Made by a program: the position numbers and the translations under genes
Source of the DNA: a virus
Lineage: Duplodnaviria > Heunggongvirae > Uroviricota > Caudoviricetes
Length of the DNA stretch: 41,720 nt
Strand: one strand, 5' to 3'
IMG/VR virus record: IMGVR_UViG_2923360383_000008
Notes under the pieces: generated by a model
Seen by the model: only the letters and a program-made list of their open reading frames with translations
Told to the model about the DNA's origin: nothing
Database searches by the model: none
In this document: piece by piece, positions 1 to 41,720 of the stretch
Layout of the letters: each line of letters starts with the position of its first letter
Numbering within the stretch: the first letter of the stretch is position 1

Positions 1-1143
1 CTATGCTGTTTTGATATCTACGATAATCCAGTCTTTACCACGATCATCATTGTATCGGTCGGTCATTTTTCTGGATTTATGGCCTAACAACTTTTGCGTA
101 TCCAGACCCTGTTCCCGATATAACCGTTCTGACAGAGATCGCTGCTCATGAAATGTGGGCGCAGTTCCTTGCTCCCATTTTATGCCACATTTTTCCCGGG
201 CCTTTTTAAAAGCCGTTGTCAGAGTATTCGCAGAAACCTGGTCTCCTCTGTTTGCTTGAGAGGTAGTGTGACGGTAATGGACCAGATATTTACTAACAAC
301 AGCATCCCTGCACTGAGATATAACTTCACGAAGGGTAATATTCAGAGCATCGCATTTCAGGTTAAGCGGAATAGCAAGTTTTGAACCGGTTTTTTCCTGA
401 GTAATGTGCAACATGTCGTCCCATATATCAGAGAATTTCAAATTGCAGATATCGCCTAAACGTTGTCCAGTAACAAGAGCAAGTAGCATGCCGCATTTTA
501 AATAGGGCTGCCGTCTGCTTACGCTGTCAAATATTGCCTGCCATTCGGGCAGTGACAATCTTTGGCGGTTTACTCGATTTCGTGGTTGTTTTGTTGCCTG
601 CGCTGGGTTAAATCCTGGCGGAACATGTCCTGCGTGTTGTGCTTCTTTGAAGACGTCGATCAACACCATTCTCACGACTTGCGCCATCCTGTTATGACCT
701 TCAGCCTTTACAGCATCAATTATTTCGGCAATATCAAGTGCGGTAATATCCTTGAGGTGTTGCATTCCACAATGCTCACGGAAAAGACGAATGGGTTTGC
801 CTTTTTGCCGATAGGAGTTGGGTCTTAGTTCATTATGTTGCAGCCTGTCCTCTTGGATAGAAATATATTTATCAAGCCATTCTGTCACCGTAATGTCTGA
901 GCGCCTGCCTTTCATTCTTTCCAGACGCTCATTGACGCTTAATATTTGTCTGGTACGTTGTTCAGCAATAATGGTATTTGCTTCAGTAGCAACTTGTTTT
1001 GCTTCATTCTCATCAGTTCCTAAGCTATGAAAACGACCGGATAGTGGATGTTTGTATTGCCAATATACCTTTCCGGTTCGCTTATCTAATTTGCAATATA
1101 AATTGGGTATAGAGATTTTGTGAGATCGGGGTCTAGCAGCCAT
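1..1143 (-). CDS. int: Tyrosine integrase (lambda Int family)
   Basis: 380-aa ORF; C-terminus ...HEQRSLSERLYREQG...GHKS...DDRGKDW matches the HxxR...Y catalytic region of lambda Int; stop codon at window positions 1-3; first gene of prophage arm. Confidence 0.9.
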   Translation of the reverse strand: MAARPRSHKISIPNLYCKLDKRTGKVYWQYKHPLSGRFHSLGTDENEAKQVATEANTIIAEQRTRQILSVNERLERMKGRRSDITVTEWLDKYISIQEDRLQHNELRPNSYRQKGKPIRLFREHCGMQHLKDITALDIAEIIDAVKAEGHNRMAQVVRMVLIDVFKEAQHAGHVPPGFNPAQATKQPRNRVNRQRLSLPEWQAIFDSVSRRQPYLKCGMLLALVTGQRLGDICNLKFSDIWDDMLHITQEKTGSKLAIPLNLKCDALNITLREVISQCRDAVVSKYLVHYRHTTSQANRGDQVSANTLTTAFKKAREKCGIKWEQGTAPTFHEQRSLSERLYREQGLDTQKLLGHKSRKMTDRYNDDRGKDWIIVDIKTA

Positions 1144-1369
1144 CAGCGATTATCCTTTGGAGTTTTGGGTTTGCGTTTATTGGGAGTTGCGGTTCTGCAA
1201 GCGTTCCTACAAAACGGGAATTTCGGTCAATCATCCAGTAGCGACCAACTTTTATAGCGGGTGGGGCCATCATTTTCCCTTGCGCGTATTTTTTCAGAAC
1301 TCGCTCACTTGGTGCTAAGTCCCCAAATTCTTCTTTAGCCCAGTCCTGTAAAGTGATTAGTCGAGACAT
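1133..1369 (-). CDS. xis: Excisionase-like small DNA-binding protein
   Basis: 78-aa ORF immediately upstream of and overlapping int; strong RBS AGGAGG before ATG; typical int-xis arrangement. Confidence 0.7.
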   Translation of the reverse strand: MSRLITLQDWAKEEFGDLAPSERVLKKYAQGKMMAPPAIKVGRYWMIDRNSRFVGTLAEPQLPINANPKLQRIIADGC

Positions 1370-1508
1370 TTGTCCTCCTCTTAGCTGCTGAGGGAGTTTG
1401 TGACCGATATATCTGACATGATATTAAGCTCATGGCAGGTACATCTCTTGACTGGTCATAGAGATAAATTTAATGCTGAGAAATGCAGTATTGAATTTAT
1501 CAATTTTT

Positions 1509-1748
1509 CTATTTCCTGCGCATGTCACGTAACTTCTTAATGTGTTCTGCCGTTTCGATCTCTTCTGCTATCCGATCTGCATCAGCTTTATTCACAGGTT
1601 CAAAGTCATGATTAAAGCGGAACATGCTGGCGATACATGTTCTGCCTTTTCGGATGTAGTGAACTTTGTTGTGGGTAGAACGCAGGATTTTGCAGGGAGT
1701 GCCGTGGTGGTCGACGTACCAGGTGTTAGGGTCAATCACTCTGAACAT
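1509..1748 (-). CDS. Hypothetical protein
   Basis: 79-aa ORF co-oriented with early-left operon; overlaps downstream end of next gene by 17 nt. Confidence 0.45.
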   Translation of the reverse strand: MFRVIDPNTWYVDHHGTPCKILRSTHNKVHYIRKGRTCIASMFRFNHDFEPVNKADADRIAEEIETAEHIKKLRDMRRK

Positions 1749-2058
1749 TCTTGACCTTGTGTTGTGCGGATTGATATTCAGTGCTGATATTCACCTTTAT
1801 AGCGAACACCTTTACCGGTTTATCGCCAAAGTGCGGATGTGTGATTGTCTTCACTTCATATCCGTCATACGGAACATCAATTCTGCGACTGGAATCGTCG
1901 CGCTTCGGATATCCCTTTGTGATAATCAGGCGGTCATATTCCCGGAACATAATTCGCTTATTCCAGTAGTCATTACACAAGCGATACTCTTCCGTTTTCT
2001 CTCCGCGAATCATGGCATCGAAGTATTCACTTTTAACAGCAAGTTGCAGGTTAGCCAT
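1732..2058 (-). CDS. ASCH/PUA-like domain protein (putative)
   Basis: N-terminus MANLQLAVKSEYFDAMIRGEKTEEYR resembles ASCH-domain N-termini; ATG overlaps stop of upstream gene (TGATG). Confidence 0.45.
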   Translation of the reverse strand: MANLQLAVKSEYFDAMIRGEKTEEYRLCNDYWNKRIMFREYDRLIITKGYPKRDDSSRRIDVPYDGYEVKTITHPHFGDKPVKVFAIKVNISTEYQSAQHKVKNVQSD

Positions 2059-2279
2059 CACTTAATCCCCCTTTGTTTGCGGATAAGCTCCAGATCTTGC
2101 TGGCAACTGGCGCAAGTCCGACAACCCTGAACGGCCAGGCGTCTTCGTTCATCTATCGGATCGCCACACTCACAACAATGAGTGGCAGATACAGCCAGGT
2201 AGTTCAGGCGGCGCATTTTTATTGCTGTGTTGCGCTGTAATTCTTCTATTTCTGATGCTGAATCAATGATGTCTGCCAT
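2058..2279 (-). CDS. TraR/DksA-family C4 zinc-finger protein
   Basis: 73 aa with CxxC...17 aa...CxxC (CCECGDPIDERRRLAVQGCRTCASC) characteristic of phage TraR/DksA-like proteins. Confidence 0.6.
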   Translation of the reverse strand: MADIIDSASEIEELQRNTAIKMRRLNYLAVSATHCCECGDPIDERRRLAVQGCRTCASCQQDLELIRKQRGIK

Positions 2280-2331
2280 CTTTCATTAATCCCTGAACTG
2301 TTGGTTAATACGCTTGAGGGTGAATGCGAAC

Positions 2332-2355
2332 AATAAAAAAGGAGCCTGTAGCTCC
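2332..2355 (-). terminator. Putative intrinsic terminator (leftward transcript)
   Basis: Hairpin GGAGC-ctgta-GCTCC followed on minus strand by TTTTTTATT. Confidence 0.3.
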
Positions 2356-2665
2356 CTGATAATTTTGCTTTTCATGTTCATCGTTCCTTAAAGACGCCGT
2401 TTAACATGCCGATTGCCAGGCTTAAATGAGTCGGTGTGAATCCCTTCAGCGTTACCGTTTCGCGGTGCTTCTTCAGTACGCTACGGCAAATGTCATTGAC
2501 GTTTTTGGAAACTGCTGTCTGACTTTTTTGATTTCAGAATTAGCCTGACGGGCAATGCTGCGAAGGGCGTTTTCTTGCTGAGGTGTCACTGAACAAGCCC
2601 CATGTCGGCAAGCATAAGCACACAGAATATGAAGCCCGCTGCCAGAAAAATGCATTCAGTGGTTG

Positions 2666-2857
2666 TCATACCTGGTCTCTCTCATCTGCTTCTGCTTTCG
2701 CCACCATCATTTCCAGCTTTTGTGAAAGGGATGTGGCTAACGTATGAAATTCTTCGTCTGTTTCTGCTGGTATTGGCACAAACCTGACTCCAATTTGAGC
2801 AAGGCTATGTGCCAAATCAATACTCGTTCTTAACTCAACAGGAGATGCTTTGTGCAT
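2666..2857 (-). CDS. Hypothetical protein
   Basis: 63-aa ORF in early-left operon orientation; stop overlaps ATG of a 27-codon hydrophobic peptide ORF (ATGA). Confidence 0.35.
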   Translation of the reverse strand: MHKASPVELRTSIDLAHSLAQIGVRFVPIPAETDEEFHTLATSLSQKLEMMVAKAEADERDQV

Positions 2858-3008
2858 ACCGCCCCCCGTTTATTATTTATCTCCTCAGCCAGCCGCTGGG
2901 CTTTCAGCGGATTTCGGATAACAGAAAGACCGTGAAATACCCAGCCTCGCTTTGTAACGGAGTAGACGAAAGTGATCGCGCCTACCCGGATATTATCGTG
3001 AGGATGGG

Positions 3009-3689
3009 TCATCGCCATTGCTCTCCAAATACAAAACCAATTTCAGCCAGTGCTTCGTCCATTTTTTCGATGAACTCCGGCACCATCTCGTCAAAACTCG
3101 CCATGTACTTTTCATCCCGCTCAACCACGACATAATGCAGGCCTTCACGCTTCATTCGTGGGTCATAGTTGGCAAAGTACCAGGCATCTTTTCGTGTCAC
3201 CCACATGCTGTACTGCACCTGGGCCATGTAAGCCGACTTTATGGCCTCGAAACCACCGAGCCGGAACTTCATGAAATCCCGGGAGGTAAACGGGCATTTC
3301 AGCTCAAGGCCATTGCCGTCACTGCATAAACCATCGGGAGAGCAGGCGGTGCGCATACTTTCGTCGCGATAGATGATCGGGGATTCAGTAACATTCACGC
3401 CGGAAGTGAATTCAAACAGGGTTCTGGCGTCGTTCTCGTACTGTTTTCCCCACGCCAGCGCCTTAGCATTAACTTCCGGAGCCACACCGGTGCAAACCTC
3501 AGCCAGCAGGGTGTGGAAGTAGGACATTTTCATGTCAGGCCACTTCTTTCCTGAGCGGGGCTTTGCTATCACGTTGTGAACTTCTGAAGCGGTGATGACG
3601 CCGAGCCGTAATTTGTGCCATGCATCATCCCCCTGTTCGACAGCTCTCACGTCGATCCCGGTACGCTGCAGGATAATGTCCGGTGTCAT
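3009..3689 (-). CDS. exo: Lambda exonuclease (Red alpha)
   Basis: 226 aa; sequence [40 protein letters not shown]... matches lambda Exo as I recall it almost residue for residue. Confidence 0.95.
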
Positions 3690-4471
3690 GCTGCCACCTT
3701 CTGCTCAGTGGCTTTCTGTTTCAGGAATCCAAGAGCTTTCACTGCTTCGGCCTGTGTCAGTTCTGACGATGCGCGAATGTCGCGGCGAAATATCTGGGAA
3801 CAGAGCGGCAATAAGTCGTCATCCCATGTTTTGTCCAGGGCAATCAGCAGAGTGTTAATCTCCTGCATGGTTTCATCGTTAACCGGAGTGATGTCGCGTT
3901 CCGGCTGACGTTCTGCAGTGTATGCGGTATTTTCGACAATGCGCTCGGCTTCATCCTTGTCATAGATACCAGCAAATCCGAAGGCCAGACGGGCACACTG
4001 AATCATGGCTTTATGCCGTAACATCCGTTTGGGATGCGACTGCCACGGCCCCGTGATTTCTCTGCCTTCGCGGGTTTTGAATGGTTCGCGGCGGCATTCA
4101 TCCATCCACTCGGTAACGCAGATCGGATGATTGCGGTCTTTGCGGTAAATCCGGCATGTACATGATTCATTGTCCTGCTCAAAGTCCATACCATCAAACT
4201 GCTGGTTTTCATTGATGATGCGGGACCAGCCATCAACGCCCACCACCGGAACAATGCCGTTCTGCTTATCAGGGAAGGCGTAAATTTCTTTCGTCCACGG
4301 ATTAAGGCCGTACTGGTTGGCGACGATCAACAATGCGATGAACTGCGCATCGCTGGCATCACCTTTAAATGCCGTCTGGCGAAGAGTGGTGATCAGTTCC
4401 TGTGGGTCGACAGAATCCATGCCGACACGTTCAGCCAGCTTCCCTGCCAGCGTTGCGAGTGCTGTACTCAT
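3686..4471 (-). CDS. bet: Recombination protein Bet (Red beta)
   Basis: 261 aa; [48 protein letters not shown]... matches lambda Bet; ATGA overlap with exo. Confidence 0.95.
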
Positions 4472-4476
4472 CCGTT

Positions 4477-4773
4477 TTATACCTCTGAATCAATATCAGC
4501 CTGATGGTGAGCAATGGTTTCAACTATGTACCGGATGTGTTCTGCCATGCGCTCCTGAAACTCAACATCGTCATCAAACGCACGGGTAATGGCTTTTTTG
4601 CTGGCCCCGTGGCGTTGTAAATGATCGATGCATAGCGATTCAAACAGGTGCTGGGGCAGGCCTTTTTCCATGTCGTCTGCCAGTTCTGCCTCTTTCTCTT
4701 CACGGGCGATCTGCTGGTAGTGACGCGCCCAGCTCTGAGCCTCAAGACGATCCTGAATGTAATAAGCGTTCAT
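4477..4773 (-). CDS. gam: Gam, RecBCD inhibitor (short GamS form)
   Basis: 98 aa [21 protein letters not shown]... matches lambda GamS; in-frame stop upstream so no long GamL form. Confidence 0.9.
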
Positions 4774-4848
4774 GGCTGAACTCCTGAAAATGGCTGTGAA
4801 AATATCGCCCGCGAAATGCCAGGCTGATTAGGAAAACAGGAAAGGGGG

Positions 4849-4992
4849 TTAGTGAATGCTTTTGCTTGATCTCAGTTTCAGTATTAATATCCATTTTTTA
4901 TAAGCGTCGACGGCCTCACGAAACATCTTTTCATCGCCAATAAAAGTGGCGATAGTGAATTTAGTCTGGATAGCCATAATTGTTTGATCCAT
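4849..4992 (-). CDS. kil: Kil (host-killing / FtsZ inhibitor) protein
   Basis: 47-aa reading [47 protein letters not shown]; start overlaps end of cIII as in lambda. Confidence 0.8.
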
Positions 4993-5125
4993 TTTTTGGG
5001 ACTCCTGGCTGATTAAGTATGTCGATAAGGCGTTTCCATCCGTCACGTAATTTACGGGTGATTCGTTCAAGTAAAGATTCGGAAGGGCAGCCAGCAACAG
5101 GCCACCCTGCAATGGCATATTGCAT
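4961..5125 (-). CDS. cIII: cIII, FtsH protease inhibitor
   Basis: Hand translation of minus strand gives [54 protein letters not shown], matching lambda cIII apart from one residue; not in ORF track because <60 aa. Confidence 0.85.
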   Translation of the reverse strand: MQYAIAGWPVAGCPSESLLERITRKLRDGWKRLIDILNQPGVPKNGSNNYGYPD

Positions 5126-5197
5126 GGTGTGCTCCTTATTTATACATAACGAAAAACGCCTCGAGTGAAGCGTAATTGGTATGCGGTAACGCCGCGC

Positions 5198-5566
5198 TCA
5201 GGCGGCCTTGATAGTCATATCATCTGAATCAAATATTCCTGATGTATCGATATCGGTAATTCTTATTCCTTCACTACCATCCATTGGAGGCCATCCTTCC
5301 TGACCATTTCCATCATTCCAGTCGAACTCACACACAACACCATATGCATTTAAGTCGCTTGAAATTGCTATAAGCAGAGCATGTTGCGCCAGCATGATTA
5401 ATACAGCATTTAATACAGAGCCGTGTTTATTGAGTCGGTATTCAGAGTCTGACCAGAAATTATTAATCTGGTGAAGTTTTTCCTCTGTCATTACGTCATG
5501 GTCAATTTCAATTTCTATTGATGCTTTCCAGTCGTAATCAATGATGTATTTTTTGATGTTTGACAT
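5198..5566 (-). CDS. ea10: Ea10-like early protein
   Basis: 122-aa ORF at the position and size of lambda ea10 between cIII and ral. Confidence 0.6.
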   Translation of the reverse strand: MSNIKKYIIDYDWKASIEIEIDHDVMTEEKLHQINNFWSDSEYRLNKHGSVLNAVLIMLAQHALLIAISSDLNAYGVVCEFDWNDGNGQEGWPPMDGSEGIRITDIDTSGIFDSDDMTIKAA

Positions 5567-5584
5567 CTATTCATATCCTCATAG

Positions 5585-5612
5585 ATAAAAAATCGCCCTC
5601 ACACTGGAGGGC
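5585..5612 (-). terminator. Putative intrinsic terminator in early-left operon
   Basis: Hairpin GCCCTC-acactg-GAGGGC followed on minus strand by GATTTTTTAT. Confidence 0.35.
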
Positions 5613-5748
5613 AAAGAAGATTTCCAATAATCAGAACAAGTCGGCTCCTGTTTAGTTACGAGCGACATTGCTCCGTGTATTCACTCGTTGGAATGAATAC
5701 ACAGTGCAGTGTTTATTCTGTTATTTATGCCAAAAATAAAGGCCACTA

Positions 5749-5949
5749 TCAGGCAGCTTTGTTGTTCTGTTTACCAAGTTCTCTGGCAATCATTGCCGTC
5801 GTTCGTATTGCCCATTTATCGACATATTTCCCATCTTCCATTACAGGAAACATTTCTTCAGGCTTAACCATGCATTCCGATTGCAGCTTGCATCCATTGC
5901 ATCGTTTGAATTGTCCACACCATTGATTTGTATCAATAGTCGTAGTCAT
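5749..5949 (-). CDS. ral: Ral restriction-alleviation protein
   Basis: 66 aa MTTTIDTNQWCGQFKRCNGCKLQSECMVKPEEMFPVMEDGKYVDKWAIRTTAMIARELGKQNNKAA matches lambda Ral. Confidence 0.85.
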   Translation of the reverse strand: MTTTIDTNQWCGQFKRCNGCKLQSECMVKPEEMFPVMEDGKYVDKWAIRTTAMIARELGKQNNKAA

Positions 5950-6019
5950 ACGGATAGTCCTGGTATTGTTCCATCACATCTTGAGGATGCTCTTCGAACT
6001 CTTCAAATTCTTCTTCCAT
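5933..6019 (-). CDS. Small acidic ORF (lambda orf28-like)
   Basis: 28 codons MEEEFEEFEEHPQDVMEQYQDYPYDYDY found by hand translation; overlaps ral start. Confidence 0.3.
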   Translation of the reverse strand: MEEEFEEFEEHPQDVMEQYQDYPYDYDY

Positions 6020-6162
6020 ATATCACCTTAAATAGTGGATTGCGGTAGTAAAGATTGTGCCTGTCTTTTAACCACATCAGGCTCGGTGGTTCTCGTGTAC
6101 CCCTACAACGAGAAATCGGATAAACTCTATTCACCCCTACAGAGAGCAAAAGAGAAACGCCG

Positions 6163-6744
6163 ATGAACAACTCATGGTGGCAGGAACTAATGCATTTTTT
6201 CCTGCAAGGAATGACACTTAAACAGTTGATTCATATGCTAATCATCCTGATCATATTGATTATTGTTATGCCGGTAAGCGTAAAAGAATGGATAAACCTG
6301 CATAATCCAGAAATCCTTCCTCATTACTGGATGTATTACATCCTGTTGTTTTGCGTTAGCTATGTGCTTAACGGCGTTGTTAATTCCGCTTATCACGCTG
6401 TGACTGAAAGAATTGAGGTATTCGCTGCTCAGAAGCGCAAATCTAAAGAAGAAAAATATGTGCAAGATTTGTTTGATTCGTTAACTCTTGGAGAAAGAGC
6501 GTATTTGGCATTCGCTGTAGCCGCTAATAACCAGCTACAAACGGAAAAGGGCGCTCATGAATCAATTTCATTGCTCAAAAAAGGACTCCTCGTTCGAAGG
6601 CCTCCTGCTGTTGGATATCCTGATACCGACCGTTTCGTTATCCCTGAAAGCTATAGACATGAGTGCTACATTAGGTTTGCCGGGAAGGCAGACAGCCTTA
6701 TGGATGAACTTATCGCTCAGGATAAGCATGGCAAAAACAAGTAA
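6163..6744 (+). CDS. sieB: Superinfection exclusion protein B
   Basis: 193 aa with N-terminal hydrophobic segment (LIHMLIILIILIIVMPV); rightward gene embedded in the leftward operon exactly as lambda sieB. Confidence 0.85.
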   Translation: MNNSWWQELMHFFLQGMTLKQLIHMLIILIILIIVMPVSVKEWINLHNPEILPHYWMYYILLFCVSYVLNGVVNSAYHAVTERIEVFAAQKRKSKEEKYVQDLFDSLTLGERAYLAFAVAANNQLQTEKGAHESISLLKKGLLVRRPPAVGYPDTDRFVIPESYRHECYIRFAGKADSLMDELIAQDKHGKNK

Positions 6745-6760
6745 TTAGCAAATGAATTTA

Positions 6761-7033
6761 TCATCTCGCCGTCAGTTGTTTTGATTTCCGGTAGCCTGCC
6801 GCGTAAAGAGCTACGTTCGGAAGACAAGTTGAACCTTCATATTTTCTGGTCAACGTTGTCAGAGTTATCACTTCTGCTCTCATTGCTGGTTTGAGCTTGC
6901 ATTGCAAGACCACTCGTGAAGGGGTTGGCCTGTGTAGCTTGTCGGAGCTGATCGCCTCCTGACTTTGCAGATTTGCGCGACGAGCTCTACGGCGAGAAGC
7001 TGCGGTGCCTTTAAATTCTGTTTTTCTGGACAT
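6761..7033 (-). CDS. N-like transcription antiterminator (P22 gp24-type C-terminus)
   Basis: 90 aa from MSRKTEFKGTAASRRRARRANLQ (arginine-rich motif) to ...VALYAAGYRKSKQLTAR; RBS GGGAGG 7 nt upstream; first gene downstream of pL; the longer ORF-track start is treated as leader. Confidence 0.75.
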   Translation of the reverse strand: MSRKTEFKGTAASRRRARRANLQSQEAISSDKLHRPTPSRVVLQCKLKPAMRAEVITLTTLTRKYEGSTCLPNVALYAAGYRKSKQLTAR

Positions 7034-7131
7034 GGATTCCTCCCGAATAAACTTTGGCGATGCAATCTCGAAGCTCCTCCTGAGACGGTTGCTTCGGCAT
7101 TGCATCCCACAGCTTATGTGGTTGGGTGATC

Positions 7132-7176
7132 TGGCTTTTCAGCCACGTAGTCGAGAGTCGACGTTGTTTAAAGAGC
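7132..7176 (-). promoter_or_regulatory. Putative nutL (boxA GCTCTTTAAA; boxB UGGCUGAAAAGCCA)
   Basis: In the pL transcript, a boxA-like GCUCUUUAAA is followed by a 5-bp stem with GAAA loop; near-identical arrangement downstream of cro. Confidence 0.4.
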
Positions 7177-7219
7177 CTGCCAGTCTGTTCCATTTGGCTT
7201 CCAGCGTCCTGCTGACGGT

Positions 7220-7265
7220 TAAATAGTACGATATGTACTTTACAAGATCAATACAATTTGTTGTA
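7220..7265 (-). promoter_or_regulatory. pL promoter with oL operator repeats
   Basis: Minus-strand -35 TTGATC (plus 7246-7251), 17-nt spacer, -10 TACTAT (plus 7223-7228); TACGATATGTA and TACAATTTGTTGTA inverted repeats overlap it. Confidence 0.45.
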
Positions 7266-7435
7266 AGTTGGCGTGGTTTTTTATAACGCTTTGTATTTAA
7301 TAGTGTTGTTTTTTAGCGTGGATGTATTGCCTCGGCGATGTAAGGAGAGATCAGAATTGCGTGGTTTAGTGGGTTGCATCTATTTATTTTTCAATAAATA
7401 TAATTGGTTATGTGTTTTTAGGTGGGCGAACGTGA

Positions 7436-7464
7436 GGCAAAGAAAACCCGGCGCTGAGGCCGGG
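7436..7464 (-). terminator. Intrinsic terminator ending the cI operon
   Basis: Hairpin CCCGGC-gctgag-GCCGGG followed on minus strand by TTTTCTTT, immediately downstream of the 250-aa gene. Confidence 0.5.
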
Positions 7465-7469
7465 TTGTA

Positions 7470-8222
7470 TTATGCTGCAAGTCTCTTAACCCAAGTCTCT
7501 CTTTTGGAGAATGGTAGAACTTGGCTTGATTCATGGAAGAGTAAGGAGAGTTGTTGCATTTGATCACCAATTGCTTCGCTGTCTATAACAACAAATCTGT
7601 TGTTATACTCCTCACTTGAAGCTTTAAGATCAATTAGTTTCCCAAGCAATGAGTAAGCACTATTCCAGCTTCCTCCGTGTTTCACGCTTGATGTAAAAAC
7701 GTATTTAGGTATGTCGGTTTTTATTGTTACAGGGACGGTAATTTGATGTCCACTCAAGCCATATACGTTTTCACGAAGAGAAAGTGCGTCTCTAAGCTCT
7801 GTGTGATATAGATAATCAATAACCATACTTTCAAACTTTTCAGCTTGAACTGGCTGATACCAGTCTAACGACAAAGTTGATGCGAGTATACCAGCTCTAA
7901 TTATGTTCGATGTAATCGCACCGACATCCTTTTCTGTTGCCCAAGCAATGATTTCTCCTCGAGCATTGAGTTCTGCGCCTTCTTTAAGCAGTAATTGTCG
8001 TATCTCATCAAGTCGTTTTTTGGTAAGCGAGATCCCTCTTGCCTCCATATTCATTAAGGCATCGCATCTGTCACTAACTAAATACCTACCATTGACTTCA
8101 CGGATAAAGGCACCGACATGCTCTCCATCATCACAGTAAGTGAATGGACTGATAATTCTCAAGGTCTTGCCTATTGGATGGCATTCGAAACCTAGTTGTG
8201 AGATCACTGTTGAGCACATCAT
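7470..8222 (-). CDS. Hypothetical protein, distal gene of rexAB-slot operon (candidate phage-exclusion factor)
   Basis: 250-aa ORF, ATGA-coupled to upstream gene; AT-rich relative to rest of prophage; no motif I recognise. Confidence 0.6.
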   Translation of the reverse strand: MMCSTVISQLGFECHPIGKTLRIISPFTYCDDGEHVGAFIREVNGRYLVSDRCDALMNMEARGISLTKKRLDEIRQLLLKEGAELNARGEIIAWATEKDVGAITSNIIRAGILASTLSLDWYQPVQAEKFESMVIDYLYHTELRDALSLRENVYGLSGHQITVPVTIKTDIPKYVFTSSVKHGGSWNSAYSLLGKLIDLKASSEEYNNRFVVIDSEAIGDQMQQLSLLFHESSQVLPFSKRETWVKRLAA

Positions 8223-8776
8223 ATTCCAAACCCCATTTGCCCCGACTCATCTTCAAGCGGTAAAGGTATTCTCCCAGAGTAAGTTATGTTCAGATGTTTA
8301 CAGAAGTAATTCCAATACCCTACCAGGTCATCTGGGTTTATGTCATCTTCGATTGGAAACGCTATTCTATCACTATAGTATCCAGCTTCTTCATAGTATA
8401 CATGGTAGTGAGCACCGTAAATGATATCTTGGTACTTCGGATGATCGACCTTGTAACTATTCGTGTGTTTGTCAAAGTGATAGGTATCTACCGCGAAAAC
8501 CCTCTTGTTATGATAGAAAGCAATAATATTTATTTTAGGGTAAGAAATCGGGTCATCAGGTTCTGAATCCTGATCTGGTTTCCATTTCAGTTCAAACTTT
8601 AGCCCTTGTATAGGTATACAATCCTCATCCAAGGGGATGATATGGGCTTGTAGCCACATATCAGAGCGACTTGGTTTCTGTTTCCATTTAACGCCAGAAA
8701 AGTTAACTATTTTTTTACAATAAAGTACTTTATCAACTTCTACTTGGCTTGGCTGATAATCATCTATTTTTGCCAA
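8219..8776 (-). CDS. Hypothetical protein, proximal gene of rexAB-slot operon (candidate phage-exclusion factor)
   Basis: 185-aa ORF beginning 40 nt downstream of cI stop; apparent TTG start (first ATG is codon 40), so start uncertain; acidic, Tyr/His-rich; no motif I recognise. Confidence 0.55.
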   Translation of the reverse strand: MAKIDDYQPSQVEVDKVLYCKKIVNFSGVKWKQKPSRSDMWLQAHIIPLDEDCIPIQGLKFELKWKPDQDSEPDDPISYPKINIIAFYHNKRVFAVDTYHFDKHTNSYKVDHPKYQDIIYGAHYHVYYEEAGYYSDRIAFPIEDDINPDDLVGYWNYFCKHLNITYSGRIPLPLEDESGQMGFGI

Positions 8777-8815
8777 TGTTTACCGCCCTGTAAATTGTAG
8801 ATAAAAGTGGTTTCA

Positions 8816-9469
8816 TCACCCAAACGTCTCTTCAGGCCATTGGCTGGCGATAACTTTCCCCACAACGGAACAACTCTCATTGCATGGGATCATTGGGTAT
8901 TGTGGGTTTAGTGGCTGTAGAAACACCTGACCGCTATCCCTGATCAGTTTCTTGAAGGTAAATTCATCACCACCAAGTCTGGCTATGCAGAAATCGCCGG
9001 GCTCAACAGCTTGCTCAGGGTCAACCAGAATTAACATCCCGTCAGGAAAGCTGGGTTTGGAACCTGTTGGTGCGGTCATTGAGTTACCTTCAACCTCAAG
9101 CCAGAATGCAGAGTCACTGGCTTTTTTGGTTGTGCTTACCAATCTCTCCGCATCGCCTTTGGTAAAGGTTCTGAGTTCTGGAGAGAACATCCCAGCCTGA
9201 ACATGAGAAAAAACAGGGTACTCATATTGTTTTTTAACTGGGGCCGATGAGTATTCGCCAACAGGTGAAAATGTCCCGTCGTGGTTGAATGATATGTTAT
9301 CAATACCAAGGTATTTAAACACCACACCAATATCACTAAGAGATGGATGACGAGATCCGCGCAACCAGTGTCCAATCCCACCCTGCGTCATACCTAGCTC
9401 TTCGGCTAACTTCTCTTGAGTTATGCCGAGCTCTTTCATTCTGGATCTAGCCAGTTCATACCATTTCAT
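8816..9469 (-). CDS. cI: CI-type prophage repressor (HTH + LexA/S24-like autocleavage domain)
   Basis: C-terminal ~140 aa ([18 protein letters not shown]...GNSM...FKKL...[10 protein letters not shown]) matches lambda cI; N-terminal HTH ([22 protein letters not shown]) differs; start chosen at MKWYEL with AAGGA 7 nt upstream, ORF-track start is 9517. Confidence 0.85.
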
Positions 9470-9509
9470 TTTCATGTCCTTATTATTACGCTCTGTACTG
9501 GAACCATCC

Positions 9510-9560
9510 ATGCACAATGTGTATTTTTACTTGTATTCGCAAAGTACATATTGTATTTTT
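9510..9560 (+). promoter_or_regulatory. pR promoter with oR operator repeats (divergent pRM region)
   Basis: -35 TTGTAT (9531-9536), 17-nt spacer, -10 TATTTT (9554-9559); ACAATGTGT and TACATATTGTA inverted repeats of the same type as at oL. Confidence 0.45.
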
Positions 9561-9586
9561 TTATTCGTGTTTACTATGGAGGGCAT

Positions 9587-9802
9587 ATGAGCAACCTACG
9601 AAAATATCGAGAGTCACTGAATATCTCTCAAACAACACTTGCTAAGGCAGTTGGATGCACACAGGGAGCTATCGGACATTGGGAATCTGGTCGTCGCTTC
9701 CCAGACCTTAAAACATGCCGTGCTCTTGTTGCGTGCCTAAACAAGTTAGGCGCAAAAGTCAGTCTTGATGACGTGTTCCCGCCGGAACACAAAGCCGCTT
9801 AA
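9587..9802 (+). CDS. cro: Cro-like HTH (XRE family) regulator
   Basis: 71 aa; HTH QTTLAKAVGCTQGAIGHWESG; RBS GGAGGG before ATG; divergent from cI. Confidence 0.8.
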   Translation: MSNLRKYRESLNISQTTLAKAVGCTQGAIGHWESGRRFPDLKTCRALVACLNKLGAKVSLDDVFPPEHKAA

Positions 9803-9812
9803 TAAGCGGATC

Positions 9813-9858
9813 CGCTCTTTGTAACAACGGACATTCGTCCTACGTCGCTGAAAAGCGA
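9813..9858 (+). promoter_or_regulatory. Putative nutR (boxA CGCTCTTTGTAA; boxB UCGCUGAAAAGCGA)
   Basis: boxA-like CGCTCTTT followed by a 5-bp stem with GAAA loop, between cro and cII. Confidence 0.35.
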
Positions 9859-9943
9859 GTTCCAAGATATCTGACCAACTAAGGCCATATGCGTTTCCAC
9901 GCATACCTTTCAACTAACTATTCACTATTGGAAATCTTAAGAA

Positions 9944-10240
9944 ATGGAAAGAACAAGTTACAGCAAACTATCACAGCGTGACGTTGATCGCGCAGAAACA
10001 GATTTACTTATCAATCTGTCAGCTATTACCCAGCGCGGTCTGGCAAAGATGATTGGCTGTCATGAATCGAAGATAAGCAGAACGGACTGGAGATTTATTG
10101 CTTCGGTCTTGTGTGCTTTCGGAATGGCATCAGACATCAGTCCGATTAGCAGGGCTTTTAAGTATGCGCTTGATGGACTCACCAATAAAAAACGCCCGGC
10201 GGCAACCGAGCGTTCTGAACAAATCCAGATGGAATTCTGA
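9944..10240 (+). CDS. cII: CII transcriptional activator
   Basis: 98 aa; C-terminus LTNKKRPAATERSEQIQMEF matches lambda cII; N-terminal half divergent. Confidence 0.85.
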   Translation: MERTSYSKLSQRDVDRAETDLLINLSAITQRGLAKMIGCHESKISRTDWRFIASVLCAFGMASDISPISRAFKYALDGLTNKKRPAATERSEQIQMEF

Positions 10241-10272
10241 GGTCATTACTGGATCAATCCACAGGAGTCATT

Positions 10273-11172
10273 ATGACAAATACAGCAAAAATACTCAACT
10301 TCTGCAGAGGTAACTTTGCCAAACAGGAGCGTAATGTGGCAGATCTCGATGATGGTTACGCCAGACTATCAAATATGCTGCTTGAGGCTTATTCAGGCGC
10401 AGATCTGACCAAGCGACAGTTTAAAGTGCTGCTTGCCATTCTGCGTAAAACCTATGGATGGAATAAACCAATGGACAGAATCACCGATTCTCAACTTAGC
10501 GAGATTACAAAGTTACCCGTCAAACGGTGCAATGAAGCCAAGTTAGAACTCGTCAGAATGAATATTATCAAGCAGCAAGGCGGCATGTTTGGACCAAATA
10601 AAAACATCTCAGAATGGTGTATCCCTCAAAACGAGGGAAAATCCCCTAAAACGAGGGATAAAACATCCCTCAAATTGGGGGATTGCTATCCCTCAAAACA
10701 GGGGGACACAAAAGACACTATTACAAAAGAAAAAAGAAAAGATTATTCGTCAGAGAATTCTGGCGAATCCTCTGACCAGCCAGAAAACGACCTTTCTGTG
10801 GTGAAACCGGATGCTGCAATTCAGAGCGGCAGCAAGTGGGGGACAGCAGAAGACCTGACCGCCGCAGAATGGATGTTTGACATGGTGAAGACCATCGCGC
10901 CATCAGCCAGAAAACCGAATTTTGCAGGGTGGGCTAACGATATCCGCCTGATGCGTGAACGTGACGGACGTAACCATCGCGACATGTGTGTACTGTTCCG
11001 CTGGGCATGCCAGGACAACTTCTGGTCCGGTAACGTGCTGAGCCCGGCCAAACTCCGCGACAAGTGGACCCAGCTCGAAATCAACCGTAACAAGCAACAG
11101 GCAGGTGTGACAGCCTGCAAACCAAAACTCGACCTGACAAACACTGACTGGATTTACGGGGTGGATTTATGA
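10273..11172 (+). CDS. O: Replication initiator O
   Basis: 299 aa, lambda O length; contains ori iterons internally; RBS ACAGGAG. Confidence 0.95.
   Translation: MTNTAKILNFCRGNFAKQERNVADLDDGYARLSNMLLEAYSGADLTKRQFKVLLAILRKTYGWNKPMDRITDSQLSEITKLPVKRCNEAKLELVRMNIIKQQGGMFGPNKNISEWCIPQNEGKSPKTRDKTSLKLGDCYPSKQGDTKDTITKEKRKDYSSENSGESSDQPENDLSVVKPDAAIQSGSKWGTAEDLTAAEWMFDMVKTIAPSARKPNFAGWANDIRLMRERDGRNHRDMCVLFRWACQDNFWSGNVLSPAKLRDKWTQLEINRNKQQAGVTACKPKLDLTNTDWIYGVDL
10621..10760 (+). repeat. ori iterons (four ~19-bp ATCCCTCAAAACGAGGGA-type repeats) plus AT-rich tract
   Basis: Direct repeats atccctcaaaacgagggaaa / atcccctaaaacgagggata / catccctcaaattggggga / atccctcaaaacaggggga followed by an A-rich stretch, inside O. 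Confidence 0.85.
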
Positions 11173-11870
11173 AAAACATCGCCGCACAGATGGTTAATTT
11201 TGACCGTGAGCAGATGCGTCGGATCGCCAACAACATGCCGGAACAGTACGACGAAAAGCCGCAGGTACAGCAGGTAGCGCAGATCATCAACGGTGTGTTC
11301 AGCCAGTTACTGGCAACTTTCCCGGCGAGTCTGGCTAACCGTGACCAGAACGAACTGAACGAAATCCGCCGCCAGTGGGTTCTGGCTTTCCGGGAAAACG
11401 GGATCACCACAATGGAACAGGTTAACGCAGGAATGCGCGTAGCCCGTCGGCAGAATCGACCATTTCTGCCATCACCCGGGCAGTTTGTTGCATGGTGCCG
11501 GGAAGAAGCATCCGTTATCGCCGGACTGCCAAACGTCAGCGAGCTGGTTGATATGGTTTACGAGTATTGCCGGAAGCGAGGCCTGTATCCGGATGCAGAG
11601 TCTTATCCGTGGAAATCGAACGCGCACTACTGGCTGGTTACCAACCTGTACCAGAACATGCGGGCCAATGCGCTGACTGACGCGGAATTACGACGCAAGG
11701 CTGCCGATGAACTGACCTGTATGACAGCGCGAATTAACCGTGGTGAGACGATACCTGAACCAGTAAAACAACTTCCTGTCATGGGCGGCAGACCTCTAAA
11801 TCGTGTTCAGGCGCTGGCGAAGATCGTAGAAATTAAAGCTAAGTTAGGACTGAAAGGAGCAAGTGTATGA
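11169..11870 (+). CDS. P: Replication protein P (DnaB helicase loader)
   Basis: 233 aa matching lambda P; ATGA overlap with O. Confidence 0.95.
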   Translation: MKNIAAQMVNFDREQMRRIANNMPEQYDEKPQVQQVAQIINGVFSQLLATFPASLANRDQNELNEIRRQWVLAFRENGITTMEQVNAGMRVARRQNRPFLPSPGQFVAWCREEASVIAGLPNVSELVDMVYEYCRKRGLYPDAESYPWKSNAHYWLVTNLYQNMRANALTDAELRRKAADELTCMTARINRGETIPEPVKQLPVMGGRPLNRVQALAKIVEIKAKLGLKGASV

Positions 11871-12157
11871 CGGGCAAAGAGGCAATTATTCATTACCTGG
11901 GGACGCATAATAGCTTCTGTGCGCCGGACGTTGCCGCGCTAACAGGCGCAACAGTAACCAGCATAAATCAGGCCGCGGCTAAAATGGCACGGGCAGGTCT
12001 TCTGGTTATCGAAGGTAAGGTCTGGCGAACGGTGTATTACCGGTTTGCTACCAAGGAAGAACGGGAAGGAAAGATGAGCACGAACCTGATTTTTAAGGAG
12101 TGTCGCCAGAGTGCCACGATGAAACGGATATTGGCGGTATATGGAGTTAAAAGATGA
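11867..12157 (+). CDS. ren: Ren protein
   Basis: 96 aa MTGKEAIIHYLGTHNSFCAPDVAALTGATVTS... matches lambda Ren; ATGA overlap with P. Confidence 0.85.
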   Translation: MTGKEAIIHYLGTHNSFCAPDVAALTGATVTSINQAAAKMARAGLLVIEGKVWRTVYYRFATKEEREGKMSTNLIFKECRQSATMKRILAVYGVKR

Positions 12158-12182
12158 CCATCTACATCACTGAGCTAATAAC

Positions 12183-12214
12183 AGGCCTGCAGGTAATCGC
12201 AGGCCTTTTTATTT
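12183..12214 (+). terminator. tR2-like intrinsic terminator
   Basis: 8-bp stem AGGCCTGC...GCAGGCCT followed by TTTTTATTT between ren and ninB. Confidence 0.5.
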
Positions 12215-12230
12215 GGGGGAGAGGGAAGTC

Positions 12231-12671
12231 ATGAAAAAACTAACCTTTGAAATTCGATCTCCGGCACATCAGCAAAACGCTATTCACGCAGTACAGCAAA
12301 TCCTTCCAGACCCAACCAAACCAATCGTAGTAACCATTCAGGAACGCAACCGCAGCTTAGACCAAAACAGGAAGCTATGGGCCTGCTTAGGTGACGTCTC
12401 TCGTCAGGTTGAATGGCATGGTCGCTGGCTGGATGCAGAAAGCTGGAAGTGTGTGTTTACCGCAGCATTAAAGCAGCAGGATGTTGTTCCTAACCTTGCC
12501 GGGAATGGCTTTGTGGTAATAGGCCAGTCAACCAGCAGGATGCGTGTAAGCGAATTTGCGGAGCTATTAGAGCTTATACAGGCATTCGGTACAGAGCGTG
12601 GCGTTAAGTGGTCAGACGAAGCGCGACTGGCTCTCGAATGGAAAGCGCGATGGGGAGATCGGGCTGCATGA
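12231..12671 (+). CDS. ninB: NinB recombination protein
   Basis: 146 aa MKKLTFEIRSPAHQQNAIHAVQQILPDPTKP... matches lambda NinB. Confidence 0.85.
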   Translation: MKKLTFEIRSPAHQQNAIHAVQQILPDPTKPIVVTIQERNRSLDQNRKLWACLGDVSRQVEWHGRWLDAESWKCVFTAALKQQDVVPNLAGNGFVVIGQSTSRMRVSEFAELLELIQAFGTERGVKWSDEARLALEWKARWGDRAA

Positions 12672-13195
12672 CTATCAAATCAAATACGCCAGCACACGAC
12701 AAGGACTGCTGGCAAACGCCGCTTTGGCTTTTTGATGCACTGGATATTGAGTTTGGATTCTGGCTGGATTCGGCAGCGAGCGACAAAAATGCTCTGTGCG
12801 CTCACTGGCTAACTGAGGACGACGACGCGCTCAATTCTGAGTGGGTAAGCCACGGTGCAATCTGGAATAACCCACCGTACAGCAATATCAGGCCGTGGGT
12901 GGAAAAAGCCGCTGAGCAGTGTATACAACAGCGACAGACGGTAGTGATGCTTGTGCCAGAGGATATGTCTGTCGGATGGTTCAGCAAGGCTCTGGAGAGT
13001 GTTGACGAAGTTCGTATTATCACTGATGGACGGATTAATTTTATCGAACCATCGACAGGGCTGGAGAAGAAGGGAAACAGCAAAGGCTCCATGCTGCTGA
13101 TTTGGCGACCGTTCATCAGTCCTCGACGGATGTTTACTACCGTATCCAAAGCGGCATTGATGGCGATCGGGCAGGGCGTCAGGAGGGCTGCATGA
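12668..13195 (+). CDS. Phage DNA N6-adenine methyltransferase (Dam-like)
   Basis: NPPY motif ([10 protein letters not shown]) typical of amino-methyltransferases; ATGA overlap with ninB; no adjacent restriction gene. Confidence 0.75.
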
Positions 13196-13368
13196 GACGA
13201 CAGCGACGAAGCATCACCGACATAATCTGCGAAAACTGCAAATACCTTCCAACGAAACGCTCCAGAAATAAACGCAAGCTAATCCCAAAAGAATCTGACG
13301 TAAAAACCTTCAATTACACAGCCCACCTGTGGGATATCCGGTGGCTAAGATATCGTGCGAGGAAATGA
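13192..13368 (+). CDS. ninE: NinE-like protein
   Basis: 58 aa [27 protein letters not shown]... at ninE position; ATGA-coupled. Confidence 0.5.
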
Positions 13369-13712
13369 CAATGGATTATTCACAGTTAAGTGATTTTGAA
13401 ATTAACAGAATGGTAGGAGACATAATTTTTAAAGGCCTTTGGGCAAGTAAACCGGAAACATCAGGGAATAACACCAACAAATGGTATTACGGAAATGCTG
13501 ATACAACTTTTGAGCCATTAAATCATTTGCCTGACTACTGCAATGATCCGAGCGCTTCATGGCCGATTATTGAGAAATACAGGATTTCTATCTTAGACCA
13601 GTTAACTGAATGGTGTGTGGATGCAAAAGGCGTAAGCCCAATATTTGATACCAGACCTCTCCGCGCCGCCATGATTGTCTTTCTCCTGATGCAGGAGGCC
13701 AATAATGCTTAG
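13365..13712 (+). CDS. Hypothetical nin-region protein
   Basis: 115-aa ORF from [12 protein letters not shown] overlap with upstream gene; RBS GAGGAA. Confidence 0.5.
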
Positions 13713-13899
13713 CCCATCTCAATCCCTTCAATACCTGAAAGAAAGCATAGAGCGGGCTTCAATGTGCACAGAGTGGATTCTATCTAGGTTTAGCGCATAC
13801 AGAAGATTGCCGGTAAAGGGCATGCCAAGCAAGTCGATGCTGCATATGCAAAAGAATGCGCGCTGGAAGGTATGGCGAGAACACAGGTTATGTGGCTGA
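13705..13899 (+). CDS. Hypothetical nin-region protein
   Basis: 64-aa ORF overlapping upstream stop. Confidence 0.4.
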
Positions 13900-13918
13900 A
13901 AGAGGGGGTTATTAAGGC

Positions 13919-14281
13919 GTGAATACCTACAGCATCACATTACCCTGGCCTCCGAGCAATAATCGCTATTACCGCCATAATCGCGGGCGCACGCACGTCA
14001 GCGCAGAGGGGCAGGCATACCGCGATAACGTCGCCCGAATCATTAAAAACGCAATGCTGGATATCGGCCTGGCTATGCCTGTGAAAATCCGCATTGAGTG
14101 CCACATGCCGGATCGCCGTCGCCGTGACCTGGATAATCTGCAAAAAGCCGCTTTTGACGCACTCACTAAAGCAGGTTTCTGGCTGGATGATGCTCAGGTC
14201 GTTGATTACCGCGTTGTGAAGATGCCTGTTACCAAAGGTGGGAGGCTGGAACTGACCATCACCGAAATGGGGAATGAATGA
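13919..14281 (+). CDS. rusA: RusA Holliday-junction resolvase
   Basis: 120 aa [34 protein letters not shown]... matches E. coli/DLP12 RusA as I recall; GTG start. Confidence 0.9.
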
Positions 14282-14418
14282 TGTTTGAGTTTAATATGGC
14301 AGAACTTCTTCGCCACCGCTGGGGGCGTCTGCGCTTATATCGTTTCCTCGGTTCTGTTTTGACCGATTACCGAATACTGAAGAATTACGCCAAAACCCTG
14401 ACAGGAACAGGAGTATGA
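14278..14418 (+). CDS. Small protein (YlcG-like)
   Basis: 46 codons [23 protein letters not shown]... found by hand; ATGA overlap with rusA; below ORF-track cutoff. Confidence 0.4.
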
Positions 14419-14503
14419 AGTCAGAGATAACAATCAACTAATACTGTTTTGTTGATTTTTGCTTGTAATTGGCGTTCTGGTCTGATTTTTGTGGAGTAAG
14501 TTG

Positions 14504-14887
14504 ATGCGTGATATTCAGATGGTTCTTGAGCGTTGGGGTGCGTGGGCGGCTAATAATCATGAAGATGTGACCTGGTCGTCCATTGCCGCCGGTTTTAAGG
14601 GATTAATTCCTTCAAAAGTAAAATCTCGCCCGCAATGTTGTGACGATGACGCGATGATCATTTGCGGGTGCATGGCCCGTCTGAAAAAGAACAACAGCGA
14701 TTTACACGATTTATTAGTAGATTATTATGTATGTGGTATGACATTCATGTCACTGGCAAGTAAGCATTGCTGCTCGGATGGTTATATCGGGAAAAGGTTA
14801 CAGAAGGCTGAGGGCATAATTGAAGGGATGTTAATGGCATTAGATATCCGGTTAGATATGGATATCGTTGCTAATAATTCTAATTGA
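14504..14887 (+). CDS. Q-like late-gene antiterminator
   Basis: 127 aa from ATG 14504 (RBS GGAG); Cys-rich ([12 protein letters not shown]...CC); located between rusA and lysis module; ORF-track start 14489 is a TTG. Confidence 0.8.
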
Positions 14888-15024
14888 TATGCAATTGTTT
14901 ACTAAAAGTTATTAAAAATGGGGCGTGGAAACGCCCCCAAAATAAAGGGTAATATATAACAGAAGGTTTATATAGTAAGAAGCAAGGTAGTGCTTCTAAA
15001 GGAAGTGGCTTGAGGGCTCCACTT

Positions 15025-15064
15025 ATATGTTGCGGAGGCAAAGCCTCCCGCAACATATCTTTTT
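15025..15064 (+). terminator. Strong intrinsic terminator downstream of Q
   Basis: 14-bp stem (one bulge) ATATGTTGCGGAGGC-aaa-GCCTCCCGCAACATAT followed by CTTTTT. Confidence 0.5.
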
Positions 15065-15075
15065 CGTAAGTCAGA

Positions 15076-16158
15076 TTAGAACTGATAAACCAGACCTACA
15101 GCGACGATGTCGTCGGTATCAATACCAGCTGTTTTGGTAAACTTACTATCGTCAATTAAGTTGATTTTGTAATCAACAAAAGTGGACATGTTTTTATTAA
15201 AGTAGTAAGTAGCACCGACATCGACATACTTGACTAAGTCTCGGTCACCATGAACACCAAGGTCTTTACCTTTTGACTGAAGGTAAGCAACAGATGGACG
15301 CAGACCGAAGTCAAACTGATATTGTGCTACTGCTTCAAAGTTTTGTGCTTTGTTTGCAATATGGTTATTACCAAAAACGGTCATATTCTGAGTTTCAGAA
15401 TATGTGGTAGCCAGATAGATATTGTTCGCATCATATTTCAGGCCTGCAGCCCATACTTCCGCATTTTTGCCGGAGGCATTGAATTTGCTCTTACCATAGG
15501 CGACCTGACCGTCAGTGCGATCTGATTTAGCATAGGTTGCACCCACGCCGAATCCTTCATACTCATAAGTAGTGGAGAAACCGAAACCATCACCATTGGC
15601 TTCAGTTACGTCAGTGCGGTCATTTTTACCCTGATACTGAGCAGCAAAGTTCAGGCCATCGACCAGACCAAAGAAGTCGTTGTTACGATAAGTTGCAACA
15701 CCAGTAGTGCGACCAGTCATGAACACATCTGTTTGGGTCCAGGTATCACCACCGAATTCTGGCAGAACGTCAGTCCACGCACCGATGTCGTATGCTACAC
15801 CGTAGTTACGGCCGTAATCGATTGAGCCGTAATCACCAAATTTCAGGCCTGCAAATGCAAGACGGGTTTTGTCTTTGGAAGAACCTTGAGATTCAGCACG
15901 GTTGCCTTTGAATTCATATTCCCACTGACCGAAACCAGTCAGTTGATCGTTGATTTGGGTTTCACCTTTGAAGCCAAGACGGGCATAAGTAGTATCACCA
16001 TCATCTGCATCATTAGAGGAGAAGTAGTGCTTGGCATTAACTTTCCCGTATAGATCCAGCTTGTTACTGTCTTTATTATAAATTTCAGCTGCCTGAGCAG
16101 ACATCGCCATCAGTACTGATGCAGCTACAGCAGAAATTGCCACTGTTAATTTTTTCAT
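15076..16158 (-). CDS. OmpC/NmpC/Lc-type general porin (lysogenic-conversion moron)
   Basis: 360 aa from [14 protein letters not shown] (signal peptide ...[10 protein letters not shown]), C-terminal ...VGLVYQF beta-barrel terminus; antisense to the late operon. Confidence 0.9.
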
Positions 16159-16585
16159 TGTACGCCCTTTTTTTGAACTATTATTAAAAAATGATGTCAC
16201 TGCGCGATAAATATTCATCTAATCAATGTGATTATTTCAAGATGTAAGTTTTAGTTTCTCATTTAATTTGTGAAGTAGATCTCTATTTTTATCTGAACCT
16301 TTTCTATCTAATCCTATTCATGGCTCTTGTCTGAACAAAAATAAATCTATTAGCTAATTTATATTAATGGCACTTATTTATAAGTGCTCTATAATTCTTT
16401 AGCTTAATTTAAACAAACTAAAAATAACATTGGAAATTATTAACTGGTTATTTGTTGAAGTTTTCTTATGCATTTGTGGTGGTGTTTTGAACACTCGGTG
16501 GCATTCTCACAAATATCATTTAGTAGTTTACGTACGTAAAAAATTGGTTATGCTGTTAAGAGTGGTTACTTCGTCACACAGCTTA

Positions 16586-16610
16586 AACCCGCCGTCGAGC
16601 GGGTTTTTCC
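16586..16610 (+). terminator. Intrinsic terminator upstream of lysis genes (candidate tR')
   Basis: Hairpin AACCCGC-cgtcga-GCGGGTT followed by TTTTTCCATTTTTT about 140 nt upstream of holin. Confidence 0.45.
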
Positions 16611-16746
16611 ATTTTTTGAGTCTCGATATTAGCTGATAACCCAATACCTGAGTTATTCACTGACTCCGAATCTGTTACGTTTCTGCCTTTATTGCGATAC
16701 GTAGTATCCCCTTAATTTACACCCGCTTTGTCTGCGAGGTGGGGTT

Positions 16747-16962
16747 ATGAAATCCATGGATAAGTTAACAACGGGTGTCGCCTATGGTACCTCAGCAGGT
16801 AGTGCCGGGTACTGGTTTTTACAGTTGCTCGATAAAGTCACGCCCTCACAGTGGGCGGCAATAGGTGTGCTGGGTAGCCTGGTATTTGGCCTGCTGACGT
16901 ACCTGACAAACCTTTATTTCAAGATTAAAGAAGATAAGCGCAAGGCTGCGAGAGGTGAATAA
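16747..16962 (+). CDS. Class II holin (phage 21 S-type pinholin, dual start)
   Basis: 71 aa [26 protein letters not shown]... two TM segments; Met1-Lys-Ser-Met4 dual-start motif. Confidence 0.85.
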
Positions 16963-17459
16963 TGCCTCCATCATTACGAAAAGCCGTTGCTGCTGCTATT
17001 GGTGGCGGAGCAATTGCTATAGCATCAGTGTTAATCACTGGCCCAAGTGGTAACGATGGTCTGGAAGGTGTCAGCTACATACCATACAAAGATATTGTTG
17101 GTGTATGGACTGTATGTCACGGGCATACAGGAAAAGACATCATGCTCGGTAAAACGTATACCAAAGCAGAATGCAAAGCCCTCCTGAATAAAGACCTTGC
17201 CACGGTCGCCAGACAAATTAACCCGTACATCAAAGTCGATATACCGGAAACAATGCGCGGCGCTCTTTACTCATTCGTTTACAACGTGGGTGCTGGCAAT
17301 TTCAGAACATCGACGCTTCTTCGCAAAATAAACCAGGGCGATATCAAAGGCGCATGTGATCAGCTACGTCGCTGGACATATGCTGGCGGTAAGCAATGGA
17401 AAGGTCTCATGACTCGTCGTGAGATTGAGCGTGAAATCTGTTTGTGGGGTCAGCAATGA
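16962..17459 (+). CDS. SAR endolysin (T4-lysozyme-like muramidase with N-terminal signal-anchor-release domain)
   Basis: 165 aa; N-terminal Gly/Ala-rich hydrophobic stretch [18 protein letters not shown] then lysozyme-like core. Confidence 0.9.
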
Positions 17460-17917
17460 ACAGAGTAACCGCGATTATCTCCGCTCTGGTTATCTGCATC
17501 ATCGTCTGCCTGTCATGGGCTGTTAATCATTACCGTGATAACGCCATTACCTACAAAGCCCAGCGCGACAAAAATGCCAGAGAACTGACGCTGGCGAACG
17601 CGGTAATTACTGACATACAGATGCGTCAGCGTGATGTTGCTGCGCTCGATGCAAAATACACGAAGGAGTTAGCTGATGCGAAAGCTGAAAATGATGCTCT
17701 GCGTGATGATGTTGCCGCTGGTCGTCGTCGGTTGCACATCAAAGCAGTCTGTCAGTCAGTGCGTGAAGCCACCACCGCCTCCGGCGTGGATAATGCAGCC
17801 TCCCCCCGACTGGCAGACACCGCTGAACGGGATTATTTCACCCTCAGAGAGAGGCTGATCACTATGCAAAAACAACTGGAAGGAACCCAGAAGTATATTA
17901 ATGAGCAGTGCAGATAG
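17456..17917 (+). CDS. Rz i-spanin
   Basis: 153 aa with N-terminal TM and coiled-coil-prone body; ATGA overlap with endolysin. Confidence 0.8.
17676..17858 (+). CDS. Rz1 o-spanin lipoprotein (embedded in Rz, +1 frame)
   Basis: 60 aa; lipobox VVVGC; proline-rich ([15 protein letters not shown]). Confidence 0.7.
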
Positions 17918-17948
17918 AGCTGCCCATATCGATGGGCAACTCATGCAA

Positions 17949-18242
17949 TTATTGTGAGCAATACACACGCGCTTCCAGCGGAGTATAAATGCCTAAAGTA
18001 ATAAAACCGAGCAATCCATTTACGAATGTTTGCTGGGTTTCTGTTTTAACAACATTTTCTGCACCACCACAAATTTTTGCTGCATCGACAGTTTTCTTCT
18101 GCCCAATTCCCGAAACGAAGAAATGATGGGTGATGGTTTCCTTTGGTGTTACTGCTGTAGGTTTGTTTCCAACAGTAAACGTCTGTTGAGCACATCCTGT
18201 AATAAGCATTGCCAGAGCGGCAGAAAACAACATTTTTTTCAT
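17949..18242 (-). CDS. bor: Bor lipoprotein (serum-resistance moron)
   Basis: 97 aa MKKMLFSAALAMLITGCAQQTFTV...EARVYCSQ matches lambda Bor; lipobox ITGC. Confidence 0.85.
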   Translation of the reverse strand: MKKMLFSAALAMLITGCAQQTFTVGNKPTAVTPKETITHHFFVSGIGQKKTVDAAKICGGAENVVKTETQQTFVNGLLGFITLGIYTPLEARVYCSQ

Positions 18243-28008: not shown

Positions 28009-28587
28009 ATGGCCATAAAAGGTCTTGAGCAGGCCGTTGAAAACCTCAGCCGTATCAGCAAAACGGCAGTGCCTGGTGCCGCCGCAATGGCCATTAACCG
28101 CGTTGCTTCATCCGCGATATCGCAGTCGGCGTCACTGGTTGCCCGTGAGACAAAGGTACGCCGGAAACTGGTAAAGGAAAGGGCCAGGCTGAAAAGGGCC
28201 ACGGTCAAAAATCCGCAGGCCAGAATCAAAGTTAACCGGGGGGATTTGCCCGTAATCAGGCTGGGTAACGCGCGGGTTGTCCTGTCCCGACGCAGGCGTC
28301 GTAAAAAGGGGCAGCGTTCATCCCTGAAAGGTGGCGGCAGCGTGCTTGTGGTGGGAAACCGTCGTATTCCCGGCGCGTTTATTCAGCAACTGAAAAATGG
28401 CCGGTGGCATGTCATGCAGCGTGTGGCCGGGAAAAACCGTTACCCCATTGATGTGGTGAAAATCCCGATGGCGGTGCCGCTGACCACGGCGTTTAAACAG
28501 AATATTGAGCGGATACGGCGTGAGCGTCTTCCGAAAGAGCTGGGCTATGCGCTGCAGCATCAACTGAGAATGGTAATAAAGCGATGA
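28009..28587 (+). CDS. Z: Tail completion protein Z
   Basis: 192 aa from MAIKGLEQ; position after FII; lambda gpZ size. Confidence 0.85.
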   Translation: MAIKGLEQAVENLSRISKTAVPGAAAMAINRVASSAISQSASLVARETKVRRKLVKERARLKRATVKNPQARIKVNRGDLPVIRLGNARVVLSRRRRRKKGQRSSLKGGGSVLVVGNRRIPGAFIQQLKNGRWHVMQRVAGKNRYPIDVVKIPMAVPLTTAFKQNIERIRRERLPKELGYALQHQLRMVIKR

Positions 28588-28979
28588 AACATACTGAACT
28601 CCGTGCAGCCGTACTGGATGCACTGGAGAAGCATGACACCGGGGCGACGCTTTTTGATGGTCGCCCTGCTGTTTTTGATGAGGAAGATTTTCCGGCAATT
28701 GCCGTTTATCTCACCGGCGCTGAATACACGGGCGAAGAGCTGGACAGCGATACCTGGCAGGCGGAGCTGCATATTGAAGTTTTCCTGCCTGCTCAGGTGC
28801 CGGATTCAGAGCTGGATTCGTGGATGGAGTCCCGGATTTATCCGGTGATGAGCGATATCCCGGCACTGTCAGATTTGATCACCAGTATGGTGGCCAGTGG
28901 CTATGACTACCGGCGCGACGATGATGCGGGCCTGTGGAGTTCAGCCGATCTGACTTATGTCATTACCTATGAAATGTGA
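28584..28979 (+). CDS. U: Tail terminator protein U
   Basis: 131 aa [43 protein letters not shown]... matches lambda gpU; ATGA overlap. Confidence 0.9.
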
Positions 28980-28986
28980 GGACGAT

Positions 28987-29727
28987 ATGCCAACACCAAA
29001 TCCTCGGGCACCGGTGAAAGGGGCCGGGACCACACTGTGGGTTTATAACGGGAGCGGCGACCCTTATGCAAACCCGCTTTCAGACAATGACTGGTCGCGT
29101 CTGGCAAAAATTAAAGACCTGACGCCCGGCGAACTGACCGCTGAGTCCTATGACGACAGTTATCTCGATGATGAAGATGCGGACTGGACCGCGACCGGGC
29201 AGGGGCAGAAATCCGCCGGAGATACCAGCTTCACGCTGGCGTGGATGCCCGGAGAGCAGGGGCAGCAGGCGCTGCTGGCGTGGTTTAATGAAGGTGATAC
29301 CCGTGCCTATAAAATCCGCTTCCCGAACGGCACGGTCGATGTGTTCCGTGGCTGGGTCAGCAGTATCGGTAAGGCGGTGACGGCGAAGGAAGTGATCACC
29401 CGTACGGTGAAGGTCACCAATGTGGGCCGTCCGTCAATGGCAGAAGATCGCAGTACGGTGACGGCGGCAACCGGTATGACCGTGACGCCTGCCAGCTCCT
29501 CGGTGGTGAAAGGGCAGAGCACCACGCTGACCGTGGCCTTCCAGCCGGAGGGCGCAACTGACAAGAGCTTCCGTGCGGTGTCAGCGGATAAAACAAAAGC
29601 CACCGTGTCGGTCAGTGGTATGACCATCACCGTGAACGGCGTTGCTGCAGGCAAGGTCAACATTCCGGTTGTATCCGGTAATGGTGAACTTGCTGCGGTT
29701 GCAGAAATCACTGTCACCGACAGTTAA
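28987..29727 (+). CDS. V: Major tail protein V (with C-terminal Ig-like domain)
   Basis: 246 aa from [20 protein letters not shown]; matches lambda gpV. Confidence 0.95.
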
Positions 29728-29742
29728 TCCGGAGAGTCAGCG

Positions 29743-30165
29743 ATGTTCCTGAAAACCGAATCATTTGAACATAACGGCGTGACCGTCACGCTTTCTGAAC
29801 TGTCAGCCCTGCAGCGTATTGAGCATCTCGCCCTGATGAAACAGCAGGCAGAACAGGCGGAGTCAGACAGCAACCGGCAGGTTACTGTGGAAGACGCCAT
29901 CAGAACCGGTGCTTTTGTGGTGGCGATGTCCCTGTGGCATAACCATCCGCAGAAGACAAAGCAGCCTTCCATGAATGAAGCCGTTAAACAGATTGAGCAG
30001 GAAGTGCTTACCACCTGGCCCGCGGAGGCAATTTCTCATGCTGAAAACGTGGTGTACCGGCTGTCCGGTATGTATGGGTTTGTGGTGAATGATGCCCCTG
30101 ACCAGGCAGAGGACTCCGGGCCTGCAGAGCCTGTTTCTGCGGGAAAGTGTTCGACGGTGAGCTGA
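29743..30165 (+). CDS. G: Tail assembly chaperone G
   Basis: 140 aa; ends shortly after slippery heptamer GGGAAAG. Confidence 0.9.
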   Translation: MFLKTESFEHNGVTVTLSELSALQRIEHLALMKQQAEQAESDSNRQVTVEDAIRTGAFVVAMSLWHNHPQKTKQPSMNEAVKQIEQEVLTTWPAEAISHAENVVYRLSGMYGFVVNDAPDQAEDSGPAEPVSAGKCSTVS

Positions 30166-30581
30166 GTTTTGCCCTGAAACTGGCGCGAGAGATGGGGCGA
30201 CCTGACTGGCGCGCCATGCTTGCCGGGATGTCATCCACGGAGTATGCCGACTGGCACCGCTTTTACAGTACCCATTATTTTCATGATGTTCTGCTGAATA
30301 TGCACTTTTCCGGGCTGACGTACACTGTGCTCAGCCTGTTTTTCAGCGATCCGGATATGCATCCGCTGGATTTCAGTTTGCTGAACCGGCGTGAGGATGA
30401 CGAAGAGCCTGAAGATGATGTGCTGATGCAGAAAGCGGCAGGGCTTACCGGAGGCGTCCGCTTTGACCCGGACGGAAATGAAGTTATCCCCGCTTCCCCG
30501 GATATGGCGGGCATGACGGAGGATGACGTAATGCTGATGACAGTATCAGAAGGGATCGCAGGAGGAGTCCGGTATGGCTGA
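29743..30581 (+). CDS. Tail assembly chaperone G-T fusion (by -1 programmed frameshift)
   Basis: T frame (30147..30581) is open in the -1 frame from the slippery site to just past H start; conserved lambdoid G/GT arrangement. Confidence 0.8.
30141..30147 (+). promoter_or_regulatory. -1 programmed ribosomal frameshift slippery site G GGA AAG
   Basis: Heptamer GGGAAAG in G frame as G-GGA-AAG, 6 codons before G stop. Confidence 0.75.
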
Positions 30582-33135
30582 ACCGGTAGGCGATCTGGTC
30601 GTTGATTTAAGTCTGGATGCGGCCAGATTTGACGAGCAGATGGCCAGAGTCAGGCGTCATTTTTCCGGTACGGAAAGTGATGCGAAAAAAACAGCGGCAG
30701 TCGTTGAACAGTCGCTGAGCCGACAGGCGCTGGCTGCACAGAAAGCGGGGATTTCCGTCGGGCAGTATAAAGCCGCCATGCGTATGCTGCCTGCACAGTT
30801 CACCGACGTGGCCACGCAGCTTGCAGGCGGGCAAAGCCCGTGGCTGATCCTGCTGCAACAGGGTGGTCAGGTTAAGGACTCCTTCGGCGGGATGATCCCC
30901 ATGTTCCGGGGGCTTGCCGGTGCGATCACCCTGCCGATGGTCGGGGCCACCTCGCTGGCGGTGGCGACCGGTGCGCTGGCGTATGCCTGGTATCAGGGTA
31001 ACTCAACCCTGTCCGATTTCAACAAAACGCTGGTCCTTTCCGGCAATCAGTCGGGTCTGACGGCAGATCGTATGCTGGTCCTGTCCAGAGCCGGGCAGGC
31101 GGCAGGGCTGACGTTTAACCAGACCAGCGAGTCACTCAGCGCACTGGTTAAGGCGGGAGTAAGCGGTGAGGCTCAGATTGCATCCATCAGCCAGAGTGTG
31201 GCGCGTTTCTCCTCTGCATCCGGCGTGGAGGTGGACAAGGTCGCTGAAGCCTTCGGGAAGCTGACCACTGACCCGACGTCGGGGCTGACGGCGATGGCGC
31301 GCCAGTTCCATAACGTAACGGCGGAGCAGATTGCGTATGTTGCTCAGTTGCAGCGTTCCGGCGATGAATCCGGGGCATTGCAGGCGGCGAACGAGGCCGC
31401 AACGAAAGGGTTTGATGACCAGACCCGACGCCTGAAAGAGAACATGGGCACGCTGGAAACCTGGGCAGACAGGACAGCACGGGCATTCAAATCCATGTGG
31501 GATGCGGTGCTGGATATTGGTCGTCCTGATACCGCTCAGGAGATGCTGATTAAGGCAGAGGCTGCGTTTAAGAAAGCGGACGACATCTGGAATCTGCGCA
31601 AGGATGATTATTTTGTTAACGATGAAGCGCGGGCGCGTTACTGGGATGATCGTGAAAAGGCCCGTCTTGCGCTTGAAGCCGCCCGAAAGAAGGCTGAACA
31701 GCAGAGTCAACAGGACAAAAATGCGCAGCAGCAGAGCGATACCGAAGCATCACGGCTGAAATATACCGAAGAGGCGCAGAAGGCTTACGAACGGCTGCAG
31801 ACACCGCTGGAGAAATATACCGCCCGTCAGGAAGAACTGAACAAGGCACTGAAAGACGGGAAAATCCTGCAGGCAGATTACAACACGCTGATGGCGGCGG
31901 CGAAAAAGGATTATGAAGCGACGCTGAAAAAGCCGAAACAGTCCGGCGTGAAGGTGTCTGCGGGCGATCGTCAGGAAGACAGTGCTCATGCTGCCCTGCT
32001 GACGCTTCAGGCTGAACTCCGGACGCTGGAGAAGCATGCCGGAGCAAATGAGAAAATCAGCCAGCAGCGCCGGGATTTGTGGAAGGCGGAGAGTCAGTTC
32101 GCGGTACTGGAGGAGGCGGCGCAACGTCGCCAGCTGTCTGCACAGGAGAAATCCCTGCTGGCGCATAAAGATGAGACGCTGGAGTACAAACGCCAGCTGG
32201 CTGCACTTGGCGACAAGGTTACGTATCAGGAGCGCCTGAACGCGCTGGCGCAGCAGGCGGATAAATTCGCACAGCAGCAACGGGCAAAACGGGCCGCTAT
32301 TGATGCGAAAAGCCGGGGGCTGACTGACCGGCAGGCAGAACGGGAAGCCACGGAACAGCGCCTGAAGGAACAGTATGGCGATAATCCTCTGGCGCTGAAT
32401 AACGTCATGTCAGAGCAGAAAAAGACCTGGGCGGCTGAAGACCTGCTTCGCGGGAACTGGATGGCAGGCCTGAAGTCCGGCTGGAGTGAGTGGGAAGAGA
32501 GTGCCACGGACAGTATGTCGCAGGTTAAAAGTGCTGCCACGCAGACCTTTGATGGTATTGCGCAGAATATGGCGGCGATGCTGACCGGCAGTGAACAGAA
32601 CTGGCGCAGCTTCACCCGTTCCGTGCTGTCCATGATGACAGAAATTCTGCTTAAGCAGGCAATGGTGGGGATTGTCGGGAGTATCGGCAGCGCTATTGGC
32701 GGGGCTGTTGGTGGCGGCGCATCCGCGTCAGGCGGTACAGCCATTCAGGCCGCTGCGGCGAAACTCCATTTTGCAACCGGAGGATTTACGGGAACCGGCG
32801 GCAAATATGAGCCAGCGGGGATTGTTCACCGTGGTGAATTTGTCTTCACGAAGGAGGCAACCAGCCGGATTGGCGTGGGAAATCTCTACCGGCTGATGCG
32901 CGGCTATGCCACCGGCGGTTATGTCGGTGGCACCGGAAGTCCGGCGCAAATGCGGCGTTCAGAGGGTATCAGGTTTGAGCAGAACAACAACGTGGTGATT
33001 CAGAACGACGGTACGAATGGTCTGCCAGGTCCACAGATGATGAAGGCGGTGTATGACATGGCCCGCAAGGGTGCCCGTGATGAAATCCAGGCACAGATGC
33101 GCGATGGTGGTCTGTTCTCCGGAGGTGGACGATGA
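30574..33135 (+). CDS. H: Tape measure protein H
   Basis: 853 aa, the length of lambda gpH; coiled-coil-rich centre; position between G/T and M. Confidence 0.95.
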   Translation: MAEPVGDLVVDLSLDAARFDEQMARVRRHFSGTESDAKKTAAVVEQSLSRQALAAQKAGISVGQYKAAMRMLPAQFTDVATQLAGGQSPWLILLQQGGQVKDSFGGMIPMFRGLAGAITLPMVGATSLAVATGALAYAWYQGNSTLSDFNKTLVLSGNQSGLTADRMLVLSRAGQAAGLTFNQTSESLSALVKAGVSGEAQIASISQSVARFSSASGVEVDKVAEAFGKLTTDPTSGLTAMARQFHNVTAEQIAYVAQLQRSGDESGALQAANEAATKGFDDQTRRLKENMGTLETWADRTARAFKSMWDAVLDIGRPDTAQEMLIKAEAAFKKADDIWNLRKDDYFVNDEARARYWDDREKARLALEAARKKAEQQSQQDKNAQQQSDTEASRLKYTEEAQKAYERLQTPLEKYTARQEELNKALKDGKILQADYNTLMAAAKKDYEATLKKPKQSGVKVSAGDRQEDSAHAALLTLQAELRTLEKHAGANEKISQQRRDLWKAESQFAVLEEAAQRRQLSAQEKSLLAHKDETLEYKRQLAALGDKVTYQERLNALAQQADKFAQQQRAKRAAIDAKSRGLTDRQAEREATEQRLKEQYGDNPLALNNVMSEQKKTWAAEDLLRGNWMAGLKSGWSEWEESATDSMSQVKSAATQTFDGIAQNMAAMLTGSEQNWRSFTRSVLSMMTEILLKQAMVGIVGSIGSAIGGAVGGGASASGGTAIQAAAAKLHFATGGFTGTGGKYEPAGIVHRGEFVFTKEATSRIGVGNLYRLMRGYATGGYVGGTGSPAQMRRSEGIRFEQNNNVVIQNDGTNGLPGPQMMKAVYDMARKGARDEIQAQMRDGGLFSGGGR

Positions 33136-33461
33136 AAACCTTCCGCTGGAAAGTGAAACCCGGGATGGATGTGACATCGGCTCCTTCCGTCAGGGAGGTG
33201 CGCTTTGGTGATGGCTATTCCCAGCGTGCGCCTGCCGGGCTGAACGCTGACCTGAAAACGTACAGCGTGACGCTGTCTGTCTCCCGTGAGGAGGCCACGG
33301 CGCTGGAGTCGTTTCTGGCTGAGCACGGGGGCTGGAAGGCCTTTCTGTGGACGCCGCCTTATGGTTACAGGCAGATAAAGGTGACCTGCGCAAAATGGTC
33401 GTCGCGGGTCAGTATGCTGCGTGTTGAGTTCAGCGCAGAGTTTGAACAGGTGGTGAACTGA
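33132..33461 (+). CDS. M: Tail tip protein M
   Basis: 109 aa; ATGA overlap with H; lambda gpM size and position. Confidence 0.9.
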   Translation: MKTFRWKVKPGMDVTSAPSVREVRFGDGYSQRAPAGLNADLKTYSVTLSVSREEATALESFLAEHGGWKAFLWTPPYGYRQIKVTCAKWSSRVSMLRVEFSAEFEQVVN

Positions 33462-34159
33462 TGCAGGATATCCGGCAGGAAACATTGAATGAATGCACCC
33501 GTGCGGAGCAGTCGGCCAGCGTGGTGCTCTGGGAAATCGATCTGACAGAGGTCGGTGGAGAACGTTATTTTTTCTGTAATGAGCAGAACGAAAAAGGTGA
33601 GCCGGTCACCTGGCAGGGGCGACAGTATCAGCCGTATCCCATTCAGGGGAGTAGTTTTGAACTGAATGGCAAAGGCACCAGTACGCGCCCCACGCTGACG
33701 GTTTCTAACCTGTACGGTATGGTCACCGGGATGGTGGAAGATCTGCAGAGTCTGGTCGGCGGAACGGTGGTCAGGCGTAAGGTTTACGCCCGTTTTCTGG
33801 ATGCGGTGAACTTCGTCAACGGAAACAGCGACGCCGATCCGGAGCAGGAGGTGATCAGCCGCTGGCGCATCGAGCAGTGCAGCGAACTGAGTGCGGTCAG
33901 TGCCTCCTTTGTACTGTCCACACCGACGGAAACGGATGGTGCCGTTTTTCCGGGGCGCATCATGCTGGCTAATACCTGCACCTGGACCTATCGCGGTGAT
34001 GAGTGCGGTTATCACGGTCCGGCGGTCGCGGATGAATATGATCAGCCGACTTCCGATATCACGAAGGATAAATGCAGCAAATGCCTGAGCGGCTGTAAGT
34101 TTCGCAATAACGTCGGCAACTTTGGCGGCTTCCTTTCCATTAACAAACTTTCGCAGTAA
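33461..34159 (+). CDS. L: Tail tip protein L
   Basis: 232 aa; C-terminal Cys cluster (CSKCLSGCKF); lambda gpL size. Confidence 0.9.
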   Translation: MQDIRQETLNECTRAEQSASVVLWEIDLTEVGGERYFFCNEQNEKGEPVTWQGRQYQPYPIQGSSFELNGKGTSTRPTLTVSNLYGMVTGMVEDLQSLVGGTVVRRKVYARFLDAVNFVNGNSDADPEQEVISRWRIEQCSELSAVSASFVLSTPTETDGAVFPGRIMLANTCTWTYRGDECGYHGPAVADEYDQPTSDITKDKCSKCLSGCKFRNNVGNFGGFLSINKLSQ

Positions 34160-34164
34160 ATCCC

Positions 34165-34908
34165 ATGACAGAGACAGAATCAGCGATTCTGGCGCATGCC
34201 CGGCGATGTGCGCCAGCGGAGTCGTGCGGCTTCGTGGTGAGAGCGCCGGAGGGGGAAAGATATTTTCCCTGCGTGAATATCTCCGGTGAGCCGGAGGCGT
34301 ATTTCCGGATGGCTCCGGAGGACTGGCTGCAGGCAGAGATGCAGGGTGAGATTGTGGCGCTGGTCCACAGTCATCCCGGTGGTCTGCCCTGGCTGAGTGA
34401 GGCCGACCGGCGGCTGCAGGTGCAGAGTGATTTGCCGTGGTGGCTGGTCTGCCGGGGGGCGATTCATAAGTTCCGCTGTGTGCCGCATCTCACCGGGCGG
34501 CGCTTTGAGCACGGGGTGACGGACTGTTACACGCTGTTCCGGGACGCTTACCATCTGGCGGGGATTGAGATGCCGGACTTTCATCGTGAGGATGACTGGT
34601 GGCGTAACGGCCAGAATCTCTATCTTGATAATCTGGAGGCCACAGGGCTGTATCAGGTGCCGTTGTCAGCGGCGCAGCCGGGCGATGTGCTGCTGTGCTG
34701 CTTTGGTTCATCGGTGCCGAATCATGCCGCTATTTACTGTGGTGACGGCGAGCTGCTGCACCATATTCCTGAACAACTGAGTAAACGAGAGAGGTATACC
34801 GACAAATGGCAGCGACGCACACACTCCCTCTGGCGTCACCGGGCATGGCGCGCATCTGCCTTTACGGGGATTTACAACGATTTGGCCGCCGCATCGACCT
34901 TCGTGTGA
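34165..34908 (+). CDS. K: Tail tip assembly protein K (JAMM/MPN + NlpC/P60-like)
   Basis: JAMM motif HSHPGGLPWLSEAD (HxHx7Sx2D) and Cys/His pair (DCYTLF...H) typical of gpK. Confidence 0.85.
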   Translation: MTETESAILAHARRCAPAESCGFVVRAPEGERYFPCVNISGEPEAYFRMAPEDWLQAEMQGEIVALVHSHPGGLPWLSEADRRLQVQSDLPWWLVCRGAIHKFRCVPHLTGRRFEHGVTDCYTLFRDAYHLAGIEMPDFHREDDWWRNGQNLYLDNLEATGLYQVPLSAAQPGDVLLCCFGSSVPNHAAIYCGDGELLHHIPEQLSKRERYTDKWQRRTHSLWRHRAWRASAFTGIYNDLAAASTFV

Positions 34909-35477
34909 AAACGGGGGCTGAAGCCATCCGCGCACTGGCCACACAGCTCCCGGTGTTTCGTCAGAAACTGAGCGACGGCTGGTATCAGGTACGGATTGCC
35001 GGGCGGGACGTCAGCACGTCCGGGTTAACGGCGCAGTTACATGAGACTCTGCCTGATGGCGCTGTGATTCATATTGTTCCCAGAGTCGCCGGGGCCAAGT
35101 CAGGTGGCGTATTCCAGATTGTCCTGGGGGCTGCCGCCATTGCCGGATCATTCTTTACCGCCGGAGCCACCCTTGCAGCATGGGGGGCAGCCATTGGGGC
35201 CGGTGGTATGACCGGCATCCTGTTTTCTCTCGGTGCCAGTATGGTGCTCGGTGGTGTGGCGCAGATGCTGGCACCGAAAGCCAGAACTCCCCGTACACAG
35301 ACAACGGATAACGGCAAACAGAACACCTATTTCTCCTCACTGGATAACATGGTTGCCCAGGGCAATGTTCTGCCGGTTCTGTACGGTGAAATGCGCGTGG
35401 GGTCACGCGTGGTTTCTCAGGAGATCAGCACGGCAGACGAAGGGGATGGTGGTCAGGTTGTGGTGATTGGTCGCTGA
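34806..35477 (+). CDS. I: Tail tip assembly protein I
   Basis: 223 aa, ubiquitin-like N-terminus then Gly/Ala-rich hydrophobic region; overlaps K end as in lambda. Confidence 0.85.
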   Translation: MAATHTLPLASPGMARICLYGDLQRFGRRIDLRVKTGAEAIRALATQLPVFRQKLSDGWYQVRIAGRDVSTSGLTAQLHETLPDGAVIHIVPRVAGAKSGGVFQIVLGAAAIAGSFFTAGATLAAWGAAIGAGGMTGILFSLGASMVLGGVAQMLAPKARTPRTQTTDNGKQNTYFSSLDNMVAQGNVLPVLYGEMRVGSRVVSQEISTADEGDGGQVVVIGR

Positions 35478-35537
35478 TGCAAAATGTTTTATGTGAAACC
35501 GCCTCCGGGCGGTTTTATCGTTTATGGAGCATGAGGA

Positions 35538-38500
35538 ATGGGTAAAGGCAGCAGTAAGGGGCATACCCCGCGCGAAGCGAAGGACAACCTGAAATCATCC
35601 CAGATGCTGAGCGTGATAGACGCCATCAGCGAAGGGCCGGTTGAAGGTCCGGTGGATGGATTAAAAAGCGTGCTGCTGAACAGTACGCCGGTGCTGGACA
35701 GTGAGGGGAATACCAATATATTCGGCGTCACGGTGGTGTTCCGGGCCGGTGAGCAGGAGCAGACTCCGCCGGAGGGATTTGAATCCTCCGGCTCCGAGAC
35801 GGTGCTCGGTACAGAAGTGAAATATGACACGCCGATCACCCGGACCATCACGTCGGCAAACATTGACCGTCTGCGTTTTACTTTCGGCGTGCAGGCACTG
35901 GTGGAAACCACCTCAAAGGGGGACAGGAATCCATCGGAAGTCCGCCTGCTGGTTCAGATTCAACGTAACGGTGGCTGGGTGACGGAAAAAGACATCACCA
36001 TTAAGGGCAAAACCACGTCGCAGTATCTGGCCTCGGTGGTGGTGGATAACCTGCCGCCGCGCCCGTTTAATATCCGGATGCGCAGGATGACGCCGGACAG
36101 CACCACAGACCAGTTGCAGAACAAAACGCTCTGGTCGTCATACACCGAAATCATCGATGTGAAACAGTGCTACCCGAACACGGCACTGGTCGGCGTACAG
36201 GTGGACTCGGAGCAGTTCGGCAGCCAGCAGGTGAGCCGTAATTATCATCTTCGCGGGCGCATTCTGCAGGTGCCGTCGAACTATAACCCGCAGACGCGGC
36301 AATACAGCGGTATCTGGGACGGAACGTTTAAGCCAGCATACAGCAACAACATGGCCTGGTGTCTGTGGGATATGCTGACCCATCCGCGCTACGGCATGGG
36401 GAAACGTCTTGGTGCGGCAGATGTGGATAAATGGGCGCTGTATGTCATCGGCCAGAATTGCGACCAGTCAGTGCCGGACGGCTTTGGCGGCACGGAGCCG
36501 CGCATCACCTGTAATGCGTACCTGACCACACAGCGCAAGGCGTGGGATGTGCTCAGTGATTTTTGCTCGGCGATGCGCTGTATGCCGGTATGGAACGGGC
36601 AGACGCTGACATTCGTGCAGGACCGACCGTCGGATAAGGTGTGGACCTATAACCGCAGTAATGTGGTGATGCCGGATGATGGCGCGCCGTTCCGCTACAG
36701 CTTCAGCGCCCTGAAAGACCGCCATAATGCCGTTGAGGTGAACTGGATTGACCCGGATAACGGCTGGGAGACGGCGACAGAGCTTGTGGAGGACACGCAG
36801 GCCATTGCCCGTTACGGTCGTAACGTCACGAAGATGGATGCCTTTGGCTGTACCAGCCGGGGGCAGGCACACCGCGCCGGGCTGTGGCTGATTAAAACGG
36901 AGCTGCTGGAAACGCAGACCGTGGACTTCAGCGTGGGTGCAGAAGGGCTTCGCCATGTACCGGGCGATGTCATTGAAATCTGTGATGATGACTATGCGGG
37001 GATCAGCATCGGCGGGCGCGTGCTGGCGGTGAACAACCAGACGCGGACACTGACGCTCGACCGTGAAATCACGCTGCCATCCTCCGGCACCACGCTGATA
37101 AGCCTGGCTGACGGACAGGGGAATCCGGTCAGCGTGGAGGTCCAGTCCGTCACCGACGGCGTGAAGGTAAAAGTGAGCCGTGTTCCTGACGGCGTTGCAG
37201 AATACAGCGTGTGGGGGCTGAAGTTGCCAACGTTGCGCCAGCGCCTGTTCCGCTGTGTGAGTATCCGTGAGAACGATGACGGCACGTATGCCATCACTGC
37301 CGTGCAGCATGTACCGGAAAAAGAGGCCATCGTGGATAACGGGGCGCACTTTGACGGCGACCAGAGCGGCACGGTGAATGGTGTCACGCCGCCAGCGGTG
37401 CAGCACCTGACTGCCGAAGTCACCGCAGACAGCGGGGAATATCAGGTGCTGGCGCGCTGGGACACGCCGAAGGTGGTGAAGGGGGTGAGCTTTATGCTTC
37501 GCCTGACCGTGGCAGCGGATGACGGCAGTGAGCGGCTGGTCAGCACGGCCCGGACGACGGAAACCACATACCGCTTCAGGCAACTGGCGCTGGGGAACTA
37601 CAGGCTGACAGTCCGGGCGGTAAATGCGTGGGGGCAGCAGGGCGATCCGGCATCGGTATCGTTCCGGATTGCCGCACCGGCAGCGCCGTCGCAGATTGAG
37701 CTGACACCGGGGTATTTTCAGATAACCGCCACGCCGCATCTTGCGGTTTATGATCCGACGGTACAGTTTGAGTTCTGGTTCTCGGAAAAGCGGATTGCGG
37801 ATATCAGGCAGGTTGAAACCACAGCACGCTATCTTGGCACGGCGCTGTACTGGATAGCCGCCAGTATCAATATCAAACCGGGCCATGATTATTATTTTTA
37901 CATCCGCAGTGTGAACACCGTTGGCAAATCGGCATTTGTGGAGGCTGTTGGCCAGCCGAGTGATGATGCATCCGGCTATCTGAATTTTTTCAAAGGAGAG
38001 ATAGGGAAAACCCATCTGGCTCAGGAGTTGTGGACGCAGATTGATAACGGTCAGCTTGCGCCTGACCTGGCTGAAATCAGGACGTCCATTACGGGTGTCA
38101 GCAATGAAATCACGCAGACCGTCAATAAGAAACTGGAAGACCAGAGTGCAGCGATCCAGCAGATACAGAAGGTTCAGGTTGATACAAATAATAACCTGAA
38201 CAGCATGTGGGCTGTGAAGCTGCAGCAGATGCAGGACGGACGCCTTTATATCGCGGGTATTGGTGCCGGTGTTGAGAATACTCCTGACGGTATGCAGAGT
38301 CAGGTGCTGCTGGCGGCGGACAGGATTGCGATGATTAATCCTGCGAATGGCAACACAAAGCCGATGTTTGTTGGGCAGGGCGATCAGATATTCATGAACG
38401 AAGTGTTCCTGAAATATCTGACGGCTCCCACCATTACCAGCGGTGGCAATCCCCCAACGTTTTCACTGACACCTGATGGTCGACTTTCTGCGAAAAATGC

Positions 38501-39020
38501 GGATATCAGCGGTAACGTGAACGCGAACTCCGGGACGCTCAACAACGTCACGATTAATCAGAACTGTCGGATTCTGGGAAAACTGTCAGCTAACCAGATT
38601 GAAGGTGATATTGTCAAAACGGTGGGAAAAGCCTTTCCGAGAAATGGCAGTTATGCCAGCGGTACAATAACGGTCACTGTGTACGATGACCAGGCTTTTG
38701 ACCGTCAGATAGTAGTCCCCCCCGTTCTGTTTCGTGGGGGTAAGCATGAAAACTTCAACAGCAACAACCAACAGTCATACTGGTATTCAACCTGTAAGCT
38801 GCAGGTACTGAAGAACGGACAGGAAATCTTTCAGCAACCCGCGACGGATGTCAGCAGGGTATTTTCATCAGTCATTGATATGCCTGCCGGACACGGCCAT
38901 GTCACCCTGACTTTCAATGTTTCTTCATATGGTGCTAATAACTGGACGCCAACGACCAGTATCAGCGACCTTCTTGTTGTTGTGATGAAGAAATCTACAG
39001 CCGGTATCAGTATCAGTTGA
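35538..39020 (+). CDS. J: Central tail fibre / host specificity protein J
   Basis: 1160 aa; N-terminal [24 protein letters not shown]... and fibronectin-type repeats parallel lambda gpJ. Confidence 0.95.
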
Positions 39021-39039
39021 ATTTTATAACCCAGATACG

Positions 39040-39065
39040 GGCGCCAGAAATGGCGCCTTTTTTAT
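39040..39065 (+). terminator. Intrinsic terminator between J and side tail fibre gene
   Basis: 7-bp GC-rich stem GGCGCCA-gaaa-TGGCGCC followed by TTTTTTTATTT. Confidence 0.55.
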
Positions 39066-39078
39066 TTGTGGAGTGAAT

Positions 39079-41139
39079 ATGGCAGTACAGATTTCAGGCG
39101 TGCTGAAAGACGGTGCAGGAAAACCGATACAGAACTGCACCATTCAGCTCAAAGCAAAACGTAACAGCACCACGGTTGTGGTGAACACGGTGGCCTCAGA
39201 AAATCCGGATGAAGCCGGACGTTACAGCATGGATGTCGAGTATGGCCAGTACAGCGTTATCCTGCTGGTTGAAGGTTTTCCGCCTTCACATGCCGGGGCC
39301 ATCACCGTGTATGAGGATTCTAAGCCGGGGACATTGAATGATTTTCTGGGCGCTGCAACAGAAGATGATGTTCGTCCGGAGGCACTGTATCGTTTTGAAA
39401 AGATGGTGGAAGAGGTGGCACGCAACGCTGAAGCCGCCTCTCAGAGCGCAGCGGCAGCAAAGAAATCAGAAACAGCAGCGGCATCGTCCAGGAATGCGGC
39501 GAAAACATCAGAGACGAATGCAGGTAACAGCGCGAAAGCGGCAGCTTCTTCAAAAACAGCCGCACAAAACGCAGCAACAGCGGCAGAACGTTCAGAGACA
39601 AATGCCCGTGCGTCAGAAGAAGCCTCCGCAGACAGTGAAGAGGCTTCCCGCCGTAATGCAGAGTCAGCCGCTGAAAATGCCGGAGTCGCCACCACAAAAG
39701 CGCGGGAGGCCGCAGCAGACGCAACAAAGGCCGGGCAGAAAAAGGATGAGGCTCTGTCGGCAGCGACACGGGCTGAAAAGGCGGCAGACCGCGCAGAAGT
39801 CGCAGCGGAAGTGACTGCAGAGCCCTATGCGAATATAGTGCCGCCGCTGCCTGATGTGTGGATACCGTTTAACGATTCACTGGATATGATTGCGGGTTTT
39901 TCTCCGGGCTATAAAAAAATAGCTATTGGTGACGATGTGGTTCAGGTCGCCAGTGATAAACAGGTTAATTTCAGTCGCGCATCAACGGCAACATATATCA
40001 ACAAATCTGGCGAACTGAAAACGGCGGAAATTAATGAGCCGCGATTTGAGTGTGATGGCCTGCTTATTGAGGGACAAAGAACGAACTACATGCTCAATTC
40101 GGAAAGTCCAGCCAGCTGGGGGAAGTCATCAAACATGGATGTGCCCGAAACCGGGACAGATAGTTTTGGTTTTACTTATGGAAAGTTTGTCTGCAACGAT
40201 TCTCTGGTTGGGCAAACTTCGGCTATTAATATGGCATCAATTGCTGCAACAAAGTCAGTTGATGTCTCAGGCGATAACAAGTACGTGACAACCTCATGCC
40301 GTTTTAAAACAGAACGACAGGTAAGGTTACGTATACGGTTTGATAAGTATGATGGTAGTGCAACAACTTTTCTTGGCGATGCGTACATTGATACGCAAAC
40401 GCTTGAAATTAATATGACAGGTGGGGCTGCCGGCAGAATTACGGCACGAGTCAGGAAGGATAAGACCACAGGCTGGATTTTTGCAGAGGCAACGATTCAG
40501 GCAATTGATGGTGAGTTAAAAATAGGCTCTCAGATACAGTATTCTCCTGAGCGGGGTGGGGCAACAGTATCTGGTGACTATATTTATCTTGCCACCCCAC
40601 AAGTAGAGAATGGGCCGTGTGTATCATCATTTATTATTTCAGGAGGCAGCGCAACGACAAGAGCCAGTGATTTGGTTAGTATCCCCACCAGAAATAATCT
40701 TTATAAGTTACCATTTACTTTTTTACTTGAGATTCATAAAAACTGGGATATTGCACCAAACGCCGCACCCCGCGTGTGGGATATAGCAGCAGCCAATACC
40801 GGGCAATCAGCAATTGCAGCAATCAACAGAGGTAGTGGTAAGTTATATATGAGTCTGTCAAACCCTTCAGGCTTGTATGTTAATAGCGCAGCGACAGATG
40901 TATTTGCAGAGAAAACCACATTTGGATGTATTGCAAAAGCTGATGGTCACTTTCATGTGGTGACAAATGGTAAAGCGGTTAATGAAGTTTATTGTGAATA
41001 TAATGGTGTGACCGCTGATAAAAATATCCGATTTGGAGGGCAGACGAATACTGGAGAACGACATCTGTTTGGCCATATTCGCAATTTCCGCATATGGCAT
41101 AAAGAATTAAATGACAGGCAATTAAAAGAGGTCGTATGA
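39079..41139 (+). CDS. stf: Side tail fibre protein, chimeric (lambda Stf-like N-terminus, distinct C-terminal domain)
   Basis: First ~100 aa MAVQISGVLKDGAGKPIQNCTIQLKAKRNSTTVVVNTVASENPDEAGRYSMDVEYGQYSV... match lambda Stf; then Ala/Ser/Glu-rich repeats (SETNA motif x3); C-terminal ~440 aa unrelated to lambda Stf and ending HLFGHIRNFRIWHKELNDRQLKEVV. Confidence 0.75.
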   Translation: MAVQISGVLKDGAGKPIQNCTIQLKAKRNSTTVVVNTVASENPDEAGRYSMDVEYGQYSVILLVEGFPPSHAGAITVYEDSKPGTLNDFLGAATEDDVRPEALYRFEKMVEEVARNAEAASQSAAAAKKSETAAASSRNAAKTSETNAGNSAKAAASSKTAAQNAATAAERSETNARASEEASADSEEASRRNAESAAENAGVATTKAREAAADATKAGQKKDEALSAATRAEKAADRAEVAAEVTAEPYANIVPPLPDVWIPFNDSLDMIAGFSPGYKKIAIGDDVVQVASDKQVNFSRASTATYINKSGELKTAEINEPRFECDGLLIEGQRTNYMLNSESPASWGKSSNMDVPETGTDSFGFTYGKFVCNDSLVGQTSAINMASIAATKSVDVSGDNKYVTTSCRFKTERQVRLRIRFDKYDGSATTFLGDAYIDTQTLEINMTGGAAGRITARVRKDKTTGWIFAEATIQAIDGELKIGSQIQYSPERGGATVSGDYIYLATPQVENGPCVSSFIISGGSATTRASDLVSIPTRNNLYKLPFTFLLEIHKNWDIAPNAAPRVWDIAAANTGQSAIAAINRGSGKLYMSLSNPSGLYVNSAATDVFAEKTTFGCIAKADGHFHVVTNGKAVNEVYCEYNGVTADKNIRFGGQTNTGERHLFGHIRNFRIWHKELNDRQLKEVV

Positions 41140-41414
41140 AAGATTTAACTTTGAAGTTTCATGACAAACTGCAGTTTAAGGCCTTCCTGTCATCTCTTGA
41201 CTGGGAGGAGGATGAAGACCTCCAGAATAAACTGTTAGTCGATGAAATTGGTTTCACCTACACAGAAACAGGGGTAACAGAAGAGGGAGAACCTGTCTGT
41301 GTCCGGAATGACGGTTATTTTGTCAACATTCGCATTCTTGATGACTTGTTTGATGTTTCTGTATTCTCTGATTATGTCGTGGAGCTGGAAACACCGCTTC
41401 GGGAATGGAGCTGA
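41136..41414 (+). CDS. Hypothetical acidic protein coupled to tail fibre gene (possible fibre chaperone/accessory)
   Basis: 92 aa; ATGA overlap with stf stop; not lambda Tfa-like. Confidence 0.45.
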   Translation: MKDLTLKFHDKLQFKAFLSSLDWEEDEDLQNKLLVDEIGFTYTETGVTEEGEPVCVRNDGYFVNIRILDDLFDVSVFSDYVVELETPLREWS

Positions 41415-41426
41415 AAGGAGGAAATA

Positions 41427-41720
41427 ATGGATATAAGCCCCTTACTTCATGCGCTTTGTGCTGTGGCTGCGCAGATACTGGTTGGTCTTTTTACCGGAAA
41501 CTGGGCTTACGGAGCGATAGCCGGTTGTACGTTCTTCATTGCGCGTGAACATACCCAGGCAGAATATCGCTGGATTGAAATGTTCGGGCATGGCAAGCGA
41601 ATGAATATGCCGTGGTGGGGCGGTTTTGATCCGCGAGCTTGGGATGTGGCAAGCCTGATGGATTTTGCTGTGCCGGTGGTGGCGTGTCTGCTGGTCTGGC
41701 TGTTGGTTAATCGTGGGTGA
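41427..41720 (+). CDS. Hypothetical small membrane protein
   Basis: 97 aa with hydrophobic segments at both ends (AVAAQILVGLFTGNWAYGAIAGCTFFIA; VPVVACLLVWLLV); RBS AGGAGG; stop is the last codon of the window. Confidence 0.45.
   Translation: MDISPLLHALCAVAAQILVGLFTGNWAYGAIAGCTFFIAREHTQAEYRWIEMFGHGKRMNMPWWGGFDPRAWDVASLMDFAVPVVACLLVWLLVNRG

What the first reader, a model, noticed from the sequence alone, without database searches (positions are those of the whole stretch)
7132..7176. Candidate nutL with non-lambda boxB (GGCUGAAAAGCC) matching the divergent N protein
In the leftward pL transcript a boxA-like GCUCUUUAAA is followed by a stem-loop UGGCU-GAAA-AGCCA. A near-identical arrangement occurs after cro (see nutR finding). 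Recurrence of the same loop with compensatory stem changes at both expected nut positions, together with an N protein whose arginine-rich motif (KGTAASRRRARRANLQ) differs from lambda N, supports a distinct N-boxB specificity pair.
Basis: inference. Interest (0 to 1): 0.4.

Follow-up and report, generated by a model that had tools for sequence, protein, structure and literature searches.

The report
Phage nutL site with tetraloop boxB
This is the leftward N-utilisation (nut) site of a known lambda-like E. coli phage: an ordinary, already annotated element. Its one notable feature is that the RNA hairpin read by the phage N protein has a four-base GAAA loop that always travels with one particular type of N protein.

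Summary
On the minus strand, 7177..7132 reads boxA (GGCUCUUUA), a spacer hairpin (GUCGA-CUC-UCGAC), UACG, then boxB (UGGCU-GAAA-AGCCA). It lies about 45 nt after the pL -10 hexamer and 98 nt before the N start codon. A second copy with the same geometry lies between cro and cII (9813..9858, boxB UCGCU-GAAA-AGCGA). The shared pattern occurs only at these two places in the window and in none of 100 shuffles.

The window is 99.8% identical to Escherichia phage PhiR63_2. The nutL sequence is identical to one annotated "putative N-utilization leftward" in phage VT2-Sakai. As an element it is therefore already known.

The comparison adds one point. In about 270 loci, N proteins with the arginine-rich motif G[TS][AS][AS][SG]RRR[AE]RRA.LQ always have a four-base GNRA boxB loop at both nut sites. 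H-19B/HK97-type N proteins always have the five-base loop GACAA. No locus was mixed. Near-identical nutR backbones differ only by this one loop base, according to the resident N.

Interest is low to moderate.

The parts
7223..7251 (-). pL promoter: -35 TTGATC (7251..7246), 17-nt spacer, -10 TACTAT (7228..7223). The leftward transcript probably starts near 7216 (GUCAGCAGGACGC leader).
   Evidence: Sequence read. The segment aligns with the one annotated 'putative major leftward promoter' in VT2-Sakai AP000422. The start point is inferred from the CAUCAGCAGGACGC leader shared with P22, H-19B and others.
7169..7177 (-). nutL boxA, GGCUCUUUA. Expected NusB-NusE (S10) binding site.
   Evidence: It matches 8 of 9 positions of the rrn boxA UGCUCUUUA (PMC2724277). 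NusB-NusE binding is inferred, not tested.
7150..7162 (-). nutL spacer hairpin, GUCGA-CUC-UCGAC, flanked by ACAAC and UACG.
   Evidence: Fold. In 80 near-identical loci the stem is kept while the loop varies (CUC, ACAC, ACUC, AUC, GCAC). Relatives have hairpins of different sequence at the same place.
7132..7145 (-). nutL boxB, UGGCU-GAAA-AGCCA: a 5-bp stem with a GNRA tetraloop. Predicted binding site of the N arginine-rich motif.
   Evidence: Fold. Stem covariation. Linkage with the N motif type.
7047..7117 (-). Long hairpin in the N leader, between nutL and the N ribosome-binding site.
   Evidence: Fold of the whole leader (z -3.8, 0 of 200 shuffles fold as well). Coordinates. Function not tested.
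6761..7033 (-). N gene, 90 aa, of the VT2-Sakai type. The arginine-rich motif is at residues about 9-26 (GTAASRRRARRANLQSQE). The C-terminus CLPNVALYAAGYRKSKQLTAR is shared with H-19B, HK97 and P22 N.
   Evidence: Pfam PF25694 at E 1.5e-32. Alignment A2. Strong GGGAGG ribosome-binding site before the ATG at 7033.
9813..9821 (+). nutR boxA, CGCUCUUUG.
9829..9840 (+). nutR spacer hairpin, GGAC-AUUC-GUCC.
   Evidence: Fold. The same sequence is present in H-19B nutR, where the nutR RNA is described as having two hairpins (PMC3526286).
9845..9858 (+). nutR boxB, UCGCU-GAAA-AGCGA.
9860..9943 (+). tR1 zone between nutR and cII, including the hairpin at 9888..9905. Nearly identical to the H-19B nutR/tR1 region.
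   Evidence: Alignment A5. H-19B tR1 is used as a Rho-dependent terminator overlapping nutR in PMC3526286. Function here is inferred by homology.
5593..5614 (-). Intrinsic-terminator-like site in the pL operon downstream of N (8-bp stem plus a run of T). Candidate terminator to be read through by N-modified polymerase. Further candidates lie at 5156..5173 and 2339..2357.
   Evidence: Consensus scan only.

Best explanation
This is the functional nutL of a lambdoid temperate coliphage that is essentially phage PhiR63_2, with an immunity and N region of the VT2-Sakai type.

Proposed mechanism:
1. Transcription from pL produces, about 40 nt into the RNA, a linear boxA, a small spacer hairpin, and the boxB hairpin UGGCU-GAAA-AGCCA.
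2. The 90-aa N protein encoded 98 nt downstream binds the boxB loop and the three loop-proximal base pairs with its N-terminal arginine-rich helix.
3. boxA recruits NusB-NusE. The conserved C-terminal part of N engages NusA and RNA polymerase.
4. The polymerase becomes resistant to terminators in the left operon (ral, ea10, cIII, kil, gam, bet, exo).
5. The twin site nutR does the same across tR1 toward cII, O and P.

The spacer hairpin probably shortens the effective boxA-boxB distance to about 10 nt, close to the 8-9 nt lambda spacers.

The boxB loop is a true four-base GNRA tetraloop. The lambda and P22/H-19B loops are five-base loops that form a GNRA fold with one base flipped out. This N, and the related epsilon34-type N, form a recognition class matched to the tetraloop and probably not interchangeable with H-19B/P22-type N.

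Shown here: sequence, fold, position, homology, covariation, and the N-type/loop-type linkage. Inferred: binding, Nus factor use, antitermination, and non-interchangeability.
For: - **Anatomy and position:**
- **Not chance:** only two matches in the window and none in 100 shuffles.
- **N identity:** Pfam N_peptide at E 1.5e-32. The C-terminus is shared with H-19B, HK97 and P22 N.
- **Gene context:** SieB, N, cI, cro, cII, O.
- **Existing annotation:** the sequence is identical to the annotated putative nutL of VT2-Sakai.
- **Stem covariation:** across 8 distinct tetraloop boxB sequences all 40 cells pair. The two distal pairs change on both sides (UA/AU/CG and GC/CG). The three proximal pairs and the loop are invariant. 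The register is lost when the partner is slid by one column.
- **Linkage sampled through N:** about 124 loci with the motif G[TS][AS][AS][SG]RRR[AE][RH]RA.LQ all have GAAA (once GCAA) at nutL, and GAAA at nutR wherever nutR was present. All 94 loci with the H-19B-type motif have GACAA or GUCAA.
- **Linkage sampled through the RNA motif:** 50 loci with an N ORF downstream all carry the first motif type.
- **Shared nutR-tR1 backbones:** HK97 versus POCJ13, and Oslo versus epsilon34, differ at the one-base loop indel matching the resident N.
- **Published context:** H-19B N acts at the homologous nutR/tR1, and its arginine-rich motif mutants lose antitermination (PMC3526286). The C of the P22 GACAA loop is the flipped-out base contacting the N peptide (PMC12550061, citing Cai et al. 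1998).
Against: - No experiment on this N or this boxB was found in the searchable library. Binding and antitermination are inferred.
- The sampled loci are related prophages, not independent events. nutL sits about 100 nt from N and is co-inherited with it, so only the nutR data and the shared-backbone cases argue for selection.
- Arginine-rich peptides of lambda and P22 tolerate a range of GNRA-like loops, so the specificity may be partial rather than exclusive.
- In longer folds the minimum-energy structure pairs boxA with the 3' half of boxB instead of forming boxB. The hairpin is therefore not the only possible state of the RNA.
- Rfam has no family that would confirm it.
Confidence: 0.85

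Rival explanations
1. It is a real nut site, but there is no separate specificity. Any N of this family reads both GAAA and GACAA loops. The perfect N-type/loop-type association only reflects common descent and physical linkage.
For: - nutL is about 100 nt from N and necessarily co-inherited with it.
- Most sampled loci are at least 98% identical within each group.
- Lambda N binding depends mainly on the G, the purine at loop position 3 and the closing U-A pair, and tolerates changes elsewhere in the loop (PMC12027372).
Against: - nutR is separated from N by the mosaic immunity region, yet its loop always matches N. This holds for about 115 tetraloop and 89 pentaloop loci in which nutR was found.
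- Two different nutR-tR1 backbones each exist in both loop forms, following the resident N.
- N proteins with quite different middle and C-terminal parts (90 aa versus 120 aa; several C-terminal variants) keep the same motif-loop pairing.
Confidence: 0.12
2. The hairpin is mainly a structural or processing element of the N leader (mRNA stability, RNase III processing or translational control of N), not an N-binding site.
For: The N leader is strongly structured (z -3.8). In that fold the boxB 3' arm pairs with boxA instead of forming boxB.
Against: - The same boxA-hairpin-boxB module recurs after cro, where there is no N leader.
- The loop and the three proximal pairs are invariant while distal pairs covary. 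This is the pattern expected for a protein-recognised hairpin.
- The loop type tracks the N motif type.
Confidence: 0.02
3. The dyad at 7150..7162, read on the plus strand, is a terminator for rightward (sieB-side) transcription. The boxA/boxB resemblance is incidental.
For: The consensus scan lists a terminator-like site on the plus strand at 7150..7162: a 5-bp stem followed by GTTGTTTAAA.
Against: - The stem is weak and the T run is interrupted.
- The scan found only about twice the shuffle expectation of such sites.
- This does not explain the boxB hairpin, the twin site after cro, or the linkage with N type.
Confidence: 0.01

Closest known systems
nutL/nutR of Stx2 phage VT2-Sakai (GenBank AP000422) and its relatives (Stx1 converting phage AP005153, Nil2, 2851, 1717, ev017, ev207, PhiR63_2)
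   Same: The boxA-spacer-boxB sequence of nutL is identical over the whole pL-to-N interval (97% column identity over 251 nt). The N protein is 98.9-100% identical. The VT2-Sakai record annotates the site as 'putative N-utilization leftward'.
   Different: Nothing material. The closest full-length matches (PhiR63_2, ev207, ev017) do not annotate the site.
H-19B / HK97 N-nut system (experimentally studied N antitermination of a Shiga-toxin phage)
   Same: - Same architecture: boxA, spacer hairpin, UACG, boxB.
- The nutR spacer hairpin GGACAUUCGUCC, the boxB stem UCGCU/AGCGA and the downstream tR1 region are nearly identical.
- The N C-terminus is identical.
   Different: - The boxB loop is GACAA in H-19B/HK97 and GAAA here.
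- The arginine-rich motif is RSRRRERLKAKALA in H-19B and ASRRRARRANLQSQ here.
- N is 127 aa there and 90 aa here.
- H-19B nutL has no canonical boxA; this nutL has a near-consensus one.
Lambda N-boxB (GNRNA pentaloop, GNRA fold with the fourth base flipped out)
   Same: - Same positions of nutL and nutR, and the same boxA-then-boxB order.
- 5-bp stem with C-G and U-A as the two loop-proximal pairs.
- The motif core RRR.RRA..Q.Q is shared (9 of 17 identical).
   Different: - The loop is GAAGA/GAAAA in lambda and GAAA here, with no base to flip out.
- There is no Trp at the position of lambda N Trp18 (Glu here).
- There is no spacer hairpin in lambda.
- The rest of the protein is unrelated in sequence (different Pfam-level subfamily and C-terminus).
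P22 gp24-boxB (GACAA pentaloop, C flipped out)
   Same: - Homologous N C-terminus.
- boxA with the extra U.
- The three loop-proximal pairs G-C, C-G and U-A are the same.
   Different: - The loop has the extra C.
- The motif is GNAKTRRHERRRKLAIER.
- There is no spacer hairpin.
Epsilon34 / S137-type N of Salmonella P22-like phages
   Same: - Same tetraloop boxB at nutL (CGGCU- or AGGCU-GAAA-) and at nutR (UCGCU-GAAA-AGCGA).
- Same motif type (AAGRRRERRAALQ).
- The epsilon34 genome paper predicted a novel boxB specificity.
   Different: - N is 120 aa with an H-19B-like middle part.
- nutL lacks a canonical boxA.
- The nutL spacer hairpin has a different sequence (GAUUCA-GUGA-UGAAUC).

Membership tests
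Lambdoid N-utilisation (nut) site | Lies in the early transcripts: one copy between pL and N, one between cro and cII | tested here: met
   nutL at 7177..7132 lies between pL (7251..7223) and N (7033..6761). nutR at 9813..9858 lies between cro (ends 9802) and cII (starts 9944)..
Lambdoid N-utilisation (nut) site | boxA element (CGCUCUU(U)A) 5' of boxB | tested here: met
   GGCUCUUUA at nutL and CGCUCUUUG at nutR, each matching 8 of 9 positions of the rrn boxA UGCUCUUUA (PMC2724277).
Lambdoid N-utilisation (nut) site | boxB: a short hairpin with a purine-rich GNRA-type loop, its stem maintained by compensatory change | tested here: met
   5-bp stem plus GAAA loop, z about -4. 100% pairing in 8 distinct sequences, with two pairs changed on both sides.
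Lambdoid N-utilisation (nut) site | [quoted passage not shown] | tested here: met
   Pfam PF25694 N_peptide at E 1.5e-32, residues 1-90. Motif SRRRARRA at residues 13-20.
Lambdoid N-utilisation (nut) site | N binds boxB RNA and confers terminator read-through with Nus factors | not testable with these tools
   Needs binding and reporter assays. Only indirect support is available: the N-type/loop-type linkage and experiments on the homologous H-19B nutR (PMC3526286).
Lambda-type boxB (GNRNA pentaloop) | Five-base loop G-N-R-N-A with the fourth base extruded | tested here: not met
   The loop is four bases (GAAA) at both sites. A pentaloop register would break the stem. Lambda loops GAAGA and GAAAA were read.
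P22/H-19B-type boxB (GACAA pentaloop) | Loop GACAA with the C extruded and contacted by N | tested here: not met
   The C is absent here. It is present in P22, H-19B and HK97.
Phi21-type boxB | Longer stem with a CUAACC-type loop, and motif GTAKSRYKARRAELIAERR | tested here: not met
   VT1-Sakai (phi21-type N) has UCUCAACCUAACCGUUGAGA at nutL and CACCUCUAACCGGGUG at nutR. These are unlike the window.
H-19B-type nut architecture with a spacer hairpin | Dyad symmetry between boxA and boxB forming a hairpin whose sequence is free but whose pairing is kept | tested here: met
   Hairpins at 7162..7150 and 9829..9840. Among relatives the stems are kept with variable loops, and three unrelated stem sequences occur at the same place. 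Its functional role is recalled from Neely and Friedman 2000, which could not be read here.
Intrinsic (Rho-independent) terminator | G+C-rich hairpin followed directly by a run of U on the transcribed strand | tested here: not met
   boxB is followed by GAUCACCCAAC. The scan lists no minus-strand terminator at 7132..7177.

The most novel reading that the evidence does not exclude
The GAAA/GCAA boxB and the motif G[TS][AS][AS][SG]RRR[AE]RRA.LQ form a natural fourth N-boxB recognition class, beside lambda, P22/H-19B and phi21. In it a lambda-like arginine-rich helix without the stacking tryptophan, carried on a P22/H-19B-type N body, reads a bona fide GNRA tetraloop with no flipped-out base, and it is functionally orthogonal to GACAA-reading N proteins. 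In lambda the flipped-out base is reported to matter for the NusA-dependent complex rather than for N binding (my recollection of Chattopadhyay 1995 and Legault 1998, not checked here). If that is right, this class would assemble the antitermination complex without that contact.
Probability: 0.5. Interest if true: 0.4.

Novelty: already known. Interest (0 to 1): 0.25.

Why it matters
As an element it changes nothing. It is the textbook nut site of a sequenced lambdoid phage, and the same sequence is already marked as a putative nutL in a GenBank record from about 2000.

Its modest value is comparative. It belongs to a widespread, experimentally untouched N-boxB class, found in Stx2 phages of the Sakai type, many E. 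coli and Shigella prophages, and Salmonella epsilon34-like phages. In this class the RNA is a plain GNRA tetraloop, and one loop base distinguishes it from the H-19B/HK97 sites on otherwise near-identical nutR backbones.

That gives a clean, minimal natural system for asking how arginine-rich peptides tell a 4-base from a 5-base GNRA fold. It also allows a test of whether the flipped-out base is needed for Nus factor assembly. It could further supply one more orthogonal peptide-hairpin pair for tethering tools. N-dependent read-through also controls early gene expression in Stx2 phages of this N type.

Tried and rejected
- **Rfam.** A scan of 6000..10500 at E up to 10 gave only sub-threshold chance hits and no nut family.
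- **PDB sequence search with N.** No hit even at E 10. The solved N peptides are too short or too divergent.
- **RNAalifold on tetraloop and pentaloop nut sites together.** It failed because MAFFT did not place the 1-nt loop gap and the spacer hairpins are unalignable. I replaced it with a boxB-only alignment of the tetraloop class and explicit pair counting.
- **Folding 66 nt and the 192-nt leader.** Both gave minimum-energy structures in which boxA pairs with the boxB 3' arm. I do not take this as evidence against boxB. The isolated and 40-nt folds give the two hairpins, and the covariation supports boxB. It is recorded as an observation.
- **Literature.** Seven searches found no paper on a tetraloop boxB or on VT2-Sakai-type N function. 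Cocozaki 2008 (PMC2446750) and Thapar 2014 (PMC3867596) are not held. The key subscription papers could not be read: Neely and Friedman 1998 and 2000, Miyamoto 1999, Makino 1999, Franklin 2004, Legault 1998.
- **Pentaloop register.** Considered and rejected. GAAAA closed by U.G would break the next pair (C.C).
- **Plus-strand terminator and N-leader processing element.** Considered and rejected (see rival explanations).
- **One failed call.** The first Pfam call used wrong cro coordinates and was repeated.

Full report
**1. What is in the sequence**

Read on the minus strand, the interval after the pRM-side terminator (7466..7445) contains, in order:
- a promoter with -35 TTGATC (7251..7246), a 17-nt spacer and -10 TACTAT (7228..7223);
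- the leader GUCAGCAGGACGC;
- GGCUCUUUA (7177..7169), then AACAAC;
- a hairpin GUCGA-CUC-UCGAC (7162..7150), then UACG;
- a hairpin UGGCU-GAAA-AGCCA (7145..7132);
- 98 nt of structured leader;
- a GGGAGG ribosome-binding site and the ATG of a 90-aa ORF (7033..6761).

After the cro stop (9802) come CGCUCUUUG (9813..9821), GGAC-AUUC-GUCC (9829..9840), UACG and UCGCU-GAAA-AGCGA (9845..9858). The cII start is at 9944. In both copies boxA start to boxB start is 32 nt.

The shared pattern GCTCTTT-N20-TACGT-N-GCTGAAAAGC-N-AG is found only at these two places in 41.7 kb on both strands, allowing two mismatches. It appeared in none of 100 dinucleotide shuffles.

Each boxB folds alone into a 5-bp stem with a tetraloop: -7.1 and -6.5 kcal/mol, z -4.4 and -4.0. 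The 40-nt spacer-plus-boxB segments fold into the two hairpins.

**2. Context and identity**

- The 90-aa protein is an N antiterminator: Pfam PF25694 N_peptide, E 1.5e-32, over its full length.
- Its C-terminus CLPNVALYAAGYRKSKQLTAR is identical to that of H-19B and HK97 N and close to that of P22 gp24.
- The neighbours are SieB (6163..6744, +), two ORFs at the rex position, a cI repressor with HTH and S24 peptidase domains, a Cro-type HTH protein, CII, O and P.
- The first 25 kb of the window are 99.8% identical to Escherichia phage PhiR63_2. The N region is 100% identical to phages ev017, ev207 and PhiR57_1.
- The pL-to-N interval is 97% identical to that of Stx2 phage VT2-Sakai, and identical over all of boxA, spacer and boxB. 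That record annotates the stretch as 'putative N-utilization leftward' and the upstream hexamers as the 'putative major leftward promoter'.

So the element is a nutL, and it is already annotated as such in a public record.

**3. How it compares with characterised nut sites**

I read the sites directly from the records:

| Phage | nutL boxB | nutR boxB |
|---|---|---|
| Lambda | GCCCU-GAAGA-AGGGC | GCCCU-GAAAA-AGGGC |
| P22 | GCGCU-GACAA-AGCGC | CCGCC-GACAA-CGCGG |
| H-19B and HK97 | GCGCU-GACAA-AGCGC | UCGCU-GACAA-AGCGA |
| VT1-Sakai (phi21-type N) | CUAACC-type loop | CUAACC-type loop |
| This window | UGGCU-GAAA-AGCCA | UCGCU-GAAA-AGCGA |

The window differs from all of these in having a four-base loop. 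Its nutR is otherwise almost base-for-base the H-19B/HK97 nutR, with the same spacer hairpin, the same UACG, the same stem and the same downstream tR1 region. The only difference in the hairpin is the missing loop C.

In the P22 complex that C is the base flipped out of a GNRA-like fold and touched by the peptide (PMC12550061, citing Cai et al. 1998). In lambda the fourth loop base is the flipped-out one (PMC12027372, citing Legault et al. 1998). GAAA is therefore the plain GNRA tetraloop that both pentaloops imitate.

**4. Does the loop go with the protein?**

I tested it in two directions.

*Sampling through the protein.* I fetched loci from IMG/VR with the window N, H-19B N and epsilon34 N as queries. 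I added 14 GenBank phages chosen down the tblastn ranking.

- In 204 loci where a simple pattern found N, plus 14 read by hand, two motif groups appear.
- Group A has G[TS][AS][AS][SG]RRR[AE][RH]RA.LQ. It comprises the 90-aa N of the window, VT2-Sakai and POCJ13, and the 120-aa N of epsilon34 and S137: about 124 loci.
  - All have GAAA at nutL, once GCAA in POCJ13.
  - All have GAAA at nutR wherever nutR lay within the fetched DNA.
- Group B has R[SA]RRRERLK[AV][KQ]A[LI]A. It comprises the 127-aa N of H-19B, HK97, Oslo and relatives: 94 loci.
  - All have GACAA, or GUCAA at the Oslo-type nutL.
- There is no mixed locus.

*Sampling through the RNA.* I scanned IMG/VR for CUACG-NN-GCUGAAAAGC.
- In the 80 loci held, 50 had an N-type ORF within 420 nt downstream.
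- All 50 carried a group A motif, including new variants such as AAGRRRAQRSHLQ and AATRRRERRLHLQ.
- New compensated stems also appeared (UAGCU/AGCUA and CAGCU/AGCUG).
- The remaining loci were mostly nutR copies, or non-palindromic chance matches.

*How far this goes.* These loci are related and not independent, and nutL is physically linked to N. The nutR data carry the argument.
- nutR is separated from N by the mosaic immunity region.
- Two different nutR-tR1 backbones each occur in both forms: HK97 (GACAA) against POCJ13 (GAAA), and Oslo (GACAA) against epsilon34 (GAAA). Each pair differs essentially by the loop indel, and the loop follows the resident N.
- That is what selection for a matched pair predicts.

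**5. Structure support**

- Across eight distinct tetraloop boxB sequences every cell pairs.
- The two distal pairs change on both sides (U-A/A-U/C-G and G-C/C-G).
- The three loop-proximal pairs (G-C, C-G, U-A) and the loop never vary, except for the one GCAA.
- Sliding the partner strand by one column destroys the pairing.
- Invariant loop and proximal stem with free distal stem is the pattern expected if a peptide reads the loop and the adjacent major groove, as in the solved lambda and P22 complexes.

The spacer hairpin is kept as a structure with free sequence:
- GUCGA/UCGAC with loops CUC, ACAC, ACUC, AUC or GCAC in N90 nutL;
- GAUUCA/UGAAUC in N120 and H-19B nutL;
- GGAC/GUCC, or GGCC/GGCC-type, in nutR.

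PMC3526286 describes H-19B nutR RNA as having two hairpins. As I recall, Neely and Friedman (2000) showed that this dyad acts only through its pairing and called it a 'reducer'. I could not read that paper here. With the hairpin closed, the linear distance from boxA to boxB is about 10 nt, close to the 8-9 nt lambda spacers.

**6. The motif itself**

Anchored on the Arg cluster, the window motif AASRRRARRANLQSQEA shares 9 of 17 positions with lambda AQTRRRERRAEKQAQWK. It shares 5 of 17 with H-19B SRSRRRERLKAKALANG.

So the N-terminal recognition helix is lambda-like, lacking the tryptophan that stacks on the lambda loop. The rest of the protein is of the P22/H-19B kind. This fits the loop, since GAAA is the lambda loop minus its flipped-out base. 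This N differs from lambda N, but less than its closest homologues do.

**7. Mechanism**

The most likely mechanism is the standard one:
1. The pL and pR transcripts carry nutL and nutR.
2. NusB-NusE bind boxA.
3. N binds boxB through the arginine-rich helix.
4. Together with NusA and NusG, N converts RNA polymerase to a terminator-resistant form.
5. That polymerase reads through tR1 (the region homologous to the Rho-dependent H-19B tR1, PMC3526286) and through terminator-like sites in the left operon, such as 5614..5593.

The sequence, folds, homology, covariation and linkage are shown here. Binding, factor requirements and read-through are inferred.

**8. Prior knowledge and novelty**

- The site is annotated in VT2-Sakai.
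- The epsilon34 genome paper annotated a putative nutR boxB and stated that its N 'likely has a novel BoxB specificity'.
- I found no paper in the searchable library that characterises this class or points out the tetraloop. The older subscription literature was not readable.

I therefore rate the element as already known. The tetraloop/motif linkage is a modest comparative observation that remains to be tested.

**9. Verdict**

- Observation: confirmed.
- Interpretation as nutL: supported at about 0.9.
- 'Distinct specificity pair': supported by comparison at about 0.6-0.7.
- Interest: low to moderate.

Noticed in passing
window 7470..8222 and 8219..8776 (minus strand): Two overlapping ORFs sit between pL/N and cI, at the position of lambda rexAB. 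They match PADLOC candidate defence system PDC-M24 (M24B at E 4.7e-10, M24A at E 4.8e-4) and Pfam DUF1828 and DUF6978. They are probably a prophage-expressed defence or exclusion moron on the pRM transcript, closed by the terminator at 7466..7445.
   Followed up: partly
window 7177..7132 and 9813..9858: boxA (G/C-GCUCUUU) is complementary to the loop plus 3' arm of boxB (AAAAGC-C/G). In folds of 66 nt and of the 192-nt leader, the minimum-energy structure pairs them around the spacer hairpin instead of forming boxB. The first boxA base and its would-be partner differ together between nutL (G..C) and nutR (C..G). However, three IMG/VR nutL variants with U at that boxA position break the pairing.
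   Followed up: partly
window 7047..7117 (minus strand): A long imperfect hairpin lies in the N leader between boxB and the N ribosome-binding site. The whole leader folds at z -3.8, and 0 of 200 shuffles fold as well. It is reminiscent of the RNase III-processed lambda N leader. Not examined further.
   Followed up: no
window 6761..7105 (minus strand): The N reading frame is open upstream to an ATG at 7105 (114 aa). One public record (AP005153) annotates this long form, and another (AP000422) annotates the 90-aa form. Homology to other N proteins and the GGGAGG site favour the 90-aa start at 7033.
   Followed up: yes
L087 (phage Oslo) 4333..4375 and L090 (103203_sal5); nutR at L087 about 1915: A sub-type of H-19B-like N (TSRARRRERLKAKALA) has a nutL boxB GCUCC-GUCAA-CGAGC, with a C.C at the loop-closing position. 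Its nutR is UCGCU-GACAA-GGCGA, closed by U.G. This is a further boxB variant.
   Followed up: no
L091 (ECP1) and L094 (mEpX2), upstream of N and after cro: Another N type (DDNARNRRRARRQAQREQ) goes with a quite different boxB, CCCGC-CGAAAU-GCGGG, at both nut sites. It has no spacer hairpin and appears to be another recognition class.
   Followed up: no
L086 (Shigella phage POCJ13) 4366..4406 and about 3000: POCJ13 N has RRRAHRA instead of RRRARRA. Its nutL loop is GCAA while its nutR loop is GAAA. This is the only loop variant seen in the tetraloop class.
   Followed up: no
window 6163..6744 (+) and 6761..7033 (-): SieB (Pfam PF14163, E 2.5e-22) is convergent with N. Their stop codons are only 16 nt apart, so leftward N-modified transcription runs antisense through sieB.
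   Followed up: no

Follow-up and report, generated by a model that had tools for sequence, protein, structure and literature searches.

What do two small, overlapping genes do when they sit between the repressor gene and the left early promoter of a lambdoid prophage? We addressed this question for a pair of genes, here called A and B, in a window of 41,720 nt (the whole stretch of DNA analyzed), which belongs to a lambda-like E. coli phage or prophage. A sequence-only reading had placed two translationally coupled genes of unrecognizable protein products (185 and 250 aa) directly downstream of cI, ahead of a terminator and pL, and had proposed that they form a novel defence system in the slot that holds rexA and rexB in lambda. 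Our analysis leads us to regard A-B as probably a lysogen-expressed two-protein module for anti-phage defence or superinfection exclusion. The features of the locus, from left to right, are as follows.

6163..6744, (+) strand: sieB superinfection-exclusion gene (Pfam SieB, E 2.5e-22; PHROG 1301)
6761..7033, (-) strand: N antiterminator, the first pL gene, on the far side of the slot (Pfam N_peptide, E 1e-32; annotation)
7221..7261, strand not given: oL operator-like sequences of the pL region (inverted repeats I1, 21 nt, 86%, and I9)
7445..7466, (-) strand: intrinsic terminator closing the cI-A-B unit (hairpin of 8 pairs, 6 of them G-C, then a T-rich tail)
7470..8222, (-) strand: gene B, 250 aa, ATG start
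8219..8776, (-) strand: gene A, 185 aa, TTG start
8777..8815, (-) strand: cI-A spacer, 39 nt, with the cI stop at 8816
8816..9511, (-) strand: cI-type repressor (Pfam HTH_3, E 2e-10; Peptidase_S24, E 1e-28)
9541..9561, strand not given: oR operator-like sequence between cI and cro in the PRM/PR region (repeat shared with oL, inverted)
9587-9802, (+) strand: cro (annotation of the identical phage PhiR57_1)

The open reading frames and their junction are as first described. The stop codon of A and the start codon of B overlap by 4 nt (ATGA, 8219-8222), and both RefSeq and GenBank place them at the same coordinates in identical prophages. Positions 7400-8850 show 100% identity to phages ev207, ev017, PhiR57_1 and PhiR63_2, and are also 100% identical in prophages of strain CFT073 and of the type strain ATCC 11775. 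Annotations of these identical phages and prophages label the gene at 8816-9511 as cI or as a LexA family member. Its longest reading frame extends to 9517, but translation might also begin at an internal ATG (9475) preceded by an AAGGA Shine–Dalgarno. The sole element in the cI-A spacer is a weak AGGGCGG sequence, resembling a Shine–Dalgarno, located 5' of the TTG start of A; this agrees with the earlier remark that A appears to use TTG with a weak ribosome binding site. Among the lineages examined, Thorsellia alone departs from a GTG or TTG start for A, and the retention of such starts suggests that low expression is under selection.

A terminator scan of the 39-nt spacer returned no terminator-like site, and a promoter-like site at 8794-8766, in or near the spacer, was not above chance level (5 found versus 6.3 expected). 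The same type of scan at the other end of the pair revealed a terminator-like hairpin (7466-7445) that starts 3 nt past the stop codon of B. The left and right control regions share operator-like repeats, with 7221-7241 and 9541-9561 being 86% complementary, and these repeats place oL/pL ∼200 bp to the left of the hairpin. Thus, the terminator does precede pL, as had been stated. PRM is presumably the promoter of a cI-A-B transcript, with cI as its upstream gene, and A and B would be co-transcribed with the repressor. Other genes lie close by. The sieB gene, beyond N and on the opposite strand, represents a second lysogen-expressed exclusion function beside the slot, and exo, bet and gam are annotated in the early-left region near the pair.

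To see what occupies this interval in sibling prophages, we compared positions 7400-8850 with 5426 complete E. coli genomes, 1062 of which gave any match. A piece that includes the terminator (7402-7466) recurs among the matching genomes, for example under lambda rexB. It is 88-98% conserved in prophages of the rexB, 933W and other types, and carries the label 'terminator' in the 933W annotation. Together with the 3' end of cI, this piece is also conserved in E. coli genomes without A-B. The occupants found between the same flanks include rexAB, HicA with DUF1902, and a pair of unknown genes (283 and 163 aa). In 933W-type prophages, the occupants are DUF3024, an unknown gene and a Ser/Thr kinase; the kinase matches two validated profiles, PD-T4-6 and mad6, and the DUF3024 protein corresponds to the PADLOC candidate PDC-S43. 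The cI-N interval has been described as a mosaic hotspot with BstA and RexAB (Owen et al. 2021). In light of this hotspot and of the sibling occupants, the assignment of A-B to the rexAB slot is well founded: the same flanks hold rexAB, and the terminator is homologous to the one that ends rexB. The hairpin at 7445-7466 is the conserved left edge of a swappable cassette, and repressor-linked prophage defence in this hotspot is of a well-known kind. The slot also hosts toxin–antitoxin modules, which counts against the defence reading. A-B themselves are missing from most lambdoid phages of the same backbone.

The pairing of the two genes, and their place behind a repressor, extend well beyond E. 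coli. Genomes, metagenomes and viral contigs together yielded 99 loci, 97 of which could be assessed for both genes. In all 97, from Escherichia to Aeromonas, A lies immediately 5' of B, with overlapping stop and start. The reading frame upstream of A on the same strand encodes an HTH plus Peptidase_S24 repressor, of either of two distinct families, in 62 loci and a 128-aa HTH_3 CI-type repressor in 15. In ∼16 further loci, a single small gene (for DUF3024 or a small membrane protein) separates the repressor from A. A-B is thus found behind three different repressor families across more than 10 genera. In those neighborhoods for which gene tables were inspected, the pair did not lie within a BREX, DISARM or type I RM system, and no methyltransferase adjoined it. 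Every A-B locus examined belongs to a prophage immunity region or a mobile element. These data show that A-B is a mobile two-gene cassette, locked behind prophage repressors and ending in a shared terminator.

Both proteins have homologues in Salmonella, Klebsiella, Yersinia, Serratia, Erwinia and Providencia, and further in Photorhabdus, Xenorhabdus, Pectobacterium, Pantoea, Thorsellia and Aeromonas. Across Enterobacterales and Aeromonas, homologues are 47-84% identical for B and 36-71% for A, with A evolving at ∼2 times the rate of B. The repressor-A-B arrangement is kept even where A identity falls to 22-36% (Aeromonas, metagenomic contigs). It is also kept in a Pseudomonas D3-like phage, in which the A homologue is unannotated but plainly present, overlapping B by 4 nt. 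Estimates of dN ranged from 0.09 to 0.68, with dS above 2 in the three comparisons in which it was estimable and undefined in the rest. As judged from these rates, A and B are real genes under strong purifying selection, with dN/dS well below 1. The pair is carried by 239 of the 5426 complete E. coli genomes (∼4%). By comparison, only 8 of 50,697 phage records contain an A-B homologue, and those that could be identified are lambdoid, Stx-converting or CI-repressor-encoding. Carriers include the uropathogen CFT073, ATCC 11775, Salmonella, Klebsiella, Yersinia and an Stx1a-converting phage.

The segment had also been described as visibly AT-rich relative to head and tail genes of about 60% G+C. 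The low values hold, at 38.2% G+C for A and 40.6% for B, compared with 50.3% for the whole window; the late region, at 55.9%, is nearer 56% than 60%. Early neighbors are fairly AT-rich as well (sieB, 41%; cI, 46%; N, 50%), so the contrast between A-B and its immediate flanks is modest. In other hosts, the G+C content of the pair is 2.7-9 points under that of the flanking DNA, and it is lower in every host examined.

Are the two proteins unrecognizable, as had been claimed? For B, this did not hold. Its N-terminal domain (about residues 1-120) is DUF1828, matched in Pfam over residues 26-110, with a fold like that of type III secretion chaperones, XisI and DUF2170. Its C-terminal domain (about 127-250) is DUF1829, which has the PD-(D/E)xK restriction-endonuclease fold (Pfam clan CL0236), and the alpha-beta-beta-beta-alpha-beta core of that fold is present. 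A published HHpred analysis of the exact B protein likewise assigned DUF1829 to residues 155-241, with 98.8% probability and membership in the PDDEXK clan (DeWeirdt et al. 2026). Yet B and its homologues do not share the canonical D...(D/E)xK catalytic motif. The expected acidic position, as placed by predicted secondary structure, appears to hold a nearly invariant histidine (H159), and the lysine of the x-P-K173 element is lost in distant homologues of ∼32% identity. Invariant residues nonetheless exist in both domains: C3, C14, D32-G33-E34, D51 and G89-E90 in the N-terminal domain, and G155, S157, G158, T177, G194 and D198 in the C-terminal one. It is possible that the active site of B is unusual, or else that the fold is inactive. 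With the motif this degenerate, nuclease activity is plausible but not assured.

The A protein (185 aa) is acidic, cytoplasmic and beta-rich, and our search found no solved structural relative. A appears to be a distant relative of DUF6978 and PDC-M24A, through a weak and partial link (E about 1e-4). Its score against Pfam DUF6978 is 22 bits, under the 29.6-bit cut-off, and its match to PDC-M24A (E 4.8e-4) covers only residues 104-163, aligned to the C-terminal half of that profile. Ten residues are invariant across the wide family (K22, W31, R92, D97, N106, G121, H123, H125, F158 and P173), and H104 is nearly so. The cluster formed by D97, H104, N106, H123 and H125 is likely a metal or catalytic site. 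The C-terminal tail (S178-G179-Q180) is conserved, yet modeled with low confidence. In line with what had been reported, scans of both proteins for transmembrane helices and for Walker A and HEPN (Rx4-6H) motifs were negative. Maximal Kyte–Doolittle hydropathy over 19 residues was 0.45 for A and 1.19 for B, with no window above 1.6 and hence no transmembrane segment in either; the SieB control reached 3.03.

Comparisons with defence collections gave further indications of function. B matches PADLOC PDC-M24B over its full length (E 4.7e-10; residues 2-249 versus profile positions 4-254 of 256), as do 20 of 20 B homologues, and 8 of 18 A homologues match PDC-M24A at E <= 0.01. PDC-M24 is the only PADLOC system matched by A, B and their homologues. 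The PDC systems are 145 candidates that were called because they lie within BREX, DISARM or type I RM loci (Payne et al. 2024 preprint, 'guilt by embedding'). Independently of PADLOC, DeWeirdt, Mahoney and Laub (Science 2026) give the label 'Predicted novel defense gene' to the exact proteins WP_000968518.1 (B) and WP_001062368.1 (A) in their Tables S5 and S10, with mean DefensePredictor log-odds of 5.64 for B and 4.90 for A. Neither accession appears in Tables S6-S8 of that study, which list tested or validated units, and the pair is not among its 94 tested units. Among tested units with log-odds of 4-7.1, 10 of 20 protected and about half failed (DeWeirdt et al. 2026). The same work newly tied DUF1829 to defence, by way of DS-6B/HipAD. 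In the literature accessible to our search, we found no published function or experiment on the A-B pair. The term 'novel' used in the earlier reading therefore goes too far, given that the exact proteins were already flagged by DefensePredictor and that the pair is distantly related to PDC-M24. Novelty is limited, and our analysis confirms and sharpens a known lead rather than making a new discovery.

Several lines of evidence argue for a role in defence: the repressor-linked position, the nature of other slot occupants, the homology to PDC-M24, the DefensePredictor scores and the presence of DUF1829 in DS-6/HipAD. The lower G+C content relative to flanking DNA, the purifying selection and the carriage of the pair by 239 E. 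coli genomes point in the same direction. How might such a module work? In the scheme we envision, A and B would be made at low level in lysogens from the repressor (PRM) transcript. Low dosage would fit both the GTG/TTG start that A retains and the reliance of B on translational coupling. The two proteins may form a cytoplasmic complex with B as its core, in which the DUF1828 domain, with its chaperone-like protein- or peptide-binding fold, would serve as a sensing or docking module, and the C-terminal DUF1829 domain would act on nucleic acid. A, with its putative metal site, could be either a phage sensor or regulator, or a second enzymatic effector, and its conserved C-terminal tail may provide the contact with B. 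Superinfection would then trigger the complex, and the phage would be blocked by cutting of nucleic acid or by abortion of the infected cell, with effector activity coming from the endonuclease-fold domain of B, the histidine cluster of A, or both. We hold two more specific proposals with less confidence than the defence reading as such. That the mechanism is new, with a metal-binding A and a degenerate PD-(D/E)xK protein B sensing a phage component and stopping infection by a route used by no characterized system, is a tentative proposal. The version in which a nuclease is the effector strikes us as somewhat more doubtful still.

Other explanations deserve consideration. One is that A-B is lysogenic-conversion or regulatory cargo with no part in defence, acting, for instance, on host physiology or virulence, or tuning prophage induction or DNA processing in the lysogen. 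No place in a prophage is better expressed than this slot, so genes of any kind that benefit the lysogen could sit there, and bstA itself was first tied to virulence phenotypes (Owen et al. 2021). The presence of A-B in CFT073 is in keeping with this idea, the degenerate catalytic motif of B is compatible with non-enzymatic binding, and half of the comparable DefensePredictor candidates gave no protection when assayed (DeWeirdt et al. 2026). We nevertheless find this explanation unlikely. Relatives of A-B define a cassette embedded in BREX, DISARM or RM loci, known occupants of the slot are mostly exclusion or defence genes, and the pair is found in hosts that differ widely, among them bacteria associated with insects or nematodes as well as Aeromonas, which argues against host-specific virulence.

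A second alternative holds that A-B is a TA-like addiction or stabilization module, in which one protein is toxic (B through its PD-(D/E)xK fold, or A through its histidine cluster), the other neutralizes it, and the main gain is retention of the prophage. The tight coupling of the genes, with conserved order and overlap, is what such a module would show, and HicA with DUF1902 fills the same slot in a sibling prophage. DS-6/HipAD, the only validated DUF1829 system, has been interpreted as TA-like (DeWeirdt et al. 2026), and the weak non-ATG start of A suggests controlled dosage. But searches of Pfam, NCBIfam and PADLOC linked neither A nor B to any known toxin or antitoxin family, neither protein showed a DNA-binding antitoxin domain, and our scan gave no promoter-like site beyond chance level, such as autoregulation would call for. 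This explanation also overlaps with the defence reading, as many TA modules are defence systems themselves. On its own terms, we consider it quite improbable, more so than the cargo explanation. Finally, the genes could serve lytic growth of the phage, for instance by encoding a nuclease for recombination or replication together with its partner. Such a role would suit the nuclease-type fold of B and the exo, bet and gam genes of the neighboring early-left region, but is highly improbable, because A-B lies upstream of pL behind a terminator and reads away from PR, so that early pL and PR transcripts would miss the pair, because its absence from most lambdoid phages of the same backbone marks it as dispensable, and because homologues occur in so few (8) of the phage records.

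We return, then, to A-B as a solid and well-delimited defence candidate, with a mechanism that is possibly new. If the pair proves protective, it would add another repressor-linked defence to the slot in which RexAB was found decades ago, and could, in medically important strains, hamper phage therapy or influence how prophages compete. With a defence role, DUF1828 and the DUF6978-like family would also each gain a first function, and DUF1829 would be placed in a second context. Should the mechanism be new as well, three DUFs would gain a function, and the rexAB slot a further characterized occupant, one present in ∼4% of complete E. coli genomes. Of practical value, the unit is precisely delimited, spans 1.4 kb and is ready to clone, with named residues for mutation.

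How does A-B compare with systems already known? BstA, a single protein, and the 933W Stk/PD-T4-6-like kinase are likewise repressor-linked prophage defences, with proteins unrelated to A and B. Can2 and Card1 join a sensor to a PD-(D/E)xK effector, whereas B has no CARF domain. B shows no sequence similarity to these effectors or to type II restriction endonucleases of the PspGI/NgoMIV/Cfr10I group, and the catalytic D...(D/E)xK residues are not conserved in B. DS-6/HipAD is also composed of two proteins, one of which has a C-terminal DUF1829 (PDDEXK clan) behind a different N-terminal DUF. In DS-6/HipAD, this N-terminal domain is DUF3037 and the partner is a HipA-family kinase, whereas in A-B these are DUF1828 and a DUF6978-like protein, respectively. 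The DUF1829-containing protein, DS-6B, has been suggested to be an antitoxin-like DNA binder (DeWeirdt et al. 2026).

PDC-M24 resembles A-B in consisting of two adjacent genes on the same strand and in the same order. B matches its counterpart over the full length, whereas A gives a weak match (E about 1e-4) that extends to 8/18 homologues. The settings differ: the PDC-M24 candidate was found inside BREX, DISARM or type I RM loci, whereas the A-B subfamily is prophage-borne and locked behind repressors. The defence role of PDC-M24 is itself that of a computational candidate. In position, A-B corresponds to RexA-RexB of lambda. The proteins differ: searches of Pfam, PHROGs, NCBIfam and PADLOC gave no match of A or B to Rex, and RexB has been described as an ion channel (Owen et al. 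2021), whereas A and B have no transmembrane segment and B has a nuclease fold instead. Yet A-B occupies the same slot on the same strand, between cI and a homologous terminator and upstream of oL/pL, and both two-gene units are presumably co-transcribed with the repressor.

For gene A, the 185-aa member of the candidate defence pair, the start codon is GTG or TTG in every lineage compared (window, position 8776, and L002–L021, the compared loci) except Thorsellia, which uses ATG. Across the same set, the TATGATG motif, in which the TGA stop of A meets the ATG start of B, is nearly invariant. Judged from these sequence features, low or coupled expression appears to have been selected.

More distant A–B pairs were found in a Pseudomonas phage and in metagenomic contigs:

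L103, Pseudomonas phage VB_PaD_phPA-G (PP083311.1), 2920–3504: A-family gene, without annotation in the GenBank record
L025/L026, metagenomic contigs, 8001–9253: very distant A–B pair (identity 23% for A, 31% for B)

The L103 gene lies downstream of a CI-like repressor, shares 4 nt with the start of the B homologue, and retains the D...HxN...HxH residues conserved in the A family. In L025/L026, the element carrying the pair also encodes a D5_N primase and an SRAP protein, and no recognisable repressor lies directly upstream of A–B. Thus, satellites or other integrative elements may carry A–B too.

The repressor-downstream slot has a repeated co-tenant, a DUF3024 gene:

L015 4044–4385, L017 4053–4394, L102 4799–5140 and 8 viral loci: DUF3024 gene, 113 aa (PADLOC candidate PDC-S43, E 4e-41)

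In Providencia and Izhakiella phages, this gene is sandwiched between the repressor on one side and A–B on the other, and in E. coli the 933W-type kinase cassette opens with it. Different content occupies the slot in E. coli XH988:

L101 (E. coli XH988) 3065–4445: two genes, products of 283 aa and 163 aa

Here the backbone has the same cro, cII and sieB, and the accession of the Cro protein is identical. Neither product matches any Pfam or PADLOC profile, and the gene sizes are similar to those of rexA and rexB. The pair is another uncharacterised candidate cassette of the slot.

Two further features belong to the window itself:

5080–5138, minus strand: thermoregulator RNA element of lambda cIII (match to Rfam RF01804 at 88.5 bits)
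15076–16218, minus strand: porin gene (Pfam Porin_1, E 2e-151)

The thermoregulator element confirms a lambda-type early-left organisation. The Pfam match identifies a full-length Gram-negative porin gene that runs on the opposite strand within the phage's late-regulatory region; G+C falls to 31% at 16001–16500, overlapping it. This is probably a further lysogenic-conversion or receptor-swap gene, and it resembles the lc/nmpC-type porin morons known from lambdoid phages.

Follow-up and report, generated by a model that had tools for sequence, protein, structure and literature searches.

A hybrid cI repressor with a lambda-type C-terminal domain in the immunity region of a lambda-like prophage

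The DNA analysed here (the window, 41,720 nt in length) is a lambda-like prophage. Its segment 6700-10300 is 100% identical to the Escherichia phages ev207, ev017, PhiR57_1 and PhiR63_2, of which PhiR57_1 and PhiR63_2 match the whole window at 99.4-99.8% identity, and the same immunity region is carried by E. coli Nissle 1917. The genes run in the order sieB, N (minus strand), oL, a two-gene cassette (minus strand), cI (minus strand), oR, cro, cII, O and P, and the late genes are phage-21-like. Among their listed features, the best-matching phage records include no Shiga-toxin annotation, and an Rfam search over 6000-11500 gave no match at the gathering threshold. The genes of the region, the two parts of cI and the terminator are as follows.

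6761..7105, minus strand: N antiterminator, a 114-aa ORF (Pfam N_peptide, E = 1e-32)
7445..7466, minus strand: terminator-like hairpin at the end of the cI operon, inside the lambda-like segment 7345-7466
7470..8776, minus strand: two-gene cassette downstream of cI, encoding a 185-aa protein and a 250-aa DUF1828 protein
8816..9475, minus strand: cI repressor, 219 aa from ATG 9475 (MKMKWY...), from ORF 8816-9517 (minus strand)
8816..9226, minus strand: residues 84-219 of cI, hinge and C-terminal domain of the lambda type, with A94-G95, S132, K175 and the oligomerisation surface
9227..9475, minus strand: N-terminal part of cI, residues 1-83, a DNA-binding domain unlike that of lambda; recognition helix TQGGIGHW
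9587..9802, plus strand: cro, 71 aa, HTH_3 type (Pfam HTH_3, E = 4e-12), recognition helix TQGAIGHW
9944..10240, plus strand: cII activator (Pfam Phage_CII, E = 7e-34)

The order N-oL-cassette-cI-oR-cro-cII is shared with VT2-Sakai (Sp5), Stx1 Morioka V526 and Stx2 phage II, and the DNA of this group is 93-96% identical to the window over the shared parts, but the cassette that these phages carry between cI and oL is unrelated to that of the window. The limits of the cassette relative to VT2-Sakai fall exactly at the cI stop codon and the terminator, and in lambda the same slot is occupied by rexA-rexB. Lambda has the same gene order, three operators per side, oR2 and oR3 placed as in the window relative to the cI start, a similar distance between oL and oR (2.4 kb, compared with 2.3 kb in the window) and the terminator segment downstream of the cassette; it differs in the N-terminal domain of cI (22% identity), the Cro family, the sequence and spacing of the operators, N, and in having rexAB instead of another cassette. 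Besides the C-terminal part of cI, the only lambda-like islands detected by blastn near cI are 7345-7466, which is the terminator segment that comes after rexB in lambda, and the DNA from 10178 onward, which comprises the end of cII plus O.

The cI protein has an HTH_3 domain (residues 11-58, E = 1.9e-10) followed by a Peptidase_S24 domain (residues 87-209, E = 1.1e-28). Residues 84-219 correspond to lambda cI 102-237 (numbered from Met), with 135 of the 136 residues identical and W130L as the sole change, and the solved structures of the lambda C-terminal domain (3bdn, 8gmu and 1f39) match this part almost unchanged. Residues 1-83 are 21.7% identical to lambda, and the recognition helix reads QGGIGHWLR in the window cI versus QSGVGALFN in lambda. 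These comparisons confirm the central claim of the original prediction, made from the sequence alone, that a lambda-type C-terminal portion of about 140 aa is joined to a different N-terminal helix-turn-helix domain. The Stx1 Morioka, Stx2 II and Nil2 phages carry the same N-terminal domain at 100% identity, and that of VT2-Sakai is 98.8% identical; the domain is 35% identical to the Cro encoded in the window. Ser132 and Lys175 are invariant across 10 aligned repressors and align with Ser149 and Lys192 of lambda, while A94-G95 aligns with Ala111-Gly112 of lambda, the surrounding VQAGMF being the same in both. With the helix-turn-helix, the S24 Ser/Lys pair and the Ala-Gly site all present, cI has the sequence hallmarks of the LexA/lambda-cI type, and self-cleavage is predicted. 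Glu21 and Glu25 align with Glu34 and Asp38 of the activation patch of lambda.

Database records place the start of cI at ATG 9511, a position that falls within oR2 and precedes the putative pRM. The C1 repressor of Salmonella phage g341c (with the P22-like SPN9CC, ST64T and relatives) is a full-length homologue of the window cI and has the same MKM start and ribosome-binding-site arrangement, AAGGA-ATG-AAA-ATG, with an in-frame stop 7 codons before this start. Because of the upstream stop in g341c and the kept MKM/AAGGA arrangement, cI likely starts at ATG 9475 or at a second candidate, ATG 9469.

Alignment with known repressors, the way in which the junction within cI was to be located according to the original prediction, places it at codons 83/84. 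The transition is abrupt: DNA identity to lambda is 93.4% on the C-terminal side and undetectable on the N-terminal side. By blastn, an ungapped alignment at 93.4% identity pairs window 8815-9226 with lambda 37226-37637; it begins one base past the cI stop codon and terminates at the hinge, and no lambda similarity was detectable across the N-terminal part of cI, oR and cro. The lambda-like part (411 nt) differs from lambda at 27 nucleotides, 26 of them synonymous and one non-synonymous, and every one of codons 70-83 differs from lambda. The silent sites are thus far from saturated, more alike than gradual divergence of an ancient gene would leave them, so the lambda and window lineages share the C-terminal segment by fairly recent common descent. 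The two halves of cI give different, incompatible family trees. The N-terminal domain is 49% identical to g341c versus 22% to lambda, whereas the C-terminal domain is 99% identical to lambda versus 80% to g341c, the value between g341c and lambda being 80% as well; at the DNA level, the C-terminal region of g341c is 74% identical to the window phage and 73% to lambda. The sharp junction, the unsaturated silent sites and the conflicting trees of the halves support domain-level recombination inside cI, as originally proposed.

In the Lambdavirus PDP110P1, a third N-terminal class precedes this lambda-type C-terminal sequence, with a junction further in, near residues 116-123 of the window cI, and DNA homology that stops at 9130. 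As this junction is a different one, exchange inside cI has happened more than once. Most phages with the window-type N-terminal domain have C-terminal domain DNA that is 96.8-100% identical (vB_EcoP-720R6 is an outlier at 91.6%), whereas identity to phages that carry lambda's N-terminal domain is only 92-95.4%, which indicates that the recombination event is old and not particular to the window phage. HK97 cI has lambda-type C-terminal DNA in common with the window cI, at 94.3% identity. P22 c2 and phage 21 cI, at 37% (overall) and 35% identity, were ruled out as sources of the N-terminal domain. The comparisons thus describe cI as a mosaic from an old hinge recombination, which would have joined a C-terminal domain of the lambda lineage to the N-terminal domain, operators and cro of a g341c-related lineage.

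The operators and the putative promoter elements on either side of the cI operon, together with a putative cII box, are listed below.

7224..7240, no strand: oL1 TAGTACGATATGTACTT, overlaps the putative pL -10
7249..7265, no strand: oL2 CAATACAATTTGTTGTA, overlaps the putative pL -35; core TACAATTTGTT; one substitution relative to VT2-Sakai
7282..7298, no strand: oL3 TATAACGCTTTGTATTT, one substitution relative to VT2-Sakai
9484..9500, no strand: oR3 TATTACGCTCTGTACTG, centre at -17 from ATG 9475; overlaps the putative pRM -10
9510..9526, no strand: oR2 ATGCACAATGTGTATTT, centre at -43 from ATG 9475; adjoins both putative -35 hexamers
9542..9558, no strand: oR1 AAGTACATATTGTATTT, encloses the putative pR -10; highest score in the window
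7223..7251, minus strand: putative pL, TTGATC-17 bp-TACTAT (relaxed scan, 8/12 matches; same position in NC_004913)
9482..9510, minus strand: putative pRM, TGGATG-17 bp-AATAAT (relaxed scan, 8/12 matches; same position in NC_004913)
9526..9554, plus strand: putative pR, TTTACT-17 bp-TATTGT (relaxed scan, 8/12 matches)
9966-9953, minus strand: putative cII box TTGCTGTAACTTGT, a TTGY-N6-TTGY match at bases 10-23 of cII that would mark pRE

The record of the Stx1-converting phage Morioka V526 (NC_004913) annotates three putative 17-bp operators per side, and all six are present in the window. The oR1-3 sites agree at every base with the VT2-Sakai OR1-3 oligonucleotides of PMC10742460 (Table S1), and oR1-3 and oL1 are identical to VT2-Sakai, oL2 and oL3 each differing by the one base noted above. 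Among the repeats initially put forward, TACATATTGTA lies in oR1 and TACGATATGTA in oL1, whereas TACAATTTGTTGTA, whose terminal GTA is not conserved in VT2-Sakai, is out of register with the real site, oL2. Two of the six operators had therefore been recognised correctly; oL2 was mis-registered, and oR2, oR3 and oL3 were missed. The motif then suggested as common to the repeats, TACA-N3-TGTA, is exact in oR1 (9545), its one strict occurrence in the window, and the core shared by the six sites is the shorter TAC-N5-GTA, which occurs without mismatch at 7227 (oL1), 9487 (oR3) and 9545 (oR1). Positions A5, C6, T11, G12, T13 and T16 are invariant in the six operators. Their symmetric ideal would be about A-n-TACA-N3-TGTA-n-T, of which the earlier motif is a fair idealisation.

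When each operator was left out in turn from the weight matrix, it ranked between 1 and 9 among 41,704 positions, with the lowest score for oR2 and the next lowest for oR3; with a matrix built from all six, the sixth site scores 15.8 and the next position 10.1. Mismatches to VT2-Sakai number 2/102 within the operators and 17/139 in the non-coding DNA around them (Fisher p = 0.003). In g341c the annotated sites read ATAC-N5-GTAT, with CAC-N5-GTA at the position of oR2 in the window, and the oR centres are 26/33 bp apart, compared with 26/32 bp in the window. The recognition helices of cI and Cro closely resemble each other in either phage and change together between the two systems (TQGGIGHW/TQGAIGHW in the window, TKGAVSHW/TRGAVCHY in g341c). 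An inverted-repeat finder with 6-nt seeds recovered no operator, the symmetric arms, at 3-5 nt, being too short for it. Operators of the lambda type (TATCACCGCCGGTGATA type) were absent from the control regions, and the whole window has one chance-level match, at 732.

The operator spacings, 32, 26, 25 and 33 bp in the window versus 24, 23, 24 and 20 in lambda, are unlike those of lambda, even though both repressors have the same cooperativity domain. Given these non-lambda spacings, lambda-style pairwise cooperativity cannot be assumed, and cooperative pairing may be wired otherwise, the close pairs being oR2-oR3 and oL1-oL2. Long-range looping between oL and oR through the shared C-terminal domain is conceivable, as the distance from oL1 to oR1 is 2318 bp in the window compared with 2407 bp in lambda.

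The overlap of the repeats with -35 and -10 elements of divergent pR and pL, which had been identified by hand, was recovered for both promoters by the relaxed scan (8/12 matches), but a stricter scan (at least 9/12 matches) found nothing at oL or oR. NC_004913 puts the pR hexamers a few bases to the right of the pR given by our scan. The putative pRM -10 ends 7 bases before ATG 9475, and the pRM transcript, with a predicted start near 9475, would be leaderless, as in lambda. In lambda, oR2 and oR3 are centred at -42 and -19 relative to the pRM start, compared with -43 and -17 relative to ATG 9475 in the window. The putative cII box stands where the record of phage 21 annotates its cII box; the exact lambda cII box, TTGC-N6-TTGC, is absent at cII.

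Cro and N were both expected to be unlike their lambda counterparts, and both are. The HTH_3-type Cro has no blastp match to lambda Cro and is of a different fold class. N is 40% identical to P22 gp24 over 99 aa, with a near-identical C-terminus as anticipated, and has no match to lambda N. Related records annotate N as a 90-aa form.

Taken together, the data suggest, with a probability that we put at about 90%, that the locus controls the choice between lysis and lysogeny in a lambda-like prophage and is a switch of the VT2-Sakai type, with a hinge-recombinant cI. In the proposed mechanism, cI dimers would bind through the N-terminal helix-turn-helix to three 17-bp operators each at oR and oL, with a consensus of roughly A-n-TAC-N5-GTA-n-T, and operator-bound cI would switch off pR and pL. 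At oR2 (centred at -43) cI probably activates pRM, and at oR3 it probably represses it. Cro, with nearly the same recognition helix, would compete with cI for these sites. The lambda-like C-terminal domain should provide dimerisation and higher-order oligomerisation, and RecA-stimulated self-cleavage is expected at Ala94-Gly95 via Ser132 and Lys175.

Phage repressors generally have more variable N-terminal than C-terminal domains, and g341c, with 49% and 80% identity to the window cI in the respective parts, displays such a disparity within one gene. The halves of cI might then belong to one vertically inherited repressor whose N-terminal domain evolved fast under immunity selection, with no recombination involved. 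We regard this as very improbable, since the DNA goes from no detectable identity to 93% across one codon boundary, the C-terminal silent sites are unsaturated, the halves yield incompatible trees, and PDP110P1 has a third N-terminal class meeting the same C-terminal sequence at another point. It is just as hard to credit that AT-rich palindromes arising by chance, and not operators, account for the repeats at oL and oR. Three of the six exact TAC-N5-GTA matches fall within ~220 bp of control DNA, the leave-one-out ranks are high, the sites are better conserved than the spacers relative to VT2-Sakai, and their positions and spacing are kept in g341c despite diverged flanks; on the other side stand the lack of enrichment of TAC-N5-GTA in the whole window (6 found, 4.0 expected) and the failure of the inverted-repeat tool to detect the sites. 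Recombination within cI and a family of genuine operators thus remain the preferred reading.

The relation to lambda leaves more room for doubt. Homo-immunity with Sakai-type phages is predicted from the identical cI, Cro and oR. Hetero-immunity towards lambda, which had also been proposed, is plausible because the recognition helix differs and the region has no lambda-type operator; by sequence the phage falls outside the imm-lambda group, its N-terminal domain with the recognition helix and its operators both being non-lambda. Some room for cross-talk is left by published work on VT2-Sakai. PMC10742460 attributes to Fattah et al. 2000 the observation of cross-immunity between VT2-Sakai and lambda, and reports that lambda cI shifts the VT2-Sakai operators with an apparent Kd of 3.7-6.4 µM, an affinity 10-30x weaker than for its own OR1 and OL1. 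In a word search of that article, no non-specific DNA control for the gel shifts came up, the terms 'non-specific' and 'nonspecific' occurring in reference titles only. Weak cross-binding or mixed oligomers, the latter made conceivable by the near-identity of the C-terminal domains, could thus prevent the phage from being cleanly hetero-immune to lambda and lead to partial cross-immunity or coupled induction, an outcome that we consider unlikely in view of the divergent helix and operators. A little less likely still is the specific idea that window-type and lambda-immunity repressors associate into mixed dimers or larger complexes where both are present in one cell, which is suggested by the 135/136 identity of the C-terminal domains and by the presence of the module in ~14% of complete E. 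coli genomes (see below). If true, it would mean partial cross-immunity or coupled induction between phages that are hetero-immune by sequence.

The preferred reading, a VT2-Sakai-type switch with a mosaic cI, describes a module that has been seen before. The original prediction had named full-length identity to a single known repressor as evidence against a hybrid. Such identity exists, as the window cI is identical at 219/219 residues to CI of the Stx1-converting phage Morioka V526, but the known repressor is itself a hybrid and the structure therefore stands; only its novelty falls. Cro is identical to VT2-Sakai Cro at 71/71 residues, and with cI, Cro and the operator set all matching, the switch is assigned on sequence grounds to the VT2-Sakai/Stx1-Morioka immunity type. 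According to PMC10742460, Fattah et al. 2000 already noted that the CI proteins of VT2-Sakai and lambda have high C-terminal and low N-terminal similarity. The Koudelka laboratory review (PMC3202840) treats domain-level mosaicism in cI as established, with 933W as the example. The 933W repressor, with an HK022-like N-terminal domain and an H-19B C-terminal domain, is likewise a domain mosaic, but both of its domains are unrelated in sequence to those of the window cI; its C-terminal domain does not support cooperative binding (PMC3202840). The hybrid repressor, the putative operators and the domain-swap principle are thus all already known from the literature or database annotation, and given the earlier description of the VT2-Sakai hybrid and the annotated records, the finding is correct but not new. 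In the literature searched, no experiments with the cognate repressor were found on operator binding, cooperativity at the non-lambda spacings or cross-immunity with lambda; in the gel shifts published on these operators in PMC10742460, lambda cI was the protein used.

As a discovery the result carries little weight, and its practical use lies in assigning a prophage to the VT2-Sakai immunity type. DNA spanning the junction (a 501-bp probe, at least 80% coverage) is present in 775 of 5426 complete E. coli genomes (~14%, or about one in seven), and the module is found in E. coli Nissle 1917 and in the E. coli type strain. These and like strains are predicted to be repressor-immune to Sakai-type Shiga-toxin phages. 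The Nissle 1917 gene called 'phage repressor (pr)', for which protection against lambda has been reported, at first seemed to bear directly on cross-immunity but was set aside, since its primers map to cII and not to cI.

Exchange within the repressor gene is not confined to the window. Lambdavirus PDP110P1 (sequence L011) carries a cI of related construction:

L011 364-1008: repressor with a third class of N-terminal sequence joined to a lambda-type C-terminal sequence

The junction in the PDP110P1 gene lies further in than that of the window cI, with DNA homology stopping at window position 9130, and the fusion shows that exchange within cI has been repeated, at different points. The neighbouring cII gene (9944-10240) is itself a mosaic with respect to lambda: no DNA similarity to lambda was detectable over codons 1-78, whereas similarity (98%) starts at 10178, at about codon 79 of 98, and continues into O. 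On a larger scale, the head and tail (late) region (19813-41720) is 99.5% identical to that of phage 21, but there is no relationship between its immunity region and imm21, the phage 21 cI being P22-like and 35% identical to that of the window. The combination of phage-21-type late genes with a non-imm21 immunity region is a further case of module shuffling in the prophage.

Downstream of cI, the position held in lambda by rexA-rexB is occupied, exactly, by a different pair of genes:

7470-8776 (-): two-gene cassette encoding proteins of 185 and 250 aa, the latter with DUF1828, in the slot of lambda rexA-rexB
7445-7466 (-): lambda-like terminator forming one border of the cassette, the other being the cI stop codon

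Both genes belong to PHROG families of unknown function, and the cassette matches the PADLOC candidate defence system PDC-M24 (B component, E = 4.7e-10; A component weak, E = 4.8e-4). Different genes fill the slot in other phages with a window-type or lambda-type cI; the Shiga-toxin phage VT2-Sakai has orf22 in place of the two-gene cassette, and an NYN-domain gene occupies the corresponding slot in phages 2B8 and ev099. The slot looks like a swap-in site for defence genes expressed from the prophage.

E. coli Nissle 1917 has a gene, termed 'phage repressor (pr)', that is reported to protect K-12 from lambda and stx phages (PMC5987069). The primers used for pr map to window 9898-10268, the forward primer matching exactly and the reverse primer matching except for two bases at the vector-tail junction. 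The amplicon holds cII, not cI, and the reported protection is therefore probably a cII effect rather than repressor immunity.

Operator spacing in the window (32/26 bp at oR, 9484-9558; 25/33 bp at oL, 7224-7298) is unlike that of lambda (24/23 and 24/20, respectively), though the cooperativity domain is common to both. Salmonella phage g341c keeps the oR pattern (26/33). The start of cI is annotated inconsistently across records, within window 9469-9517. RefSeq and several phage records use ATG 9511 (231 aa), which falls within oR2, the longest open reading frame begins at TTG 9517, and the VT2-Sakai record enters cI as a truncated 510-nt gene. Comparison with g341c supports ATG 9475 or 9469 as the predicted start.

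What the first reader, a model, noticed from the sequence alone, without database searches (positions are those of the whole stretch)
9813..9858. Candidate nutR: boxA CGCTCTTT plus boxB UCGCUGAAAAGCGA
Counterpart of the nutL candidate, located between cro and cII where nutR lies in lambda. The stem differs from nutL by a G/C swap that preserves pairing (UGGCU/AGCCA versus UCGCU/AGCGA), a covariation pattern expected of a functional RNA hairpin rather than chance.
Basis: seen in the sequence. Interest (0 to 1): 0.4.

Follow-up and report, generated by a model that had tools for sequence, protein, structure and literature searches.

The report
Phage nutR antitermination site, tetraloop boxB
This is the ordinary rightward N-utilisation (nutR) RNA site of a Shiga-toxin-phage-like lambdoid prophage, already annotated in a sequenced relative; its one unusual detail is that the N-binding hairpin carries a true 4-base GNRA loop instead of the usual 5-base loop.

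Summary
CGCTCTTT (9813-9820) and the hairpin TCGCT-GAAA-AGCGA (9845-9858) lie between cro and cII. A twin site sits on the minus strand between pL and N. The combined motif occurs exactly twice in the window, against 0 expected. The nutR reading is supported. The window encodes a Pfam N_peptide antiterminator. The boxA-to-boxB stretch is identical to the "putative N-utilization rightward" feature in the VT2-Sakai record. The region is 93% identical to H-19B nutR/tR1, which has been studied experimentally. Across 36 distinct related nut sites, every boxB and spacer-hairpin position stays paired, and 5 of 9 pairs change on both sides.

Two refinements. First, the site has the H-19B architecture: boxA, ACAAC, a spacer hairpin (GGAC-AUUC-GUCC), UACG, then boxB. 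Second, the boxB loop is a 4-nt GNRA loop (GAAA; GCAA in one relative), whereas H-19B, 933W and P22 have GACAA. In more than 300 locus observations from four partly overlapping sets, loop type tracked the arginine-rich motif of N without exception.

Verdict: an already known element. The tetraloop/ARM pairing may mark a separate specificity class. Interest is low.

The parts
9531..9559 (+). pR, the early rightward promoter (TTGTAT-17-TATTTT) that transcribes cro and nutR
   Evidence: Position transferred from the VT2-Sakai annotation (L001 3632-3660) using the 98%-identical alignment with offset 5899. The operator-like 11-mer AAAGTACATAT is shared only with the pL region (2 hits, 0.02 expected). 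The simple sigma-70 scan did not list it.
9587..9802 (+). cro (71 aa)
   Evidence: Pfam HTH_3 4e-12. Annotated as cro in VT2-Sakai and in PhiR57_1.
9813..9820 (+). nutR boxA, CGCUCUUU
   Evidence: Matches the boxA consensus CGCUCUUUA (established knowledge). It is the first base range of the VT2-Sakai 'putative N-utilization rightward' feature.
9824..9828 (+). conserved single-stranded linker ACAAC, 5' of the spacer hairpin
   Evidence: A1, A3 and A4 are invariant, and C2 nearly so, in 36 distinct nut sites of the family.
9829..9840 (+). spacer ('reducer'-type) hairpin GGAC-AUUC-GUCC
   Evidence: Present in the centroid fold. 3 of its 4 pairs change on both sides across relatives and 100% of cells pair. 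H-19B nutR is described as having two hairpins (PMC3526286).
9841..9844 (+). invariant UACG linker immediately 5' of boxB
   Evidence: Invariant in all 36 distinct sites.
9845..9858 (+). nutR boxB: stem UCGCU/AGCGA with a GAAA (GNRA) tetraloop; predicted binding site of the N arginine-rich motif
   Evidence: Stem covariation. Loop type tracks the N ARM type in every locus examined. Annotated as 'Putative NutR' in Salmonella phage g341c.
9888..9913 (+). tR1 region: hairpin UAUGCGU-UUCC-ACGCAUA plus tail; a Rho-dependent terminator candidate that N-modified polymerase must pass
   Evidence: Annotated 'putative rho dependent terminator for pR transcript' in VT2-Sakai. Nearly identical to H-19B downstream of boxB. 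H-19B nutR/TR1 is a tested Rho-dependent terminator (PMC1950744). There is no U-run, so it is not listed as an intrinsic terminator.
9944..10240 (+). cII, the first gene whose expression depends on read-through of tR1
   Evidence: Pfam Phage_CII 7e-34.
7223..7251 (-). pL, the early leftward promoter (approximate)
   Evidence: Transferred from the VT2-Sakai annotation (L001 1355-1383) through the alignment. The operator-like 11-mer lies at 7231-7241.
7170..7177 (-). nutL boxA, GGCUCUUU
7150..7162 (-). nutL spacer hairpin GUCGA-CUC-UCGAC
   Evidence: Among close relatives only the loop varies (CUC, ACUC, ACAC, AUC, GCAC).
7132..7145 (-). nutL boxB: UGGCU-GAAA-AGCCA
6761..7033 (-). N antiterminator gene (90 aa; ARM GTAASRRRARRANLQS)
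   Evidence: Pfam N_peptide PF25694 1.5e-32 and PHROG 271. 98.9% identical to the annotated VT2-Sakai N. 42% identical to H-19B N, with a shared C-terminus CLPNVALYAAGYRKSKQLTAR.

Best explanation
The segment 9813-9858 is the nutR site of a lambdoid prophage whose early-control module belongs to the H-19B / 933W / VT2-Sakai group.

Proposed mechanism (inferred by homology):
1. The site is transcribed from pR as part of the cro mRNA.
2. The RNA forms two small hairpins. The 3' one, boxB (UCGCU-GAAA-AGCGA), is bound through its GNRA loop and U-A closing pair by the arginine-rich N-terminus of the phage's own 90-aa N protein.
3. The spacer hairpin shortens the 24-nt spacer, bringing boxA and the ACAAC linker close to boxB.
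4. N, with NusA (and here probably NusB/NusE on the consensus boxA, plus NusG), stays tethered to RNA polymerase.
5. The modified polymerase reads through the Rho-dependent tR1 region just downstream (about 9888-9913) and later terminators, turning on cII, O, P and the delayed-early genes.
6. nutL (7132-7177, minus strand) does the same for the pL operon.

What is shown here: the sequence elements, their positions, their conservation and covariation, the presence of a cognate N gene, and strict co-variation of loop type with ARM type.

What is inferred: binding, the Nus-factor requirements, and antitermination itself.
For: Anatomy and position are as expected.

The composite motif occurs exactly twice, against 0 expected.

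The boxA-to-boxB stretch is identical to the nutR feature annotated in VT2-Sakai. The same boxB is annotated as NutR in g341c. Homologous sites are annotated as nutR in 933W and mEp234.

The region is 93% identical to H-19B nutR/tR1. For that element, N plus NusA/NusG protect the spacer and boxB, and Rho-dependent termination has been demonstrated (PMC3526286; PMC1950744).

Covariation: 36 distinct nut sites, 324 of 324 cells paired, double changes at 5 of 9 pairs, slid controls only 26-48% paired. The regex that collected these sites did not require pairing of the variable positions.

N is a Pfam N_peptide member.

The boxB loop type matches the N ARM type in all 164 loci chosen by N similarity. 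It also matches in all 143 loci chosen by nutR sequence alone that contain an N gene. The four locus sets share some contigs. This holds across several different cro alleles.

In one relative the loop changes from GAAA to GCAA, which is still GNRA.

The closing U-A pair is kept, or becomes U-G. Lambda N requires this closing pair (PMC12027372).
Against: No experiment on this exact tetraloop variant was found in the searchable literature. Function therefore rests on homology and covariation.

The whole 53-nt nutR does not fold much better than shuffles (z -0.98). Its minimum-energy structure pairs boxA with the 3' arm of boxB instead of forming boxB.

From memory of Neely and Friedman 2000 (paper not held), boxA and NusB/S10 are dispensable in H-19B. 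The role assigned to boxA here is therefore uncertain.

The sigma-70 consensus scan did not pick up pR.
Confidence: 0.9

Rival explanations
1. The hairpins serve mainly as the Rho-loading (rut) and pause region of the tR1 terminator, not as an N-utilisation site. N would act elsewhere, or not at all, on the right operon.
For: In H-19B, Rho footprints on the nutR spacer, and the rut and nut sites overlap (PMC3526286). The region downstream is annotated as a Rho-dependent terminator in VT2-Sakai.
Against: The same composite motif sits after pL, where (for lambdoid phages generally) no overlapping Rho terminator is described. Loop type co-varies perfectly with the N ARM, which a rut site would not require. 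The two roles are not exclusive: in H-19B both occur at the same site.
Confidence: 0.05
2. The boxB-like hairpin is an intrinsic terminator or an mRNA-stabilising 3' hairpin for the cro transcript.
For: It is a G+C-containing hairpin about 40 nt after the cro stop codon.
Against: No U-run follows it (GUUCCAAGAU). The terminator scan lists nothing on the + strand at 9845-9858. The stem has only 5 bp (-6.5 kcal/mol). An identical architecture precedes, rather than follows, the N gene on the left arm.
Confidence: 0.02
3. The site is a real nut site, but boxA is vestigial: N acts with NusA only, as reported for H-19B, and the CGCUCUUU match is inherited rather than used.
For: In relatives with the same boxB, boxA is degenerate (ACCUCUUU, CACCACUU). 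The H-19B and g341c nutL have no boxA at all. From memory, the H-19B boxA is dispensable (Neely and Friedman 2000, not held).
Against: All relatives with the 90-aa N keep a near-consensus boxA at both nutL and nutR: GGCUCUUU or UGCUCUUU at nutL, CGCUCUUU at nutR. This N lacks about 37 residues of the central part of H-19B N, so it may depend more on host factors.
Confidence: 0.3

Closest known systems
nutR of Stx2 phage VT2-Sakai (AP000422, feature 'putative N-utilization rightward')
   Same: boxA, spacer and boxB are identical base for base. cro, cI and cII are about 95% identical and N is 98.9% identical.
   Different: Nothing within the site. The VT2-Sakai feature is a sequence annotation, and I found no functional test of it.
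nutR/tR1 of phage H-19B (and 933W, mEp234)
   Same: The order is the same: boxA, ACAA(C/U), GGAC-AUUC-GUCC spacer hairpin, UACG, boxB stem UCGCU/AGCGA, then a near-identical tR1 region. Overall identity is 93%. This element has been shown experimentally to be an N-utilisation site and a Rho-dependent terminator (PMC3526286, PMC1950744).
   Different: The H-19B boxB loop is GACAA (5 nt); here it is GAAA (4 nt). The H-19B boxA is CGCUAUUU; here it is the consensus CGCUCUUU. H-19B N is 127 aa with ARM RRRERLKAKALANG; here N is 90 aa with RRRARRANLQS.
Phage P22 nutL boxB with the gp24 (N) ARM peptide complex (PDB 1A4T)
   Same: The stem core GCU/AGC and the U-A closing pair are the same. The loop is GNRA-like. 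The C-terminus of N is shared.
   Different: P22 has a GACAA pentaloop whose looped-out C contacts His7 and Arg11 of the peptide (PMC12550061). Here the C is absent and the residue aligned with Arg11 is Ala (my alignment; inference). P22 has no spacer hairpin.
Phage lambda nutR
   Same: It sits in the same position (after cro, before tR1 and cII). It has the same boxA, spacer, boxB logic, a 5-bp stem with a U-A closing pair, and a GNRA-fold loop (PMC12027372; established knowledge).
   Different: Lambda has the boxA CGCUCUUA, a short unstructured spacer and a GAAAA pentaloop. Lambda N belongs to a different sequence family from this N, and there is no detectable similarity in the ARM.

Membership tests
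Lambdoid N-utilisation (nut) site | A boxA element (consensus CGCUCUUUA) 5' of boxB on the early transcript | tested here: met
   CGCTCTTT at 9813-9820 and GGCTCTTT at 7170-7177 on the - strand. boxA alone is not above chance, but the composite motif is.
Lambdoid N-utilisation (nut) site | A boxB hairpin: short stem, U-A closing pair, GNRA-type loop | tested here: met
   UCGCU-GAAA-AGCGA folds at -6.5 kcal/mol with z -2.7. The closing pair is UA in 34 and UG in 2 of 36 distinct sites. The loops seen are GAAA or GCAA.
Lambdoid N-utilisation (nut) site | Position: one site downstream of pR after cro and before tR1/cII, a second downstream of pL before N | tested here: met
   Gene identities come from Pfam. 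Promoter and terminator positions were transferred from the VT2-Sakai annotation.
Lambdoid N-utilisation (nut) site | A cognate N protein with an N-terminal arginine-rich motif encoded by the same phage | tested here: met
   Window 6761-7033 (-), Pfam N_peptide 1.5e-32, ARM GTAASRRRARRANLQS.
Lambdoid N-utilisation (nut) site | Evolutionary conservation of the hairpin through compensatory changes | tested here: met
   100% of 324 cells pair, 5 of 9 pairs have double changes, and slid controls pair at 26-48%. Caveat: the alignment was anchored by hand on the invariant ACAA(C/T) and TACG flanks.
Lambdoid N-utilisation (nut) site | N- and Nus-dependent read-through of downstream terminators | not testable with these tools
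   This needs a reporter or in vitro transcription assay. It has been shown only for the H-19B homologue (PMC3526286, PMC4499122).
H-19B-type NUT architecture | Dyad symmetry (hairpin) within the spacer between boxA and boxB at both nut sites | tested here: met
   nutR has GGAC-AUUC-GUCC and nutL has GUCGA-CUC-UCGAC. 3 of 4 stem pairs covary.
H-19B-type NUT architecture | Sequence homology to H-19B nutR/tR1 | tested here: met
   93.3% identity over 104 nt; alignment.
H-19B-type NUT architecture | A GACAA pentaloop boxB (P22-like) | tested here: not met
   The loop here is GAAA at both nutL and nutR. It goes with a different ARM type.
H-19B-type NUT architecture | Independence from boxA, NusB and S10 | not testable with these tools
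   This property is recalled from Neely and Friedman 2000 (PMID 11123680, not held). Here boxA is consensus, which hints at the opposite.
Intrinsic (Rho-independent) terminator | A G+C-rich hairpin followed directly by a U-run | tested here: not met
   No + strand terminator-like site is listed at 9845-9870. The tail is GUUCCAAGAU.
Rfam RNA families | A match to a curated covariance model at its gathering score | tested here: not met
   The only hit in the window is Lambda_thermo at 5080-5138. Nothing matched at nutL or nutR, which says only that no Rfam model reached threshold there.

The most novel reading that the evidence does not exclude
The N/nut pair of this phage group (the 90-aa VT2-Sakai-type N and the 120-aa epsilon34/g341c-type N) would be a separate antitermination specificity class. 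Its boxB is a genuine 4-nt GNRA tetraloop rather than a penta- or hexaloop that mimics one. Its ARM has lost the basic residue (P22 Arg11, Lys in H-19B, Ala here) that contacts the looped-out base. As a result, these N proteins and the H-19B/933W N proteins would not cross-activate each other's nut sites, even though the rest of the site is nearly identical.
Probability: 0.4. Interest if true: 0.35.

Novelty: already known. Interest (0 to 1): 0.15.

Why it matters
As a nut site it only confirms that this prophage has a standard, intact N-dependent early switch. That is useful for annotation, because in Stx phages N-dependent read-through feeds into Q and toxin expression, but it is not new.

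The side observation is more useful. A one-base loop difference (GAAA versus GACAA) is perfectly matched to two ARM types, on an otherwise near-identical RNA scaffold. This gives a clean natural pair for studying how arginine-rich peptides distinguish a GNRA tetraloop from a GNRA-like pentaloop. It also bears on whether co-resident Stx prophages can cross-activate each other's early operons.

Tried and rejected
- **Rfam at gathering threshold:** no nut-related hit; only the cIII thermoregulator matched.
- **Full-text search for the boxB string:** only irrelevant papers.
- **Searches for literature on a VT2-Sakai-type nut or a natural tetraloop boxB:** nothing specific.
- **Neely and Friedman 2000, and the Weisberg and Gottesman review:** neither is held.
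- **PDB sequence search with N:** no match even at E up to 10.
- **Plain MAFFT alignment of nut sites:** it shifted the 3' arm of boxB between tetraloop and pentaloop sites. I replaced it with a length-normalised alignment padded with N.
- **First regex for relatives' nut sites:** it missed H-19B-type sites because it required GAAAA-like spacing and a boxA. I relaxed it.
- **Alternative pairing of boxA (CGCU/GGCU) with the boxB 3' arm (AGCG/AGCC):** this appears in the minimum-energy folds of both window sites. I considered it as a regulatory alternative structure and set it aside, because relatives with UGCUCUUU or ACCUCUUU boxA do not keep the complementarity.
- **Intrinsic-terminator reading:** rejected, because there is no U-run.

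Full report
**What is there.**
The window is a lambdoid prophage or phage. Over 9400-10300 it is 100% identical to Escherichia phages ev207, ev017 and PhiR57_1, and about 95% identical to Stx phages such as VT2-Sakai.

Around the finding the gene order is as follows:
- N at 6761-7033 on the - strand (Pfam N_peptide, 1.5e-32).
- Two accessory genes.
- A cI-type repressor at 8816-9475 on the - strand (HTH_3 plus Peptidase_S24).
- cro at 9587-9802 on the + strand (HTH_3).
- The finding itself.
- cII at 9944-10240 (Phage_CII, 7e-34), followed by O and P.

**Check of the observation.**
- The partner site is on the minus strand, about 40 nt downstream of the pL promoter transferred from VT2-Sakai. 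It has GGCTCTTT at 7170-7177 and TGGCTGAAAAGCCA at 7132-7145.
- An 8-mer boxA alone is no better than chance: 37 matches with up to 1 mismatch against 34 expected.
- The combined motif GCTCTTT-N15-35-GCTGAAAAGC occurs exactly twice, in the two expected places and orientations, against 0.00 expected.
- Each hairpin folds on its own as a 5-bp stem plus a 4-nt loop, with z -2.7 and -3.5.

**Finer anatomy.**
The 24-nt spacer is structured. Both sites read boxA, ACAAC, a small hairpin, UACG, then boxB.
- The spacer hairpin is GGAC-AUUC-GUCC (9829-9840) in nutR.
- It is GUCGA-CUC-UCGAC (7150-7162, - strand) in nutL. The sequences differ but the shape is the same.
- With the U-A closing pair formed, the boxB loop is GAAA. 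That is a canonical GNRA tetraloop, not a lambda-like GAAAA pentaloop.

**Identity with known sites.**
- The VT2-Sakai GenBank record annotates 'putative N-utilization rightward' and 'leftward' features, plus pR, pL, operators and a 'putative rho dependent terminator for pR transcript'. The boxA-to-boxB stretches of both sites are identical to the window.
- The 933W and mEp234 records annotate the homologous sites as nutR. Salmonella phage g341c annotates exactly TCGCTGAAAAGCGA as 'Putative NutR (similar to NutR Epsilon34)'.
- H-19B matches window 9812-9915 at 93.3%.
- H-19B nutR/tR1 is a standard experimental N-utilisation site and Rho-dependent terminator. [quoted passage not shown] N plus NusA/NusG protect the spacer and boxB, and Rho footprints on the spacer (PMC3526286; PMC1950744; PMC4499122).
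- From memory, Neely and Friedman 2000 (PMID 11123680, not held) named the spacer dyad the 'reducer'. They showed that its pairing, not its sequence, matters, and that H-19B N does not need boxA, NusB or S10.

**Comparative evidence.**
I gathered 160 viral contigs by similarity to the window N and to the g341c N. I gathered 236 more by exact match to the two nutR variants. These sets share some contigs.
- A regex that fixed only UACG, the GCU/AGC stem core and the GA(C)AA loop collected 72 distinct nut sequences. It did not constrain the two outer boxB pairs or any spacer-hairpin position.
- After length normalisation there were 36 distinct rows. On these, all 324 pair cells form standard pairs.
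- 5 of 9 pairs show changes on both sides. The outer boxB pair occurs as UA, AU, GC and CG. The second pair occurs as CG and GC. The spacer stem occurs as GGAC/GUCC, GGGC/GCCC, GUCG/CGAC and GAUU/AAUC.
- Sliding the partner columns drops pairing to 26-48%.
- Caveat: I anchored the alignment by hand on the invariant flanks, and the rows are related sequences.

**The one non-standard feature.**
H-19B, 933W, mEp234 and P22 nutL have a GACAA pentaloop. The window, VT2-Sakai, g341c and epsilon34 have GAAA.

Loop type tracks the arginine-rich motif of N without exception.
- ARMs of the form RRR[AE][RH]RA..LQ always go with tetraloops at both nutL and nutR. This covers the 90-aa N of the window and the 120-aa N of g341c.
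- ARMs of the form RRRERLK.KA (the 127-aa H-19B type) always go with GACAA at both sites.
- This held in all 164 loci selected by N. It also held in all 143 loci selected by nutR alone that contained an N gene.
- The g341c N is informative. Beyond the ARM it is 82% identical to H-19B N. Its ARM is closer to the window type (69% versus 55%), and its boxB loops follow the ARM.
- The nutR module is joined to at least several different cro 3' ends. The match is therefore maintained across different immunity modules.
- In Shigella phage 75/02 Stx and three viral contigs, the nutL loop is GCAA. This is still GNRA, which supports the tetraloop reading.

**A structural rationale (inference).**
In the P22 N-peptide/boxB complex, the C of GACAA is looped out and contacts His7 and Arg11 (PMC12550061). 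In my alignment of the ARMs, the Arg11 position is Lys in H-19B-type N and Ala in every tetraloop-type N.

Lambda N likewise recognises a GNRA fold and the U-A closing pair (PMC12027372). Both features are present here.

**Mechanism.**
The steps are inferred by homology with H-19B, lambda and P22; the sequence features are shown here.
1. pR transcription through cro produces the NUT RNA.
2. The ARM of N binds the boxB tetraloop.
3. The spacer hairpin compacts the site.
4. NusA, and probably NusB/NusE on the consensus boxA, join the complex.
5. The complex stays on RNA polymerase and suppresses Rho-dependent termination in the tR1 region (9888-9913) and at later terminators.

The tR1 region differs from H-19B at only a few positions downstream of boxB.

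Whether boxA is used here is open.
- It is dispensable in H-19B and degenerate in g341c-type sites.
- All phages with the 90-aa N keep a near-consensus boxA at both sites.
- That N lacks about 37 central residues of H-19B N.

**Rivals.**
- An intrinsic terminator is excluded, because there is no U-run.
- A pure rut or pause element does not explain the twin site after pL or the ARM/loop co-variation.
- An alternative fold pairing boxA with the 3' arm of boxB appears in the minimum-energy structures. Relatives do not conserve it.

**Verdict.**
The element is an already known and already annotated nutR of the VT2-Sakai / H-19B group, so interest is low.

The most novel reading left open is that the tetraloop boxB plus Ala-type ARM forms its own specificity class, distinct from H-19B and P22. 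That would be a modest but clean result for peptide-RNA recognition. It can be tested with simple reporters.

Noticed in passing
window 7470-8776 (- strand): Two co-oriented genes sit in the 'rex position' between cI and pL. One is 185 aa (8219-8776; DUF6978 below threshold; PADLOC PDC-M24A 5e-4). The other is 250 aa (7470-8222; DUF1828 5e-8; PADLOC PDC-M24B 5e-10). A terminator-like hairpin follows at 7445-7466. This is a candidate prophage-encoded defence pair.
   Followed up: partly
window 9795-9809 (+ strand): A 6-bp hairpin, CCGCUU-AAU-AAGCGG, spans the cro stop codon (TAA at 9800-9802) and ends 3 nt before boxA. It is shared with VT2-Sakai (same cro allele) and absent from H-19B and 933W. 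On the minus strand it is scored as a weak terminator-like site, and it would lie in the path of a pRE transcript.
   Followed up: no
window 9813-9816 with 9854-9857, and 7174-7177 with 7133-7136 (- strand): In both nut sites, the first four bases of boxA equal bases 2-5 of the boxB 5' arm (CGCU in nutR, GGCU in nutL). boxA can therefore pair with the boxB 3' arm in the minimum-energy fold. Relatives with UGCUCUUU or ACCUCUUU boxA do not keep this.
   Followed up: partly
window 6761-7033 (- strand), compared with L002 2241-2624: The window N (90 aa) lacks about 37 central residues present in H-19B N (127 aa). It is always accompanied by near-consensus boxA elements at both nut sites, whereas the longer N types often are not.
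   Followed up: partly
L002 (H-19B) and L005 (g341c), upstream of N: The nutL sites of H-19B/933W and g341c-type phages have no boxA. In its place they carry a conserved hairpin, CACC-AGGRC-GGUG, about 10 nt upstream of the ACAAC linker.
   Followed up: no
L167 (phage HK629) 4303-4575: N proteins are modular. HK629 N has a phi21-type N-terminus and phi21-type boxB hairpins (loop CUAAC), but the same C-terminal CLPNVAIYAAGYRKSKQLTAR as the window N, H-19B N and P22 gp24.
   Followed up: no
window 5080-5138 (- strand): There is an Rfam Lambda_thermo (cIII thermoregulator) match at 88.5 bits. Nearby genes include Ral (5749-5949, - strand), an Ea10-like DUF2528 protein (5198-5566, - strand) and SieB (6163-6744, + strand).
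   Followed up: no
window 7034-7105 (- strand): An in-frame upstream ATG at 7105 would extend N to 114 aa. The start at 7033 was preferred for three reasons. It follows a GGGAGG Shine-Dalgarno sequence, it matches the VT2-Sakai annotation, and it matches the Pfam model from residue 1.
   Followed up: partly

Follow-up and report, generated by a model that had tools for sequence, protein, structure and literature searches.

A nin-region orphan N6-adenine methyltransferase of a lambda-like prophage, very probably an orthologue of M.EcoVT2Dam

We analysed a window of 41,720 nucleotides from the Caudoviricetes record IMGVR_UViG_2923360383_000008 and found that its nin region carries an intact orphan methyltransferase (MTase) gene of the PF05869/TIGR01712 family. 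The encoded protein is very probably the orthologue of M.EcoVT2Dam, an enzyme reported to methylate GATC, and would be expressed as a delayed-early lytic function that supplements the Dam methylase of the host. The features of the locus are collected in Table 1.

Table 1. Features of the MTase locus, in window coordinates.
Feature	Position	Strand	Basis
Terminator-like hairpin between ren and ninB; 8-bp stem, 6 GC pairs, followed by TTTTTATTT	12183..12206	+	Terminator scan
ninB (Orf-family recombination mediator)	12231..12671	+	PF05772 NinB, 1.1e-54; RefSeq name of the matching Nissle 1917 gene
GGGCTGCATGA, exact 11-bp direct repeat, first copy; holds the ninB-stop/MTase-start ATGA	12661..12671	+	
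Phage N6-adenine DNA methyltransferase (MTase), 175 aa + stop, PF05869/TIGR01712, M.EcoVT2Dam orthologue	12668..13195	+	Family profiles, sequence identity
W15-Q-T17-P18, 'xTP' element near the N-terminus, similar to motif X of gamma-class amino-methyltransferases	12710..12721	+	
F29-G-F-W-L-D34-S-A-A-S38, motif I-like, putative AdoMet-binding strand/loop	12752..12781	+	Inferred assignment
N68-P69-P70-Y71, catalytic motif IV of N6-adenine methyltransferases	12869..12880	+	Read from sequence
GGGCTGCATGA, 11-bp direct repeat, second copy; holds the MTase-stop/ninE-start ATGA; AGGAGG Shine-Dalgarno just upstream	13185..13195	+	
ninE	13192..13368	+	PF05322 NinE, 1.8e-41

Family membership and distribution

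The MTase matched the Pfam family PF05869, 'DNA N-6-adenine-methyltransferase (Dam)' (3.7e-65; 219.1 bits, cut-off 28.1; positions 1-167 of the 169 in the profile), and the NCBIfam equivalog TIGR01712, 'phage N-6-adenine-methyltransferase' (1.2e-79; 265.6 bits, cut-off 97.05; all 165 profile positions, 1-165). Both profiles were matched full-length and above their curated cut-offs, and membership of these families is far beyond chance. PHROG 111, 'DNA methyltransferase', was matched at 8.3e-88, and the best PADLOC match was to 'orphan methyltransferase' models (1.6e-19); these matches, too, spanned the entire protein. Together with the NPPY motif and the NinB and NinE neighbours, the two profile matches bear out the original prediction of an N6-adenine methyltransferase in the nin region.

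The gene is already known and very common, being annotated by the NCBI pipeline and having Pfam and TIGRFAM families of its own. All 528 bases recur with 100% identity in E. coli Nissle 1917 (WP_000153286.1), ATCC 11775, NU14 and many other strains, and 1565 of the 5426 complete E. coli genomes (~29%) hold a match of at least 95% identity. Close matches to the gene were also found in 244 phage records, among them Stx1- and Stx2-converting phages, HK140, Sf101 and gut isolates of lambda-like type; a protein-level search placed the family in 1906 phage records. Of the records listed, the 25 best from phages and the 15 best from E. coli genomes all had NinB and NinE on either side of the gene. 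In a large protein collection, the family extends across Enterobacterales. The linkage to NinB is not kept outside E. coli-type lambdoid phages: members in Yersinia and Providencia prophages occupied other early-region contexts, without NinB. PF05869 domains have also been reported in the literature from fungal DIRS/Ngaro retrotransposons and oomycete 6mA methyltransferases, and the family therefore extends well beyond phages. With named families, an orthologue from an Stx phage reportedly cloned in 2001 and a copy in some 29% of complete E. coli genomes, the discovery value of the gene is low.

Gene boundaries and junctions

The gene had been placed at the correct boundaries in the original prediction, exactly to the base, and the ORF is intact there. 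The ORF list allows a longer reading from a GTG at 12608; the PF05869 and TIGR01712 profiles start at residues 4 and 2, respectively, of the product that begins at ATG 12668, and RefSeq likewise starts the gene at ATG 12668. The predicted coupling to both neighbours takes the form of 4-nt overlaps: the ninB stop and the MTase start share the ATGA at 12668-12671, and the MTase stop and the ninE start share that at 13192-13195. Because the O/P, P/ren and rusA/ylcG junctions overlap in the same 4-nt ATGA manner (5 of 9 junctions overlap by 4 nt), this coupling is nothing peculiar to the MTase gene. ATGA junctions have been described as a general trait of lambdoid nin regions (PMC8022706).

Each of the two junctions lies within a copy of an exact 11-bp direct repeat. 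The C-termini of NinB and the MTase are alike (...R-A-A-stop), and an -AA end is common in family members of other genera in a 27-member alignment. The repeat could be a module-exchange joint or the mere consequence of a conserved Ala-Ala-stop coupling signal. In VT2-Sakai, the repeat is present at the 5' junction only and is missing at the 3' junction. Among the matches listed in a phage search with a synthetic ninB-ninE fusion, none was a phage that lacks dam and has just one GGGCTGCATGA junction; Salmonella P22-like phages have ~137 bp of other sequence between ninB and ninE, and their ninE junction differs. The repeat may mark a precise insertion/deletion joint, a reading to which the search lent no support.

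Prophage context and expression

The window corresponds to a lambda-like prophage with int, exo, bet, sieB, N, cI, O, P, ren, nin genes, Q, a porin gene, and lysis, head and tail genes. Over 23 kb it shares 99.7% identity with the Nissle 1917 prophage that adjoins icd. The left arm of the window (1..6139) is complete, with an intact 380-aa integrase, exo and bet, whereas in the Nissle 1917 prophage the integrase is truncated, ISEc52 has inserted and the recombination genes are lost; the window therefore belongs to a related strain, in which the prophage is less decayed.

The gene order around the MTase is O-P-ren-hairpin-ninB-MTase-ninE-ninX-rusA-ylcG-Q. The hairpin (RNA fold -16.2 kcal/mol, z = -2.97) sits at what we take to be the position of lambda tR2. 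Given this terminator-like element upstream within the pR operon, transcription of the MTase gene would occur only after loss of the repressor and N-mediated antitermination. Judged by its position, the gene is most likely a delayed-early lytic gene of the cI-repressed pR operon and silent in the lysogen. Promoter-like sites in the MTase region were not in excess (7 found, 7.8 expected). The transcript of the Phi24B dam gene changed significantly on induction (PMC3342100), which agrees with the delayed-early reading.

Several other loci of the prophage were recorded. The 206-bp gap between ninX and rusA holds the remnant of a DUF1364 gene, an N-terminally truncated pseudogene (window ~13830-13922; Nissle 1917 locus 17166-17255), evidence of an earlier deletion or recombination event within the nin region. 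A 380-aa porin of the OmpC/NmpC type is encoded on the opposite strand (15076..16218, minus) between the Q antiterminator gene (14489..14887) and the lysis genes; its placement resembles that of nmpC in prophage DLP12, the Nissle 1917 prophage annotation names it 'porin OmpC', and the gene is lysogenic-conversion cargo. Just downstream of the lysis cassette, again on the opposite strand, lies a gene for an Iss/Bor-type serum-survival lipoprotein (~17949..18290, minus; Nissle 1917 locus 21282-21575, RefSeq). Finally, two overlapping minus-strand genes, 7470..8222 (250 aa, DUF1828) and 8219..8776 (185 aa, weak DUF6978), occupy the lambda rexAB position between N/sieB and cI. The pair was matched by PADLOC as candidate defence system PDC-M24 (PDC-M24B 4.7e-10, PDC-M24A 4.8e-4) and is probably a prophage anti-phage module expressed with cI.

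Orphan status

No restriction-endonuclease domain was found in the genes flanking the MTase or in the early region (Int, Exo, Bet, SieB, N, cI and others), and the RefSeq annotation of the near-identical Nissle 1917 prophage lists no nuclease of restriction-modification (R-M) type. The description of the MTase as an orphan, with no adjacent restriction endonuclease, is thus upheld. Family members in Yersinia and Providencia prophages (65-68% identity) have no adjacent nuclease either. Lar-like restriction-alleviation genes cluster with a PF05869 MTase in VT2-Sakai (15792-16034) and at two Providencia prophage loci (4448-4633 and 4258-4443), which hints that accessory early-region slots gather anti-restriction functions.

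Motifs and structural model

The predicted NPPY motif is present at residues 68-71 and is invariant in an alignment of 27 homologues of 59-83% identity. Residues T17, P18, F29, F31, L33, D34 and A36 are likewise invariant in the alignment and present in the window MTase, which keeps all 46 of the invariant residues. The N-terminal xTP and F-x-F-x-L-D-x-A elements are putative AdoMet-binding elements. From the N-terminus on, the conserved stretches are W-x-T-P (residues 15-18), F-G-F-x-L-D-x-A-A (29-37) and the NPPY motif; so assigned, the motifs would follow the order X-I-IV of the gamma class, as in M.TaqI. Conserved positions in the C-terminal half include G121-R122, K139-G140 and I-W-R-P at 145-148.

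An AlphaFold model computed from the alignment reached a pLDDT of 71.9 and a pTM of 0.74, a moderate quality. Confidence was low at residues 1-14 and 32-47; pLDDT fell below 50 at residues 32-41, the putative AdoMet-binding loop. Foldseek searches with this moderate model gave no match at E<=0.001. The structural neighbours, proteins of 382-610 aa with 9-13% sequence identity to the MTase, are two to three times as long on account of their recognition domains. Searches of PDB sequences, with the single protein and with the 27-sequence profile, returned chance matches only (E>0.1), so that no solved structure of the family was detectable. As read from its sequence, the MTase appears to be a minimal enzyme of 175 aa and 20 kDa, without a recognisable target-recognition domain (TRD). 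A putative GATC methylase without a TRD, common in lambdoid phages of a dam+ host, poses modest, tractable questions.

Relationship to M.EcoVT2Dam

M.EcoVT2Dam was reportedly cloned and characterised by Radlinska and Bujnicki in 2001. The product of VT2-Sakai orf32 (NP_050531.1) is of the same length as the window MTase, is identical to it at 174 of 175 residues and is encoded at the same ninB-ninE position with ATGA junctions. The lone difference is residue 51, which is D in the window MTase and A in VT2-Sakai, in a variable column of the alignment. The prophages differ: that of the window is of lambda-like siphovirus type (as is the near-identical prophage adjoining icd in Nissle 1917), whereas VT2-Sakai is a short-tailed Stx phage. 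Identical or near-identical copies of M.EcoVT2Dam occur in Phi24B, 933W-type Stx phages, HK97, HK140 and Sf101.

In the 60.9-kb VT2-Sakai genome, orf32 is the sole annotated methyltransferase, and no methyltransferase domain was found in the 2806-aa polyvalent protein of that phage. M.EcoVT2Dam has been described as 'known to target 5'-GATC-3'' (PMC6602927) and listed with P1, T-even and HP1 among the phage Dam-like enzymes (PMC7556043), and a 'dam' clone of Phi24B, CM2, is 100% identical to NP_050531.1 (PMC3342100). By elimination and from these secondary citations, M.EcoVT2Dam would be the product of orf32, and the GATC specificity reported for this 99%-identical enzyme would extend to the window MTase. 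The label 'Dam-like', used in the original prediction, consequently holds for the target, the 174/175-identical M.EcoVT2Dam being reported as GATC-specific, and fails for the ancestry, the MTase belonging to PF05869 and not to PF02086.

Proposed function

We propose that the MTase transfers the methyl group of AdoMet to the adenine of 5'-GATC-3'. Transcription from pR would reach the gene after N-mediated read-through of the tR2-like terminator. During lytic growth, phage replication would outpace host Dam and the MTase would supplement Dam on phage DNA. In lambda and P22, phages without such a gene, host Dam is reported to leave the virion DNA under-methylated, probably as it cannot keep pace with replication (PMC8022706). 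A methylase of the phage's own would make good this shortfall at the 124 GATC sites of the window. Progeny genomes fully methylated at GATC would resist MboI/DpnII-type enzymes, and phage DNA would not be an un- or hemimethylated substrate for MutH-directed repair in replication and recombination. The MTase could also permit growth in hosts without Dam. We infer the top-up role; protection from restriction, the first function originally put forward, is plausible only against those enzymes that are blocked by G(m6A)TC. The window contains 124 GATC sites against 197 expected from a Markov model (ratio 0.63), a mildly low count from which we draw no conclusion as several other palindromes are similarly low.

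The second suggested function, an effect on the regulation of host genes in the lysogen, has little in its favour: cI-repressed pR and a terminator-like hairpin lie upstream of the gene, and GATC is already methylated by host Dam. For the same reason, comparing the methylomes of a lysogen and a cured strain, as had been suggested, would mislead in a dam+ background. Because the target of the MTase would equal the host Dam motif, no new motif is expected in a dam+ lysogen even if the MTase is active, and the absence of a new motif in such a host therefore does not refute its activity. Readers of E. coli methylomes should accordingly expect any contribution of this gene to be masked by host Dam.

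Alternative explanations

The small size of the MTase bears on how, and how strictly, it recognises DNA. It might bind the GATC palindrome unconventionally, as an obligate dimer that uses catalytic-domain loops around G121-R122...K139-G140, or act on single-stranded or recombination intermediates with the coupled NinB/Orf. We regard this reading as unlikely; if true, the enzyme would serve phage recombination or the evasion of mismatch repair, and not anti-restriction. The same lack of a separate TRD in a protein of 175 aa, set against structural neighbours of 382-610 aa, would fit a relaxed or non-GATC specificity like that of the non-specific prophage adenine methylases M.EcoGII and Hia5, making the MTase a broad anti-restriction device. 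Prophage and plasmid MTases are indeed often called promiscuous (PMC4659465; PMC7556043, on the enzyme of Serratia phage OS31). Against this stand the reported GATC specificity of the 99%-identical M.EcoVT2Dam, the position of the single D51A change at a variable alignment column, and the membership of Hia5 and M.EcoGII in other families, so that relaxed specificity seems quite improbable.

We give equally little credence to epigenetic reprogramming of host expression by an MTase made in the lysogen. The Phi24B orthologue was detected with antiserum against lysogen cultures, its authors speculating that it supports lysogeny, and stable 933W lysogeny is reported to need host Dam (both PMC3342100, the latter as cited there). 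Lysogen cultures, however, include spontaneously induced cells, and the Phi24B transcript changed significantly on induction; in the window, the repressed operon, the upstream hairpin and the lack of an outstanding promoter-like site argue for silence, and a methylase of GATC would add no new epigenetic mark to DNA that the host methylates already. Still less probable, to the point of being barely credible, is that the MTase is the modification half of an R-M system whose nuclease is unrecognised or lies elsewhere in the prophage. Apart from the general association of MTases with R-M systems, it is favoured by weak PADLOC matches to 'MTase_II' models (5.3e-08), whereas the best PADLOC match is to an orphan methyltransferase, the early-region ORFs are of lambda-type function with no R-M-type nuclease, the neighbours are NinB and NinE in all of the best phage and E. 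coli records listed, and the distant Yersinia and Providencia members have no adjacent nuclease. An inactive relic in a decaying prophage would be in keeping with the presence of at least one remnant gene in the region, the DUF1364 pseudogene annotated in Nissle 1917. Yet the ORF is full-length and keeps every family-invariant residue, the gene is identical to copies in the isolated plaque-forming phages ev207, ev017 and PhiR57_1, and the gene set of the window appears complete and lambda-like from int to tail fibre; we consider decay extremely improbable. An intact, GATC-specific lytic supplement to host Dam is thus the reading that we prefer.

Comparison with other methyltransferases

Three further enzymes were considered and rejected as counterparts of the MTase. 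M.EcoMIV, the 'Dam homolog' of an ST131 EC958 prophage, is a PF02086 protein and is reportedly not transcribed in the lysogen (PMC4659465). M.EcoGIX is encoded on a plasmid and specific for single strands. Hia5 comes from another family, with DPPY and FxGxG motifs, and the paper describing it makes no mention of VT2, HP1 or PF05869.

The MTase gave no match to PF02086 (MethyltransfD12), the family of E. coli Dam, at E<=0.01, and its only Pfam match was PF05869. There is thus no Pfam-level sequence relationship between it and the alpha-class enzymes E. coli Dam, T4 Dam and DpnM. In comparison with these, the MTase is ~100 residues shorter, has no inserted TRD and appears to differ in motif order. 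The GATC specificity that it would share with the PF02086 Dam enzymes looks convergent. The gamma-class enzymes M.TaqI, CamA, M.BseCI and HsdM recognise DNA through large domains or subunits that are C-terminal or separate; they comprise 382-610 aa, as compared with the 175 aa of the MTase, and share 9-13% sequence identity with it.

The Dam-like MTases of the Drexlerviridae (T1-like phages) belong to the same PF05869 superfamily and have a homologous catalytic core, with ~31-37% identity over residues 5-147/168 in tblastn matches to genomes where the gene is labelled 'Dam-like N6-adenine methyltransferase'. They are longer (~241 aa) and come from virulent phages. T1 Dam, studied by Auer and Schweiger in 1984, reportedly methylates GATC, as does the Dam of phage HP1.

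Follow-up and report, generated by a model that had tools for sequence, protein, structure and literature searches.

The closest described relatives of the locus studied here are porin genes of lambdoid prophages, beginning with the lysogenic-conversion gene lc of phage PA-2 (Blasband et al. 1986, as cited in PMC11677980). In Escherichia coli K-12, the nmpC-type porin of prophage DLP12 is expressed from its own promoter, PnmpC, which is contained in the 199 bp preceding the nmpC start codon, has a start site determined by 5'-RACE, is activated by Crp, and is repressed by OmpR, IHF, and MprA (PMC11677980). The 3' untranslated region (UTR) of the prophage porin, ipeX, lowers host OmpC/OmpF (PMC12197685; PMC8065619), and published work on DLP12 names a sigma-E-dependent promoter, essDp. 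For late transcription, mapping is available from the Stx phage Sp5, in which dRNA-seq located the pR' start 258 nt from the 3' end and RNase E cuts at +173 (PMC7547250).

The window analyzed here is a 41,720-nucleotide stretch of viral DNA (IMG/VR record IMGVR_UViG_2923360383_000008) with a prophage that appears complete from int to tail fibres. Open reading frames and Pfam matches place a minus-strand porin gene between a Q gene of the Q21/Q933W family and an S21-type holin gene, and a Bor gene is present beyond holin, endolysin, and Rz. In E. coli genomes, homologues of this Q are annotated as quuD and the lysis genes as essD/rrrD/rzpD. A tRNA scan found no tRNAs in the window, and an Rfam scan matched the lambda cIII thermoregulator elsewhere in it. 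We interpret the locus, with a probability of roughly 85%, as the classical lysogenic-conversion porin cassette of DLP12/PA-2-type lambdoid prophages, inserted between Q and its own late promoter pR'. Such a cassette (NmpC/Lc type with ipeX) is already known and the layout is ordinary: the order quuD-porin-essD occurs in 2392 of 5426 complete E. coli genomes, and a porin between Q and the lysis genes is also found in 36 phage records, phage 434, and K-12 DLP12. The elements of the locus, in window positions, are as follows.

14504..14887, plus strand: late antiterminator Q, QuuD type, Q21/Q933W family (PF06530, E 8e-54)
14909..14937, minus strand: hairpin A and U run (GGGGCGTTTCCACGCCCC + ATTTTTAATA in the terminator scan), predicted intrinsic terminator of the leftward porin/ipeX transcript
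14912..15075, minus strand: porin 3' UTR, equivalent of the published ipeX region, 164 nt (~165) with four hairpins, by near-identity to the K-12 quuD-nmpC spacer
15025..15064, no strand assigned: hairpin B, a stem-loop within the ipeX 3' UTR; on the plus strand CTTTTT follows the stem
15076..16158, minus strand: porin gene, NmpC/Lc/OmpD-like, OmpC family, 360 aa including a 23-aa signal peptide
16159..16357, minus strand: porin promoter/regulatory region, equivalent of PnmpC (boundaries from the literature; 95% identity to K-12)
16175..16201, plus strand: upstream rightward promoter "P1," -10-like TATTAT at 16179-16184, start at ~16191 (K-12 Cappable-seq)
16527..16561, plus strand: late promoter pR', -35 TTTACG at 16527-16532, 16-nt spacer, -10 TATGCT at 16549-16554, predicted start A16561 (homology, K-12 mapping)
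16557..16569, plus strand: invariant block TAAGAGTGGTTAC, -4 to +9, candidate Q-loading/pause region (cross-phage identity)
16585..16610, plus strand: tR' candidate, AAACCCGCC-GTCGA-GCGGGTTT, then TTCCATTTTTT (terminator scan)
16747-16962, plus strand: S21-type holin (PF04971)
16747..17917, plus strand: lysis cassette of S21-type holin, SAR-type lysozyme, and Rz/Rz1 (PF04971, PF00959, PF03245)

The original prediction described a complete antisense porin gene with a signal peptide between Q and the holin, and Pfam, NCBIfam, and alignment to PDB chains all agree with it. Pfam Porin_1 (PF00267) matches the full porin length with an E value of 2e-151; in the program-made list, which extends the open reading frame to 16218, residues 49-380 of the long frame cover profile positions 1-337 of 337, the 16-strand porin domain. 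The porin scores 521 bits against the NCBIfam "porin OmpC" subfamily (cut-off, 484) and aligns to solved OmpC with an E value of 6e-137. Residues 24-360 align to the mature OmpC/OmpF/PhoE PDB chains, that is, from just after ...SAQA; therefore, residues 1-23 are taken as a signal peptide ending in AQA. The C terminus reads ...GLVYQF, with an aromatic last residue. Identity to K-12 NmpC is 91% over the 346 codons upstream of the IS5 insertion, and the differences cluster at residues ~181-235 and 263-268. Judged from its translation, the porin gene is intact and belongs to the general bacterial porin family OmpC/OmpF/PhoE.

Downstream of the porin, the ipeX-region 3' UTR has a predicted fold of -53.6 kcal/mol (z, -6.1), and its sequence varies mostly in loops and bulges. 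Pairing survives three A-U to G-U changes only on the minus-strand RNA. Covariation support is weak, because RNAalifold detected only these one-sided G-U changes and no double compensatory changes among 19 ipeX variants. Rfam searches (E-value mode over 14000-17500 and gathering mode over the whole window) assigned neither ipeX nor the late leader to a family, with matches at chance level only. Hairpin A (14937..14920 on the minus strand, followed by ATTTTTAAT) adjoins the Q stop codon and has a dG of -13.8 kcal/mol; among 35 sequence variants its stem is invariant, with changes in the loop only, and the U run is conserved. Published K-12 3'-end mapping places a minus-strand end at this hairpin (574,360-574,371). 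Neither hairpin A nor the published ipeX element appeared in the earlier account of the locus.

Hairpin B had been proposed as a strong plus-strand terminator. A hairpin does lie at 15025..15064, and the stem at 15025-15058 with its CTTTTT tract is very stable (dG, -21.9 kcal/mol; z, -6.5; 0 of 200 shuffles fold as well), but its reading as a plus-strand terminator finds no support in K-12 3'-end mapping, which lists ends here on the minus strand only. The K-12 minus-strand end falls directly past the hairpin (574,467-574,481), no plus-strand end is listed for it, and the ends at hairpins A and B both carry the label ipeX. The predicted dG is -21.9 kcal/mol on the plus strand and -22.5 kcal/mol on the minus strand, and in 33 of 81 related loci the plus-strand T run is shortened, reading TTTT+A.

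Upstream of the porin, the claim that the cassette carries its own expression signals is upheld by the K-12 literature, in which expression of nmpC from its own promoter is documented (PMC11677980). The 95% identity to K-12 across 16159-16357 suggests that the same host-regulated promoter operates in the window, where the porin cassette has an AT-rich setting (GC content of 0.27-0.34 at 16200-16500). A strong K-12 Cappable-seq start on the plus strand (U00096.2 576,081; score, 90) corresponds to window position 16191, at P1, and a sigma-E-like motif, GAACTA-N16-TCACT (16175-16201), overlaps this promoter. By primer arithmetic from the positions in PMC7918800, the published essDp +1 falls near 16207.

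The location of pR' and the identity of tR' were previously considered ambiguous, and homology and mapping now point to a probable site for each. Window positions 16524-16608 match a Stx-phage segment annotated as promoter, qut, and terminator at the end of Q (VT2-Sakai pR'); between the porin-type and Stx architectures, homology spans the -35 element to the hairpin T run, and the flanks are unrelated. Both distances published for Sp5 fit only one position (L002:1238), which aligns with window position 16561. The K-12 Cappable-seq data contain a plus-strand start at U00096.2 576,452, the base equivalent to 16561, at a coordinate that we had predicted ahead. We take the shift between U00096.2 and NC_000913.3 coordinates at this locus to be 777 bp. 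The K-12 start is weak, with a score of 1.7 versus 90 for the equivalent of ~16191. Only 8 of the 12 positions in the pR' hexamers agree with the consensus, so the promoter scan missed this site. Within the unit, the window, K-12, 933W-type phages, and Shigella phage SfII all have the same TAAGAGTGGTTAC between diverged flanks, and this block occurs once in the window; it may serve as the Q-loading/pause region.

The second hairpin of the original prediction, placed there at 16586..16610, was located at 16585-16606 within the late leader. It is followed by TTCCATTTTT and has a dG of -12 kcal/mol by terminator scan and folding, and the scan gave no other terminator-like site between pR' and the holin. 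K-12 has a plus-strand 3' end at this hairpin (577,275-577,283), classed as "essD 5' UTR," and the 3'-end supplements of PMC7815308 and PMC11092163 contain nothing for the locus. In Stx phages, the homologous hairpin likewise lies downstream of pR'. In Sp5, RNA polymerase transcribes past the homologous first hairpin in the absence of Q, stopping 258 nt downstream (PMC7547250); therefore, the 16585-16606 hairpin may be a leaky terminator. These placements of pR' and tR' draw on homology and on the K-12 and Sp5 mapping data. A different, consensus-like site, ATGGCA-17-TATAAT (16367-16395), was first considered as pR', as its position ~190 nt ahead of the 16585-16606 hairpin resembles the lambda 6S RNA arrangement. 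We rejected it, as it has no homology to any cognate pR', K-12 has no Cappable-seq start 7 nt downstream, and conservation of its inverted repeat does not extend to K-12.

The window Q is homologous to the solved Q21 structure (E 4e-8), with homology fading ahead of the DNA-recognition helix, and is 81% identical over 120 aa to Q of VT2-Sakai (Sp5), an identity that extends through the part aligned to the Q21 helix-turn-helix. Q dependence at pR'/tR' is suggested by homology at the level of both protein and site. The pR' unit lies 1640 nt past the Q stop codon and is thus not adjacent to the gene; such adjacency is customary and not mechanistically required, because Q acts in trans. Of 120 motif-bearing viral contigs, 79 combine a QuuD-type Q with a minus-strand porin; in these, the distance from Q to the pR' motif is 1641-1660 nt and that from the motif to the holin is 204-221 nt. 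A further 26 lack a porin and have a Q933-type Q that overlaps the motif. SfII carries another antisense cassette, of two genes, at this position, with the pR' unit behind it. Lambda_2E9 was examined as an empty-site comparator (its Q is 88% identical, but the pR' unit is missing) and was left unused because its Q differs in the putative recognition region.

Under the lysogenic-conversion interpretation, the porin would be transcribed leftward from a host-regulated promoter within 16159-16357, and its mRNA would carry as its tail the structured ~165-nt ipeX 3' UTR, hairpin B included, ending at 14937..14920. Late transcription would begin at pR' (~16561) and halt at the 16585-16606 hairpin without Q; Q, supplied in trans from its gene 1.64 kb upstream, would allow read-through into holin, endolysin, and Rz. 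The second and stronger rightward start at ~16191, beside the porin start codon, would feed into the same hairpin. Since the pR' start and the tR' end both lie downstream of the porin, as supported by Sp5 homology and K-12 Cappable-seq, late transcription would not cross it, contrary to the earlier proposal that late rightward transcripts must run antisense through the gene.

Any antisense transcript of the porin would instead stem from pR, through early transcription continuing beyond Q, or from internal antisense starts. It is possible, although we consider it rather doubtful, that N-modified early transcripts passing Q and hairpin B, or the internal starts, yield a lytic antisense RNA that could dampen porin/ipeX expression once the prophage is induced. 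An N-type antiterminator is encoded, according to the annotation of the near-identical S88 prophage, and only polymerase that is unmodified would be halted by hairpin B and its T run; K-12 also has plus-strand starts inside quuD and antisense in nmpC (573,406; 575,093; 575,453). This proposal is an addition to the lysogenic-conversion interpretation and not an alternative to it.

Less likely still is that the spacer forms a compact switch, combining the ~16191 start opposed to the porin promoter, a leaky gate at tR', and N-modified antisense silencing. The ~16191 start would fire head-on over the porin 5' UTR and promoter, so that porin/ipeX expression and lysis-leader transcription could interfere mutually, and after induction the porin would additionally be silenced in antisense by N-modified early transcripts that continue past Q. 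A leaky gate at 16585-16606 would explain the low Q-independent expression of DLP12 lysis genes reported with biofilm and vesicle phenotypes.

We consider it improbable that essDp, starting at ~16191-16207, is the relevant lysis promoter, with Q acting on its transcripts and the 16527-16554 site a relic. No other plus-strand start in uninduced K-12 approaches the ~16191 start in strength, and the sigma-E-like motif coincides with it; PMC7918800 cites Q, RpoE, and Hha as regulators of the operon, and the numbering of its reporter fragment (-121..+650) puts +1 near 16207. However, that reporter cannot separate the promoters because the fragment contains both essDp and pR'. Q proteins of this family load at a promoter-proximal element on a sigma70-paused complex (10.1101/651190; PMC6606751), conservation with the cognate Q933W-type system is confined to 16527-16610, and the upstream region is missing from Stx phages with a homologous Q.

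Finally, a model with pR'/qut right after Q (14888-15025), hairpin B as tR', and Q-modified transcription silencing the porin antisense during lytic growth draws on the stability and CTTTTT tract of hairpin B and on lambda and 933W, where pR' directly follows or overlaps Q, but is very improbable and largely refuted by the lack of a promoter-like site in a plus-strand scan of 14888-15076 and of a plus-strand Cappable-seq start in the K-12 quuD-nmpC spacer, by the minus-strand-only 3' ends and degraded T run at hairpin B, by the identity of this spacer as a conserved ipeX 3' UTR whose G-U changes fit minus-strand RNA only, and by the cognate pR' unit homologue at 16527-16610.

As the module is present in nearly half of complete E. 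coli genomes, the value of placing its elements is mainly corrective; automated annotation names the porin "OmpC" and leaves both ipeX and pR' unmarked. A late promoter downstream of the cargo explains how an antisense, lysogen-expressed porin is uncoupled from late transcription. Cargo insertion is thus possible between the Q gene and its promoter, besides downstream of tR' as for stx. The small RNA from pR' to the hairpin would correspond to the 5' portion of StxS and is a candidate regulatory RNA of prophages without stx.

Compared with known systems, the locus is most similar to K-12 DLP12 nmpC/ipeX, sharing the gene order quuD-porin(-)-essD-rrrD-rzpD-borD and Q-porin and porin-holin spacers that are 88-95% identical. 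In K-12, however, IS5 interrupts nmpC after codon 346 and DLP12 is a remnant, whereas the window copy is intact and its prophage looks complete. Phage PA-2 lc is alike in being a phage porin expressed from the prophage, with an ipeX 3' UTR lowering OmpC/OmpF. Work on the PA-2 lc porin and ipeX was reportedly published by Castillo-Keller et al. in 2006. Lambdoid morons such as bor/iss, lom, and stx are similarly self-contained, prophage-expressed genes in an AT-rich setting, with their own promoter and terminator, but the window porin lies between Q and pR' on the opposite strand. Phage 21 has a Q of the same Pfam family, followed by S21-type holin and Rz genes, but Q21 binds a direct repeat of TGAGCA located between the -35 and -10 elements (PMC6606751), and inspection of the window pR' sequence found no such repeat. 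The Stx phages 933W, VT2-Sakai (Sp5), and H-19B share the homologous -35, -10, start, TAAGAGTGGTTAC, and first hairpin, and their pR'-tR' unit is the source of the StxS small RNA. In these phages, the pR' unit overlaps the end of Q, the cargo (tRNAs, stx) lies downstream in the sense direction, and transcripts pass the first hairpin to end at a second terminator at +258; in the window, the cargo lies upstream of pR' and antisense, and the scan detects no second terminator ahead of the holin.

The window carries a complete lambdoid prophage, from int to the tail fibres, with near-identical copies in E. coli S88, APEC O1, and ATCC 11775 (100% identity over 14400-17000 and 99.6% over 10687-41720). 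Prophage gene annotation was borrowed from the S88 copy, genes around the porin were called from the ORF list and Pfam, and the late promoter (pR') sites come from an alignment to Stx phages.

Features around the porin
Upstream of Q: RusA and YlcG (ORF list and Pfam)
14504-14887: Q, the late antiterminator (PF06530)
15076-16158, minus: porin (Pfam Porin_1)
16527-16532, plus: pR' -35 hexamer TTTACG, followed by a 16-nt spacer
16549-16554, plus: pR' -10 hexamer TATGCT
16557-16569, plus: invariant block TAAGAGTGGTTAC
16585-16606, plus: hairpin of the pR' unit
16747-16962: S21-type holin (Pfam), followed by lysozyme and Rz/Rz1
17949-18242, minus: Bor/Iss lipoprotein (Pfam; "increased serum survival lipoprotein Iss" in S88)

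The Bor/Iss gene, antisense and directly past the lysis genes, is a second lysogenic-conversion gene, and a gene at 18723-19049 (plus), lying after the lysis cassette and before the terminase genes, codes for a small protein of the TonB family whose N-terminus resembles that of a lipoprotein, unusual cargo for a prophage. The O-like replication gene (10273-11172, plus) is an intact 299-amino-acid ORF here, whereas the S88 annotation gives it as frameshifted; an indel near 10637-10687 separates the two prophages. Judging from this gene, the window copy may be replication competent. A lambda cIII thermoregulator at 5080-5138 (minus, 88.5 bits) is the sole Rfam match at the gathering threshold in the window.

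The porin is intact: the Porin_1 match covers its full length (E = 2e-151), its score exceeds the NCBIfam OmpC-subfamily cut-off, and its C terminus reads YQF. Because the mature OmpC, OmpF, and PhoE chains align from residue 24 on, residues 1 to 23, ending in AQA, are the signal peptide, and the original prediction of a complete minus-strand porin with a signal peptide between Q and the holin holds. A longer ORF, to 16218, merely reflects an upstream in-frame ATG. The protein shares 91% identity with K-12 NmpC, and the changes are grouped in a few blocks; they are concentrated in two short indel-bearing blocks (residues ~181-235 and 263-268), the remainder being almost identical, a pattern that diversifying selection on surface loops (phage receptors or immunity) would produce. 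In the K-12 cryptic prophage DLP12, nmpC is split by IS5, unlike the intact gene here. The nmpC and lc genes are described as lambdoid-phage porin genes (Blasband 1986, as cited in PMC11677980), and PnmpC, with a 5'-RACE start and control by Crp, OmpR, IHF, and MprA, lies inside the 199 bp upstream of the nmpC start codon (PMC11677980).

The spacer between Q and the porin (14888-15075) contains two hairpins. Hairpin A (14920-14937), absent from the original prediction, has a U run on the minus strand only (GGGGCGTTTCCACGCCCC ATTTTTAAT in the terminator scan) and is the terminator of the porin transcript. Hairpin B (15025-15058), read on the minus strand, lies within the porin 3' UTR, which folds into four hairpins (-53.6 kcal/mol, z -6.1). 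Across 81 related loci representing 35 variants, hairpin A shows no change in its stem and retains its minus-strand U run, hairpin B changes in its loop or bulge or by shifting pairing register, and the plus-strand T run past hairpin B is shortened to TTTT+A in 33 loci. RNAalifold found no double compensatory changes among 19 variants of the 3' UTR; three A-U to G-U changes preserve pairing in the minus-strand RNA alone, weakly suggesting that a single strand, the minus, is favoured. K-12 3' ends were taken from TRS on RNAtag-seq/term-seq (PMC10687069, Supplementary Data 2 and 3), in which minus-strand ends labelled ipeX lie past hairpin A (574,360-574,371) and immediately past hairpin B (574,467-574,481), and no plus-strand end is listed at hairpin B. 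The latter had been read as a plus-strand terminator (15025..15064); the stable hairpin is there, but the K-12 ends at it are on the minus strand.

With the porin-holin spacer as query, a search for distant matches aligned window 16524-16608, at ~78%, to the Q-end segment of several hundred Stx-phage records, whose Q genes are homologues of the window Q (~76% nucleotide and 81% protein identity). The record of the VT2-Sakai Stx prophage Sp5 (L002) annotates three elements.

Late-control elements annotated in the VT2-Sakai record
L002 1204-1231: putative late promoter
L002 1245-1252: qut
L002 1264-1286: Rho-independent terminator

The window pR' has 8 of 12 consensus positions and went unflagged by the promoter scan; the hairpin at 16585-16606 is the only terminator-like site that scanning placed ahead of the holin.

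In Sp5, dRNA-seq mapped the primary start of pR'; the 3' end is 258 nt further on, RNase E cuts (GU|AUU) at +173, and the StxS precursor of 258 nt ends at the second terminator (PMC7547250). The VT2-Sakai sequence has GTATT at 1409-1413, and the T run of the second terminator ends at ~1495. We place the start at L002:1238, because the +173 cut and the 258-nt end both fit that base only; it lies seven bases past the annotated -10 and aligns to window A16561. The K-12 coordinate predicted from Sp5 before look-up was NC_000913.3 577,229, or U00096.2 576,452, with a shift between versions at this locus that we take to be 777 bp. When the Cappable-seq start list (PMC4782308) was queried at six coordinates (the predicted base and two neighbours in two genome versions), only 576,452 (plus) was present, as a weak start (score 1.7); given a local density of roughly one plus-strand start every 385 nt, the probability of a chance match at one of the three positions of that version is below 1%. 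A K-12 plus-strand 3' end at 577,275-577,283, class "essD 5' UTR", sequence ...AAACCCGCCGUCGAGCGGGUUUUUCC (PMC10687069), corresponds to the 16585-16606 hairpin. The second predicted plus-strand hairpin (16586..16610) is thereby borne out, and both predicted hairpins are real and unusually stable. For homologues, then, the rightward start at the 16561-equivalent base and the 3' end at the hairpin are shown. In Sp5 the first hairpin with its U7, 27-49 nt past the start (L002 1264-1286), is passed without Q, and by analogy the conserved hairpin may be a weak, leaky terminator or part of a Q-loading or pause region rather than tR' proper.

With pR' at 16527-16569, late transcription therefore has its start 403 nt rightward of the porin start codon, and the porin gene lies outside its path. 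The structural observation behind the original prediction was right, and its mechanistic inference was not: late rightward transcription was said to run necessarily antisense through the porin, which a start at ~16561, downstream of the gene and placed from the Sp5 and K-12 mapping, contradicts, and the positions of pR'/qut and tR', called ambiguous, are very probably within 16527-16606, from Stx-phage homology and mapping. As documented for homologues, the porin would be transcribed leftward from its own promoter as far as hairpin A, and a second 3' end would lie past hairpin B. Q would be made from the early rightward transcript, act in trans at pR', and let polymerase pass the hairpin and go on to transcribe the lysis and structural genes.

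Antisense silencing of the porin could persist in just two altered forms. One is a putative read-through beyond Q by N-modified early transcription; the annotation includes an N gene. The other is a strong rightward start at ~16191, which could run over the porin 5' UTR and promoter and interfere head-on with porin transcription. The strongest plus-strand start of the K-12 DLP12 region (U00096.2 576,081, score 90; PMC4782308) maps there. Just 33 nt separate this site from the start codon of the porin; it has a -10-like TATTAT at 16179-16184 and is overlapped by a sigma-E-like motif, GAACTA-N16-TCACT, at 16175-16201. The DLP12 lysis-gene promoter essDp is reportedly sigma-E dependent. By primer sequences in PMC7918800, its +1 falls near window 16207, beside this motif and 16 nt off the Cappable-seq start, which is probably essDp. 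The essDp reporter fragment is indecisive on which promoter Q uses, because both lie inside it. The K-12 list (PMC4782308) has no plus-strand start in the Q-porin spacer, and further starts within quuD and antisense within nmpC. The two antisense nmpC starts are at U00096.2 575,093 and 575,453 (plus); the stronger (score 16.8) lies near the IS5 junction and so may be peculiar to K-12.

Of the promoter-like sites in the porin-holin spacer, the one closest to consensus is at 16367-16395 (plus; ATGGCA-17-TATAAT, 10/12), and no K-12 start is listed by Cappable-seq just downstream of it. Between its hexamers lies a perfect 8-bp inverted repeat (16370-16387, GCACTTAT-TT-ATAAGTGC), imperfect in K-12, which is a possible operator within the regulatory region of the porin.

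Scanning viral contigs for the pR' motif gave 120 loci.

Layouts of the pR' motif loci
79 loci: QuuD Q, minus-strand porin present; motif 1641-1660 nt after the Q end and 204-221 nt from the holin
26 loci: Q933 Q, no porin; motif overlaps the Q end by 10 nt and is 3.4-4.9 kb from the holin where seen
11 loci: Q not in locus, porin present; motif 204-221 nt from the holin
4 loci: Q not in locus, no porin seen, locus incomplete upstream; motif 220 nt from the holin in 3

When 124 copies are compared, the two architectures are homologous from the -35 as far as the T run and unrelated on either side. One QuuD and porin contig (IMG/VR 3300014519_000046, motif at 1899) diverges from all others right past the tR' T run, which suggests a recombination breakpoint at the very end of the late-control unit. 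Shigella phage SfII, whose Q is 43% identical to the window Q, has the same pR' unit upstream of its holin but a different antisense cassette, two minus-strand hypothetical genes, between Q and that unit (L129 2267-4330). From these layouts and SfII, the porin cassette fills a slot between Q and pR'. Lambda_2E9 (L130 127-3555) carries a minus-strand Blc lipocalin gene plus YbgA and one hypothetical gene after Q without the pR' unit, and its terminator after Q resembles the second tR' of Stx phages.

By type, the cassette is an NmpC/Lc prophage porin with an ipeX tail, and the late-control unit is of the Q933W/H-19B/Sp5 kind. The quuD-nmpC(-)-essD-rrrD-rzpD-borD order is also annotated in K-12 DLP12 and phage 434, and both porin-flanking spacers are 88-95% identical to K-12. 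Of 5426 complete E. coli genomes, 2392 contain the 2.6-kb Q-to-holin stretch at >=80% coverage, as do 36 phage records. The module is very common and already described, with nothing new in kind. Its sole departure from the textbook layout is the 1.64 kb between Q and pR', a separation itself found in thousands of sequenced E. coli.

Follow-up and report, generated by a model that had tools for sequence, protein, structure and literature searches.

A side tail fibre gene that begins like that of lambda and ends unlike it, and is then followed by two small genes, raises three questions: what the fibre is made of, what its tip binds, and whether the small genes belong to it. The first step of host recognition is governed by the side and lateral tail fibres, which phage engineers swap to retarget lambda-based delivery particles. 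Few types of tip are commoner in E. coli prophages than the one described here, which is composed of two domains that we call D1 and D2 and is found in T1-, T5-, and rV5-like lytic phages as well; the literature searched gave no receptor, structure, or assembly requirement for it. We have addressed these questions for the right end of a 41,720-nt stretch of Caudoviricetes DNA (the window; IMG/VR record IMGVR_UViG_2923360383_000008).

In this region lies the side tail fibre locus of a lambdoid prophage of the phage-21 type (Jouyvirus). The public phages 21, ev017, and PhiR63_2 are 100% identical to the region. J, the tip gene, carries all six gpJ domains and ends at 39020; stf comes directly after it in the late operon, with the synteny of phage 21 and lambda. 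We place the stf start at the ATG; the listed open reading frame begins at an upstream GTG (39073) and would encode 688 aa. The GTGAATATGGCAGTA context of the stf ribosome-binding site is shared with lambda. Stf is a three-part mosaic of a lambda-type collar, a short Ala-rich shaft, and a foreign C-terminal module. A first-pass annotation, made from the sequence alone, had described a 686-aa protein with a lambda Stf-like anchor, an Ala/Ser/Glu-rich region with repeated SETNA motifs, and a swapped C-terminal part, lower in G+C, unlike lambda Stf and LamG/ConA-like at its end; a strong terminator but no lom upstream; and downstream, in place of Tfa, an ATGA-coupled acidic protein of 92 aa and a membrane protein of 97 aa. 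Every sequence feature on that list is present (Table 1). Our verdict is ordinary tail-fibre mosaicism combined with an uncharacterised accessory pair. The sequence is public and annotated and such mosaicism is well established; the finding is a modest one.

Table 1. Features of the stf locus; coordinates are those of the window.
Feature	Coordinates	Strand	Basis or remark
Intrinsic terminator hairpin GGGCGCCAGAAAUGGCGCC + U6, between J and stf	39039..39068	+	Pattern scan, folding
stf ribosome-binding site GGAG	39070..39073	+	From sequence; annotated in phage 21 record
stf (side tail fibre, 686 aa)	39079..41139	+	ORF; 100% identical to phage 21 CPT_21_22 'side tail fiber'
Stf N-terminal collar/anchor (aa 1-131; solved lambda equivalent aa 1-94)	39079..39471	+	PF08400, 9e7m_Ta
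Ala/Ser/Glu-rich shaft (aa ~100-250)	39376..39828	+	Sequence; presumed trimeric coiled coil
Conserved neck (aa 253-296, PLPDVWIPFNDSLDM...), 5' recombination handle	39835..39966	+	Invariant across different N-terminal contexts
Mobile cassette (fibre C-terminal module + ORF92 + ORF97)	39838..41709	+	blastn junctions
D1 (aa 297-543), 'GTA/phage head spike fibre' domain	39967..40707	+	Assigned ConA-like fold
Variable core (aa ~338-650), presumed specificity determinant	40089..41027	+	DNA comparison
D2 (aa 544-686), LamG/pentraxin-like	40708..41136	+	PF13385 below cut-off; profile matches
ORF92, small acidic protein (phrog_1361 / VOG7707)	41136..41414	+	Conserved partner of D1-D2 module
ORF97 ribosome-binding site AGGAGG	41416..41421	+	From sequence; site annotated at corresponding position in phage 21
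ORF97, small conserved membrane protein (phrog_1443)	41427..41720	+	Hydropathy

In the pattern scan the terminator between J and stf has a stem of 8 bp, 6 of them GC pairs, and then T6; folding gave a dG of -20.7 kcal/mol (z -4.3 versus shuffles). It had been taken to set the fibre off from J. We rejected such a role as a special module boundary, as hairpins are likewise placed in lambda, one after J and one after lom, the latter directly upstream of stf; the GenBank record of phage 21 also annotates a J-stf terminator. In lambdoid late transcription the Q-modified polymerase reads through such terminators. The gap between J and stf is just 58 nt and lom (PF06316) is absent from it. Two related loci (L007 and L008) carry lom at this position, and its absence here is the lack of an optional moron.

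Residues 1-131 of Stf match PF08400 (phage_tail_N) with an E-value of 1e-68 and 230 bits against a cut-off of 26.6, and residues 1-94 match the solved lambda Stf collar (9e7m_Ta) at E 1.4e-49, with 83 of 94 residues identical. In Ur-lambda this part, StfN, contacts gpV and gpM (PMC12617516), and residues 1 to ~95 would likewise dock the present fibre on the tail tip. Both SETNA motifs, at residues 144 and 172, fall inside the Ala/Ser/Glu-rich stretch, and residues 134-240 align with residues 239-345 of lambda Stf at 53% identity. By analogy with the Ur-lambda structure (PMC12617516) the shaft is presumed to be a trimeric coiled coil, and it is from the conserved collar and shaft that we infer Stf trimers on the virion.

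Similarity to lambda Stf stops at Stf residue ~240, and the distal half of the lambda protein (orf-314) gave no match to Stf. The G+C content is 55.1% in the N-terminal part of stf and 43.5% in the C-terminal module (42.7% in ORF92, 53.1% in ORF97), and GC3 of the module is 36.5% versus 66% in J. Domain and structure prediction of this region had been proposed as a check by the first-pass annotation; profiles divide the region into the two domains D1 and D2. NCBIfam NF048003, the phage/GTA head spike fibre family, matches Stf residues 329-529 with 55.3 bits against a curated cut-off of 36, and a 62-sequence profile of the module matches the RcGTA head spike fibre Rcc01080 (E 9.7e-42) as well as pentraxins, BoNT Hc-N, and CBM40. 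On the D2 stretch the profile matches are to the S-layer domain 4qvs, BoNT/D Hc, CRP, and CBM40. The Laminin_G_3 family (PF13385) matches residues 560-681 with 23.9 bits, below the Pfam cut-off of 27.6 (E 5e-5), and some homologues of the module have a precomputed PF13385 match. D2 ends in a conserved C-terminal tail, IRFGGQT..G.RHLFGH.RNFRIWHK.

The lectin-type fold is backed by the profile-to-PDB matches and by fold searches. The AF2 model of the module has an all-beta fold, a jelly-roll beta-sandwich of the ConA-like superfamily, with a pLDDT of 93.7 and a pTM of 0.90; it is a model of the monomer and says nothing on trimerisation of the tip. The folds closest to it are those of carbohydrate-binding modules and toxin lectin domains, with the best scores going to carbohydrate-binding modules and sialic-acid- or ganglioside-binding domains, and in BFVD coliphage tail fibres match the whole module with TMq 0.89-0.95. 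Two solved structures, 6tb9 (RcGTA head fibre) and 9occ (Sf11 gp17), were set aside as fold evidence; their modelled residues are 2-10 and 3-165 only (PMC7296036, PMC12724387). ConA-like domains can also bind proteins. Stf has no Pfam match to Peptidase_S74 (PF13884), a domain that sits in the gene after ORF92 in four related loci (L003-L006).

Junctions in the DNA show the module moving between unrelated phages. Module, ORF92, and ORF97 form one continuous blastn match of 1872 bp, at 88% identity, to a P2-like prophage (L093) and to a second locus (L061); the match begins at the PPLPDVWIPF codons and ends within ORF97, and the gene order in L093 was confirmed. The module is also fused to PF12571 and PF03406 N-termini. 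A single 90% cluster of module-bearing sequences holds 2232 sequences, and the module is present in thousands of E. coli prophages; the taxonomic breadth of its distant relatives is taken from cluster counts, a locus search by narrower alignment having given 5 genome loci. The module had been called recently acquired. Its foreign origin, lower G+C, and mobility stand, but recency cannot be dated; the same module occurs in those thousands of prophages. On a finer scale, phages of the Lambda_2E9 type are 94-95% identical in DNA on both sides of the variable core and do not match inside it. The core would be exchanged by recombination between the neck and the D2 tail, both of them conserved, and specificity presumably lies within it.

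We think it probable that, taken as a whole, the locus encodes a lambdoid mosaic fibre with a glycan-binding D1-D2 tip and with ORF92 as the partner of the module. From residue ~254 the neck and D1-D2 would replace the gp37-like distal fibre of lambda. Each D1-D2 head may bind a surface polysaccharide (O-antigen, LPS core, capsule, or ECA), and reversible glycan binding would be the primary receptor step, concentrating the virion on the cell, where J could then engage the terminal receptor. In the model the tip is globular and self-contained, unlike a trimeric needle of interdigitated chains, and a Tfa-type trimerisation chaperone would therefore not be needed. Siphovirus lateral fibres generally use O-antigen or LPS glycans (PMC8594841, PMC12312913). 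Among the BASEL Markadamsvirinae phages, IrisVonRoten (Bas32), which carries the module and ORF92, is alone in plating on K-12 whose O16 O-antigen has been restored (PMC8594841). A receptor for Stf or any close homologue was not found in the literature searched, which included phage 21 Stf, the PhiR63 phages, and ConA-like coliphage fibres.

Could the D1-D2 tip recognise an outer-membrane protein such as a porin, with the lectin-like fold serving as a protein-binding scaffold? Several structural neighbours, LamG/neurexin domains for example, bind proteins, the side fibres of Ur-lambda have been reported to bind OmpC (PMC12617516), and in E217 gp45 and Pa193 gp46 the homologous domain serves as a structural part of the baseplate and is not a demonstrated sugar binder (PMC10329688). 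The best-scoring folds named above point the other way, and so does the binding of capsular polysaccharide by the RcGTA head spike fibre (PMC7296036, PMC10218006), the sole homologue with binding data. In its allelic diversity the variable core, moreover, resembles O-antigen-tracking fibre loci of the BASEL phages (PMC8594841). We consider a protein target unlikely.

The first-pass annotation had treated the two downstream genes alike. They differ: ORF92 is tied to the module in many lineages and ORF97 is not. The ATG of ORF92 overlaps the TGA of stf (ATGA), and its product has 22 D+E versus 8 K+R. Both genes were found side by side in 94 loci, and in these ORF92 lies directly after the module. 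It follows the module in eight phage contexts, at HMM E-values from 1e-14 to 1e-54, and the two are linked in lambdoid, P2-, T1-, T5-, rV5-, Dhillon-, and JenP-type phages. Across these phages the start of the ORF92-family gene overlaps or abuts the fibre stop codon, a junction resembling the stf-tfa overlap of lambda. By tblastn (E<=1e-3) ORF92 was detected in 145 phage records versus 228 for the module, a gap that divergence explains only partly. Since it follows the module across so many phage lineages, we regard ORF92, on sequence grounds, as a partner of the module, though not one specific to its alleles.

Pairing of particular ORF92 alleles with the receptor-binding surface was rejected. 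Copies of ORF92 that are 91-96% identical follow D1 and D2 alleles only 37-41% identical, ORF92 group 0 is paired with four D1 and four D2 allele groups, and ORF92 identity does not co-vary with the D1 or D2 alleles, so any contact must be with conserved surfaces. ORF92 identity tracks that of the neck (Spearman 0.72), and its correlation is highest with the flanking neck and D2 tail, as physical linkage would explain. Neither Stf, ORF92, nor ORF97 matches Tfa/Caudo_TAP (PF02413), and the fibre has neither the gp37-like distal part nor the Tfa chaperone of a lambdoid Stf; in L093 a 74-aa Caudo_TAP remnant follows the cassette. Searches of Pfam, NCBIfam, PADLOC, and PDB gave no match for ORF92, and the PHROGs that it does match are of unknown function. 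In the absence of Pfam, NCBIfam, or PDB matches we rejected it as a Tfa-type chaperone, and neither ORF92 nor ORF97 was retained as a defence protein, there being no PADLOC or family match. ORF92 may act as a module-specific assembly factor or a structural accessory. Many relatives have a second short fibre gene after ORF92, for which it may also be an adaptor. Its sequence is public, but the gene had not previously been studied.

ORF97 has two hydrophobic stretches, at residues ~4-39 and 73-96, and no family, structure, or PADLOC match. Its family comprises 577 clusters, is ~60% identical between E. coli, Comamonas, and Aeromonas, and has an invariant AREHTQAEYRWI...MPWWGGFD loop. Full-length copies are found in temperate-type phages and prophages only. 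Their identity does not correlate with that of any fibre part (Spearman 0.0-0.27), and ORF97 follows unrelated fibre genes in Comamonas and Leclercia prophages and is once in a chromosomal context. By these comparisons ORF97 assorts independently of the fibre.

If both small genes were morons, unrelated cargo acting in the lysogen through exclusion or host fitness, they would have no part in the fibre. Both lack a family annotation, and for ORF97 the idea is plausible in view of the temperate-only distribution and independence from the fibre just described. It fails for ORF92, which follows D1-D2 in strictly lytic T1-, T5-, and rV5-like phages, accompanies the module into P2-like and other backbones, and has its start at the fibre stop codon. 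Even for ORF97, the pattern scan found no promoter-like site before the gene, which begins 12 nt after ORF92; late co-expression therefore fits it better than a classic moron. As an account of the pair, cargo is improbable. ORF97 is a separate membrane protein, likelier a lysogeny- or exclusion-type accessory than a part of the fibre. A bolder proposal is possible, though we are inclined to doubt it: that the ORF92 family is a dedicated partner of lectin-type tips, either a new chaperone replacing Tfa or a tip-capping adaptor that docks a second, branching fibre, and that ORF97 is a new, highly conserved inner-membrane factor that temperate phages encode where their tail-fibre loci end, acting in superinfection exclusion or receptor masking from a position like that of Cor or Llp.

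ConA-like folds also occur in glycan hydrolases and lyases, and the C-terminal module might be such an enzyme (GH16-, PL7-, or PL20-like), cutting O-antigen or capsule as a tailspike does. The module lacks the catalytic signature motifs of GH16 and PL7, and enzymes match its fold with lower Z; we rejected the depolymerase reading as very unlikely. That stf is a decaying remnant whose product is not built into virions, as in the laboratory phage lambda PaPa, is hardly credible: an IS element truncates the 3' end of stf in phages 1W, 3W, 4A7, and Lambda_4C10 and side fibres are dispensable on laboratory hosts (PMC12617516), but here stf is intact and identical to that of the viable phages 21, ev017, and PhiR63_2, its module is confidently folded in the model, and the 90% cluster is large. 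For the design of chimeric fibres the analysis yields three rules: the module begins at PLPDVWIPF, specificity presumably lies in residues ~338-650, and the module always travels with ORF92, not with Tfa.

Among the closest known systems is Ur-lambda Stf/Tfa (9e7m; PMC12617516). There too stf comes just after J, a terminator hairpin stands directly before its ribosome-binding site, and the collar, identical at 83 of 94 residues, leads into an Ala-rich shaft. The shaft here is much shorter, the fibre is without lambda's hinge, distal coiled coil, and gp37-like receptor-binding domain, and the locus is without a Tfa (Caudo_TAP) gene and without lom. RcGTA Rcc01080 (GhsB) is homologous to D1 and is a flexible peripheral virion appendage for whose capsule binding there is experimental evidence (PMC7296036, PMC10218006). 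With only residues 2-10 resolved, it cannot supply an experimental fold of the domain common to both. A single subunit is fixed to the capsid pentons by an N-terminal Ile/Leu-Gly repeat; the protein is no tail fibre and lacks D2, whereas the N-terminus of Stf is a tail collar. Stf thus shares the head spike fibre domain, not the head-spike role.

In the baseplate wedge proteins E217 gp45 and Pa193 gp46 and in the distal tail protein gp17 of Shigella phage Sf11 the domain is part of a baseplate or distal-tail protein and not the end of a fibre; D2, an ORF92 partner, and a demonstrated receptor role are all lacking there. The C-terminal appendage of Sf11 gp17 was called 'of unknown function' by its authors (PMC12724387); homology suggests a glycan-binding role for it. 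DT57C LtfA/LtfB, which recognise O-antigens, resemble the present system in having two-gene lateral fibre loci and a host range switched by C-terminal recombination (PMC4728585, PMC10713586). These fibres end in Peptidase_S74 self-cleaving chaperone domains, which Stf is without, and were rejected as a characterised homologue (PMC4728585). The T5-/T1-like and related lateral fibres (IrisVonRoten Bas32, SelmaRatti, tunus, rolling, pangalan) differ in N-terminal attachment, which is of T5 Ltf type, T1 type, or that of a myovirus fibre; most have a second fibre gene after ORF92, and none has ORF97. What they share with Stf is the neck-D1-D2 arrangement, at 37-70% identity, with an ORF92 homologue directly after it.

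The interval 38900-41720 is identical to the corresponding sequence of Escherichia phage 21 (OL657228) and ev017 (100%), and its identity to PhiR63_2 is 99.9%. The first 20 kb of the window match PhiR63_2 at 100% identity, in prophage gene order. This left part (1-20000) begins near an integrase and, like PhiR63_2 and ev017, contains a gene for an OmpD/NmpC-like porin. The first-pass annotation had described a chimeric side tail fibre gene (stf) downstream of J, followed by two small genes (ORF92 and ORF97), and all of its coordinates and features were found in the sequence. The phage 21 record labels stf 'side tail fiber', ORF92 'hypothetical protein' and ORF97 'putative membrane protein', and annotates the terminator as well; the genome announcement makes no further comment on the three genes (PMC9119081). 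The stop codon of ORF97 coincides with the window end at 41720. Phage 21 and ev017 both continue with the sitDCBA metal-transporter operon on the opposite strand (8913-12362 in the compared locus L001), so the window ends at a plain gene boundary, and its end is an extraction boundary, not a biological one.

Coordinates of the fibre locus in the window, and of the second fibre gene in related loci (L-numbers)
Feature	Position	Remarks
J	35538-39020	All six gpJ Pfam domains matched
stf ribosome-binding site	39070-39073	GGAG
stf	39079-41139	ATG start; 686 aa; mechanical ORF list begins two codons upstream, at GTG
ORF92	41136-41414	ATG overlaps stf TGA (ATGA)
ORF97	41427-41720	12 nt past ORF92; AGGAGG site ahead
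Second fibre gene, L099	5123-6163	
Second fibre gene, L101	5102-5806	
Second fibre gene, L185	4102-5139	
Second fibre gene, L184	4292-5029	
Second fibre gene, L183	5289-7013	
Second fibre gene, L003-L006	~5341-6390	

The N-terminal part of Stf is the lambda-like anchor it had been taken for. Residues 1-131 match PF08400 (E = 1e-68), and 83 of the first 94 residues are identical to those of the lambda StfN collar (9e7m). In Ur-lambda, gpV and gpM are the contact partners of StfN, and a flexible linker connects it to a trimeric coiled coil (PMC12617516). Residues 134-240 of the window protein resemble lambda Stf 239-345 (53%, low complexity) and include the repeated SETNA motif, present in two copies (residues 144 and 172); past residue 240, the protein resembles neither of the lambda stf reading frames. 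Within the Ala-rich shaft region lies an antisense ORF of 149 aa (minus strand, 39320-39769). It recalls orf206b, annotated in lambda on the same strand of stf, and is probably not a gene but a side effect of GCN-rich codons. The low G+C content reported for the C-terminal part is confirmed: the 5' 759 nt of stf have 55.1% G+C and the 3' 1302 nt 43.5%, with a third-position G+C in the latter of 36.5% as against 66% in J. The values for ORF92 and ORF97 are 42.7% and 53.1%. The last 1.2 kb of J (37800-39020) has 49% G+C compared with 55.6% over the whole gene, and the receptor-binding end of J, too, may be a separately acquired segment.

The C-terminal module of Stf begins at PLPDVWIPFNDSLDM (residue ~256) and comprises a conserved neck (~253-296) and two domains, D1 (~297-543) and D2 (~544-686). 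The fibre end had been likened to a ConA/LamG domain, an impression supported by the domain matches and the predicted all-beta fold; the sequence matches point to two such domains, not one. D1 scores 55.3 bits against NCBIfam NF048003 ('phage head spike fiber domain'), whose curated cut-off is 36. In the comparison with solved entries, for which the profile was built from 62 sequences, D1 matched the RcGTA head spike fibre Rcc01080 (E = 1e-41), Sf11 gp17 (4e-20), and E217 gp45 and Pa193 gp46 (~3e-16). For D2 the match to Laminin_G_3 is below threshold (23.9 versus 27.6 bits), and its profile matches an S-layer domain, BoNT/D Hc, pentraxins and CBM40. Structure prediction was of no use with a shallow alignment (pLDDT 50); with the alignment enriched by 50%-cluster representatives, the prediction was all-beta with a pLDDT of 93.7 and a pTM of 0.90. 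When BFVD was searched, the whole module superposed on the tail fibres of coliphages rolling, EdH4 and NBEco002 (TMq 0.89-0.95).

The part of Shigella phage Sf11 gp17 that matches D1 (PDB 9occ chain C, residues ~217-404) is the large C-terminal appendage of this distal tail protein, 'of unknown function' according to its authors. Its homology to both D1 and the RcGTA domain suggests a glycan-binding role for the appendage.

ORF92, which is acidic as had been stated (22 D+E versus 8 K+R) and coupled to stf through the ATGA, is a conserved partner of the D1-D2 tip type. Wherever the two genes were found adjacent (94 loci), a few bases at most separate ORF92 from the end of the D1-D2 fibre gene, and the only exceptions seen are two loci interrupted by an insertion sequence, L011 and L034. 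The module-ORF92 pair recurs between the head and tail-tube genes of an unrelated siphovirus-type prophage (L003-L006), in a P2-like prophage (L093), and beside baseplate-looking genes in a Buttiauxella prophage. By tblastn against phage genomes, ORF92 was found immediately 3' of the module in 145 records, including T1-like tunus, tonn and JK16, T5-like IrisVonRoten, EC100 and L6jm, Dhillonvirus rolling, and JenP1. Among phages unlisted by this search, such as rV5-like pangalan and T5-like SelmaRatti, a small ORF at the same position matches the ORF92 HMM (E = 1e-14 to 1e-18). In every case the ORF92 start overlaps or abuts the fibre stop codon, a junction that looks like that of lambda stf and tfa. 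Judged by its 48 clusters, nearly all from E. coli and Shigella, the family had seemed narrow, a picture that these genomic contexts correct. Matches to ORF92 were sought in Pfam, NCBIfam, PADLOC and the PDB, and none was found; a Caudo_TAP protein, the lambda Tfa type of fibre chaperone, was ruled out by the lack of a match to that family.

Across loci, ORF92 identity tracks that of the neck (Spearman 0.72) and the D2 tail (0.79) and not that of D1 (0.37), which argues that ORF92 serves many receptor-binding alleles. The loci yield 54 distinct combinations, among which a single ORF92 group (>85% identical) occurs with four allele groups of D1 and four of D2. Many relatives have a second, shorter fibre-like gene, either between ORF92 and ORF97 or, in lytic phages, directly after ORF92; in the prophage loci its product starts with MATSTVIP or MVTKTVIP, and in L003-L006 it has a Peptidase_S74 domain. 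Neither the window nor phage 21 has this gene after ORF92. Its presence in the relatives suggests that ORF92 might connect two fibres. The linkage of ORF92 to the module is shown by gene position; as to its role, the protein may be an assembly factor or a structural adaptor, both of which are live options.

The module and its neighbours have also moved between phage backbones, and at the DNA level the junctions are sharp. Window positions 39838-41709 are matched in L093 and L061 by a single unbroken stretch of 1872 bp at 88% identity, which takes in the neck, D1, D2, ORF92 and almost all of ORF97. In L093 this cassette sits between a PF12571 fibre N-terminus and a 74-aa Caudo_TAP remnant, which argues that the three genes entered a myovirus backbone together. 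From PLPDVWIPFNDSLDM on, the module is fused to varied N-termini, namely those of PF12571 P2-type fibres, PF03406-type fibres and Stf collars. Phages of the Lambda_2E9 type match the window at 94-95% on either side of 40089-41027 and not across it, marking this stretch (residues ~338-650) as a replaceable variable core; it is flanked by the conserved neck and early D1 on one side and the conserved D2 tail (IRFGGQT..G.RHLFGH.RNFRIWHK) on the other. The module family contains 2593 clusters at 90% identity, and in the 50%-identity library it has 2879 representatives at E<=1e-3 and 460 at E<=1e-10. Close relatives having the DVWIPFND neck turned up only in genomes of Escherichia and Buttiauxella and in one MAG, which is probably mis-binned. 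Locus L102, a 2.8-kb contig with a Collinsella sp. MAG label (JAGZNZ010000051.1), has an E. coli-type module with ORF92 and ORF97; most likely it comes from an enterobacterial phage and was assigned to the wrong bin.

Hydrophobic stretches at residues ~4-39 and 73-96 agree with the earlier view of ORF97 as a membrane protein. Its family, membrane proteins of 95-102 aa (among others in loci L095, L096, L097 and L104-L182), numbers 577 clusters and is broader and much more conserved than that of ORF92: members from E. coli, Comamonas, Aeromonas, Leclercia and Citrobacter are ~60% identical and share an invariant loop, F.AREHTQAEYRWI...MPWWGGFD. Searches for family, structure and defence-system matches found none. 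In a Comamonas prophage the gene before it encodes a giant J-like protein, in a Leclercia prophage a PF12571/S74 fibre, and one Aeromonas copy lies in an apparently non-phage chromosomal context. Among phage genomes, all full-length copies of ORF97 belong to temperate-type phages 38-50 kb in size or to PhiR41_1 and phiHAP-1, and the gene is absent from the lytic T1-, T5- and rV5-like phages bearing the module. Its identity is uncorrelated with that of every fibre part and of ORF92 (0.0-0.27). This distribution and lack of correlation argue that ORF97 is an accessory gene of temperate phages in its own right, which habitually sits at the 3' end of fibre loci of different kinds. A role in lysogeny or exclusion is a reasonable guess, although no promoter-like site was found upstream of the gene.

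In the most likely mechanism, the collar docks the fibre onto the tail tip, a step supported by its homology to a solved structure, and a short shaft would project the D1-D2 heads. These probably bind a surface glycan reversibly and so raise the adsorption rate, after which J would carry out terminal receptor binding. We infer the glycan step from four lines of evidence. Carbohydrate-binding modules are the nearest folds to the module, the RcGTA homologue of D1 is a capsule binder (PMC10218006), and glycans are what the lateral fibres of siphoviruses generally use (PMC8594841), with the Stf of Gifsy-1, which binds an LPS core galactose, as an example (PMC12312913). Fourth, IrisVonRoten, which carries the same module as Stf, uniquely plates on K-12 with restored O16 O-antigen (PMC8594841); since it also has a second fibre, the attribution of this plating to the module is not clean. 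The literature search found no direct receptor data on this Stf. A protein receptor for the Stf tip seems unlikely, and we consider an enzymatic activity of the tip very improbable.

Phage biology has long known mosaic fibres; the sequence itself is already public, with annotation, and its domain families had been defined before. What appear to be undescribed in the literature searched are the exact boundaries of the cassette, the invariable pairing of the module with ORF92 across many phage lineages, in place of Tfa, and the ORF97 family.

The terminator that had been placed between J and stf is present as a hairpin, GGGCGCCAGAAAUGGCGCC, followed by U6 (39039-39068), with a folding energy of -20.7 kcal/mol (z = -4.3 versus shuffles). 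Lambda has terminator-like hairpins after J and also after lom, the second directly upstream of the GTGAATATGGCAGTA stf start context, which is the same as in the window, and locus L007 has the lambda-like hairpin layout with lom present. The layout in the window is thus the usual lambdoid one, lacking just lom, an optional moron. In lambdoid late transcription, Q-modified RNA polymerase passes through such terminators. A three-ORF insertion sequence lies near the 3' end of the same stf in L011 (phage 1W, 5690-8106), 3W, 4A7, Lambda_4C10, the record named D2, and the IMG/VR locus L034; it cuts Stf to ~643 aa and parts stf from ORF92. Nature has thereby knocked out the fibre in these phages, much as the stf frameshift did in laboratory lambda.
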